From NCBI GenBank assembly GCA_964187785.1, contig OZ076415.1, forward strand, positions 18,972,001-19,036,000: a stretch of 64,000 nucleotides of DNA. Reading direction: 5' to 3'. The notes beneath the pieces were generated by a model, which was given only the letters and a program-made list of their open reading frames with translations, was not told the origin of the DNA and did no database searches. Positions 1-64,000 of the stretch are shown here, in pieces (positions within the stretch are counted from its first letter, which is position 1; each line of letters begins with the position of its first letter). Source of the stretch: Amphiscolops sp. MND2022 (Eukaryota). The position numbers and the translations under genes are program-made.

Positions 1-150
1 AATATCAGTCGTGAGAACTTGCAACAGAACAAAATCTTGAAGGTGATTCGAAAGAGTTTGGTCAAAAGATGTCTGGAACTGTTTGACGAAATTTGTGAAG
101 ACAAGGATAACTACAAGAAGTTTTACGAACAATTCGGCAAAAACATCAAG
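1..150 (+). CDS. hsp90: Cytosolic Hsp90, internal exon (5' part lies outside the window)
   Basis: Translates [28 protein letters not shown]...YEQFGKNIK, the Hsp90 middle domain; GT donor (gtaggt) at 151. Confidence 0.97.
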
Positions 151-198
151 GTAGGTTCTATTTCATCGATCTTTGACTTGCTTTTTCCAATAGTTTTC

Positions 199-249
199 AT
201 GATGACAATTTGCACCACCGTTTGATCAATGAAATAATATACCATCTGA
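199..249 (+). ncRNA. Intronic box C/D snoRNA candidate, snR55/SNORD33-like guide (18S helix 34 U)
   Basis: C box ATGATGA 199-205, D'-like TTGA 222-225, D box CTGA 246-249. Guide TGCACCACCG (211-220) is complementary to the conserved 18S motif UGGUGGUGCA, with position +5 opposite the U equivalent to yeast Um1269 (rRNA recalled from memory). Confidence 0.6.
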
Positions 250-287
250 GTTCCTGGATGTCTCTTCGTTTGGATTTTGTTTTGAAC

Positions 288-338
288 GTGATGTTTCAAA
301 CTAGAGTCTCTGATCATATGACGATTGATAACATCTGA
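288..338 (+). ncRNA. Intronic box C/D snoRNA candidate, snR78/SNORD52-like, copy 1
   Basis: C-like GTGATGT 288-294, guide TCAAACTAGAGTC 296-308, D' CTGA 310-313, D CTGA 335-338. Guide is antisense to LSU rRNA GACUCUAGUUUGA. Confidence 0.7.
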
Positions 339-395
339 GCTGGAATCAGATCTGAATTTCCTGAAAGTAGTGCATTTGTTTTTGGATTTTTTAAC

Positions 396-446
396 GTGAT
401 GTTTCAAACTAGAGTCTCTGACCATATGACGATTGATAACTTCTGA
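396..446 (+). ncRNA. Intronic box C/D snoRNA candidate, snR78/SNORD52-like, copy 2
   Basis: GTGATGT 396-402, same 13-nt guide 404-416, D' CTGA 418-421, D CTGA 443-446. Confidence 0.7.
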
Positions 447-722
447 GATGAATCAAATTCAAGTTTCTTAATGTCTCCATAAAGAAGTTTGTTTTTTCAT
501 AGGTTCGAAATTTGATGCTAAAATTGAATTGGTTGGCCATTTTTTGATTCATGAATAATTTTGTGGGCACTGAAAAAATCAGCAGGCACCATGGCATCGC
601 ACTTTTGATTTTTCCTTGATTGGCTTCATTCCTCAAGCTATCCCATCAGTATTTTTTCCGTGATTGGTTTCATTCCTTGATCATTTTCTTCGTTCTTCCC
701 ATTTGTTACCTTCCCGGTCTAG

Positions 723-772
723 ATGATGTTTCAAACTAGAGTCTCTGAACAATGATTAACATTTTCATCTGA
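723..772 (+). ncRNA. Intronic box C/D snoRNA candidate, snR78/SNORD52-like, copy 3
   Basis: ATGATGT 723-729, guide 731-743, D' CTGA 745-748, C'-like ATGATTA 752-758, D CTGA 769-772. Boxes and guide are conserved while the sequence between C' and D has diverged. Confidence 0.7.
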
Positions 773-838
773 GTTCATTCTAGTTAATTTTTCAAAGCAT
801 AAAAGTTCTTGATGTCATGACTTGTCTTTTCATTGCAG

Positions 839-1255
839 CTTGGAATTCACGAAGATTCCACCAACAGGAAGAAATTGGGCGACTATCTGAGATACTACAG
901 CTCCAACTCGAAGGAGGAAATGTGTTCTCTGAAGGATTACGTCGGCCGAATGAAGGAGAACCAGAAGGACATTTACTACATCACTGGCGAGAGTAAGGAA
1001 CACGTCATGAACAGCGCCTTTGTCGAGCGAGTTGTGAAGCGAGGATTCGAAGTTGTGTACATGACAGAGCCCATCGATGAATACTGCGTGCAGCAGCTGA
1101 AGGAATACGATGGCAAGAAACTGGTTTCCGTCACCAAGGAGGGTCTGGAACTGCCCGAGGACGAGGATGAGAAAAAGAAGTTCGAGGAAGCCAAAGCCAA
1201 ATTCGAGCCATTGTGCAAAGTCATGAAGGACATCCTGGACAAGAAAGTTGAAAAG
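839..1255 (+). CDS. hsp90: Cytosolic Hsp90, internal exon
   Basis: ttgcag acceptor ends 838; [13 protein letters not shown]...IYYITGESK...[34 protein letters not shown]...DKKVEK; GT donor at 1256. Confidence 0.97.
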
Positions 1256-1289
1256 GTGAGATTTCTCTTTGTCAAAAATTGTTACTTTT

Positions 1290-1407
1290 CCGTCAATGGC
1301 AATTGAGCTTCGAATAACCGTTGGTCCTTGCCAATGACGGTATATTATACCTTTCCTGGTGAGTCAGCGGAAACCCTTGGTTTCCGCGTTGCACTTGGGA
1401 AACAATT
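1290..1407 (+). ncRNA. Intronic H/ACA snoRNA candidate, snR191/U19(SNORA74)-like (LSU helix 69)
   Basis: Hairpin 1 CCGTCA..TGGCAA / TTGCCA..TGACGG (1290-1340); H box ATATTA 1342-1347; hairpin 2 with perfect upper stem GCGGAAACC/GGTTTCCGC (1367-1387); ACA at 1402-1404, 14 nt from the pocket. Pocket arms GAGTCA and GTTGC fit GUAAC-U-A-UGACUC. Confidence 0.72.
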
Positions 1408-1515
1408 TTTCTCGTAGCTCGATGAATATTGGTGAATTTTAGGAATTTGAAATTTCGAATTCAAACTTCCGAGAGCGTCTTCCCGAATTAAGTGTCAAAA
1501 AGTTGATTGTTTCAG

Positions 1516-1965
1516 GTTGTGGTCTCTAACAGACTCGTTTCGTCTCCCTGCTGTATTGTGACCAGCCAGTATGGATGGTCTGCTAACATGGAAAGAATCA
1601 TGAAAGCCCAAGCTTTGAGAGACACAAGCACCCTGGGATACATGGCGGCCAAGAAGCACTTGGAAATCAACCCTGACCATTCCATCATCGAGACTCTGAG
1701 GGAGAAGGCAGAGGCCGACAAAAACGACCGTGCAGTGAAAGACTTGGTGATGCTTCTGTTCGAGACATCTCTGCTCTCGTCTGGTTTCACCCTGGAAGAC
1801 CCTCAGGTGCACTCGAACAGAATCCACAGAATGATCAAACTCGGTCTCGGCATTGATGAGGAGGACGAGCCAATGAACACTGATGACACAGAAGCCACCA
1901 ATGACAACCCACCTCCGCTAGAGGGAGAGGACGACGATGCCTCTAGAATGGAGGATGTTGACTAA
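1516..1965 (+). CDS. hsp90: Cytosolic Hsp90, terminal exon ending MEDVD-stop
   Basis: tttcag acceptor ends 1515; [36 protein letters not shown]...HLEINPDH...[11 protein letters not shown]...[11 protein letters not shown] at 1963-1965. Confidence 0.97.
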
Positions 1966-4959
1966 ATTTGCCACTACTTAACTTGACAGCGTTTCTAGAT
2001 GTTTGATGTTCACATTTTGTTTTCATTTCAATGATTTTTGAAAAGTCATTTTGATATGTATGAACTGAGCTATTGAAAATCGTTTGCAATTGTTATGCAG
2101 CAATAGAATTTTGATATATTTCCTGTCATTTTTTAATTACCTAGATGGTATATAATTTGATGGTCGGAAATTGAACTTTATGAAGACCTGACAATCTTTT
2201 AGCGAAGATGAGTTTAGACGAGAAAGATTGCGCTTCATGAAACTATGCTAAGAATTTGGAAATTTGCATGCTTTTTCCATCGTCAGCTTGATGACTCAGA
2301 AGTTGGTTTGTCTGGAATTAGCTTGGAATACGCATGCATCACTCCATTAGCTGGCTTAAATTTAGCTGACGCTTTCGCTCGAAAGTTCGAATTTTGTTTT
2401 CTGTCCAGACATCACAATTTTTCAAGCGAAGTTATACGAATATTCTCAAATTTTCCTTGAAATGCTTTGACATGAGAAAACCAGTTTTCGAGCAGCTGAA
2501 ATTTTTCGGCTCCTAAGACCTTAATGTGCCGTGAATTTAATCTTGAACATGGGGAAGTGACGGTGCCTGTACCGCAATTTTAATTTTGATATTCAGTTCT
2601 TGAACAAAAGATTAGACCAAAATTGAGAATGCGACAAATCAATTTCTCGATGCAAAATTTACCCATTTTAACGATTCAAACATGCGCACTTTACTCGAGA
2701 ATGTTTACACCGATGTGTTGTAGAATTCAGCCTCAATCTTAAAATTGCTCAGCTGGCTATGCTATCAACTCCAATAATGACTGATTTGAAATAAACAGAC
2801 AAGCAGAAACACGTTCATTTTCTTGTTCACTAAAACAATCATTGCTTGACTCAGATGAACCGTTCGCTGGGAATTTTTGAAAGTATATGTGAAAACTATT
2901 GTCCTATTTAATTTTGAATTATAACTGGATGCGGGAGTTGACGTTTCGAACATTTGTATTTTTCCAAAATGAATTAAAAAGTACCGCTTTTTGATATAAC
3001 GCTGATATCCAACTTTTTTACGTTTAATCTATTTGACCAGTTATCGAATTAAATCTATATTTTTTTTGCTATTAAGAGGGCCGAGATTCGCATCTATCGA
3101 ATGACTACTTTTTGAACCTCTTTAATTTGACCTAAAACAATTTGTTACAACGTTTACGACAAAGGATGTAGTTTGTCCGAAAAAATGGTCGTATTCGGAT
3201 TCGTTCGGGAGGAAGAAGCGTGAACTGGCAGACCAATGTCGAACTCTTCACCCCTCCAACTTTAGCTACAATGGTACTCGCTTGTTATAACTTTCATATC
3301 CACCAATCCGAGTCAAATTCAAGAACGTTAAGTCGATCTAGGTTTGAAAAATGATTGACAATATATCCGAAATATCCAAGGTTTCACTGCCATGAGTTCA
3401 CGTCGAACTTTTGTATTTTCCCAGAATTAAACTACAGTGATTCTAGAAAAAGCAACATAGCACGCGGAAAGAAAGCAAATGAACAAATATCATTGGCTGA
3501 TCAAGGTCTCACACGCTCATTTCATTGGTCGAGAGCGAATTCCAAAACATCATTTTTTTTAGTTTTTTAAAGTTTTCACCCACTTACAATTTTTTGATTT
3601 CAAAATAATTTTGACAGAAAAATTCTCAAACATTTCGAATCTGCCAATATAATTTTTTCTCGAAAATATTCTAAATTGTATTAGTATGAGCTTGTTTTAA
3701 GTCGATAAACTTCGAAATCATATCTTAATACATGTATTTTTGAAAAAGTCTAATTTATACAGCGTATTTTTTCTACCATTTTAGGATGATTTCTAAATCA
3801 AAACATATGAAGGGCTTCGGTTAATTCAGGGGACTCGATTGCACATGAAATTTCTCTCTCAAATTTTAGGCAAAAAATGACTAAAAATGAGGAAAACCTC
3901 AATTTTGACCTAAATTTGGTTAAAAATGGCCTATCGTAACTTTTACAATTTTCATCACATAACCTTCAAATAAACATATTTGTAAACTAGATAAAAATCC
4001 AAGAAACTTTCAACTTTATCATTTTTCAAAAATCGCTGCCGTTTAGAGATATTCGATCTTGAGATTTGCCTTTTGTTGCTTTTAGAAATATCACTACTGC
4101 ATTTTCAACGATAGCAAAATTCTGTTAACGACACTTGACGACTTCTTTCGTCAATCCTGCTCTCTACTCTGGACTTTCAGAGGTGCGCAGCGGAGAAATG
4201 TTTCTTCGGTAGCTTACACTCAAAGACTCTAACTTCGTGTTCGGACTTCAAAGCGATGTATGTGTATTTTTCTCTGTGAACACCTCAACATCTGCTAGAA
4301 GCGCTCCTTGATGCTCCCTACATGCGTATCAGATGATTTCTTGCTTCTTTTAAATTGGGGAAGTTTAAGTTTCTCGAAAGCTTCAAAAACATTACAGAAA
4401 TTGCCCAAAATAGTCAAAATGTTTTTTAAGGCATGTTCGGTGTTTTTGAGGAATTCTTCAAAAAACCATTCTATCGCTCTGGAAAACTAACTGGTTTTTT
4501 GTTGAGCTTCGAGAATAATCGAACTTTCCGAAGCATCCGTTTAAAAGTTGCCATAAAATTTAGAAGAAAATCTGTTCAAAATTTGCAATTGTTTATCGAA
4601 TTATGGAAACTTTTGATGCAAGTATTCTGTCTTTGAATACTGTGATTATTCATACCCACCGCAAATTTGTTGTACAGAAATTGACAGGCACAGTTAAAAG
4701 TTGAGAAAAGTTGATAATTCATGGGGTTTCTGGGGCTTTTTTGATTCTATTTCCTGAAAGCGTGCTATATATATGTTCTGTTCATCTTTGGATTCACTGG
4801 CTTTCATATTCTAATGGAAAAGTTGACAAACTGATTTCCACTGAAATAATATGTGTTACTATTCGAATTTTTTTTAGGGCATTTCATTTTTTTTCAAAAC
4901 TAGGTTTCTAAAAGAAAGAATATGCTACACAGATACTGTATTCATTTTCAAACGATGTG

Positions 4960-6250
4960 TGCAACCTACACGATAAAAATTTGCAGCGAAGTGTTATTTG
5001 TTTTGTTTTTTGTCCAAGAAAATTGATTCTGACTATTTGTCTCTCCCACGAAATTGATTGTTGTCGTTCACATCTTTCTAGTCGCTTTCAATTATTTCCA
5101 GATTTGAAATGTTTTGAAATGAACAATTTGAATAAAAATTGTGGTGTTACTGTGATTGATGATCCGCTGTCTATTATGAATTGTACTGGTTATTGATCGA
5201 TAGTGTTGTTGTGAAAATCCCTCTTCGTTTTACTGTTCTTGGTTTTGAATTTTGTTATAGTCCTGGTTGTTTTGTTCAGCCGAGTAGAATACATCCTCTA
5301 TGTACTGTTCCTATTTGGGTAGTCTTCGTAATGTCCTTTCGTTTTGCAGTTCCTACATTGGTGAATTTTGATAAGCAGTTGTTATCGCGATTAGTGTGAA
5401 GCTCCACATTGTCCACAGGGGTTATCTTCATGTTTTGTTTTATTGTGTTCCAGTATTTTCTTTAGTCTGTGGTACCGGGGTATGTCTGACCACTTTGGTT
5501 TGTACGGCCTTCCTTGAAGATGATTTCAGCTCCTTCCGTTGTTCGGGATGTTTGAGTCGTACAACCTATTAGACATATATTCATGTATTAGACCAGTTAT
5601 TGTCTCGATTGTCCTGTTTTTTTTTGTGATCGTTTTTTAGTTGGTAATTCTTGTAGATCTACCTATGAATGATAGAAATTTTGAGGTGATTAGTTGCGCG
5701 GGTGTCAATTTGTCGAACTTGTAATTTTCTCTGCTTGTAGTAGTAGACCCAAGTAGTGGTCCATCCGTCTCGGGCTGTTTCGTTTGGTTCTCTTGTAATT
5801 CCAAAGACGTCTGCTCTGCTGTGAAAATTATTTCATTCCAGTATAAAGTGTAAGAGGAAAAGCGAGTTTAGTTGATTGATGTCCTTCCTGTTTGGGTAGT
5901 TGTCTGTAACGGTTTGTGTCATCTCTGTTACTGCTTTGTCTAGAGCCCAAATGAATTCATATTTGATCCGCAATTCCAAATCGTCCCCGAATTTATCGAA
6001 AGTTTCTTAATGAGATGCCAGTGTGCCCGAGTCAAAAATAGTGCCTCCTTTAAATATATTATATGAATTGCTTCTGCCATAAATCAACTTCCTGATGTTG
6101 ATCTTTTGTTGGGCTTTTCATTTTCTATTTTTCTTCTCCTCTTCAGGTTCTTAGCTTGAAGAACGTCTGGTATATATTGCTCGTTCCTTCGTATTTGGTG
6201 TTGTCACATTCTTTTTCAGGTTGTTGACCATGCTGTATTTCATTAGAATG
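4960..6250 (-). mobile_element. Decayed Ty3/Gypsy gag-protease relic
   Basis: Minus-strand manual translation gives CGQCGASH, a CRNCKTKGHYED zinc-knuckle remnant (~5324-5357) and the aspartic protease motif FIIDSGSSITV (DSG at 5163-5171), with many stops. Boundaries approximate. Confidence 0.7.
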
Positions 6251-7223
6251 TAAAGGGTAAGAAGGATAAGAGGTCAGTACTACTTTTTGGTGTATTACAA
6301 CGCAGAGTGATTATCGTACATTTACGACACTCCAATACAGTTTAGGTTGGTACTTGGCTGTCGAGGTTACAATAATGGACAAATGTCACAAACCCTAAAT
6401 AATTTGTTAGAATAAATGCATTACGGTTGAAAGTTTGATAAATGTTTAAAATAATGTAAAAAGATAATGATACTGTTGAAAGATGTCAGACTGATTTCAT
6501 TTATCTGACACAATCCTAAATTTTAATGACACTTCTTTCAAACCCTTCACATAAAATGGATGCAATGAATTGTTCAGACTAGCATTTCAAACCGAACGAG
6601 TTAGCAAGTAAGTTTCACTTTTCGCGGTTAGAAAAAGTCGACCGTGACGTTTTACTTTTCTAGTGACTCTTCGTTTAGCTTCCAAATTGGTGGAAATTGG
6701 TCCATTTTGGAATTTTCCGTCTTGATAGAAACTCACCACAGTAAAAGAGAATTTTGTTTTAAATAAAGCTCTGGAGTTTCAAGTACTTACTGTATCGATG
6801 CATTTTGATTTGGTTGATGTTTTGCTTTCTTAGTGATCAAAGTATCAATGTGATGTTTTCTTTTCTCTTTGTCACAGGCTGCGCCTGTGACGGCAACTAT
6901 TACCAGATTTTGGTAGAGGGCGATAATAACCCCCCACCAGGCGTTCTACCACTTTGAACCGTGTGGACCTTCAACCAACCTGCAGTCCACGCGGCCACAC
7001 AAAAACTTAGTGATACGAAACATGAAATGTAATATACTTCTGATATTTTTATTTGTGTTTGTCATACTGAGAGATGATTGCTGTTTAATATTACGTTGAA
7101 ATGCTGATTGCAAAGTGCTCATTCTAAATTGACACGGAAAGTATAGATAAGTTGAATGCAATTAGATCGACACAGGAAAAGAGTTCAAATGAACTTTCAC
7201 TGTCGCTCGACGTACACACTGTC

Positions 7224-7605
7224 TGAAAGGAATATAGGAATATAACTTTCGACAGCTATATCTCGTTTGAAAAAGGGAAGAATATCAACTTCTATTGAAA
7301 TGTTTTTTGGTCCCGAATAACTGTAATGAATATCAAAATAATATGTACGAACATGCAAAAGAACAAAACTTGTCTACAAATATTAATAAACATAATTGAA
7401 GTTTCGAGATAGCAAAGTTCGAAGGTCAAAAGCAAAGTTTTTTACTATGTATTTTTGCGGAATATAATTTTACCAAACATTTTTCGGTTGCCAGGATTCG
7501 AACCTACATCCTAATGGTTGATAGTCTAGCGCGCATCCTCTATGCTATCGCTACTTGATTTCCGTTAATTTAATCTTATTTGTAAACTTTAGTTGCTTTG
7601 CAACA
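7224..7605 (-). repeat. BEL element 3' LTR (382 bp)
   Basis: Minus strand reads TGTTGCAAAG...TTCCTTTCA. Preceded on the element strand by PPT-like GGGCCCGGAGGA (7606-7617). Near-identical to 16092-16453 apart from scattered substitutions and small indels. Confidence 0.9.
7485..7554 (-). promoter_or_regulatory. tRNA-like segment with Pol III A and B boxes inside the 3' LTR
   Basis: Minus strand GTAGCGATAGCATAGAGGATGCGCGCTAGACTATCAACCATTAGGATGTAGGTTCGAATCCTGGCAACCG: A box TAGCATAGAGG, B box GGTTCGAATCC. Acceptor and anticodon stems pair poorly, so it is not called a functional tRNA. Confidence 0.7.
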
Positions 7606-7756
7606 TCCTCCGGGCCCGAGAAGATGTGGTGAAGAAAACTCAAAAAATTAAATGAACCTTTTTTTTCAAATTCATGAAGTATACATGCAATGTTTATTGT
7701 TTAATGAGTACATGTTATCAGTAACGAACAAAAGGGGTTGAGAATGAGACAGTGTT

Positions 7757-10700
7757 TCATTCAGGAATGGGAAAGACGGGAGAGAGCTTGACGATGGGAC
7801 GGGTGAGGTTACCAGATGATGTCTTTACTTCCGCTGACCGCGCGACGGAATCGGCGCCGCAGTTTAACTTGACCACACGGGCCAGCGGATAGTGTCCTCT
7901 CGGCGTGGTGGGCTCCACTATCCAGACTAGATCTCCCGTCTTGAGTTCGCGGTTAGAGGGAGTCATCCATTTAGAACGGCGGTTGAGCGTTGGAACGTAC
8001 TCCTTAAGCCATCGGTTCCAAATTGCGTCTGAATACGCTTGAGCTCGAACGTACCGCTTTCGATGATCTATTTCAGCCTGAAAATGGGTCGGTAATGTGG
8101 AACTAGGAGTTCCCAACAATAAATGGTTCGGTGTAAGCGCATCCAGGTCCGTAGCTTCAGTGCTTGCGGCAGTTATTGGTCGAGCATTGAGGCATTGTTC
8201 CACAAGGCAGAACGTTGTCGACAAAATTTCGTCGGTTAGGCGGTGGGTCCCCAATACCGCGTAAAAAACGTGTTTGAAACTACGGACTACGCGTTCCCAG
8301 ACACCTCCATGGTGGGGAGCACTCGGTGGGTTAAACATCCACTTAATTCGTTTCTTCAAGAGTGCGTCGTTGAGGACTTGCTGGTTCCAATTGTTGATGT
8401 TGTACATGAGTTCTTTTTCACTGGCTACGAGATTTGTGCCGTTGTCAGACCAAATTACGGATGGGGTGCCCCGGCGGGCGCAAAACCTTTCAATCCCCAT
8501 CACGCAGCTACTCGTGTCCATGCTCGGGACCACCTCGAAGTGGACAGCACGAGTCGTGAGGCAGGTAAAAAGAAAGCCCCATCTTTTCTCCGTAGATCGT
8601 TTGACCGATACAAAGAAAGGTCCGAAAAAATCAATTCCCGTGTTCGAAAACGGGGGTTCTTTGAAAGCGAGTCTTTCACGAGGTAGATCTGACATCATTT
8701 GAGTCAATGTTTCGGCTCTTTGTTTTCGACAGGTTACGCATCGGGAAACAATTGTTCTCAGGGTGGTTCTCAGTTTGACTACAGCAAATCTCTGCTGCAC
8801 CAAAGCTCGTAGGTAGTCGACACCCTGGTGGTAATGGTTTTGTGCAGATGCTCTAGAAGAAGCCGCACCAATGGATGACGACCATCTAGAACAACGGGAT
8901 GTTTAACATCAAATGTGGCAACGTTTAGTTGTTTCGTGCGCCCAGAAGCTCTTATCAGACCATTCGGTCCAATAAAGGGGGAAAATTGCGCTATTTTGGA
9001 GGTTCTGTTGAGTGGCGAGGATTTCAGTAGGTTAGTTTTCTCTGAAGGGAATGATTCGAATTGGGCACTATAAAACAGTCGTTGTTCGGCATGTTCCAGT
9101 TCCGCCGGGTCGGTGATTGCAGGAGAAGGGCACCTGTAGAAGCAGTTCTTGTTCAATAGCCGTAACATGTAGGCTACAATGCGCAGGAGTTTCTCGTATG
9201 AGCGATACTTCTGCCACTCGAAAGTTTGTGCAATTGTAGACTGAGTTGCGGACACCATCGTAGTTGACGATTCTGTTGCTGGTGACGGACTGGAACCTTT
9301 TGGTTTCTTCAGCTTCCATCGGCAGTCTTCGGATGGCTCAAAGGGCCATTGGGGCGTTTTCAGGAACTCAGGTCCTTTCAACCAACTGCTCTCCATTAGA
9401 GCGTTTGCTGACATGCCTCTGGTGCCTGCATCTGCTGGGTTATTGCTCGATTGAACGTAATTCCACTCATCTGTCGTAGTTAGCTCCAAGATATCCGCCA
9501 CACGATTAGCTACGAAGACTGGTTGCTTTTCGAGGGAGTAAATGCATTGTAGGACAGTGGTGCTGTCGGTCCACATGAAAGTCCTGCTTATGTCGAGCGT
9601 CAGAGCCTTTTGAACGTCCTTCCTTAGTCTTGCTGCACGCAACGAGGCTTGGAGCTCGAGTTTTGGTATGGTCAAGGCTTTCATGGGTGCCAGTCTGGCT
9701 TTTCCAAACACGAATGCGAGTTTTGTTTGTGGGCAACTGTTTCCACTGATAACCTTTCCTCGGAGGAAGACGACCGCACTGAACACTTCTTGTGGACTAT
9801 CACCAAAGATGTGAAGTTCTAGTGCTTCGACTTTTCCTTGGAAGTATGTTCGCGCGATTGCGATGTCACTAAGCGCTGGTAACTCTTTGGTCCAGTCGAG
9901 GAACTTGGTTACAATATCTTGCGGTAAGTCGTCATCCCACTGCTGCCCACTTAGTCTCCAGATATCTTTGAGTAGCAGGCGCGCTTTGACAGTATACGGT
10001 GCAACTAGCCCAATGGGGACCAAAGAGACCAGACTCAGAACTACCCTTTGTGTAACAGTTGGTTCGATATCAGGGTTTGTACCGCGGCTGACTACAAGGG
10101 TATCGGTAGCGTGGTTCCATTTCAACCCAAGCACATGGGACGATTCTTCACCACTAGGGATTTCTTTCACTTCAGTTGCTGGCGTCGGATCGGTTTCCAG
10201 TTGCGCAGGGATTGATGGCACGTTTGACACGAACTTGGTTAACTTGAAGCCTCCCAGCGAAAGCAGTTTCACCAGGTCCTCAGCTTTGCGTGTTGCTTCT
10301 TTAATCGTCGGGCACGACTCTAGGTAGTCATCCATGTAAAAATTACTGAGAACACTTTGAGCGGCTTCAGGGAACGTTGACTGGTTGTCCGTTGCTGTTC
10401 TCCTCAGTGCATAGTTCGCACAAGTGGGGGAGTCTTTAGATCCAAAGATATGACGGACATACTGGAACACAGCAACATCGGATGCTGGATCTTCGCGCCA
10501 CAGGAAACGAAGTGACGGCCTGTCTTCTGGAATTACTCCAACTTGTAGGAACATTCCTTCAATGTCTGCCGACACGGCATACGGGTATTGTCGGAATCGA
10601 ATCAAAATGTGGATGAGACTCTGCAACAGGTCTGGTCCAGTCAAGAGTGAATTGTTCAAGGAATGGCCTTGGAACTTGGCGGCGCCGTTCAACACTCGTC

Positions 10701-13700
10701 GAACTTTACCCGGTTTGTGTGGATTAACGACCGGATGGTGCGGAAGGTACCACTCGCGGGTTTTACTCACTTTGAAACAATCGGCTTTGTTAACGTTCAC
10801 TATGTAACCTTTGGAGTGATCTTCATGGATGATTTTGGAGTATCGCTCTTTCAACTCAGCATCTTTCCCGAGACGACGTTCCAGGGACTTCAGCTGGACT
10901 TGAGCCGAAAAGTAGTTATTCGGCAAACTACTCTCGACCTCAGTCCACAGCATACCCACTTGGTAACTCGACCCATTGTGGTATGTCGTTCGTTCAAGTA
11001 TCTTTTCCGCTCTCGCGTCGGCAGCGGAACGGGGGTCTACATGTTTGAATGCTCCGTATGATTCCATTTCATACCAGCTGCGGAGTTGGTCGCCTAGTTC
11101 GGAATCTGCATCTTTGCTGGACGTGACAGCCTTGAAACACGTTGAAAACAATCCAGAGGTCGATGGAAGGGGTCCACTCAGTACCCAGCCCAGCGGGAGA
11201 CGGACGGCAACTGGAGCTTTCTTACTGTCGGATTCGAAGTACTACAGTGGGCGGATAAAGTGAAACACGTCCTGACCCAGGATCATGTCGACGTCAGCGT
11301 AGCTGTATTTGTTCAAAGATATTGGTTCTAGGTGAGGATACTTGGTTTTCAGGTGGTCAACGTCGATGGTGTCGGTACCTACGCTGAGATTTTCTCTCAC
11401 GTACGGTTTGATGGCAAAGGAGGAGCAAGAGCCACTCGAATGAACGGGTGTCAACTTGAGCTCCACCGTTTCGGTTTCAACGACTTGATGGGAGTTGATT
11501 CCATGTACGGTCAGTTTTGTCGGTACTCCATGAACTTTCAGTTTTCGAGCCAACCTTGCAGAAATCCAAGAATGGCTACAGGCAGAATCGCAAAGGGCTA
11601 ACACTTTTTCGGAGTTCTCATTGGAATGCAATTCTACTTCAGTAATCTGCAAGAGGCCCTTAACATCAGTAACAGACGGCAAACCCGAACTTTCATCAGC
11701 ATGCCCGTTTATCTTCGTTGTTCCAATGCAGGTTGATGTTTCTGGATTTCGATTGTTAGGAGCTTGGTTTTTGTTGGGAAAAATTCGGTCGGCGCCATGA
11801 AGGAACGTGTTGTGGGAGCTTCCACATCCGTCTTTAGTACATTTCCGCGGCTGGGGGCACTGTCGGAACGAATGGTCGTCGTTGAAGCACGAGAAACAAA
11901 GTTTGTTGTCGGCAACTAGCTTTGCCCTCTCCGTAGGAGTTTTCTTTCTAAATACCGGACATCTCCACAGAGGGTGTTTCTCTTTGCAGGCCACGCAAGT
12001 TGGCGCGTTGTCGGACTTTGCTTTGGAGTTTGTATTTCGTTGGTTGGTCGAGGCTATTGCGGCAAACACTTTGGATGTCGTCTTGGTTTTCGTTACACTA
12101 GATTGGGTATTCTCGTCCACTTTGGTCTTTCCCGAAGCTGTTTTCATTCGTTCGTGGGCTTCGGCCTTGTCTTTCAACCAATCGTTGAAGTCGACTAGTG
12201 TCGGTGGGTCTAAGCTACGCTTCACCGTGTGCATCGACCATGCTTCTTTCATGTTCGGTGGAAGCTTTTGAACTGCCTGACCGAGTAGTGAGGCACTTGA
12301 CAAGTCTTGGTTGTAATTAAGGGACCTAAATACTCCAACTAACGAGCTGACTGTTGCCGAGTAGCTAATGATGCTATCGCTATTATGCATCTTCACCGGT
12401 GGTATGTTAGCATGTTTGTCCAAGTACGCGGTTACTACTGCCTGTGGTTGTCCGAATTCGCGCTCAAGTGTTTTGACAGCATCCCTGTACATGGCTCCAG
12501 AGTAGGCAAACTCGGCTATTGCAACTTTGGCTTTTCCGGTAACCAACGTTTTAAGGTATGTCAACTTGACATCGTCTGACAGAGAGGCAGAGTCAATGGC
12601 ACTCTTGAATTGTCCGAACCACTCGTGCCATTGAACGGGATCCCCGTTGTATTGGTACTGTTTCCGCTCTGATAGGTGATCCTTCTTTGTTGAAGCCAGT
12701 AGTTGCGCAACTTCAGGTAATGTGAAACATGCTGAACTTGTCAGTGGTACAGTGTTCGCTTGAGGCGGGAAAACAGAAGCGGCATTAGCGTTAGGCAACC
12801 AGGATGATGGTGGAGTCGACGTACCAACAACCGCTGGGGTAGTAATGACTGGTGGAGGCACGTAGTAAACGGTTCCTCTACAAGTGACGGGTATCGCAGC
12901 TACTGATGATACCGATGTACTACCCAATACTGTGCTCGTTGTGGTTACTTGAATCGGTTGGTTTAGCGGCAGTGCTGTGCTCACTTGCGTCGGCGGGTTG
13001 CTAGTCCCGGATGGAAACGTCCAAGCGGACAGGTTGGGAAGTATGGCCTCTCTATGGCTCCCATGAAAGGAGTATAACTTTCGACAGCTATATCTCGTTT
13101 GAAAAGGGAAGTATGTGACTGACCGGCACAGTGAGAGTTGGGTTTATCGGTACAAGAGGAGGATGCAGCAGAACTTGACTTTGAATAGTTGTTGTTTGAG
13201 TGGTAGTCGTAGAAACCGGTTGCGGTAGCGTTGGCTGAACCGTTGCTGGGGCAGGGACAACAACCGCAGCGGCAAGAGTATTTGGTGGCCGAACAGCCGG
13301 CGTTTGATGAGGGTTTGTAACGTTGAAAACTGGCAGCTGAGGACTAAGAGTTGATACAAAAGCAGCACTGGGGTCGGAATTTGTAGCAACAGCTGCATTA
13401 GTAACTTGGGTTCCGGCAATTTGGGCTTGTTGCGGTGGAATTTGGATCCCGAAAGGATTGGTTGAGGCTGCTGTCGTTGGAACTTCATTAGTCGGCAGGT
13501 TAGCTTCGGCTCCACTGGGCGAATTGTTGATCCATTCATTGATACGCTCTGTTCCAATTCCCTTGCTAGTAGCGCTCAAGCGAGATAGAGTTTCGTGAAA
13601 ATCTAAGTTTGAATCAGACAAGTCTTCTCGAAGTTCCATTTCGGCCAAAGTAGCTTCCGCTAGTTTGCGACGATTTTCCTCCTCTAATTCTTCGACCCTC

Positions 13701-14270
13701 AACGCCTGTTCCTTTCGCAGTCTTTGCAGCTCAAGTACTTGTTGTTCAATTTCGAGTTGTTGTTTTAGCTTTGCTAGGCTTATAATGGCTTCATTTTGCT
13801 TCTTAATCTCCTCACGTCGCTGCTGAGCAATTATGAGATCTCGTTGCTGTTGGCTAGACGTCTTTGAATCTTTGGAGCTGGTTGCTTTGCTGGATTTACT
13901 CTTAACCGTTGTTGTCCGGTGTGAAGACTGAGATGACTTATCCAGTTGTAGGCATTTGTCAATGTAATCCCTTGCTTTTTTCAGGATTTCATCATTTTCC
14001 TCAGTAACGTCATTCAACCACTTCTCCAAGTCGTCAGTTATAGTTGTCGGGTCGTTGCATTTCTTCACAAGCTCCAAAAGTTGCTCATTTTTTGCGAAGG
14101 CTTTCGTCATTGCTGCGTTGCAATATTCGACCAATCGCTCAACACGAACACGACGTTCCGAATTGTCAACAGCATCTTCAATGTCTTTTTGGGAACTTCT
14201 TAAGTTCCGTCTCCGCCTTGAGACGACTCTGGAAATACTTTTGAACTTTCGCCTATACCGGGTCGGTCAT
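7757..14270 (-). pseudogene. BEL gag-pol polyprotein, disrupted
   Basis: ATG at 14268-14270 (MTDPV*AKVQKYF..., with an early stop and frameshift), then ORFs 13088-14134, 11242-12984 (Gag Zn knuckles, protease LCDSAC), 8779-11151 (RT/RH) and 7757-8803 (integrase). Other lesions: 70-bp insertion at ~13046, in-frame TAG 11242-11244, frameshift near 8830. Confidence 0.93.
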
Positions 14271-14343
14271 CTTTTATTACGTTTTCTACAGGTCGGTAGA
14301 AGTTGTTTAGGGAATCAGTTGATCGAACCTTTGTGAGCGTCGA

Positions 14344-14727
14344 CCAAACAGTAAAGTTTGGACACAGTCCGAAAGGATTAATTCTCAAGAATTGGTACGC
14401 TATTTCTTGTTGAAATTACCGTTTGTAGTGCTTCTTCAAGAAGCGCGGGAGAATTTTGTTGTTTTTTTTGGGTTAAAAGCAGTCTCGGACTACAAGGACG
14501 ACGACAAAAACTTAAATCCGCGTTGAAAACGCGGTTTCAGTGTGAGATGTGGTTAAGGGTGCTGTACTGCCAGGATTTCAACCGGACAATAAAGTCCGGA
14601 CACCATTCTGACAGTGAAGGACGAGGACGGAGTTTCAAGGTATCAACCTGACAATAAAGTCTGGCCACAACCCTGAAGACTATGGAAGGTGTGTAGAGAT
14701 TTCAACCAAACAACGAAGTTTGGACAC
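14344..14727. repeat. Four short hairpin repeats in the gag leader
   Basis: CCAAAC-AGTAAA-GTTTGG (14344-14361), CCGGAC-AATAAA-GTCCGG (14582-14599), CCTGAC-AATAAA-GTCTGG (14647-14664), CCAAAC-AACGAA-GTTTGG (14706-14723), each followed by (A/C)CAC. Confidence 0.85.
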
Positions 14728-14763
14728 GGTCTCTACAACAAGTAAGTTAACGTTGGGGTGGGT

Positions 14764-15441
14764 TCAGTGAGACGGATTCAAAGATGCCCTTTTGATGGCG
14801 TTCCGGACACGCTTGCTAGGCCTCTTTGGGCGGCTTTTATCAGTAATAGCTGATAGTTGACTCTCTTTACGTAAAATGAAGTCAAGACTTTTCAATTCAA
14901 GCTCTGGGCTCTGGTGTAAAGCCTTATATTTTTTCAGAAGCTGTGGATCTTTTTGTTTTTTCGATGAGATAAAATCTTTCACGATACTGAATACTTCGAT
15001 GTTATGATCGGTTTTCAATAGATTCAAAGCAACAAAAATGTACGGCGTTCGATAACGTTGGCAATAAACCAGAGCACAGAGTTTGTCTTGAATAGCTTTA
15101 AACTCATCAATCAATTGTGCCACAGTTAATGCTTGAAAACTGTTACTGTCGTGACGGAAAATACTGTCATTTAAAACCTCATGCCAAATAACAATGTTCT
15201 TTTTCTCTTTTAGATCTGTGGGAGCAAATTCTGAACAATTTTTTTTGGATGTCTAGTGTTTTTGTTCAGACTCAGGCCCGGGATTGAGAAATTTTTTATC
15301 GTTATAGCTAGTTTGTTCTTCGAGGGTTAATGTTTTCAAAGCATGATCTAAAGAACTGGCAGCTATTATAAAAACTATGTGTGTAACTTGAACATTTTTT
15401 TTTGCGATCAGTTTTTTTTCGCAAATTGATTTTTTGTTCAC
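14764..15441 (-). pseudogene. Extra ORF inside the BEL element, SGNH/GDSL-like motif order, two frameshifts
   Basis: Joining frames gives ...IVFIIAASSLDHAL...IPGLSLNKNTRHPKKIVQNLL..DLKEKKNIVIWHEVLNDS...LCALVYCQRYRTPYIF...YKALHQSPELELKSL. It lies between the PBS and gag on the element strand. Confidence 0.6.
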
Positions 15442-16074
15442 GATTATAGCTATGTTGTTTTTAAATCGAAATCAATTTAGGGCTTGCCATCTCGAAACAT
15501 AATCCCACATTGGAACAGCAACTTTCCCTACTTGACACTCAAGTGCATTATTTCATTTCGTTTTGAAACACTAGTTTCTGGGTAACCTTAATTTCCGGGT
15601 TTGTCAGGCAAGTGGGGGATCTTCGCCTCACCTTTTTCTGGCTGCTAGAGGGGGGGGGGGCGTCTACAGCTGGCTGAAGGGGGTGGTTTGGCTGAGTAAC
15701 CCTTCAAGTAGCTCGTCCCAGTCCCGATGTAATAATTGAATGATTAATTATATGAATGAACTCATTCCAAGTCAGATGAAGAAAGCCTGCGAGGTTTGCA
15801 ACCTCTCCACCCACGTGGCCAAAAGTGGTGTCACATAAACTCACTTAGCCCTCGCGCCTGATGAAGACTGTCTCACGTCATCACTAGACTCGTCAAAGAA
15901 TAAACTGTATCCCGGAAGCCCAAGGACTGGCGATGAGCAGAGCAGATCCAGAATCGACTTCAATAACTTTCCAATAAAATCACAAGCAGTCCAAGCTACA
16001 CTGAACTTAAAGTCCACGTAAAGTAATCCCAAGTCAGCTGTCAGTGTGTTGGAAATGAGTGCAACTGCAGAAAG

Positions 16075-16091
16075 CCTCTCTATGGCCACCA
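16075..16091 (-). promoter_or_regulatory. Primer binding site of the BEL element
   Basis: TGGTGGCCATAGAGAGG directly follows the LTR-terminal CA; it is complementary to a ...TGGCCACCA 3' end. Primer tRNA not securely identified. Confidence 0.8.
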
Positions 16092-16453
16092 TGAAAGGAA
16101 TATAACAGCTATATCTCGTTTGAAAAAGGGAAGAATATCAACTTCTATTCAAATGTTTTTTGGTCCCGAATAACAGTAATGAATATCAAAATAATATGTA
16201 CGAACATGCAAAAGAACAATACTTGTTTACAAATTTTATTAAACAAAATTGAAGTTTCGAGATAGCAAAGTTCGAAGGTCAAAAGCAAAGTTTTTTACAA
16301 TGTATTTTTGCGGAATATAATTTTACATTTTTCGGTTGCCGGGATTGGAACCTACATCTTAATGGTTGATAGTCTAGCGCGCATCCTCTATGCTATCGCT
16401 ACTTGATTTCTGTTAATTCAACCTTATTTGTAAACTTTATTTGCTTTGCAACA
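16092..16453 (-). repeat. BEL element 5' LTR, shared with an upstream truncated copy (362 bp)
   Basis: Homologous to 7224-7605; PBS on the inner side, PPT plus integrase C-terminus on the outer side; tRNA-like segment at 16333-16402. Confidence 0.9.
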
Positions 16454-16920
16454 TCCTCCGGGCCCGAGAAGATGTGATGAGGAAAACTCAAAAACCTAAG
16501 GGAACTTTTTTTTCAAATTCATGAAGTATACATGCAATGTTTATTGTTTAATGAGTACATGTTATCAGTAACGAACAAAATGGGTTGAGAATGAGTCAGT
16601 GTTTCATTCAGGAATGGGAAGGACGGGAGAGAGCTTGACGATGGGACGGGTGAGGTTACCAGATGATGTCTTTACTTCCGCTGACCGCGCGACGGAATCG
16701 ACGCCGTAGTTTAACTTAACCACACGGGCCAGCGGATAGTGTCCTCTCGGCGTGGTGGGCTCCACTATCCAGACTAGATCTACCGTCTTGAGTTCGCGGT
16801 TAGAGGGAGTCATCCATTTAGAACGGCGGTTGAGCGTTGGAACGTACTCCTTAGGCCATCGGTTCCAAATTGCGTCTGAATACGCTTGAGCTCGAACGTA
16901 CCGCTTTCGATGATCTATTT
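16454..16920 (-). mobile_element. 3' end of a second BEL copy (integrase C-terminus, 3' UTR, PPT)
   Basis: Copy of ~7606-8072 (IDHRKRYVRAQAYSDAIWNRW...SPVLPIPE*); homology stops abruptly at ~16920. Confidence 0.9.
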
Positions 16921-17103
16921 GCCAAAAAAATCCTGAAAAGGCTCTCTCTGGTCCTCGGAAAACGTTTTGTTTCTGCTGAAAATCTAAAGGGGCCAAAACA
17001 AGACCATCTACATTTGGGCCATCTACAAACTACATTTGTTCGGAGAAAGAGTCCCTTTCGACAAAGCCGCAACCCATATTGGATTTAACGGAAATGTATA
17101 ACG

Positions 17104-18270
17104 TGTTGTTAGATCAACTGGAGGTCGACAGTCCTTTTCTGTCATTTTTGATTTAAACCCGATTGTGTCTTCTCTAACTTCTTGACTGCCTGGGGACACA
17201 CCAGACTCCGTTTCCCTACTTCCCGAACAGGACATAGAGCTAACAATGTTTTGGATCTCTGGTATGACTTTCTGCTATTGCCGCGGTTATTTCTCTATTT
17301 ATCTGCGTATGCATCATGGACATCATGAAAGCCTCATATTAATTTCACTAGTAAAAGTTTCCATTGTTTCCTGGAAGTGATCTTGCCTTGGAATTGTACC
17401 TTCATCGCCATACTGCCCGAAGTTATGGTCCTGTGAGTGATCCCCTGAAGTGTGAACCTGACTCAATGTTGCAATGGTTTTCCGGATTTCCAATAACATC
17501 TGATAGTTCACGTTCAATAAAATTGGTATTTTCGTTTCCAAGTACTACGTCCATATTTTCAAAGTCGGACATCACGTCCATCTCTCCTGACTTTCTAGTT
17601 TTCGCCTTTTGTCTTCTAGTGGAAGGCATAAGCAGTTGTTACAAGAGGAAAGACTTGAATTATCTTTGGCTTGTAAATCAAAATTGTATCAGCTGTATTG
17701 AGGTTTATCAATTCGTATTATTGTCCTCGGGACTAGAAGTCCCGGTTATTTATACGAGGTTATGCATGACATACAAAACAAGAGGGTCATGGAGTTTTTT
17801 TTAGAACACTCGCTTTTCCAATTAGTTGAACAACCGAGTACGGCCTTTAAGTGAAAGCCATTAACAGCGCAGTAGAATGAGAAATGCTCGCTTCTGATTG
17901 GTCAGTTTTTCATCGGACTAGCTGTCCAGACGACAGGCAAAGAATCATTTGAACACGTTTTCTTTGCCTGTACACCTTGGTGTCCAATCACTTATACTGT
18001 AGTACATCATAATAACATAAGGTAATATATCAGAGTAACAACCTCTTGATTCCAACAACACTAATTTGAGTCGGAAGGGTCCGACATTTGGTCCGAAAAT
18101 TAGAGCAGTTAAATACAAACCATTCAAATACTAGTTCAATACAAATACAATCAGTAAGTTTTGTAATAGGTTCTTGGCCACTCAGTCCATCGGGATTGAA
18201 CCTAGGAGGGGGTTATAGTGTTAGTACGCTATATTATACCAATTTCCATCGCAGGCGGGAGCCTGCGACA
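17104..18270 (-). repeat. Gypsy element A LTR containing the gag N-terminus
   Basis: Minus strand starts TGTCGCAGGC at 18270, like the element B LTRs, and ends ...CTAACAACA at ~17104. Contains MPSTRRQKAKTRKSGEMDVMSD (from 17629), similar to MPTTRKQKKARKSRG in element B. The end coordinate is inferred. Confidence 0.75.
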
Positions 18271-18299
18271 CGACCCCTGCCATAAGGAGGAAAGTCCTT

Positions 18300-18960
18300 G
18301 CCGACATGCGGTCCGGACATGCCCTTCTTCATGCTTCCGTTTCTGCAAGCGTCTCGCCCAAGACCTTTGTCTTGTCCAGAAAGTCATTGGCAGTTTCGTC
18401 TTGAATCTGTTGGACCAATCTGAGTAGTTGGGTAGAGCTCAAATTTCTGCCAGCACCATTCCGTTGAAGTGGTTTGCTACTGTTTCCATTGAGACAGTGT
18501 CGGTTGAGTATAACTAATCAGAAGTATCTGGCTCACAGCTCGGTCCTCTGTCCACTGCCAGGGGCGACAATGGGTTGTCTACTTGGGGTACCAAGTTTCA
18601 ACACAAGTTGTTGGGATGGTTGTTTCTGATTCTCCCATCACATCTTATTGTATTGGCCCGCTACCACGGCCGAGGTTGAAATACCTTTGGTGAAACGTCG
18701 GGAATGGTACCAATTTTTGACTCGGCGTACTGCTCCTCTTCTGTGACGAAGTAGCATCAGAGGCGGGTATCGGACTAGGATTAGCTAGTTGTCTTTCAAT
18801 GCACTGGGCCATCATGGCCACTTCTCCCGTCTTGTCCTCCATAGAAGAGGAAACGTCCCAGATGGAGCTTGCACTCATTCTGTCCCCGTTATCGTCCTCG
18901 TCGCTCAACAGATAGATTATTGCTGGCTCCCTCCAATTGGGCTGCGCAAACAAAGTCCAT
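18300..18960 (-). pseudogene. Gypsy A sense accessory ORF just upstream of the 3' LTR, decayed
   Basis: Acidic Ser-rich N-part (IIYLLSDEDDNGDRMSASSIWDVSS) and C-part VQQIQDETANDFLDKTKVLGET..RRA, aligning by eye with 61211-61870. Confidence 0.55.
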
Positions 18961-20203
18961 GGGGAAAGTTTTAGAGATGTCCCACATTGCTCTAGCTTTA
19001 ATCAGTTTTTAGCAATTTTGAAATGCAGAGTAGTGAGTTTCAAACTTTGAGTCTAAGGATGGCTGCTGATCAGTGAGAATGAAATTGGAAGGATGATGAT
19101 TCTCTTCTTGTCGGCCCGCGGGGATTTCATTCAGATTTGTTTTACTTTTCCCGGGTTTTTGCGTTGCATTCTCCTAGTAAATTGTCATTAACAAAGTTTT
19201 CCCCAGGATCAGCTTTCAACCTGTCGCTGAGGCCTCTTCGAAGAGCCGACAGCGGCCTTGTTGACTCGCACTAACTCTATCAACACTCCCAGTTAACGTG
19301 AAGTCCTTGAGCATCACGATGAGTGTTTATTAACACTCATAAGCCACTTGAAGATTTCAAGTGGGTGAAGATACGGCTGAAGGCCACGTGGTCTTCCATC
19401 TCGTGAAGCAGCCAATAAGATCGCAGCAAATTTTCGTCTTTTACAAAATGGACATTCAAAGGTTAAAGCCCATATAAGGAGCAAAATAATATGATATTGA
19501 AATAATAAAATCACGATGGAACTAACAAAATATTCGTTTGAAATAACAAAGTTTGCCAGATAAAACAAGGTACTATAGATATTGCTGGCAGACTCTATCG
19601 ACATATCAACGTAAAATATAAACGACTATAAATTTGACACCAAACTGTATAGCCACGAACTCCATTTTCAACATCTTGTCACATTGCTGATTCGCCATTC
19701 AATTCTTTTCTTTTAATTCCTCATCGTATTCTTCTTGTATTATCCAGTACTTATTCACTCTTAGTATTTCTCTTCATTGTATTTAAACCATAGTTAGTTT
19801 TCCAGTCTTTGAGTTGTCTTTTTATATTCTTCTTTTGCATCCCCACTTTGGACACTTCGTCCATTCTCCTCGTTCTTGTGGACCATTCTTACCAGCTTCG
19901 GATTTGTCGACAACAGGTCCCAACAATAGCACCATTCCCAACACCAGTTACAGTTTGTCTGATCTTCAGTCTTTAACGTCAGCTTGTCACTTGGTTCTTT
20001 CTTTCCAAGTAAGTTGGAACCCTCTTTTTCTCTGAACGGAAATTAGCTTGATCAAGTCTTAAACATCGTTCAAGTACTTCCAGTCCAACAACACAAGTCT
20101 TCACATGTGTTCAATTTTATCTACTTCCGGAAAATTATTAACGCGGTAAATGGATTCTGATTCAGGAAGGTTCTAGCTTAATCTCATCTCGTTTTATTTA
20201 GAC

Positions 20204-23200
20204 ATGTCGACCGATGAGCAAATAATAGAGGAACTAACCCACGAGCAAGAAAGCTCTGAACAAGCTAACAAAGCCGCCGTAACCCATAGCCCATCTTCCA
20301 AAGAGCAAACTGTTGATGTTACTGCGCCTAGTCCGTCTACTGAAGAGAGCATAAGTGCGTACATAGAACGTACCTTAGCAACTTTGGGAAAACAAGTAGA
20401 TAGCCCACGATCTTCTTACCTCCTAATTCTGTAGACCGCAGCAAGAGCCATGATGTCGAAAGTTGCCCAAGAATCTCGGAATCTGGAGCGATGACGTAAG
20501 TGGTAGTTCCCTTTGATGCACGCACCCAGGAGCTTGCATATGAGGAAGGACAGGATGATTTGGTCAGTGAGGTCAGTTCCGGATTTCCATAGACTGACAA
20601 TTTTCAGACCGATACTAGCGATATTGGTAGATGCCAGTCAACCCGACAACCTTCATTGTTCCTGGATCAGAAAGTGGCACCAATCCAGAAACTGTCACTC
20701 TACCCGAGTCAGGTCACGTCCACTAATCCACGTCCTTGCAGTCCCCCAAACAACTATCCGCGTCAAGGCAAACTCCGATTCGAAGGTAGTTCCTGGAGAA
20801 TACTACCATCAAGCTTCCTATGGGACATTCTACTGTGGCGTTTAACGAACAGCAAGTCCATAGTTTCCTCAAGACCGTCTGTGATGAAACAATCATCTCT
20901 TCATTTCACACCATGAAGAACATTTTGGACGACGCGATGCGGGTTGGTGTTCAAACACGTACTGGGAATTCTGGACCAGTTCATTCTACAGTTCGATGTT
21001 TCAGCGGGCAATTTAGAGTGTCTATCGCAACGTCTAGCCACCTGATGACAACACTGGGGGTTACACTAGCGGTGCGCTCAGTTCTGACGACGACTTCGAC
21101 ACCTTTGACACGCCAACCAATGGCGTACACGAAGGATCTGAAGTTCAGTTAGATCCCAGTTTTACTAGTAAAGTAGCCTCACAGGCCGTTAGCCCTTCTG
21201 AAAACATTGTTCCTAGCCCAGGATTTAGTTCTGCCGACTATGAGCTACTATCTATCTTGCGACAGTCAGCTTCCAAGAGCCCATTGGTCCCTGGTACTCC
21301 GCGGAAGAACTGTCGTCTGCTTGCCCTGCCGGGCAAAGTGATGAAGGAGGCCTTTTTCGAGGGCATAAACTGGACAAGAACCTTCGTGACAGGATGTCTC
21401 GACCTCGAGCATAACAATAATAAGTTCTATTGCCAAAGTTGCAAGAGGAACGTTTCAATGTATTCCAAGGGAGCTCAGGAGGTAGCCAGACACTACCAAG
21501 CCGAATCACACCTGCGCAAGGATCAAAGATGGCGTTTCCATCATTTGGGTAAAGTGGACAAGATCACTGGACACGTCCGCCATGAGGTCAGGGGAAGAAT
21601 GGCCAAATCTTATCTCCCACTGAACTAGAGAAGGAAAGAACTCTTTTCGAGAACGCTCGCTCAGTAGACGTAGGGGACAAGTATCCTTTCTACGACGATT
21701 GTATGGCCGGCCCAGGCTCATATTCCAATCCTGAGGAACTCCGCTTGAGTGCACAGATCACCTTAGTCGCCAGTTTCACTCCCGTCTGTGGGGACATCAG
21801 CTTGCTTCAGACTTTGTGGAACCAGATGGGAACAGTTACAATCCATCAAGCTCCCTTTGCATCTTTCGACTGGTGGTCACGACACTCTCGGTGAGTAACT
21901 TTCAAGTCTTCTAAGCGGACATTCCCGTAGGCCAAAAAGTAAATACGCGAATGAGCCACAGTAAACCGGCTAGGTACCACACAGTACTTTACTAGGTGCA
22001 CTTATACTCAAGGACCTCTAGGCCTGGTAATGTAACGTCGCGTTTTATTTTGATCCTTTTGTTCAAGCCAATCCTCCATCACATCTTCCTCTGTGGGATT
22101 GCTGGCATTTCCGACCACGTTGAAACTACTGGTCTGTAATCGTTGGAGTTGGAGTAGATAGGGGTTTACTGCTTCCTCTCCATTCGAAGTTGGAAAATGA
22201 ACGCCCTCTCTACAGTGAAACGTTTCCGATACCAACTGCACTCCGAGCCGATATCTGGACTGTTGATTGCAGTTTCTCGGCTCCTTTCTGTGCCTTCTTC
22301 TCAGCCCGAGATCGTCAGTGTGTCTGGATGGACCGGCGGACCTTGTGTCCCTACTTGAAAGGTCATCATATTTCAGCAAAGGACTCCAGTAGCTTTTCTG
22401 GTTGGATGTTTTCTCTCTCAAACTTGATGCATCAGCGCTGGGACAATGTGTTCGGAGGAATTAGTTTTTTTTGCATTTGAGATTCCTCGTCACGTTCATG
22501 GACGGATGTCAAAACCAAGTCTGGATCACCGTGATGCTTGAGTTGACTAAGGTTAGTACTTTATGGACACTAAGGCTTTAGTCCTCGGGAGTTGTTCCAC
22601 CGAGGCTTGTTTTCTTAGGCGATATCATGCAGCAAGTTGGAAATACCCTTCAATCCAGTGATATACACCGAACTCATTCACAACTGGAAGTCCGTACTGG
22701 ATTACCTGACCAAAGTGGCTCCTCCCCGAGCCAATCAAGGTGTAAAGTTTTAAAAAATTGGTGCTTCTCCTTCTAATATCGCCTTGGTTTCGGTCAGATT
22801 GTGTGGATAGGAGAGAGTCTCTGTGCACTTTAGCATTGTGTTTTAGCCCCAAAGTCTTGAATGGCAATCATTGTACCGACGAACTTTTCGTGGCCAAACT
22901 AGAATTCTTTGGGCGTCTCGTCCGATATTGTTAGTACTCGCACTTCCATCTTGACTCATTTCACATAGGTTATTTGCATTTCTCTGGTCTTTACAATTTC
23001 ACCGCCTTGCGGTCTTGTCGTCATCACTTGAATTCGTGTGATAATGTTAACTCGTATTCTTTGTTTGTTTCTCAGATAACAGGAGCTTCGAGGGCAGTCT
23101 CTCTCGACGGAAGGACTCTGGGTTCCTAACCTATCGGGAACTACATACTTTCATTCGCAAGTTGTGTTTCACGATCCCGCCTACCCCAACACGTTCCTGG

Positions 23201-23210
23201 ACTAACTGAT
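20204..23210 (+). pseudogene. Gypsy A antisense spliced gene with a BED-like zinc finger, decayed and 3'-truncated
   Basis: ATG 20204; FYCQSCKRNVSMYSKGAQEVARHYQAESH finger (~21424-21512). GT-AG introns ~21891-22067, 22552-22618, 22742-22846 and 22930-23075, plus a possible 5'UTR intron 20146-20201. Exon 22619-22741 is intact (41 codons). Confidence 0.75.
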
Positions 23211-23595
23211 TGGATGTTTCTTGTGATTACTCAGCGTGCTGTACTGAGAAATAGACAAATTGCCGATTTCGGACTAGTAGATTATTTACCACTGGAGTTG
23301 CTATTATTCTGTTTGTAATATTATTATTTCTTGTGTTTAGAGTATAGTAGTCATTTTACGTATCAAATTCGAATCAAATTACAATTGATGTTTGAAGTAC
23401 TAATTGTTAAGTTAGTGCAATACTTTTAATTACCAGTCCTGGACCGATTCCGGCGATTGACTAATCTGCTATGTTATGTCTGACTTCCATATTAGGCCAT
23501 ACCAATATTGCCTTTTATATGTTATTTGGTAATTATTATGACCAAGCAACCTGGTATCGCTCGCGCGAAGGTACGTGCCAAAGCAGGTTACTTCA
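23210..23595 (-). mobile_element. 5' part of another LTR (minus strand, starts TGAAGTAACC); duplicated at ~27200-27583
   Basis: TG-start at 23595, AT-rich U3-like sequence, abrupt change of context on both sides. Confidence 0.45.
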
Positions 23596-23599
23596 TAGT

Positions 23600-24216
23600 T
23601 GCAATGCCTTTGTCCCTACGTAACACTTGTAACATATGATGTTGTTTATTGACATATGATGTTTCATTCAAAAATGCATTTGGAATAACTGGTATCTTAA
23701 ACGTTCGAATTGCTTCAGTTCTTTGATGTAAGCAAAACCTTTAAAGAGATGGTAGTGAATTTGGAAACTCGGCCACACGGCCTGAAAGTCCTAGTTATGA
23801 TGCATTGGTGGATCGTAACACCAACTCTCACTCCGGTTCTGGTGAGAATGAAATTAGGCGATTTGCCGGAAACGACCAAAATCCACGAGATATTGATTCT
23901 GGTAGTGAGATAAATAGGTTGTCAGGAGGAGAACTAAACCAAAGAATCATTCAGCAGATGAATGTCCTAATGAAGAGTGTTAGTTTGCAAAGTCAGAGGG
24001 CCATAAATGAGGCAATTAACGAACGAGTGTTACAACAAAATCAAGCCTCTCTCAGTTCCGATTCTGGACAAATGTCCAAAAGGGGTTGAAACCATCCAAC
24101 TGAGAGACCGGAAATTAGGTCCGAAGGAACTTTGAACAGCACGGTCCGACGCAGTTCACGGGATGAGCATCCCCGTAATTCAATTGTTGCTGAGAATGAG
24201 GAGGATGCTCATTACA
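23600..24216 (+). mobile_element. 3' part of a Gypsy LTR encoding a gag N-terminal fragment; duplicated at ~27590-28203
   Basis: EINRLSGELNQRIIQEMNVLMKSVSLQSQRAINEAINERVL resembles EVNRLSSELNSRLSREMDE..IQRAISDAISNQIL in the element B LTRs; ends ...CATTACA. Confidence 0.65.
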
Positions 24217-25146
24217 CTCAGGGTTGTATTTAAGTACCAGACAAAAAATGCACACCTTTTGTTGCAGGTAGAACACGAGCAGTCTCTCTCAGAACTTCCA
24301 TGCAATTAGACTACTATCAACTATGTGAACCAAAAAACACGGAATTCATAAAAAATTTTGAGTTCTCAAAGTTTGAAAAACTTTTCAGCAAACGTTTCAA
24401 AACCCCTTCAAAATGAAATTTTCCTGGAATTGAAAAATCTTTCACGCATCAAGAAGGACATCGAGAAGACTAGTACACATTTTGAGATGAAACATTTAAA
24501 GTAGTTTGTTTGTTTACAAACACTACCATTTTGACGAATGATTTTTTTGCGATTCCGAAATCGTAAAATTGGGTGAACAAAAAACAAAAACACTGAATTT
24601 CCCCTTTTCAAAATGGTAATAGAAGTGAGCAAGGCTCTGAAATTCTCTCACTTTACTGTCAATCTTGAGCTATTATTACGTAATCGATTTCGCAAAAAGG
24701 TTTGGTTGAAACTTTCTAAAAATGTGTAGACCCATTTACCCGCCAACTTGTTCTCACTTTTCATGTGTGAATATTGTTTCGCATCGACAAAAGTTGGCAA
24801 GTCGTTCAGCATTGAAAGTTGTTTTGAATTTTTTGTTGACAAATATTGAACTTGTTGTTGAATTTTCCAGTGCTCGAAAGTTTTTATACGTTCGTTATAC
24901 GTTCGTTATAGTACTAGATGAAACAAAAAAAACGTAATGCACAAAAATATTTCACTCTTCAAAAACCTAATAATTGTAAACAACACACTGGAAAACTTTC
25001 ACTTTCTCTGTCAATCATCCTTTCATTACGCAATCAAATGTTCAACAAAAAACGATCCAAACCTTCAGAAAAAGTCTAGACGTCTTCACCAGTCATTTCG
25101 TTCCCAATTTTGCTGTGTGAAAGTGCTTTTGCCTCGACGTAAAGAC

Positions 25147-28100
25147 TGGAGAATACTGCCATCAAGCTTCCTATGGGACATTCTACTGTGGCGTTTAACG
25201 AAAAGCAAGTCCATAGTTTCCTCAAGACCGTCTGTGATGAAACAATCATCTCTTCATTTCACACCATGAAGAACATTTTGGAGGACGCGATGCGGTTTCG
25301 AGTTCAAACACGTACTGGGAATTCTGGACCAGTTCATTCTACAGTTCGATGTTTCAGCGGGCAGTCTAGAGTGCCTATCGCAAGGTCTAGCCAGCTGATG
25401 ACAACACTGGGGATTACGCTAGCGGTGCCCTCAGTTCTGACGACGACTTCGACACCTTTGACACGCCAACCAATGGCGTACACGAAGGATCTGAAGTTCA
25501 GTTAGATCCCAGTTTTACTAGTAAAGTAGCCTCACAGGCCTTTAGCCCTTCTGAAAACATTGTTCCTAGCCCAGGATTTAGTTCTGCCGACTATGAGCTA
25601 CTATCTATTTTGCGACAGTCAGCCTCCAAGAGCCATTGGTCCCTGGTACTCCGCGGAAGAAACGTCGTCTGCTTGCCCTGCCGGGCAAAGTGATGAAGGA
25701 GGTGGGGACTCCAGTCTTTCACTCCCGTCTGTGGGGACATGAGCTTGCGTCGGACTTTGTGGAACCAGATGGGAACAGTTACAATCCATCAAGCTCCCTT
25801 TGCATCTTTCGACTGGTGGTCACGACACTCTCGGTGAGTAACTTTCAAGTCTTCTAAGCGGACATTCCCGTAGGCCAAATAGTAAATACGCGAATGAGCC
25901 ACAGTAAACCGGCTAGGTACCACACAGTACTTTACTAGGTGCACTTATACTCAAGGACCCCTAGGCCTGGTAATGTAACGTCGCGTTTCATTTTGATCGT
26001 GTTGTTCAAGCCAATCCTCCATCAGTACTTCCTCTGTGGGATATCTGACATTTCCGACCACGTTGAAACTACCGGTCTGTTATCGTTGGAGTTGAAGTAG
26101 ATAGGGGTTTACTGCTTCCTCTCCACTCGAATTTGGAAAGTGAACGCCCTCTGTACAGTGAAACGTTTCCGATACCAACTGGACTCCGAGCCCATATCTG
26201 GACTGTTGATTGCAGTTTCTCGGCTCCTTTCTGTGACTTCTTCTCAGCGCGAGATCGTCAGCGTGTCTGGATGGACCGGCGGACCTTGTGCCCCTACTTG
26301 GAAGGTCATCATATTTCAGCAAAGGACTCCAGTACCCTTTCTGGTTGGATGTTTTCTCTCTCAAACTTTGTGCATCAGCGCTGGGACAATGTGTTCGGAG
26401 GAATTAGTTTTTTTCGCATTTGAGATTCCTCGTCACGTTCATGGACGGATGTCAAACCCAAGTCTGGATCACCCTGAGTTGACTAAGGTTAGTACTGTAT
26501 GGACACTAAGGCTTTAGTCCTCGGGAGTTGTTCCACCGAGGCTTGTTTCCTTAGGCGATATCATGCAGCAAGTTGGAATACCCCTCCAACTCAGTGATAT
26601 ACACCGAACTCTTTCACAACTGGAAGTCCGTACTGGAGTACCTGACCAAAGTGGCTCCTCCCCAAGCCAATCAAGGTTTAAAGTTTAAAGTAATTGGTGC
26701 TTCTTCTAATATCTTTTTGTTTTCTGTCAGGTTGTGTGGATAGGAGAGAGTCTCTATGCACTGTAACATTGTGTTTTAGCCCCAAAGTCTTGAATGGCAA
26801 TCATTGCCGACGAACTTTTCGTGGTCAAGCTAGAATTCGTTGGGCGCCTCGTCCGATATTGTTAGTACTCGCACTTCCATCTTGACTCATTTCACATAGA
26901 ATATTCCCATTTCTCTTGTCTTTACAATTTCACCGCCTTGCGGTCTTGTCGTCATCACTTGGTTTCGTGTGATAATGTTAACTCGTATTCTTTGTTTGTT
27001 TCTCAGATAACAGGAGCTTCGAGGGCAGTCTCTCTCGACGGAAGGACTCTGGGTTCCTAACCTATCGGGAACAACATACTTTCATTCGCAAGTTGTGTTT
27101 CACGATCCCGCCTACCCCAACACGTTCCTGGAGTAACTGATTGGATGTTTCTTGTGAACTTGATTGGATTATTTGTGCAGTACTATTATTTGCTGGTGAC
27201 GGCACTTTGATTGAACACTCAGCGTGCTGTACTGAGAAATAGATAAATTGCCGATTTCGCACTAGTAGATTATTTACCACTCGAGTTGCTATTATTCTGT
27301 TTGTAATAATATTAGTTTTTGTGTTTAGAGTATAGTAGTCATTTTTACGTATGAAATTCGTATCAAATTACGTATTGATGTTTGAAGTACTAATTGTTAA
27401 GTTAGTGCAATTCTTTTAATTACCAGTCCTGGACCGATTCCGGCGATTGACTAATGTGCTGTTATGTCTGACGGCCATATTAGGCCATACCAATATTGCC
27501 TTTTATGTGTTATTTGGTAATTATTATGTCCAAGCAACCTGGTATCGCTCGCGCGAAGGTACGTGCCAAAGCAGGTTAATTCATAGTTGCAATGCCTTTG
27601 TCCCTACGTAAAATTTTTAACAATTGATGTTGTTTATTGTCATATGATGTTTCATTCAAAAATGCATTTGGAATATGCGGTATCTCAAACGTTTGAATTT
27701 CTTCAACTCTTTGATGTAAGCAAATCACCTTTAAAGAGATGGTAGTGAATTTGGAAACTCGGCCACACGGCCTGAAAGTCCTAGTTATGATGCATTGGTG
27801 GATTATAACACCAACTCTCACTCCAGTTCTGGTGAGAATGAAATTAGGCGATTTGCCGGAAACGGCCAAAATCCACGAGATATTGATTCTAGTAGTGAGA
27901 TAAATAGGTTGTCAGGAGAACTAAACCAAAGAATCATTCAGGAGATGAATGTCCTAATGAAGAGTGTTAGTTTGCAAAGTCAGAGGGCCATAAATGAGGC
28001 AATTAACGAACGAGTGTTACAACAAAATCAAGCCTCTCTTAGTTCCGATTCTGGACAAATGTCCAAAAGGGGTTGAAACCATCCAACTGAGAGACCGGAA

Positions 28101-29138
28101 AATAGGTCCGAAGGAACTTTGAACAGCACGGTCTGAGGCAGTTCTTGGGATGAGCTTCCCCGAAATTCAGTTGTTGATGAGAATGAGGAGGATGCTCATT
28201 ACACTCAGGGTTGTATTTAAGTACCAGACAAAAAGTGCACACCTTTTGTTGCAGGTAGAACATGAGCAGTTTCTCTCAGAACTTCCTTGCAATTAGACTA
28301 CTATCAACTATGTGAACCAAAGAACACGGAACTCATAAAAAGTTTTGAGCTCTCAAAGTTTGAAAAACTTTTCAGCCAACGTTTCAAAACCCCTTCAAAT
28401 TGAATTTTTCCTCGAATTGAAAAATCTTTCACGCATCAAGAAGGACATCGAGAAAACTAGAACACATTTTGAGAAGAAACATTTATAGTAGTTTGTTTGC
28501 TTACAAACACTACCATTTTGACGAATGAGTTTTTTTGCGATTCCGAAATCGAATTACTGGGTGAACAAAAAAACAAAAACTCTGAATTTCCCCTTTTCAA
28601 AATGGTAATAGGTATGAGCAAGGCTCTGAGATTCTCTCACTTTACTGTCAATCTTGAGCCCTTATTACGTAATCGATTTCGCAAAAAGGTTTGGTTGAAA
28701 CTTTCTAAAAATGTGTAGACCCATTTACACGTCAATTTGTTCTCACTTTTCATGTGTGAATATTGTTTCGCATCGACAAAAGTTGGCAAGTTGTTCAGCA
28801 TTGAAAGTTGTTTTTGAATTTTTTGTTGACAAATATTGAACTTGTTGTTAAATTTTCAAGTGCTCGAAAGTTTTTATACGTTCGTTATACGTTCGTTATA
28901 GTACTAGGTGAAACCAAAAAAAAACGGAATGCACAAAAATATTTCACTCTTCAAAAACCTAATAATTGTAAACAAGACACTGGAAAACTTTCACTTTCTA
29001 TGTCAATCATCCTTTCATTACGCAGTCAAATGTTCAACAAAAAACGATCCAAACCTTCAGAAATTATCTAGACGTCTTCACCAGTCAATTCTTTCCCACT
29101 TTTGCTGTGTGAAAGTGCTTTTGCCTCGAAGTAAAGAC
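25147..29138. repeat. Tandem segmental duplication, unit 2 (3992 bp) with an internal ~420-bp deletion
   Basis: Lacks ~21351-21774 (the zinc-finger region), which is replaced by a 15-nt filler at 25703-25717. Confidence 0.92.
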
Positions 29139-29984
29139 GTCAAATCGAAATACTGACAAGCTGAATTGTGATGTTCAGAGTTGTTTTCAAACATTTGTTG
29201 ACAAATATTTGGAACTTTGAGAGCTCAAAAGTTTTTATGCGTTCCGTTTTTTTTGGTTGACCTAGTCGTAGGTGACCCGCAAAAACGGTACTCGTAAGCA
29301 TTTGGAAGATTGATAATTCAAGCATTTGTCAACAAAATGTGAACTTCCGGGGTTTTTATTATGTCTAATTTCAATCAATCAGAGGAATATCAGTTTGAAG
29401 TACAGCTTCAGGGAGATTCGGTAGGTACTTTGAACTTAAATCAAGAGATCGTCATCCAAAAGCAACGTTTTCGATCACAGGCCTTTTGAAACGGGTTTGT
29501 CACGTTTCGACTGACAGTTCAGTTCAAACTCACTGATCGTTTTGAGACGCATTTCAATGTTCTGTTTACTCATATTGGGTTCTTGATTTGAGCGAATACC
29601 ACGACTTGTTTCATTTTTGTGGATCATCTAATACTAGGTGAACCAAATAAACGGAACGTACAATTTTTCGCGTCTTCAAAATCGTATTATTTGTAAACAA
29701 GATACAGAAAATCTTCCAGTTTTTCTGTCAATCATTTCGATTGAAGCTCTTATTACGGAATCGCATCTTCACAAGTGGTCTAGACGTCTCAACCTCTTTT
29801 TTAGTCGGCGCTTTCGAAGAAAATCCCGACTCTTACAGTGGCTAGTTTTTTTTCGTCAGTTCAACGCGGTCGGTCCACTTTTTGTGCATTAAGCACTTTT
29901 ACCATAAGTACTTAGTACTTCATTTTCAACCCATCCAAAGCATCAAACCCATCCTCTAACACGAGATAGAAAGCCATTCCAAAG

Positions 29985-30311
29985 CAGAAGGGTCCCCCTC
30001 CTAACTTTTCGGCACGATGAGACTGTTCGAATTTCAATTTTTTTTCGAAATTTTTTCATTGCTCCAAAGGGTCCCCCCATCAATTTTTTAAATATTTTGC
30101 AACAGATTGGATGTTCAAAAAATCCCAAAGGGTCCCCCCTTTTACACTTTTCGGCACTATGCGACTTACCGGAGACTTCAAAAAAAATTTTAAAAAAATT
30201 TTCCTCAATTTTTAGTTGAGAGCTTTTGTTTTCTCCAGTTGTGGAAAAAGTTGTTTTGGAGTCTTATTGAGCCTTAGATATGGCGCCGACTTGGGCCGTT
30301 CCCGGCTTGTT
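29985..30311 (+). mobile_element. Interspersed non-autonomous repeat with conserved ~43-bp terminus
   Basis: Internal aagggtcccccc repeats; terminus gagccttagatatggcgccgacttgggccgttcccggcttgtt recurs at 37790-37832 (-) and 42344-42386 (+). Confidence 0.65.
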
Positions 30312-31769
30312 CGTTCTCACTTTCAATGTGTGAAAATGCTCTCGCTTCCAGAAACATGCTGATTAGAATGATCGACAACAGCGTTCGAAGTTTTTGGGAA
30401 ATGTTTGTTAACAGATATGTGCAATTTTGAGAGCTCAAAAGATTTTATGCGTTCTATTTTTTATGTTCCCCTAGTATCCGTTTTCAGCCGTCACTTTGAT
30501 GTATGAAAGTCCTTTGACCCTCGAATGCGTGAAATCAATGTTGTCAAATAGAATGATCGACAAGCTGAAAATCAGCTTACTAGAATGTTTTGAAACATTT
30601 GTTGACAAATATTTGACAATCTGAGATTTCTAAATTTTTTATGCGTTTCGTTTTTTGGCTCACCGAGTAGATTGTTTGTCAATACACCAGCAAACTGAAA
30701 TAGAACCAAATTGACTGAAAAGGTGCTTTCCACCGAGAGCATAAATATCGCTAGTTTCCTTGAAATAAACAGGCACGTTTCAACAGCACTTTAAGGTGAA
30801 ACACAAATTTTCCTTCCAGAAACTCTGATCTTGAGGGAATCTAGCGATCATAAATTTCATATGAAAATACTAACGTTGTCAAAAATAACTTCTTCGAAAA
30901 TGGCAACTAATATATTTGACAAACGTTAAAATTGCCAAAACTCGAATTACCGTTTATTGAAAAATATAGTTAGGTTTTTCTCAACTCCAAAAAGCGTAAG
31001 ATGGGATTGCCTCGACTAAATTTTGCATTCTCAATTGATCGGAATTTTCAGCCATAAACAATTTTGCGTGATTGAACACTTGATTACTTTTACTACACAT
31101 AGAAGACAATTGTTTCATTCAAACTTTCCCTAGTCTCGTCAAATCAAAATTCTCGAATGATTTCATAGCTTTCCGTTAGAACATCAATTGAAATTTCTGC
31201 AAGGTTTTTCGAATGTTCCTAGATGACGTTGAACTTGTAATACGATAGTTGGTATAACTGAAGCGCACCGACAGTGCTCACAGAAAATCGATAACCGAGG
31301 TGAACTTGAAACGTGCCAATTCGTATAGCTAGAATTCATTTCGATTGGAGAAGACAAATGACTCGAAATTCTTATCTCGGTCTTTTGACCTTATTGGTCT
31401 TGACCTCAGCAACAGCTACAAATGATTGTAAGTAACAGTTTCAACTTTAAACACCTAAGTAATGACACAAAGATCTAACTGGCCAAATAACCGGAACAGT
31501 CTTGAAACTACTATGATCAGAGTGCATTTCTATTGAATTTTCATTGAAAAAAAACCCATATGGGTTGGACTCATGAACTCATGAACTCATATGAACTCAT
31601 GCGGTGTTTCCAAAAGACATTTTTCAAATTAGATCTTGCCAAAGAGCAGTGGAAAAATTTGCATGAACTAGTTTTCCCTTCAAAGGCATTTTCGTGGAGA
31701 ATATTGCGTTGCTTTGTTATTCAATGAATTGAAATTTGTAACTTTCCAACTTTCTCCGTCTGGCAGCAG

Positions 31770-31946
31770 TATATAAACGTCAGTGTCACTGCGCATTTAA
31801 GTCAAGTTTTAGCGCGAACCTTCTCATTTCTGCCGAAAGCTATCGAAGCGCTAGTGAGAAGCTGGAAAGTACTTTGTATTCGGCATAGCGGTTAACGCAG
31901 ATTTTTATGCCCGGTGACCGTGTCTGGGAAGCAGGATAAAGTAAGT
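31770..31946 (+). promoter_or_regulatory. Possible TATA promoter and non-coding first exon
   Basis: TATATAAA at 31770-31777 and a perfect GTAAGT donor at 31941, 1.3 kb upstream of the first LDLa exon. Linkage to that gene is unproven. Confidence 0.3.
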
Positions 31947-33220
31947 CCCAAAAGTTTTTTTCGCTAGCTAAAAGTGTTTGGGTTCTTTTCGGCGTTGCCG
32001 TCTGGCAGCTTGTTTGATTTTTCCCTGAGGATCCCCTTTCATTTTAGGCCTGGAAAATCTTTGCAGGATCCTCAGGATTTCGGCACTGCGACTTACCTAA
32101 TTTGGTTTAAGGGTTTTTTGTAGGTTTACTGTCAAAACTTTTTGGAGCCTCGGAGTGATTTCAGTTTTTCGTTGGTGCTGTGGAACTGATAAATGTTTTT
32201 CATTACTTGTTCTCATGGAAAAGACCATTCCTGTTTTCTTTAAATCTGTGCGAATTTTTGCGAACTTTGTTTTAACTACAGCTCTGTTTTTAATTTGTTT
32301 TCATTTAGTTGAGACTGTTTGTTTCCAAACAATTGAGTTCTGTGATTTTGTTTCCAAAGACTTCTTAAAACACGAAAAATATCGCAGTTCCACTGTGACT
32401 CTTGTTGGACTAAACATTAGGTTTTCAGTCAGCGTAAGTTTCAGTCATAATTTTGAGAAGCTTCACAATGTGCTTTCACAATGTTCGTCCTCTGCGACAT
32501 GAGAATCGTTGTACTTGATGCAATAGCTCATTTTGTGAAACGTAAAGTCTTCATGACGTTAGATTCGTCAGGTGTCATCTCGATGGTGCTTAAATCGTCG
32601 AGAGAACCCTTGAACAGGGTAAATAGGTAGCAGTCCCAATTTGGATCACAGGTCGAGACTGCACTCCTCTCTCCATAGCAATTCATTGCTTAACACACGG
32701 CTAGTGTTCTGTTTATACTTCTGCCCCACAAAGGGTTAATAAGTGCAACGGGTTGCAGATTTCTCAGTTTTCTCTACGGAGCTAAGATTGTTCTCAAAAG
32801 AGGTTACTTGAGTTATTGACAAGATATCTTGACGGAATTTTGCGAGATCCTGGCTAAATTTCGGTGAGTCTTGGCGGCATCCTGTAAGATTACAATGACG
32901 GAAGAACGTCTTGCACTGAAGCTGCATCGCGATTCTTTTTGTTCAAACTGATAATTTTGGTCCCAGTGTCGATTTGATCCTGCAATGAGCCGCGAGCCCC
33001 CTGAGGTTCTGAGGTTACCAATTTTGCCACGCTAACTTTGCATCAAAAATACGAAAATCTCATCTTATTTCTTTTCAGCGGAGGAGAGTTTTTGAGACAA
33101 TTACTACGCAACAAAATCTGGCTCGAACAAGATGACGCATAGTTCTGAGGACGTTTTTTAGAGCGGAACCTTTCCACAAATAGTGCATTTAGTTTAGTGA
33201 TGAATGACGTGTTTGTTCAG

Positions 33221-36200
33221 ATGCCTTTTCCATTGAACGGAGACTGACACCCCCGCTCCCTCCAGCGCAATGTCCCCCAGGTTTCCAGTGCCCGGACTCG
33301 AATGGCGTTCCAGGGGATTGCATCGATGCCAGTTGGGTCTGTGATGGCTTCATTGATTGCGCTGATGGTGCTGACGAGTCTCCCTCTTGCGAAAGCAGTT
33401 AGTTCCACAACTTTTCAAGGTTGAGTGAATATTAAATACTCGAAATAGAACACAAAAAATGACAAGTTTCCATATTTCTTTGCCACAAGCTTGCAAAATT
33501 GTCAGTTTCTACATTCTAATAAAAACTTTTATGAAATTTGGTATTTTTGGCCTCAAATAAACGCTCATGTCATGTTTGTTTACGTAGGTAGCATTAAGAC
33601 TTATTTCGTAGATTGAGCCATTTCATACAGAAAGTCTGATTTAAAGTCTGATCTTCGTAATATAGGGGTCTTTAGTACCAAATTTTGGATTTTCCGCCCT
33701 AAGTTCCCTCCTTGGATATTTTGTTGTAACACTTTATGGAAAATATCGCAGTGCCTTTGCGTCTCTTGTATGTGATTCAAAATTTGCTTTCAGGCAGAGA
33801 TTCACATGAGCAGTTTAATGCATGCGTTTTTCTCCCTTTTTTCATGCTTTTTTCATGCCTTTTATTTAATGCATGGTTTTTTCTATATAGCGTGCAATGG
33901 CTTCAAGTGTCCTACGGAAGACGATTCAGATTATGACTGCATTGAATCCCACTTGGAATGCGATGGTATCTACGACTGCAGCGATGGCTCAGATGAACAC
34001 TACCACTGCAGTTAGTTTTGGTACTCCAGGCGATGGGTTTCCAATTTTAAAAATTTATTTCGTAATTTTTCAAATCAGTTTCTCATTTTTTACAATCATT
34101 TCTTGCACATAATAAATGACTCTAGTTGATGAAAGTAGACGAACACGAACTTGGTAGCTTTTCACTTTTGGCGGAGCAGAAAAGGAACCTTTGAAGGAAA
34201 AATTGGAGAAAATTTCAATGCAAAAAAGCTTCCGATCTTATCATTCACTAAAATGCTGAATGATTTAGATACTCGGAAAATTTTGAATGCGCCTACATTG
34301 CGTTTTATACGCTCTTTTGAATAGAAAAATAAAATACGCACTTTTGAATAAAAACAGGCCACTACAGTGTGAAACTAGAAAAAACTGAAAGTAGGTTTCC
34401 GCTCAAGGCCCAAAAAGTGCATAGTCTTCTAAACAGAACCATTTGTAATAAAAATCCGAAAAGTACCGAAAAACATTCAAAACGGTAGTTTTTGGGCTTG
34501 TCTAGTTTTGTAGATCAGATAAGTTGTACAATACTCCAAGACGGCAGTTTTGGCCTTTTTTGGTAAGCTTTGTGAAGTCTGTTAGATGGTAGACCGTAGA
34601 ATATGAGCTACGTGTTAAGGAGAAAAAATTTAACTTCGTAACACTACTATTCGAATACCAAAATGCACCGACTAACATACTCACCGAATAACGTGCGGTT
34701 TTCATTCAAAAATGTCACCTAGAGTAACTTATCACTTTTTTGAATGGGAATTTTTGGAACCTGTCAATGATGTCAAGAATTGCTAGGCGAGAGTAATCTA
34801 AGGAGTAAGGCATTGATAGTACATTCCTTGCAAGATTCTTTTGAGAAAAATTTTGTGAAATGTTCTTGAAATAAAATTTTCATTCTTTATATTTATGACT
34901 TCAAGTTGACTACTGCATCGTGACTATCAGATTGCTGTCACAAACTGCGTTTAGTTACTGGAGGATTCAACTTAAGAAAGTATCTCAAAGTGTGATCTTA
35001 GTGAAGTTATTAAAATAGACCATTTCAGTGACGGAACGTTTAAAATAGTTTCAAAAGTATTTTGAAATATTTTCAGATCAATAGTGTTATGTACCGGCTA
35101 ATGATTTAAAACTAGGCTTGGCATAATTTATTGATTGAAATTATATTTCAATTCGTTAAATTGCCCTTTTGAAAAAATAGTTAACGTTTTTGACATTCTA
35201 CTCAAATCACGAATACGTTAGCATAATTTCTCAGTATGAAGTACATTGAATTCAAGAATCTTGCATGGAAAACATTTTGTAAGTAGTGGGTTTTTTGCAA
35301 GGATCTTGCAAGATCCTTGCAAGGTATGCATTTATTCTCAACCAAGGTACCTTTAATTTCTAACGATCTATATAACTTAATGATCGGCCTTGTTTGCAAA
35401 CAAGTATCTTGGTAGCCCTCAATGAAACGGCTTGATTTTTTTGCGAGCACTTAAAAACTATTAGTTTTCAAAAACTTACTGAAACTTTCATGGGAAAATA
35501 TCTCCCTGCTGTATTCGATACTTGAAGAAAAGAAGCGTCCTAAATCCGGCGGCAATTTTAAGCTTCGAAGTTTTGCGGGTTTCATTCGGAAACAGTTCTA
35601 ATTTCAACTGAACGAATTCTTAAAACGGTGACAAAAGATATGCTTTAACAGGACAGCAATGCGAGGTCGTATGGTGCAAAATGCAGAATGGGGACGTGGC
35701 TGGTTGTTTGTATGCACAGGATGAGTGCAATGGCTACTTCGATTGCGAAGATGGTTCGGATGAACACCCGGGATGCGGTAAGCATGATTTTGGCCGTTAT
35801 CAACGAGCAGGAATATAGTCTAAGGAATGATGTCCCAATGCAAAACGGGACTAACGTCTAAAGTCAAGACATTTTCACTCCCTATCTTTGTACATTGTAA
35901 TTTAGACGTTATTGCTTTAGACGTTATTCGCGTCCCAAACCATTATCATCTACAAATTTTCCGCTTTTTTGATCACACGCCAGGCCAAGTTTTTATAGTA
36001 TCAAATGAAACTGGTTCTCAATATTTGCAGGATAGTTATTGCTTATCGCGTCCAAAAAGTCGGTGATCCGTGAATAAAAATGAGCTGTCAACTTGATATC
36101 ATTTGCCAAAAAGGAATTTTTACTAATTGCTTGGTAAGTACAACTTTTCTCAGCTGCGTCTTAGAAAGAAAAAGTTGTTTCTGACTTTCATCGATTACGA

Positions 36201-39200
36201 GAAAGCATTTGACCGTGTTGACCACGGCCTATTATGGAAAAAAATGCAGTCGGTCAACATAAATGGAAGAGTGTTAGAAGTAATAAGAAACCTATATCAA
36301 AAAACTAAAGCATGTGTTAGAGTCAATGGAGAGCTATCAGACGTATTCAAATGTCGAATGGGTGTACGACAAGGAGACACATTGTCACCTCTTCTATTTA
36401 TAATTTACATCAATGATTTTAAAAATATTATCAGTCAGAAGTTCTCAGGAATCGAACTGCAGTCAGAAACGAATACAAATACGGATCTCGAATTATGGTT
36501 AAAGATGTACGCTCTCCTGTATGCAGATGATACCGTGCTTATATGCGAAAGTGAACATGATATGCAAAAAGCACTCGACGCTACAGCAGAATACTGTATG
36601 GAAAACAATATGAAAATTAATGTTTCCAAGACAAAATTTATGATATGTTCACGCGGGAAGATTAGAAAATATTCTGATGACCTAGTGTATGGCACACCAA
36701 TTGAACGTGTTGATACCTTCCTGTATTTGGGAATTGTTGTCAAGTTTAATAACACTTTTCAAACAACCATAAACAATGTGGATAAAGCTAAAAAGGCATT
36801 ACATAAACTAGCAGTCTATTCAGGTAAAATTGAATTAGACGTAGAAACACAACTACATCTTTTCGATGCATTGATCAAGCCTATTTTATTATACGGCTGT
36901 GAGGTGTGGGGATATGAAAATGTCGAACAAATTGAAATTTTCCACCGAAATTTTTTGAGAAAGATGTTAAGAATTAGGAAAGGTGTCCCTAAAGCGATGA
37001 TTTACGGTGAATTAGGACAAACAGAGATGAAGTTCTCAATCTGGCAAAGAATGGCATTCTACTGGAAAAAAGTTACCACGAACAGTCAGAAACTTCCTGA
37101 TATGATGTTCAAATGGTTAAACTTGAGTAACTATGAAAATAAATGGCTGCAAGGCGTAAAAAACATACTGATAAATTGCGGCATACCAACTATTGAGAAT
37201 TACGTCAACTACGTTAACGACAATGAGTTCAGAAATTATATCAAACGATACTGTGAGGATCTTGCTAAACAATCCTGGCAAACAATGATGCGCGCAACGC
37301 CCATATGTGAATGTTACAGTATATACAAACGAAAGGCCGAATTAGAATTGTATATTCGCAAACTAAATTTTAAAGAAAGGATAGGGCTGACCCATTTCAG
37401 GTGTGCACCTATAACTTTACCAACGGTAAAAGACAAGATCCTAGGGAACGAAAGCAATACATGTCCGTTCTGTCGAGAAAATTGTAAAGCCGACGAATAC
37501 CACCTACTGCTAGTCTGTAAATTTTTCCGAACTGACCGCGAAAGACTCTTGCCGCAATATTTCTGTTACTACCCGAATTTGATAAAACTAGACCAGCTGA
37601 TGAATACCGTAAAAATTGAGAACTTGAGTAAACTTTCTGTTCTATGCAGAATTATCTGCAACGCTAGTGCTTCCATAACAGGTGATAATCAAGTTTAATT
37701 TAAATCTGTAATTTGTACGCCTTCGGGCATCAAATTAATTAAATCTTCTTCTTCTTCTTAAAATTTTTCTATACTCCTATTTAATACCCAACAAGCCGGG
37801 AACGGCATAAGTCGGCGCCATATCTAAGGCTCAAAAATAGCAGAAGGACTTCAAAATGTCGAGTTTTTTACAGTACCCGAAAACCCGAGAGTTGGACCGA
37901 ACTGGCGCGCTAAAAGGGAATTTTCAATTTATGTCGCAAAACAAAATTGAGGAAATTGAAAATTTTTCGAAAAGCCTCACAACGCCGAAAACTGAGGGGC
38001 CATTTAGTCTCGCCCGGTATTGTACGTTACGCGGAAAAACTTTTTGGTTCAGTGGGCCAAAAGCTTCAAGTTGAAACCATAAAATTTCGTAAAGCATTCA
38101 ACTATTTTGGTCAGTTCGTGTGGATTGAAAAACGTCACTATAATAGTCGTTCCACTTCATGAAAGCGCCAACTAGAAAACAGGACCGCAAAACTCAGTTC
38201 CGAAGCATTTGTTTATGAACATTTGTAAATCACGAGCCTATATTTCTAAAACCAAGTATTAATTACAGTAAATAATTCTATACTTGCCCAAAAAAGCGCA
38301 AAAGCTGCCAATGTCTTGAAATTTTCCACGGTGGTAAATAGATTAGTGCTTAGCGGGCGGGCGCCTTTGTAAATCAACGTGACCCAGAACCGGGTTAAAG
38401 ATTCCATCGGATGTCGGAAAAAGTTTGTGAAGCTATTTTGATGGTTTTAATTGAACTTTATGACTGGGTACTATCATTTTCGTAATTTCTATCCAGAGCA
38501 GCAGTGTGACACTATAATGTGCCATCTACTTGAGCGGGACACAGTCTCTTGTGTAGATGATTGGCTAATGTGTAATGGATACATTGATTGCCAGGATGGA
38601 TCCGACGAACATTCTGCATGTCGTAAGTAATGAACAAAAAATTAATGGAGTGACTCAACCTAAACTCTCAGAAGATAACACAAAAGTTACTAGCAGAATA
38701 TTGTAGGAAATTCACATCAAATCCGAGAAGACTTTTGCAAACAATGTGGTTTATGTATGGAAATTTAAATTGACGCAATTTCCGACAAAATTTCAGGTAT
38801 TGCGTCATCAGAAATTATGTCTGTAATTACGTACTATAAAACGTTGTCGCATTTTAGCTCTATTAGGGTATTTTTGTTTACCTTTGAATAACTTCGTTGT
38901 AAAAAATTCTTAAGGATTTAAATACATCTTTGAAACATTTTTGGATTTTTGGGAGGTCTTGGATTATACTCGAATTTTGTCTATTTCGAGAGAAATATAG
39001 CTTTTTTGCACTGCCTCTCTATCTTTTGGAATATACCGAGTGAAAATTTATCCATCCTAGCTGAAAGCAAATGATACGAAATGTGTCAGTCTCAGCACAA
39101 AATACTTGAAACCCTTCTAGTGGGAAAGCATTAAATCATTCGGGGCGGTATGAAGTTCGAATCTCCCAATTCTCTGGTTGAAACTACTTGAGCTTTTTAC

Positions 39201-42200
39201 TACTTGAGCATTTCGTAGGTTACCAGCAAATTTTTATTTTCGTAAAACTCAAGGAAACTTCATTAGAATTTTACTGATTTGATTTAATTTTAACAAGCTG
39301 CCTCTTGAAGATGCCAACGTTTGAGCAATTCTGAGAAGCCAAGTTTTGCAGGCTTCATCAAGAGGAGGCAATTCTAACTTGAAAGCAGCTGAGACCTCAT
39401 CGATTTTACCGCGATTTCAATGCAAATAAACTTCAGTCATATAAGATTCAAGTAGCGTCATGTTCAGTTGCTATTTGACTAACGGTGATTGAATACATAA
39501 AGTACTTACTTGAACGTGAAAAAGTGATCTCGACGGTGAAGTGGAAGTGTTTTCAGTTTTGATTGAAATAGTGGACGCTGCATTTCCCCATGTATGATCG
39601 TGAATTTTCCATGTTTTGTAAATTAGCCTGCATGTCCATATGGCATCCAAAGAATTCAAGCCATCTCGACTAGGGTCACCATTGCTGGGCCTTGTGCAAG
39701 TCTTTCATCTCTAGCTTAGTGGTATGGTAAATGACAACGCATTTGGCAGAGAAAAGCAAAAAGAGCAACGGTGAGCGGTCAGAGACCTTTGTGACCTTGA
39801 GCAAGTCACTTTTAAACCATAGCTTCAAGCCGGCCATTGTTTGGCTATTTGGCTGCAAATATGGTACCATAGCTTTTTCTGGGGAGGTAGTATCCGAAAG
39901 GGAGCCGACTTAGAAAAGCAGAATTGCTTAGTCGGCGTCCACCCCGCGGAATTGGGGAAATAATAAACTTATCTTTTACATCATAAAGGACTCCCGCATT
40001 TTGTTGATTGGGGAACATCTCTCTGCTAATTATTTTGAATCATTTTCGCACATGTACTAGTTACTGGCATTGCGTCTGTTTCGTCAATCTATTCTACATG
40101 TTTTTAAAACTTTTTACTTTGTTCAGGCGGAAGCTGTGAAGGAATCTGGTGCCAAGCAGTGGACATGGATGTTGAAATTTGTGTCGATACTTCTCGGGAA
40201 TGCGATGGCAGAGTGGACTGCGCAGATGCTTCGGACGAACATAGTGGATGCGGTTAGAAATCGAAGGACACCATCTGTGGTTGTCAGATCAATTGTCTCA
40301 TCTTTTCGATTTCCTTTTTTTTCGCATGCTTTATTGAATCTTAGCTTCTAGTTGATGAGATATTTGTTTTCAGTGAAAAGTTAACACTTCCTTCTCAGCA
40401 ACGAAGTATTCCTTCTGAAGATTTTCATATGGAAAATTTTCAAACAAATTACTACAAATTAAGACCGCTAAGTTATAAGTAGAATTGCAGTGCGCGTAAT
40501 CTGAGCCCATTTTTACTAGCTCCATGCAATGGATTCCAGTGTCCCGCAGTCAATGGCATAGCAGGAGACTGTATTGACTCATCGTGGGAATGTGATAGTA
40601 TCGTCGACTGCAGGGACGGTGGCGATGAAAATTCCTTCAAATGCAGTAAGATTGCTTTGATTTTTTTAGATTTTGTTGAAATGATGCAACACAGAAGATG
40701 TTTACTTCGTATACTACATAGTGACCTATATCTAAAAAACCTCCAGATTTCTGTGAGATATGGTAATATCGAACTATAAAAGTGATATGTCATGCTCAGT
40801 AGATGAATGAAAGTTTGCTTCAAAATTTTTTTTCGCGCAATTTTTGACAGACCTGAAATGGAAAATTAATTTTTATGCTGTAGTAATTGTTTCCGGTTCA
40901 ATGCAGAATATAGCCAAAATTCCTGTTCCATGTTTTCCACGGCAGTAGGCGATGCTTTCGAGTCTTACCAGCGTAGTTTTTTCAATTGAGTTGAACCGTA
41001 ATAACTGTGCATTGGTCAAAAATAACTTGGATATAACAAATTCGGTTTAAGAATTTTTAGTTAACCGATTTCATCAAACTTCTGAAAAACGATGTTACGT
41101 TCCCTTTATGTAACGTCTTCTGGCAAAAACGTTCAACCATAATCAAGCCGTACACTAAACATATTATATTAGCGTATACTATCTAAGTACACGGCATGCA
41201 AATCCTTCGACTTCGATTGGCTTTCGGCAACTTACAAAATCACATGTCTTAGGGTCATCGTGTCAAACAATTTGGTGCTCAGCAGTCGACAACCCGACGG
41301 TTGAAATCTGTCTAGCCAGTTACCAAGAGTGTGATGGTTATGATCATTGTCTAGACGGATCAGACGAACATCATCTATGCGGTGAGATTTTAATCTAGTT
41401 CAAATGTCTGGCAGATGTTTCCCCTGTTCTCAAGCAAAAATCAATGCATAAATCTAGCATGAAAGTTATGACAGTCATCTAACAAACCCCGTTTCGGATA
41501 CGTACTAATTCTTGCACTTTGGGCTCAGGAGATTCGAGCTTTACTGATCGATCCGATGTTTGGTGAATTGATTGTCAACAAAAAACGAACGTATCAAGTC
41601 GACTCCTCGTATCAAGTCTGAAAGAGCAAACGTTTCTCAGCGGATTTTAAAACAAAGCCCTGAACACTTTTGCAGCGCCAAAGATATCTCAGTTTCAAGT
41701 CAAAACTCTAACAGTATCAAAAGGGTACCGTTGTGATGCTTTCTGTAGTAACAGTCAATATTAATATTTTTGTTGCAAAATTTTTGATAGAACTTAGTCA
41801 CTTTCCCTGGATTGAAAAAAAACGACAAAACTATACTAGTAGGTTTAAAATTCATATAGCACTGATTAAAAATGGCGAACAAAACATCTTCATTGGGACA
41901 CTTTTTAGTCGGCGCTTTTCTTAAGAAAAGAGCCCGACTATTACAGTCACTCGTTTTTTTTTATTTAAGACAGACTCGAAGCGACGAACGTTAAAATTAA
42001 CGTTCAACTACTAAACTACTAAATACAGTACTAAACTACTGGACCGGTAAAGGCAAACGGGGAGCGCATTCATTTACTTTTTAAACGTTACCTACAAGCC
42101 CGGACGGGACTAAAGGGTCCCCCCTTTCAATTTTTTTCGGCACAGATTTTTTTTTCGAAATTTTTTAAATGTCCCCAAAGGGTCCCCCCTTTGAGTTTTT

Positions 42201-42709
42201 TGTTATTTTGCTACAGAATGCGTGTTTATAAATCAAAAAGGGTCCCCTCTTTTACATTTTTCGGCACTGTGCGACATTTTCCGAAAGAAAAATTTGTTTC
42301 GAAAATTTCAAGTTTTTTCCAAAAAAAATGTTTTGCGCTTTTTGAGCCTTAGATATAGCGCCGACTTGAGACGTTCCCGTCTTGTTAATTAATGAAGTAA
42401 GCAAAAAAAGATGACCCTACCTAATTGTGTTCAAACACAAGTGTTCAAATCTGTTGACAAACTGTTAGACTAATTAATAGTGACAAAGATTAGTGACAAA
42501 GATAAGATGCCCTGAATAGATCACCTCTAAGTCTAAGAAGTAAGAAAGTGTTTTCTGGTCCTCACTTACCTTGAAATTTCAGAAGCCCAGTGCAGTGGTT
42601 TCTGGTGCAAGCGTTACCAAGACTCTAAGGGCTTCTGTCTCCCAAACGAGTTCGAATGTGACCAAATGCCCCAGTGCCCTGATGGCTCGGATGAACACCC
42701 GAATTGTCC
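33221..42709 (+). CDS. Multi-exon gene with eight LDL-receptor class A repeats (start and end not resolved)
   Basis: Exons 33221-33397, 33891-34010, 35652-35777, 38497-38622, 40127-40252, 40520-40645, 41253-41381, 42583-42709. Each is AG/GT-bounded and encodes six Cys with a C[DN]xxxxCxD[GA][SAG]DE calcium-cage motif; the first seven are phase 1-1 with lengths divisible by 3. Confidence 0.9.
36127..37760 (+). mobile_element. 5'-truncated non-LTR retrotransposon (LINE) in an LDLa intron
   Basis: 523-aa open frame: [31 protein letters not shown]-terminal CPFC..DEYH....C finger; (TTC)n tail at ~37745-37759. Clade not resolved. Confidence 0.92.
37790..38100 (-). mobile_element. Copy of the interspersed repeat seen at 29985 (terminus 37790-37832)
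   Basis: Reverse complement of gagccttagatatggcgccgacttatgccgttcccggcttgtt. Inner boundary approximate. Confidence 0.5.
42110..42386 (+). mobile_element. Copy of the interspersed repeat seen at 29985
   Basis: Three aagggtcccc motifs and terminus gagccttagatatagcgccgacttgagacgttcccgtcttgtt. Confidence 0.6.
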
Positions 42710-44639
42710 GTTAGTTGTTTTCAAAGAAACCTATTGGTTAAAACCCTTCAAAAGAAGAGCTATGCGCCAGTGGTCTGCAAAGTTTCATTGGCAGAACATA
42801 TTAACCGTACATGTAAATACTTAAGTCTATAGCCGCCCGTCCCCGCCTTAGTTTACAAAAGTTGACTCAATTTAGATTTTCCAGTTTTTAGGGAAAAAAC
42901 GCTGGTGTGAAAGAGTAGGAGTCCAGAGTCTTTATTGCGCTATTGTGGTTTCAAGAAATTCAACGTTTTTCTTCCAACAAACAATTGCAAAAAGGAAGGC
43001 ACGCTTCTAGTCGGCTGAGCTACCGCCGTTGATAAAAGGTATTAGCCGTCTATATGGCATCAGCTGAGTCGGCGCGCAGCACTTTTAAGTTTTTCAACAA
43101 GGGGAGCATTCGGAAAATTTTTTAATTGGGCTTCACCAATTGACAACACCGAGGTAACCGTTCATGAAACTTCTCTGTACACTAAAGCAGAACTTGAAAA
43201 GTTAGCAGTCATTAGTTTTTGCTCAGTTATTTTTCTTAGGCTTAAAAGGTTGAGGGTAAAACATGGCGTGGATCGTATAGACTGGAAACGGTATTTAATT
43301 GACGCTGAATTTCAATTCAAAATCTGAAAGTTCATCCGCGGAGCAAACATGGAAATTGATACATTTGGTGTACATTTACATGTCAAAATCTTGTTAAAGT
43401 CTAGGTTAAAATCTAAAGTTAAAACATAAATGGTATGACTCGTGCTTCTTCCAGAACGATCCGCTCTTCTCTAGGTCGGCCTCCGTCAAAAGCAGTTTCT
43501 GGACTAGTACTGGCACGTCGCTCCGCTCCTGTGTTTAAAACAATATCGGTGTGAACGTAGCTAATCACGATTCTAATTTAGGAGATTTTTACATAGGTGA
43601 TTTCGTCTAGATTTTAGCTTTGTTATCAAAAGCTAAACTTCTCAATTTATGATATCGCAGTTTATGTTGAAATTTCACTGTGATAATTGAATTTTTCTGT
43701 TTAGAGCCCCACTTATGAGCAGTGGATAGTCTTGCCTGATGTGGAAATTCTGCAGATGCTAGCATTCCAATGAGCTGACGATGAACACTGCAACTGAGAA
43801 AACTGAATTTTTCTTTCCAAATTTATCAGGAGTTGAACATGCATAATTTGTATTGCTTGACTTATCAAGACAATGAAATTAACGTTGAATTTTTAATCTC
43901 TCTTGATTATGAAAAGTAGGCTGAGATTTCACAATTTTCTGTACAATCTGTAAACAGCTCAATCTATATTGCTTTGATTTACGAGTAATGGAGATCGAAC
44001 TAGGGGTGATCTGCGAAGGGGAAATCTGCTGAAAGTCACTTAAAATTTGAAAATCTGATTAAGGGCTTTGAAGCCATTTGTAGATGCGAAGTTCTTCATC
44101 TAGAGGATTTGACTAGTGGTTTTTGTAAGATATCCGAAGCAATTGTGGGAGGCAGACACATTATCTTGAACCGTTCGAATCTATTTAGATTATAGACGAG
44201 AGGAAATTGTTTTACAACAAACTTTAAAGACTGTACCGTCCATTTATGTTAATCATTTAGATAGTTGAGAATACAGCTGAACATTATAATACCCTATTTG
44301 TTTTTAACCGTAAGATCACGATCTTATCAGTAATGCCTCGCTCCGAAGGCCTTCTTATAGGTTAGTATCTTACTACAAAGGCGTACCCTATTCGAGATTG
44401 CTTGAATTTTTACATGCTGTATGGAAACATGCAGGTCAATTTTTTTTTACAAAACATGGAAAACTCAGGAAGCATAAAAGGAAAAATTGTAGGATTACAA
44501 TGTAGCTTCGACTTTGAACTAAAACTGAAACTAAAACATTTCCATTTCACCGCCGCGATCACGTTTTCACGCTCAAGTTTCTCAAGTACCCATGTATGGA
44601 CTATATATGGAATTAAAGAAACATGGCTGGGTGAACACG

Positions 44640-46560
44640 AAACTAAACTCTGGGAAGTGAATACAAGTTTCATTTTTTTTTCGATGTGACTGGATTAAAG
44701 AGCGCGGTTGGGGGCGTAATTTTGGCTGTCCCTCAATCACGCAATCCAAAAGAGCGCAAAGATTTGAACTATTTAGATAATGTCTTCGAAAGCATCTGGA
44801 TAGAATGTAGAACTACTGACTCTTCGGCAATAAAGAATAACCAACTGATCAACATCAGTTATATCCCGCATAAGCATTACTGTCGACATGTTTTGGAAGA
44901 ATTTTCAACTATTAGCGAATATGCTATTGTGGAAACTTCATTTAATGGGTGATTATATTATAAAGTTTTTTAAACAAAAATGAACGCGAATGCCTAGAGA
45001 CGAGACTATTTTGATACCTTATGGTCTCGGTCATTAACAAAGACCTCCCCACCAGTGTCGTCGGAACAACAAAAACTTTGATGGACTACATTATTACGAT
45101 TACGGATCAGCTAAATGCTGAAACGTTTTAAAGCTATGTGTTTGATAGTCCTTTTCGTATTTCAAAAACAAACCAATTAATCATCAAGCAACATCGATAA
45201 TTAGTGATTTTCAAATCAAACATTAAAATATGTCGGGATCTGGAATCCAGCCACTGGAGCAGGCTCACCAAAAAAGCGCCGAGGATATGTTCTAAGTATT
45301 CAGTATTACCTTTGAAAAATCTCGTCAAATGTGTGTCACAAAAATAAAAGTGTTGACACACAATGCTAAAAGCTCAATCATTATTCAAAAATCTTGGATT
45401 TAAATCTAAGTGAAAACCAAAAAAATATTTGCAAACTGAAAACTGAAAGAATTCATGCATCCTGATGACATTTTTTATAATTTAATTCATCAAAGCGTTT
45501 GCGAGAAACTGAATGAAAACAGCCGCAGTCACAAAACTAACATTTTCAAACAACTCCAGTCAGATCGTCAAACATAGAGCTTCATAAATGAAACTCGAAA
45601 TTCCAAAAAATGTAAAACGGAAGTAGTTTCTTTGAAAAATACTTTTGGGCATATCATAACCGACGAAAAGATTATAAACTTACTCGACTACCGCTCCTCA
45701 AAACTCGGTGACTAAATCGGATCGAAGCAAAAACGTTTGATGAAGAAATTTAAACAAAAGTCAAAGCAAATGTGATACTTAAATTCCAAATCGATTCAAC
45801 AAAAACGCCGAAGAAACACATTTTTTTGCATTCTGTATACCATCAAAAACACTTCGATAAAAAATGTCGAGTTACAAGTTCACAGTCATTCTATCAAACA
45901 AAAATATTATGTAATATACTTTGGTGTACAATTGGATCAGAACCTCAACTATCAGAAAAAATTTACAATATTCTACGGAAAAAGGCCTGCGGTATCAAAA
46001 CAATCTACTGTCTTCGTAATTGTTTACCAACAAAAATCAGAATACTGTTACTAAATGCCCTTTTCATCAGTCATTTACATTACTCTACTATCCACTTGAA
46101 CGGCATTTCTCAAAGCCTCATTTCGACTCTGGAAAAACAAGTAAATTGGGGAGTCAAAGCATGCTTTATTTGATATAAAATGGATTCCAGGTTTCTAAGA
46201 ACGATTTTAGGTTAGAGTTTCCAATTTTATCGGTTCGTCATCTGCTGGACTTGAACGCTCTTTTATTTTTCTGGAAGTGGAAATATAATCGTTCGCCCGC
46301 TTTCTCACAACTTGAGATCGCCACTGCAAATCTTAAAACACATGAAAGACCATTAAATTTAACCTATCATGGTTTTGCCAATATCGAGCAGCTGAAAAAC
46401 AGCTTTTTCAAGAGAGTAGTACCATTGGGGAAAGATTTGCCTGGAAAACTGAAATAGGGAAATCAGGCGTATGAAAATGTCAAGAAGATGTCGAAAACGT
46501 TTTTTAATGAAAAATTTGTCAATGACATCGATAGACCTCAATATAGTCAGAAATGTTTGA
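44640..46560 (+). mobile_element. Heavily decayed L2/CR1-like LINE (APE endonuclease and RT C-terminal remnants, RT core missing)
   Basis: GGVILAVP, FESIWIEC, LINISYIP, DYII, then LG(V)QLDQNL and LLLNALFISHLHY-like remnants in broken frames. Confidence 0.7.
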
Positions 46561-47712
46561 GTGAATATCGTTTCAAGTAGTCAAATATTATTGCTCAATC
46601 TTTGTTTTTTTTTACAATTTTTTGTGATGTCCATTTTTCAATAATAGGTTTTTACACTGCCCTCCAAATATGTATTTACATTTTAAATATTTCATATGAA
46701 GGAATACAGTGTTTTTTCTTTTTGTAATCACCGTTAATTGAACAGCACGCTGAATATGACGCTACCTTCAGACTTATGTGACTGAAGTTTATTTGCTTTG
46801 AAATTGCGATAAAATTGAAACGCTAATTTATGATGAATCTTGAAGGCAACTTGGAAAACTAAGTCTAATCATTGGAATTTTGATGCATTGAAGTTTCTTT
46901 GAGAATTTTATAAAATGATGGAAAATTAGCTTGGTAACCTACAAAAACATGTAAAATTGTCAAGCAGTTCAAACCAGGGTAGTTCATTCTCAGCCATTTC
47001 TCTAACCTACTTAAAGAGCGTAAATGATCTCAATATTGAGCGATTGTTAGGAAAAAATGACTTGAAAGTTCTAAAAGTACTTAAATATTGCTGAAAATAT
47101 ACTCCAATTTTTGAATATTTGGAGTCGCCAGTTGTCTATAAAACGAATATTGCGAGAAAAACGAAAAATCAAATTTTGTTTGTTTTTCAATTGGTTAGGA
47201 AGTCCTAAACTTTTCAGGTGTTGATGCAACTCGAAAAATTGCGAAAATCAATTTGTGAACAGTTGTTGGCTTTTCGTGAAACCAATCGTAAGTGAAACTA
47301 GAACTTATTTCATGACAAGTATTTGATTTTGATCTTGTAAGCACCCATGGGATCTTGAAAGCTTGCTCTGAAGAAAGGGTGCTAACTCGTAATCAATTTT
47401 CTTTTTTAAATTTCGAATTCAGTTATGAGTCTTTCATCTGAACATATGGCTAAGTAGAAGATTCGTCACTTAGGAGTCCTTCACAATTAGTGAGCTCCTC
47501 AAAATTAAATCACTCTCAGATTTTCTTTCCAAGACGATAAATGTGTGCAATCAATGAAGTTTCAGATAATTCTAATAAACAGAGTTTGAAAGCCGCCAAA
47601 GTTTTTAGTCGCTTCTTACATTGTGCTTTGTTTTACACAGTTTTTTTGAAGGGGGTTGTGGTATAAAATGGCCAGTTCATTGGAATCTGATCGTTTGAAG
47701 AGTTCTCGATGG

Positions 47713-49754
47713 TCATTTCCCGATGACGTATATCTCGAATTTTCCTCCATCAGCAAATTCTGCGGGTCTTTGGCTCTCGGGTGTGGTAGCATATATGATA
47801 TAGGGAGGTTGTTTTTTCGTCGGGGGATCTTCATTCACAAAACGGGACTGTAAAGTATCTTTTGACCACCATTGTTCCCACGGGCATATTTGTCTAGAAA
47901 GAAATTTTTTGGTATGAAAAAATAACAAAAACCTGTATAAAAATCTGAATAAGAATCGGAAGGTTCTCTGAAGTAAAAAAATGCTTCATATTTTCTAAAG
48001 GTGTTTTAAAGTTTTTTCTAACAGCATTTCTAAAAGTGCGTCCCGTATTTGATTCCAAAATTTCCATTATTTACTAACTTCTCAGAAAAATTGTCAAACT
48101 GTTCAATTTTTTGAAGCTAAGTAGTAAACGAGATCGTGGTCAATTTATTGCAAAAAAATCAGGTTGATATAAATCACCTACTATTTTTGTAAAGGTTTTC
48201 TATCATTTTTGGCTGCAAAGACCATATGTTTCCAGAAAAGCAAAAAAAAATGTATTCTGTTTAGGAAAACAAAACACAAATGAAAGAAACACCAAGAAAG
48301 TCATTTTCGGAGGGCGAGTTTAGAAGCGCCAAAATCAAGTTTCAAAAAGAGTAAAAAATGTCATACCCTCTTCCAATCATAATCCATCCTTTGTCTCCAT
48401 CACAGGTACTGAACTTTTGGTTGATGTAGAAATATCGCTTTTTCTGTGTTTCGGCTATTGTAAAAATGGATCCCCACTCTATCTTCTGTTCCAAATTCCA
48501 CAACGAAGAATAATAAACATTCTCGAAAGCGAACCATGTTTCAAAGTTGCTGTTGCCATTAAAACCGACTTCAGAAACGACCTCGGTTTTCTCAAAGTTG
48601 TAAACCAAAACTTTTATATACAAGGCTGATAATATTTTGTTTTGTATATCATCATCCCTGAACAACTTATCCTGGACTATTGTTCCAGAATTCGGATTCT
48701 CAAGTTTTCCCGTCTGAAAGTAATCGTATGGATCCACGCCCGAGAAAGATTCGATGCTGAAAACCAAATTCCAGGCCCCGGAAGCAAAAATTTGGATTTT
48801 GGACCCCCAAGAAGCCTGTGAAAATTTGACGGGTTGTGCTTTGGGTGAATATAGAATTCCACAAGCTTGACCGTTTTCGCTTGCGTAGTTTTCCCACAGT
48901 TGAAACTCGTTGCATGTTGTGTGAGTGTAACACGTCAGAGCGAAGAAACCCTCAACTGAGCAAAAACTAGCGTCAAATTGGGTTATTATTCCAAAACCAT
49001 TTTCGTTTTTGACGAAAACTGTGGCTGGATTCAATACGTCCATTTCCCAGAACGATGATTTTTGGAAATTAGAGGCGTAGAACCAAGGAAATAAATTGTC
49101 ATCACTGCCAAGAAATTCGAGCTCTGCTACCACTGGAATTGTGGCAAGGTAGGCATTTCAATCAAAGGCATTTTTATTTTTTTGCTCTTGTCGAAAAACG
49201 TATGTTTTACTGGATGACATTGCTATCATAAATTTAAAATAACTAGTTAAATTTTTGATACAATGAAACTATGTTTCAGAAGTATTAGCGCTTGATTTTC
49301 AAGCGACAATAATCTAGTTTCCCTGATCTACCTTCCGGAAACAAGAAAGAAAAAGATGATTCAATTTTTGGTAATTCGAATATTTGTGGACAAAACGATA
49401 AACTTTCTCGGTATCATTTCTCGAAGACATAGTTGATTATTTATAATCGCTTCAAAAATACTATGACACCAATAGAAAGGAACAGAACAAAAATCTGATT
49501 TTTGGACGGTTTTTTTAAAGCAGTAGGAACTGTGAAATGAAAGACCAGCTTGAAGTAATGCCAACCTTGGCTTTCATCGTCGTAGACAACCATTAAAATT
49601 TTAGACGCCTTGCTGATTTCGTCATCGGAGGTGATTTTCATGAAATTTTGGTCCATGTATTGAGGACCATACAAATTTTTGCTCTCAAGATAGAAGAAAG
49701 ACGACTTGGAAGATGGAAGAAACACTTTTTGGATATCCCATCCTGCATACTCCA
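47713..49754 (-). CDS. Three 3' exons of a gene with two tandem copies of an unassigned ~200-aa domain
   Basis: Exons 49566-49754 (phase 1-1), 48367-49132 (1-2) and 47713-47893 (2-stop) join in frame. Repeat motifs ILMVVYD..VVAELEFLG....WF...SSFW and IKVLVYN..VVSEVGFNG...WF...SSLW; C-x-x-D-x-GW in repeat 2. 5' exons not found. Confidence 0.75.
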
Positions 49755-50352
49755 CTGCAAAAAAATATATTCACATTACATTTTAAATTAAATTCTTCAC
49801 GAACATTCGAACCATAATCTTTTGCGACGTGAACTTTCAGTTTTGGATACAGAGACACACATGGTCTTAGACTATAGACAATACTCCCTTGGGTTGATCC
49901 GACAAGGGAACAATGGTAAGATAGTCACCTAATTTTACTGCATTCATATCCGTAGCACGAGAAATCTGAGAAGGTATGATGTATTTCGTAGCACGAATCG
50001 TAGCGCGAACTTAACACTAATTCTTCGGTTGATGGACTATGGTATTTGACAAATGAATTTAGGAATCAAAAAAATTCTCAGATTTTGGTCCAAATTACAA
50101 CAATACTTTTCCTTTTAAAATCGAATGAAAACTTAAAAAGGTATATGACATTGTATTTTGAGCAATTTTGAATTTCTTAGAATTTCACTACGTAATATCA
50201 CAAAACTTCTTGTCAGAAGAAACATTTTCCAATTTCTGTAGACTATTCATTAGAGTCAACTCATGGTCTGACATTTCGTCAGTTTTTTTTTCAAAAAATG
50301 ATGCAGTCAAAGTAGTTCTACAAGTCCTTTAATTTTGCAAAGTTATAGTTCT

Positions 50353-50415
50353 CCCTGTCACTTGGCCTAGTTGTTAACGCGAATTTCCTGTCCTGGGTTC
50401 GAGTCTCGCACTAAA
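50353..50415 (+). mobile_element. Degenerate tRNA-derived (SINE-like) head
   Basis: A-box-like TGGCCTAGTTG at ~50363 and B box GGTTCGAGTC at ~50396; no full cloverleaf. Confidence 0.35.
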
Positions 50416-50534
50416 CCAAACATTGTTTTTGTTTACCGAATTGGGGGGAAACCAAAGAAGACAAAAGGAGGCCCTTTAGAAAATTTTAGGAACTATTCAA
50501 CTTTTTTCAGGAAATCGATTTTATTTTTAGCCCC

Positions 50535-52245
50535 TGTCGCAGGCTGCCGCCTGAGACGGTACCCGCATAACCACCACGGCAACAGGACAAGAGATAGTAC
50601 CCGGCACATTGCCTATTTATTTAAGACTGAAACGTTACGAACTATTTTATTATTTTTCATTTTGTTTTCTTTTATTCAGTATGGTTTCGTAGTATTAGTC
50701 TGTTAAATGTACGATTTGGCAAATCCAAATCAAGTTGCTAGATTTTGTCAGAAGACGTAGTAAATGTAGATTAAATTGATGCAAGTAGAATACAACTGTA
50801 AGGCAGCAAAGGAAACGTATTCAAGTGATGTAAAGTGCTATTCCGGAAACGTCGCTTGAGCACGTAATCGCAGCCAATCTCATTTCACCACTTATTGCGT
50901 CAATGATGCTTTTAGTCATTTATGGCCAATAAGGCCAATTGACGCAACTCCTCCACTCCTGATTAGCAATGCATTCAAATGGCCGGTTCCGGCCGCTTCA
51001 TGAAAGGACGAAGTTATGATGTTAATTATACTTGTAAATAACCAGTAATTAGGTGCTTGTGTTCTACGCTTTAAATAGATGCATCTGTGCATTAGATGGA
51101 GACCAATACCCCAGACTTGGTATTACTTGTTGATTAAGGACATTTACCTTATGTCTGTCAGTGCTTATTAGGCATGAGGCAAATAGCCATTCAGGCAGTT
51201 TCAATATATTTGTTGTTTCATGTAAATTGCAGATCAGTTAAAGTAGTATAGCCTGCTAAGTCACGCGCGCCCACGAGTGCCTGCAATGAATATTTACAAT
51301 TCCTCGTTTTGTTGATGCTTTGATGTAACTAGTCCATTGACCGATAAATTAAAGGTATTCATTTGATGCCACAAATACCTGTTGCTAGTCTCTTGATATT
51401 CTTTGGTGCTTCTTTAATAATGATAACCATGTGACATGTTAGGGTCACGACTGCCATGTGTCATGTGATTTTGTTCTTGAAAGGAAAATCTAAGGAATGT
51501 GAGTGTCACCCTCTCAGGGGTACATATACCAATACCTCTCCTGGTATTATTGTTTTTACACGCTCTGATAAAGATACCTCAAAAACAGTTCACTGTTGAT
51601 TTTCTGAATAGAGATAATTCAAGTATTTGTACTCGGATTTCCTTGATGCCTACTACTAGAAAACAGAAAAAGGCAAGAAAGTCAAGAGGACTAAAATTAC
51701 TCTCAGATATAGGAAACCTAGGTATAATGTTAGGTGAAAGACACTCTGAGAGGGATGAAAGTGCCAATAGTAATTCAGCTAGACGGCCGAAAAGTGCCAC
51801 TAGTGATATGTTTGAAGATAATGAAAAAAACTTGTACTTGAATCATACAGAAATGAGATCAGGTAATAATGCCGACCCCGGACAAAATTCAACAAGTGCT
51901 AACTCGATGCTGAGATCCATAGATTGTCGAGGGAGCTTAACTCGAGGTTGTCAAGAGAAATGGATGAGATGATGAACTGTGTTAATACTCAGATCCAAAG
52001 AGCAATAAGTGATGCTATAAGCAATCAGATTTTGCCGCAAATACAAATTGCCCTAAAAGGCCGGATCGGGACATGTGACACAAAACAGATAGAACGTTCT
52101 GGCGGAGAGACCGGAAATTAATCCCGAAGATTATCGCAGTGAGAAAACTAAAATCAACTCTAGAAGTGAGCCAACCCGTGATTGTCTTGGGTGAAAATCA
52201 CACAAACCAATTCACATGAAAATCACACAAACCAAGCTTACGACA
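50535..52245 (+). repeat. Gypsy B 5' LTR (1711 bp), includes the gag start
   Basis: Colinear with 61893-63527; ATG of MPTTRKQKKARKSR at 51646 lies inside it. Confidence 0.93.
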
Positions 52246-55200
52246 CGGTGACAGGAGAAAACGAATCTCCAGTCCTAGTTCCTGAGTTTCTCACGGGACG
52301 AATGCCATCACGAAGTCATCTCAACCAATCTCATGATGACCTCAATCCCCTACTCGACAAGACGATCCCAGCGCAAGAGCGAACTGCATTGGCTCCGGAA
52401 TCAGACCCAATCCACAGACTAGCTGATGTCTTGAAAAGCATGCAGAATCAACCAACAACCCAACAACTCACTATCCGACCGGTCAACTCTAATACGATGA
52501 ACTTTGACGGCAAAAGTGAACAATTCGAGCTGTTTGAGGATCTTTTCCACACGATGATCAAGATGCAGCCTGAGATGTCTGAGCAGATGAAGATCAACCA
52601 CTCTCACTCACTTTTGAGGAAAAATGCGTTGCAGACTTTAAGAAACATTAAAGAAACAGCCAATAGACAAACTCTTGAAGATATACTAGTCTTTTTCAGG
52701 CAAAAATACGTCAAGCCTGAATATCAGGCAACTGCCAAGATCAAATAGCATCGTCTGGTATTTGACCCGAACAGGATGAAACTACTAGATATCATAGAGG
52801 AACTCAATCAAGGAGCAGAGAAAGCGTTTAGCGACAAGGCTCAAAAACTGATTGACAGTCTCTTTTACGCAAAACTGCCATCGAAATTGTTACGGTCAGT
52901 CAATATGGCCAGACCAGAAAACGGCTCCTATGATAAAATTGTGGCCCATCTTGAAAGGGAATTAGAACTCAACGCTCTTGAGGAAACGCCCTTGGCAACA
53001 ATGGCATCCTCATTATCCAACTCTAAAACCCCTCTCTCTACTGGGCAAATGACCGACATCACATGCAAATAGAGCAAGGAAAAAGGCCATATGGTCAAGG
53101 ACTGCGAGAAATGAAAAAGATGAAAGAAAAAGATGCCCAACAAGGCTAAACGACTCAGAAGAAAGTTTACCCTGAGTGTGGAACTTATGGCGAGAAAAAT
53201 CACCCTGAAGGGCGATGTTGGCAGGGCGCAGGTGCGCACCTCAAAGCTAAGCGCAGCAGACCCGAAGACTCAAATGACAACAACCCAGATTCAAAGCTGT
53301 AAAAATCACAATACAAACCAACATCGTTCAACTCCCAATCTTCATCCAAGAACGACGACTCAAAAAACTAGCTTCGCCACGACTCCAATACAACCAAAAT
53401 AGTACATCAAATCGGACCCTGCAACTGAAATTTTGCATAATTATCAACAACAATTGATTGGCTATCCTTCTGTTGTCCGGCAGCAACAGATGGAAAAAGC
53501 TACCATCATTACGTACAATAACACTCATCTGTATCAAAAACTAATTCTTCTTTGGGATCCTGAATACCCAACAACTTTCACTACCCGATTCAGGCCCATT
53601 CCCTTAATTGACGAAGACAACCCACCGTATATCGACCCAGACTATGGCAGAGATCCCTTTTGGGACACTGAGATCTATAACCAGGATTTGTTGCAGTTCC
53701 GGCACGTCCATGATGATATCGACATATACCAACGGACAGTCCACGAGAACCCTCCATTAACACACAACAAGAAAACGAGAGCGTTAATTGAAAATTGGCA
53801 AATGAATGATTGCACCAACCATCCAGTGTTCCCAATCTCCTTGGGAACCGAAGACTCGGAAACCGCTAGTGGACCAAATCCACACTCCCTATTAGATGAG
53901 AAACAATTCCAGAACATCCTTATTACCAAAGATGGTGAACCAGACTGTATACCACTCTCGACGAATATCAACCTCAAATGTAAGAAACGTATGTTGTATT
54001 TCCCAATGGACTTTGGGGAACTAACCATATAGTGCCTAATCGACACTGGGGCACTATCCAGTGCAATCCCTGAAAAGGACCTCGGGAAAATCCGACTTCT
54101 CTCTCCACAATCTGTTGTCCGGGAAGCTCCGCCTCCGAATTTTCAGATCATGGTTGCAAATGGAGAATTGAAAACTCCTATAAGTACTGTCGAGCATAAG
54201 TTTGAGGTTGGTGATATAGAGTTCCACGAAATATTCAGAGAAGCCATACAGTTCTGAATATGCGCCAAGGAATATTGAATTTTCCGTTCTTTTCAATGCA
54301 GCTCAAAACAGCTGATCACAGATACTCCTACGTATTGGAACCAATTCTCAACCCGCAGAAACTACCATTCCGCCAAATTATAGAGTCCTAATCAGGACTA
54401 ATGACTTACTCTATCCTGAGAATGCTGTAACGGGAATACTGCAACCGAGCGACCTTCTACACGAGAAAGGCTACATTACTTTATGCTCAACTCTGGTCAC
54501 TCTGAATGATGGCAAAATACTGATACCGGCGAATAACTTCAGAGATCATCCCTACAAACTCAAAAAGGATTCCATATTGCTAATTTCTCATAACACGCCA
54601 GAACAAATGAAATATGTCAAACCGGTTGACCGGGCATCGACCTGGCTTCTTTTACAAAACGACCAAGAGCAGGCAGCCCATGACGTCAGCAGCCTCATCA
54701 AGACCATTAAAAACACTCAAAACTCCAAAAATTATTGGTTCCCAACTCCAGAAAACACAGGCAACCCATATAAACACACGCGTATCCAAAACAATTTTCC
54801 GGGAACTACAGGCCTTACAGGACCTGGATACTCTAGACCTTACAAAAGATGCTAATTCCAGGACAAAGTTCCTGAAAAATTTCGACTGGAAAGACTCAAC
54901 GCTTGCACGCGACGAAATAGCAAGAATCGAAGAATTATTAGTCGAATTTCACGACGTTTTTGCGAGACACAGATTCGACATAGGCATGAACGAGGAAATC
55001 ACGGTGGAACTGACGCCTAAAGACAACTCTCCAGCCTATAGACAGAGGCTCCCCGCGCCAATTAATTTGAAGGAGGACATTGTAGTCGAACTAGCCATGT
55101 TGCACTAATATGGAATCATTACCATTTTCGAAGTATGCTAGCCCGATATGCTCCCAAAAGAAGCCAAACGGAAAACTTCGTCTACTGGTTTACTTGAGAA

Positions 55201-58200
55201 AAATCAAGACGATTATATAAACCCTATGTCAGTACCATAGTCGATGCTGCCCAACACATGGCAGGCAAAAAACTGTTTTGTAAATTAGACTGTTCGCAGG
55301 CATACCATTGCCTACAGATGACTGACCAACGATCAATTGAGATGTTAGCATTCAGTTTCGATAGTCGCACATTTGCCTACAGACGTTTGGCACAAGGCCT
55401 TAGGAGAGCACTGTCCGCATTTTCTAGTTCCATGATAGAATACCTTGACAAAGTCGTTAAAGCGGATCAGTGTGCCCAATATGTGGACGACATGGGCATC
55501 GCAGCCAGTGATGCCGACCATTTCATCGCTAACCTGAGGGCAACCTTCGAATGCATCCAGGAAGCAGGCCATAAATTGACGATTTACAAATGTCACTTTG
55601 GTGCAAATGAAATTGATTTTCTTGAACAAACAATTACCCCACAAGGCGTGAAACCCCAGAAACAAAACGTACAGAACTTCCTTGAAAAAACCAAATTCCC
55701 AAAGTCGAAAAAAGCTTTGCAACGCTATTTGGGATTCTTAAACTATTGTAGAAACTATTTCCCAAGACAGTCCAAACGCCTTGCACCATTCTACAAGATG
55801 CTGAAAGGTGACGAAAATGTCCTAGTATCGAAAGAATTGGTCATTGGTCCAACAATTTGAGGAAATCAATAGAGCACTTGATAAATGTTGCAACGTGGCA
55901 CTACAACAATCCATTCCAAATAAACAAACCGCACTAATGACAGATGCAAGTTTTGGTGCTGCTGGATATGCAATCCTAATTGAAGACAATCCCAATCAGA
56001 AATTCACATCAATCCGAAAGTCATATCCACCGGTCGCTTACGGTTCAAAAACCTTCCCTCAGCGAAGACAAAAAAGTCCATCTACGCAAATTACTTTCTT
56101 GCGCTTTACTTCGCTTTCAAAGAGTTCGGGCATATTTTCTGGGGTGCGCCGAAACCGGTCATTATCCCAACTGACAATAAAGTTGTCACTCGAACGAAAG
56201 TTGTACCCCCAGCCCTGTGGAACATTTGCGACTATGTAATACAATTCAATTTGTCATTGCGCACATCCCAGGAGCACAGAATACGGCAGCGGATTATTTG
56301 TCCCTCCTGGAAGCTGACCCAAAGGACAAGCTAGTCATGAAAGTCAGAGAGGACCTTCAGACAGTCCCAATCGAAATAAATGTCCAGTCAGCAGGCGTCT
56401 CACAGGAAAAACGAATCTTCTATACAAATGACGACGATGAGACAAAAGAACAATTTTGAGCGCGAAAAGAAGCAATTTGACGAAATCCCGCCACATCAGA
56501 AACGACCATCACAATTCAATCTGTCTCTACAAACTTGATCAGACAATAACTTGAGATTCAAGTCCGATTACGAAAGACAACCAGATAAATTTTGAGCAAT
56601 CCAAAGTTGCAGTATTACAGCAAATGAAGGCAAAATTCCTTCGCGGGGACTATTCAGAAAACGTGCTGCAACAGGATGCCCAATACAGACACTATGTTAA
56701 CAATTTAGAACGAATTATAGTCAAGAAAGATATCCTGACAAGGCAATACTTCGATGAAACAGGGAATGTGAAATACCATCAAATACTTCTCCCGCAACAC
56801 CTACTACAGGAATTGCTTCAGTCCCTTCATGGAACGGCCCAAATGCACCCTGGCATCTCAAAACTGTTACAGGAGATCAGACATAGGTATTATTACCCTG
56901 GCATGGCGAAACACGTCAAAAAGTGGATAGAAGGGTGCGAACAATGCGTAAAGTATAAACGCGTCCCCAATGTAACGATCACGCCTGAACTACTTAATTT
57001 GTCGGAATGGGATTTTGGACACGAAGACGCCATGCAGATCGACTTATTGCCGAATCTGCCCTAATTGGAGGATATGAAAATGTTCTAACTGCAATTGATG
57101 TCTTCTATAGATGTCTGTTCACCTATCCCCTCATTACAGTGGGGTAAGCGGCAAGGCCTTCCAAAACTCGGAAAATGTTGGGCAAAAACTCGGGAATGCA
57201 TGGGCGACTTTTGTTGTTCATAACTGAAAATCTCGGAAACGCATGGACGAAATCAACTAATTGTTGAACATAATCTGTCATAAGGACGCCTCAGCGATCA
57301 ATGTAGCAAAAGTGTTGATTGACATAATGAATAAACATGCGTATTTACCAACAACCCTCATTACTGATAAGGGAACTGCTTTCACTTCCACGATTATTGC
57401 GGAGATTACACAGATTTTGGGAATTTCGCTCAAATGTGCAACGACAAAGCACCCGCAAACGATCGGGAAATTAGAGCGGACACATGCTTCAATCAAGACG
57501 AATCTCATAATGGCATGTGGGTAATACCACTGACAATGGCACAAATATTTGCCAATAGCAAGCAGTCCTAAATCATAACACAGGTTACCATGCCTGCATC
57601 AGTTTTGAACCAACCAGAGTATTTCATGGAAGAATTCCATATAACGTTTGGATCACAAGCTTGGAAATAATCCAATTGAACAGATCACTCCGACAACCGA
57701 ATTTGCGGAAGAAATCCAGACTCGGACAAAACTCCTGATTGATAAAACGAAGCAAAATATCATGCAATCACACATCAAATACAAGGAGTACTATGACCGC
57801 AAAGCGAAAGCTGCTCCAATCAAGGAAAATGACTCTTGTTTTGTATTACAGCCGAAAACGGATCGTCAAGGATCAAAAATTCCATTCAGAGATTACCGCT
57901 AGGTTGGACCATTTATAGTCCAAAAAATACTACCTAATAAAAGTTACATTGTACGCCGGCTCAATACAAATAAAACTCAAACATTGCATCGAATTCGCCG
58001 TAAAAAGTTTGTTCCCAATCAACCGCTTGAGGACAATTTGCGAGAAGAGCGCTTATTGCGAGTCGAAGACATTGTCATTCCACAAGACGACTTCTATTCA
58101 ATCACATGGGAGACAAACTTCGGTGATTAGCTAGTTACGCGTGACAACGAGCCTATTTCAACTAGCTTGCCGAATGGCGAACAGTCAATTACGTCAGACG

Positions 58201-58640
58201 CAACTTCAAATGACCCCACGTGAATGAAGCAAATTACATAATAACGAGAGACTTCTTAAGTGATAACATGGACGCGGCCCATAGACGGAATGAGAGATTA
58301 AATGATGATGTCAGCAAAAGAAATGAAGCTACTGAAGCTGCTAGAGATGAAAACTCTGATTTGCCGAATCTGGCCGTTTTTCCCAAAAATACTTGAAAAT
58401 TTTTGCCGGATCTGTCCGGAAGACAGAAAAATGATGCAAATTTTTCAAGCAAAACTTATTCACCGAATGAACTTGATGCACAAGATTCTCCAAAAAGGGG
58501 CATGATAATATCGTGCCCGAAATATCTCAAGACGATGGTAGAAACAAAAGTCTTAGAGGAGGGAAATATAATCGAAGGCCTAATCCTAAATCAGACTACT
58601 CAGAAGACATTAGATACTGAAAAGAATTGAATTTCGCCCA
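51646..58640 (+). pseudogene. Gypsy B gag-pol, many frameshifts and stops
   Basis: Gag (FDGKSEQFELFEDLF, KGHMVKDC knuckle), protease LIDTGALSS (~54036), RT (KLDCSQAYH, YVDD), RNase H (TDAS), integrase (QIDLLP, LITDKGTAF, GKLERTH). End approximate. Confidence 0.93.
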
Positions 58641-58859
58641 GAAATGAGCGTTATCGTTTTCCTTTTCTTCCCCATTTTTTCTTTCAGTCCCATGATGTTA
58701 TCTTTGAATAATTAATGGGACGATTGAAAGACCCCTTTTGAATAAATAAATACAAGGGTAGAACAGAAATCAGCAACAAATGAATAAATACAAGCAACAA
58801 ATGAGCAAAAGGATCAAAAAGTTTACAATCAAATTGTTTACATAAATACATTTGTACAT

Positions 58860-60850
58860 TTAGTTTTCAGATGTACTGGCACTACCTTCCTTAGCAAATG
58901 AAGAAGCCCTTGAGCCAGAAGAACCCCTTTCCATTCTTCTCCGTTTACTATCGCTAGGGGGCCGGACAGCAGGGGCGTCCTCCACTGTAGTCGCATTCAC
59001 GCTGACAGAGACAGCGACTCTCTCAGCTTGTCCACAAATGGCAGAACGATAACGGCTTTGTAAATCTTGCCCCTTCTAAAGACATCGACTTACGTCCAAG
59101 GATCGTATGCAGGAGAGAAAGCGGACTGGCTAAAAGAAGTAGACAAGAGGGAAACACTGCTCAGATTGGACTCATTGCTGCAAAAGGCCATGGAACCCGG
59201 AATTGCTGACAAGTAGCTCTGGCTTGGCAGGATGACATCTGTGAATCTACTTTGATGACCCGAAGTGCTGATTGTCCCCATTTTTACTGCAGGATAATTA
59301 GTGGTGTTTGAGGTAGCGCATAAGCAACACAGTTTAAACAGGTGTAGTAAATGGTGATGAGTCTGCATAAATTCAAGATTTAGAAGAAAGTCGATCAGGT
59401 CCTTGGAACTGTCTGTGATGTCAAACGTTGGCGGATAACTAGACCGGAGATGGTCCAATAATTCCACGTAATTATCCCGGTAAGCAGACTCATTGGACGC
59501 GGTCACCCATGATCTGAGGAGGAAAGTGCTATATAACATGTCAAAATGTCGTAAGGCAACCTCTGTTGGTCTCTTGAACATTGTGAAAGGATCGAAAGCT
59601 GCTAATCCCTTGACAATATCGGAGCACAGTCCAGCTCGGCGGAGAATTTCACTGACCAGGTTTTGCAAGTAGGACTGCCCGCCCCGGACGAAGTCAGCCT
59701 TCACGGTTCCAGCCATCTTCTGGATAACAGCCTTATCCACCCGCTTACCGGAATGGATGCTCTCTGCCTTTTGCTTGCTTGCCTTTGTCACCTTGTTTGC
59801 CATTTTCAACCGATGAAGAAACTCATCTGCGGGCATGAAGACTCCTTCGCTAATTTGGAAGTTCAGAAGAAAGAACCATGAGTTTAGAAGGGGAACGGTG
59901 TCTGGATTGTAACAGCGAAAACACAATCTGTAGAGGTAGCGTGCGACCTCTCCACGGAGATAAATAATGGAGTCACCGCTGTAAATTGATGATGAAACTG
60001 AAAGTGTCTAAAAATAGGTGAAAAGTCCTAACCTTGCTTTGGAAATATGACTGGAATCTACCGTGGTATACTAACAATCACTGACGAAGTGGTAGAAGAA
60101 CTCCCGCTTGACAAGGAAGAACTCATCACAGATGAGCGACCATTCGAAGCTCTGCACCTAAAACAAAAGGATGAAGGTTGTGATTCCAAGTCGTAGACTC
60201 CCATTATCCTGAACCGTATAGAATGCTACAGAAACAACCCGCATTAGTGAAGAACAGGTACGGCCATTTACTCTGATTCCTTGTCCTTGCTGTTGTGGAA
60301 CATGCAGGGTCAGGTATACTACACGGACTTCCATTCATCTATAAGTTCCTGGCACATTGCGGGCAAGGTCAGGAGGTCCAACTTGTAACTAGTCACAGCC
60401 TGGAAAGAACGCAATTTTGATAAGTCCCAGTGCAAAAAAACTAAACCTACGTGGGATTTTCTCCTTTTCCTGCAAAAGGTTCGTGGATACTTACTTGGGT
60501 CAACTTAGGGCTTCTATGCATCCAGTCTTCTAGCAGTGAACCACTCAAAGAGATCATCAATCCTCTCAGCACGGAGAAGAAATCAATATGTCCGAAGACA
60601 CTGTAACTGCTTTTTTTCATCAAACGGGACAAATCCAGACAGTCAAAACGGAAGCAGCTTCTGACGGCACGGGTGAAACACGACATGTCCCCAGTGGTAC
60701 GGACTAAGTCTCCTGGACATCCTGAGCAGGCCACAATATCTGATTTGGTAGATACCACAGAGAAGTCGGGCTAGGGAACTTAGCTCGTCAGTCAGTTCCG
60801 AGGAAGGTAGCCTATTTCGGCAAACTGCCGAAATGATGACCCGAAGTGCT
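58860..60850 (-). pseudogene. Gypsy B antisense spliced gene, homologous to 20204-23210; 5' part lost
   Basis: Introns 60400-60494, 60158-60271 and 59998-60075 (GT-AG on the minus strand). Exons ...SPKLTQ | AVTSYKL...ELIDEWKSV | VQSFEWSLICDEFF...FVSD | ...YLYRLCF, continuing into ORF 59090-59926; probable true stop near 58860. Confidence 0.8.
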
Positions 60851-61210
60851 CGACGAACGGCACGCGTCGAAGGTAGCCTTTCGACGCGTGCCGTTAATCA
60901 CACTCAAGCTTGCTGTTAATCACCCACTTAACTAGAATTATCTGTTGATGACAACTCAAAGGCACTTAACACATCTTCTGATGATGAGGGTCATGGAGGA
61001 CAAACTCCGCGAATTCAAAGGGAAGCCGACGCTTGGAAAAAATCCTTCAGAAAAGTTTAGGACGGATCAGGATAATTAACATAGTCTCTACCGCCAAATT
61101 GAAACTCCGGGAAGTCCCAACTCGGTCTGGAACAGATTCCTGTTGAATTCATTCTGATTTTAACTTCGCTAGTCACTAGTCAAGCTCTCAAAATTGCTGA
61201 AAGTTTCATC

Positions 61211-61880
61211 ATGGACAAATTCAACAGAGCAAGAAAACTCTTCGGATTAATGGATTTTAGCTCGGAATCTTCAGCTGACTCTGTAATTTATACAAGCAGT
61301 GACGGTGAAGTCTCAGTTGAGTGGAATTCAGAATGGTCCACCGATACTGAAGAAATGGTTAGGAGAGTCGAAACACAAGTGACAGCTTGCCCTATACCGA
61401 TAGCAGAAATAAAAATGACCACCGCCAGTGACGAGCCAGGCCCAAGTACATCACTATCGGGACAGCCGGTGTCACCGAAATTCAGCGACGCTTACGTCGA
61501 TGAAATACTCTGCTATGCTTCCTCAAAAGGGAGTTCGAAGAGAAGAATTGAATAATGTAAGACAATTCTGCCTGTTTTGGAATCACCTATGTCGCCCCCA
61601 GAACAAGAAAGAGGGCGTTCACAGATTACGCCAATGCTGCAAACTATGGATAATGGCTTCCACGCGTCTTATTACTTTCAGAGTACAAGGCCGTACGCAG
61701 ACATTAGTAGCCAGAGATGCGTCAGCTGTATGGTGTGCGGAACGTCAGTCGAGGAAATCAAGGAACAGAAAATAAAGTGGTATATGGAACGATCAACACC
61801 ACAAAGTGAGCCCGCTTAAATTTCGGCACTCAGACGAGAGGCACATTCAAATGGACTCGACGCCGGTAGTTTACTCTTCA
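61211..61880 (+). pseudogene. Gypsy B sense accessory ORF upstream of the 3' LTR
   Basis: MDKFNRARKLFGLMDFSSESSADSVIYTSSDGE... and, after frameshifts, ...RCVSCMVCGTSVEEIKEQKIKWYMERS..RREAH. Confidence 0.6.
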
Positions 61881-61892
61881 TAGCACCCGCTG

Positions 61893-63527
61893 TGTCGCAG
61901 GCTGCCACCAGAGATAGTACCCGGCACGTTGCCTAGTTATTCAAAACTGAAACGCTACGAATTTTTTTGTTTTGTTTTGTTATATTTATTATGGTTTCGT
62001 AGTATTAGTCTGTTAAATGTACGATTTGGCAAATTCAAATCAAGTTGCTAGATTTTGTCAAAAGACGTAGTAAATGTAGATTAAATTGATGCAAGTTGAA
62101 TACAACTGTAAAGCATCAAAAGAAACGTGTTCAAGTGATGTAAAGTGCTATTCCGGAAACGTCGCTTGAGCATGTAATCGCAGCCAATCTCACTTCACCA
62201 CTTATTGCGTCAATGATGCTTTTGTTCATTTATGGCCAATAAGGCCAATTGACGCAACATCTCCACTCCTGATTAGCAATGCAGTCAAATGGCCGGTTCC
62301 GGCCGCTTCATGAAAGGACGTAGTTGTGAAGTTAATTATACTTGTAATTAACCAGTAATTAGGTGCTTGTGTTCTACGCTTTGAATAGATGCTTCTATGC
62401 AAAAGATAGAGACCAATACCCCAGACTTGGTATTACTTGCCGATTACGGACATTTACCTATAGTTTGACAGTTCTTATTAGGCATGAGACGAATAGCCCA
62501 TTCAGGCAGTTTTAATATCATTGTTGTTTACATGTAATTTGCAGTTCAGTTAGAGTAGTATAGCCTGTTGAGTCACACGCGCCAATGCGTGCCTGCAATG
62601 AATATTCCTCGTTTTGTTGATGCTTTGATGTAACTAGTCCATTGACCGATAACTTAAAGGTATTCATTTGATGCCACAAAAACCTGTTGCTAGTCACTTG
62701 ATATATTTTGATGCTTCTTTGATAATGATAACAACGTGACGTTTAGGGTCACGACTGCCATGTGTCATGTGATTTTGTTCTTGATTGGAAAATGTAAGGA
62801 ATGTGAGTGTCACCCTCTCAGGGGTATATATACCAATACCTCTCCTAGAAAGACACTCATTATTTTTACACGCTCTGATAAAGATACCTCCAAAACAGTT
62901 CACTGTTGATTTTCCGAAAAGAGATAATTCAAGTATTGGTACTCGGATTTCTTTGATGCCTACTACTAGAAAACAGAAAAAGGCAAGAAAGTCAAGAGGA
63001 CTAGAATTACTCTCAGATATAGCAACCCTAGATATAATGTCAGGTGAAAGACACTCTGTGAGATGAAAGTGCTAATAGTAATTCAGCTTGAATGCCGGAA
63101 AGTACCACTAGTGATATGTTGGAAAGTATTGAAGAAAACTTGTACTTGAATCATACAGAAATGAGATCAGGTAATAATGCCGACCCCGGACAAAATTCAG
63201 CAAGTGCTAACTCGAATGCTGAGGTCAATAGATTGTCGAGCGAGCTTAACTCGAGGTTGTCAAGAGAAATGGATGAGTGGATGAACTGTGTTAATACGCA
63301 TATCCAAAGAGCAAAAGGTGATGCTATAAGCAATCAGATATTGCCGCAAATACAAAATGCCTCAAGGGCCGGATCGGGACATGTGACACAAAACAGATGG
63401 AACGTTCCGGCTGAGAGGCCGGAAATTAATCCCGAAGATTATCGCAGTGCGAAAACTAAAAACAACTCTAGAGGTGAGCCAACCCGTGATTGTCTTCATG
63501 ACAATCGCACAAACCAAGCTTACGACA
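61893..63527 (+). repeat. Gypsy B 3' LTR (1635 bp) with a second copy of the gag N-terminus
   Basis: Homologous to the 5' LTR and followed by the GCCCC TSD. Confidence 0.93.
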
Positions 63528-64000
63528 GCCCCCTTTTGATTTTTAGCAGGAACAAAGCGGACTAAAGGATAGAGGGCTAAAATCTATGCAGGTTGAAATC
63601 GAAGGCCGGTAATAGTTGTCCTTGTAGTTAGATGATAAACTTTGTAGGCTCTACATCTCTAAAGTTACGGTTCTGATCTAAATGCTGGATGTTCTACGGT
63701 TTTTAAGTTTAATGGTGGCCCAACTTCTTTGGTTCCCATCTTATTCTAATTCCAGTAGCCTTTTGTTTTCCACTAATTGTTTTTTGAAAACTGTGGATGA
63801 TACGAAAGATAACAACCAAATAATACAATGACTTTCCCGAGAATATTTTGCGAAGTCCCATCGAAGCTAATATGGAAGATCTACCGGACGATTCAAAGCA
63901 AATCAGTAAAGATACGAAGGCTTTCATTTTGATTTTGTAACAACTTTCTTTCATTTACAACCACCTTGAAGGTTACTTCGGGCGGCAAAACTGTCAGTGT

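Follow-up and report, generated by a model that had tools for sequence, protein, structure and literature searches.

SGNH genes in transposons are already known. An SGNH esterase is described as a domain of the ORF1 protein (ORF1p) of CR1, RTEX and L2 (ZfL2-1) elements and is also reported in Penelope-like elements (PMC3905857); a GDSL ORF3 is carried by Vesta, a group of LTR retrotransposons of bdelloid rotifers, and shared with Athena/Terminon elements (PMC5408684, PMC5718144, PMC6431247); texim SGNH genes are carried by fish Helitrons (PMC4021074); and Drosophila Gypsy elements of the MDG1 group have sORF1 and sORF2 upstream of gag (bioRxiv 10.1101/2025.03.14.642691). Why unrelated transposons repeatedly acquire SGNH esterases has been an open question since their discovery in LINE ORF1 proteins; membrane roles have been proposed in the literature, and a reported activity test concerns a single fish element. 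Our literature search found no SGNH ORF in BEL/Pao elements; Repbase, subscription journals and supplements lay outside it and may hold such an annotation. In word searches, "esterase" was absent from PMC2774666 and esterases were not mentioned in PMC6338049. As far as these searches reach, the gene described here, ORF0, adds BEL/Pao to the carriers of SGNH genes.

ORF0 shares with the ORF1p esterases of CR1, RTEX and L2 an SGNH fold upstream of pol, a basic surface, retained catalytic residues and a scattered distribution across clades. However, those esterases lie within a multimeric ORF1p with a coiled coil, whereas ORF0 stands as an ORF of its own ahead of an intact ORF1 or gag, is without the Asp of block V, and is also present in LTR and in DNA elements. 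Profile searches of the PDB with A2 and A3 returned 0 matches at E up to 10, further PDB sequence searches returned nothing meaningful, and no sequence-level link to the ORF1p esterases emerged. Both Vesta ORF3 and ORF0 are accessory GDSL/SGNH genes that stand free within LTR retrotransposons and are common to retroelement classes of one host. Vesta ORF3 lies downstream of pol, in low-copy families and with no clear departure from neutrality, while ORF0 is upstream of gag in BEL/Pao elements, has thousands of genomic candidates, is under strong purifying selection, carries a leaky-scanning signature and has more host element classes. The texim genes resemble part of this family in adjoining a Helitron, but are described as having introns and no linkage to RT, while ORF0 family members appear as single open frames and the sampled copies lie mostly in retroelements. 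The MDG1 sORFs are likewise accessory and lie on unspliced RNA between the 5' LTR and gag; they are ~70-110 aa long, sORF2 is a FAST-like membrane protein, and neither is SGNH or in BEL.

The window, a 64,000-nt stretch of the Amphiscolops sp. MND2022 assembly (contig OZ076415.1), holds a BEL/Pao element on the minus strand, with two direct LTRs ending in TG...CA, a primer-binding site (PBS), a polypurine tract (PPT) and the domain order gag/PR (DUF1759), RT, Pao peptidase (Peptidase_A17)/RH and IN with DUF5641. From 5' to 3', the 5' LTR (16092-16453) is followed by the PBS (~16074-16091), which is kept across the family, a hypervariable leader between PBS and ORF0 (15399-16073), a broken copy of ORF0 (15378-14764), an ORF0-gag spacer of ~490 nt that is colinear with an unbroken copy, L002, and AUG-poor across families (14271-14763), and gag-PR-RT-RH-IN (7757-14270), which stops and frame breaks interrupt. 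The element ends in the PPT (7606-7617) and the 3' LTR (7224-7605), together 7224-7617 (-), and its LTRs are identical at 347 of 362 aligned bases. Directly upstream of the 5' LTR, another BEL copy, truncated and in tandem, has left its PPT and the C-terminal end of its integrase (16454-17029, -). The 5' LTR thus doubles as the 3' LTR of the truncated copy, and the tandem arrangement is the reason why the window element has no target-site duplication (TSD) at its 5' side. An LTR end and PBS are duplicated within gag (13046-13105, -) in the window copy only, being absent from L002, L008 and L012; this may be the product of an aberrant strand transfer. Short repeated motifs ~56 nt apart were seen by eye in the spacer (14350-14730) and could be RNA signals. 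Named BEL/Pao clades are Pao, Sinbad, Bel and Tas together with Suzu (PMC2774666); here the BEL lineages are numbered 1, 2 and 3 according to how similar their RT is to that of the window (36% and 29% identity) and not by named clade.

A reading of the window from sequence alone had placed an ORF of ~220 codons with two frameshifts between the PBS and gag, inside the LTRs. The place and both breaks stood, while the length came to 205 codons: comparison with L002 gave 587 identities and 27 mismatches, showed that the frame is broken by one base near 15297 and again near 15224, and revealed no start codon. The catalytic Ser codon lies at ~15357 and the His codon at ~14916. The motifs on which an SGNH assignment had been based (IIAASSL, PGLS, VIWHEVLNDS, LHQ) are present in that order, in frames 0-1-0. 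However, the "ND" taken for block III results from changes private to this copy, in which two block III positions that other members conserve are altered; block III of the family is conserved too, but of another kind. Chance does not account for the ORF, as the family profile matched the window once (E 3.7e-60) and genome searches returned many further candidates. The window copy is dead.

In the 1.07 Gb of genome searched, a DNA search for ORF0 returned 565 candidates, of which 40 were scored, while 3512 came from a search at the protein level, with 150 scored. Linkage to BEL was borne out in the loci sampled: in 1.5-kb flanks, BEL gag lay downstream of ORF0 in 57 of 59 other close loci (exceptions L006 and L039), and when elements of the same lineage were picked by the RH domain of pol, taking every seventh of 150 matches, ORF0 was present in 19 of 20, the one without it also lacking gag. 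A second BEL lineage was sampled through its PF05380 matches (roughly one in four of 150, plus two); here only 8 of 40 elements carried ORF0, and five of these eight resembled one family. Therefore, ORF0 is fixed in one BEL lineage and patchy elsewhere. An independent insertion as the source of ORF0 was ruled out by colinearity with gag in the 57 loci, and the absence of insertion boundaries on the gag side agrees with the earlier view that the ORF belongs to the element family. TG...CA ends with a 5-bp TSD were found in six of ten ORF0-bearing elements checked; under a strict check no TSD was found for L099, L152, L104 and L085, where the called LTR ends of L085 and L104 look incomplete. Several ORF0-bearing elements have LTRs that are 99-100% identical. 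In L104, a single stop parts ORF0 from gag, and both share one frame.

The SGNH fold, which had so far rested on motif order, was recovered from a natural copy. An AlphaFold2 model of the L002 ORF0, built on an alignment of 94 diverse members, reached pLDDT 96.4 and pTM 0.88, and has the flavodoxin-like alpha/beta fold of SGNH proteins; an earlier model built on 64 close members reached a lower pLDDT of 76, with GDSL lipases already as its top structural match. The best Foldseek match was the GDSL lipase 3p94 (E 1.8e-4, probability 1.0), and the VIA wide structural search gave Z 11.7 and rmsd 3.7 over 159 aligned positions, its top 50 rows being nearly all SGNH-type proteins or domains. Oskar's OSK domain was also matched (Z 8.6), below about 30 true esterases. 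The ZfL2-1 esterase did not occur among the structural matches listed. ORF0 is like cellular GDSL/SGNH esterases (3p94, AlAXEase 7ddy, OatA 6vjp, TesA/TAP, PAF-AH) in its five-stranded flavodoxin-like fold (Z 9.5-11.7, rmsd 3-3.7), and differs from them in that identity is ~12-18%, neither a Pfam GDSL match nor the Asp of block V is present, and a further basic helix at the C-terminus (residues 189-200) lies beyond the region matched to SGNH structures. Pfam scans of the window ORF, the 64 close and the 94 diverse members found no SGNH/GDSL family; a recurring match to TPR_ZFYVE26 was rejected, as it was below cut-off and contradicted by the fold. Homologues formed 781 clusters at 50% identity. 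A viral structure library gave generic phage SGNH domains only and viral contigs gave no relative; ESM Atlas matches scoring 0.88-0.92, in whose clusters 17-30% of the members carry GDSL, are treated as leads only. A soluble alpha/beta model and a location upstream of gag do not fit an envelope-type protein.

Active-site positions, assigned by alignment and secondary structure and numbered as in L002, were conserved at S8 (85/90), G34 (86/93), N71 (86/94) and H155 (89/93), corresponding to blocks I, II, III and V, and N71 and H155 were invariant among 32 members from all element classes at 20-59% identity. The DxxH pattern of block V, which the sequence-only reading had cited as established for SGNH hydrolases, does not hold here: no Asp is kept three residues ahead of the His in the family, and position 152 is variable (commonest K, R, Q, S). 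A catalytic Asp is reported for 23 of 30 SGNH structures, and some SGNH proteins use a main-chain oxygen or Glu (PMC10792757), so that catalysis may still be possible for ORF0. Candidates for the acid in place of the missing Asp are the conserved D67 (86/92) and E161 (82/94), as well as a main-chain oxygen. The protein is basic, with a median net charge of +24 and a median of 12 K/R among its 35 C-terminal residues.

Natural intact copies were compared in pairs by NG86. In the 10 unsaturated pairs whose dS exceeded 0.5, dN/dS was 0.07-0.15, and 6 close pairs had values of 0.21-0.42; 4 further pairs were saturated. The gag N-terminus had similar values (0.07-0.12 at dS above 1), as did RT. ORF0 is thus under purifying selection, as the dN/dS check called for by the sequence-only reading was meant to decide, and the reading of ORF0 as a captured esterase-fold accessory gene is supported by the SGNH fold and a fixed place in the BEL family. 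In some pairs, dS of ORF0 was at odds with that of its neighbors (L201/L158: 0.33 vs. 0.09 in gag and 0.07 in RT; L197/L159: 1.6 vs. 0.33 and 0.82; L002/L017: 0.58 vs. 1.1 in gag), from which we infer exchange of ORF0 between BEL families.

While ORF0 is indeed part of a BEL element, as first read, it is not BEL-specific. Among 60 diverged matches examined with 8-10 kb of context, 33 were in BEL, 16 in LINE and 9 in Gypsy elements, and 2 had no class. The BEL carriers form three lineages, with ORF0 preceding gag; the Gypsy carriers are one Ty3/Gypsy family with ~158-bp LTRs, again with ORF0 before gag; and the LINE carriers are APE-RT elements in three groups, with ORF0 before ORF1. We label these groups CR1-like, I-like and a third by domain layout and not by a tree. 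In all class-assigned cases ORF0 was the 5'-most ORF, and in 26 of 27 elements in which the next ORF was found it is separate, terminated by a stop ahead of ORF1 or gag. In one LINE (L173, G000:C1428), ORF0 was continuous with ORF1 in a 565-aa frame; a search for longer fused forms found none, which is weak evidence. Cross-class identity was about 22-48%. The window also contains a LINE RT fragment (36127-37698, +) with 98.6% protein identity to L103, the full-length form of which has ORF0 before ORF1.

More distant members adjoin DNA elements. Some lie beside Helitron-like ORFs of 2300-2500 aa with PIF1 and GIY-YIG (L238-L243), and others beside a SET/DUF1258 DNA element with its own SGNH subfamily (L245, L251). 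Helitron-like ORFs at L238, L240, L243 and L221 end in a PIF1 helicase and a GIY-YIG nuclease, after which the SGNH gene follows. The SET/DUF1258 element (L245, L246, L248, L251) also has a presumably BEN-like ORF, with no Pfam match. L246 and L248 were rejected as separate evidence for the SET element, as they contain a LINE 5' piece (96% DNA identity). Relatives with 29-42% identity were found on 17 metagenome contigs, five of them before CR1-like genes and two after GIY-YIG ORFs, one of the latter with PIF1, indicating that the family extends beyond this assembly. In the ORF0 tree, members grouped by host class near the tips; at depth the tree gave no resolution of the donor or of the direction and order of transfers.

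The placement of ORF0 before another gene was accompanied by a marked depletion of start codons. In 27 sequences, ORF0 bodies contained 89 ATG vs. 215±13 in dinucleotide shuffles, and 18 ORF0-gag spacers contained 29 vs. 84±8, whereas seven controls (gag, pol, LINE RT, HSP90 exons and three non-coding sets) were at 0.97-1.10 of expectation. Internal Met accounted for 3 of 5410 residues in retroelement ORF0 and 85 of 7603 in the next ORF. A purine at -3 was found at 4 of 27 ORF0 starts, compared with 18 of 26 starts of the next ORF. Since the 27 sequences behind the AUG and Kozak counts are related, p = 8e-5 overstates their independence. Six copies of the DNA-element type had 10-15 internal ATG and 4-6 Met, and a purine at -3 in 4 of 5 checked, while three LINE-type copies had 0-1 ATG; among metagenome relatives, 6 of 11 had no internal ATG. 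Given that copies in DNA elements do not avoid AUG, avoidance tracks position and not the protein.

Leaky scanning is an established mechanism of eukaryotic initiation. The AUG-poor body and spacer, together with the weak start context, point to it here, and we consider it quite probable that retroelement ORF0 is made in this way from the same RNA as gag or ORF1. Both would lie on a single unspliced RNA, on which some ribosomes would start at the weak ORF0 AUG and the remaining ones would scan past the AUG-free ORF0 body and spacer to the stronger gag or ORF1 AUG. Against this, BEL leaders contain 2-13 upstream ATGs each (232 in total vs. 365±14 expected), which simple scanning would have to pass. 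These counts provide a candidate sequence signature for an upstream accessory gene that shares one RNA with gag, with the DNA-element copies, which lose the signature, as an internal control.

The stretch between PBS and ORF0 occurred in 33 distinct versions among 57 BEL leaders (L002-L060, L094 and L096; L095 was left out for a false PBS match), with ORF0 staying in place while the leader cargo changed from copy to copy. Host gene pieces in leaders included Glycos_transf_2 (L050-L052) and TBCC_N (L053), and the L047 piece is presumably glutamate-receptor-like. In L050-L052, three host exons are joined without introns, at 85-88% identity to G000:C12:50044984-50050738. These intronless exons indicate that the BEL leader serves as a capture site for spliced host mRNA, with which BEL particles recombine at the leader. 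ORF0 likely moved among elements by RNA template switching as well: the RNA of a LINE or another ORF0-bearing element may have been captured by the same route as the mRNA pieces in leaders.

That ORF0 is itself a neutral passenger, captured with host mRNA and functionless for its elements, is hardly credible: the adjoining leader does capture host mRNA pieces and ORF0 is patchy in one BEL lineage (8/40), but dN/dS of 0.07-0.15 largely refutes the idea, and frame and length preserved across classes, position-dependent AUG avoidance, and a constant ORF0 next to leader cargo that varies between copies also speak against it. The presence of one gene family in so many unrelated jumping genes suggests that all of them likely use it against or upon the host. 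Among the functional readings, we favor an acyl-hydrolase acting on a host substrate over lipid targeting, and the latter over an Oskar-like RNA binder.

In its general form, the favored reading holds that ORF0 is a conserved accessory gene encoding a putative Ser-His acyl-hydrolase that acts on a host molecule and helps unrelated transposons spread; we regard this as an even bet. Given that ORF0 serves capsid-forming, RNP-forming and DNA-only elements, the host cell is their common factor, which favors a host substrate; that such a substrate is reached in trans is our prediction, though at slightly less than even chances. ORF0 might, for example, remove an acetyl or acyl group, thereby easing silencing or access, its K/R-rich tail would be a nuclear or nucleic-acid anchor, and the protein would not be a structural part of the particle. 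Against this reading, the triad Asp is missing, and a median net charge of +24 fits a non-catalytic binder of RNA or lipid equally well; moreover, many elements do without ORF0, which is present in 8 of 40 elements of the second BEL lineage and missing from the Gypsy element in the window. More speculatively, this SGNH family, not catalogued before, might be a genome-wide plug-in counter-defense factor that removes an acyl mark from a host component of silencing or germline access. Within one animal lineage it would be passed between BEL and Gypsy elements, several LINE groups, Helitron-like elements and DNA transposons that bear SET, and in retroelements it would be a leaky-scanned first cistron. 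If true, a counter-defense factor would help a ~1 Gb genome fill with transposons.

A membrane- or lipid-targeting protein analogous to the ORF1p esterase of ZfL2-1, in line with the lipid binding or particle trafficking suggested by the sequence-only reading, is an unlikely alternative in our view. Such a protein would bind acidic phospholipids by its basic surface and hydrolyze slowly, aiding RNP or particle assembly, trafficking or cell-to-cell passage. The shared fold, the strongly basic protein, the retained catalytic Ser and His, and the probable origin of ORF0 from the same RNA as gag or ORF1 would all fit such a role. However, ORF0 is separate from Gag and ORF1p and would thus be untethered to the RNP, it also lies beside DNA elements that have no RNP or particle stage, and the model, in which the fold begins at residue 3, shows by inspection no signal or membrane-length hydrophobic segment. 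Because ORF0 occurs in DNA elements, the particle trafficking that had been proposed is less likely to be its whole role.

Still less probable is a pseudo-enzyme like Oskar, which would bind RNA via its basic surface and tail and steer element RNA to the germ plasm or shield it from small-RNA silencing. The OSK domain, a non-catalytic RNA-binding SGNH domain according to PMC10792757, was among the structural matches (Z 8.6), and the absent triad Asp and the median of 12 K/R among the 35 C-terminal residues are compatible with this idea. However, OSK ranks under about 30 true esterases, and Oskar has no triad, whereas ORF0 keeps its Ser, Asn and His at 20-59% identity, which is hard to explain without catalysis. 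With one small, separate and predicted soluble protein selected in LTR, non-LTR and DNA elements of the same genome, its role is narrowed to a shared need, and the question of why transposons acquire such genes becomes directly testable on a 200-residue protein.

Other repeats and a gene share the window with the BEL element. The LTRs of the Gypsy element (50587-63517) are ~1.6 kb long and 91% identical, and another insert seems to be nested in it near 59000-61500; it gave no match to the ORF0 family profile. Positions 821-1965 (+) presumably contain HSP90 3' exons, assigned by sequence features, which served only as a codon control. At 20200-29140 lies an unclassified repeat, a ~4-kb unit repeated twice at 94-96% identity, in which the ORF at 21038-21628 has a weak C2H2 zinc finger.
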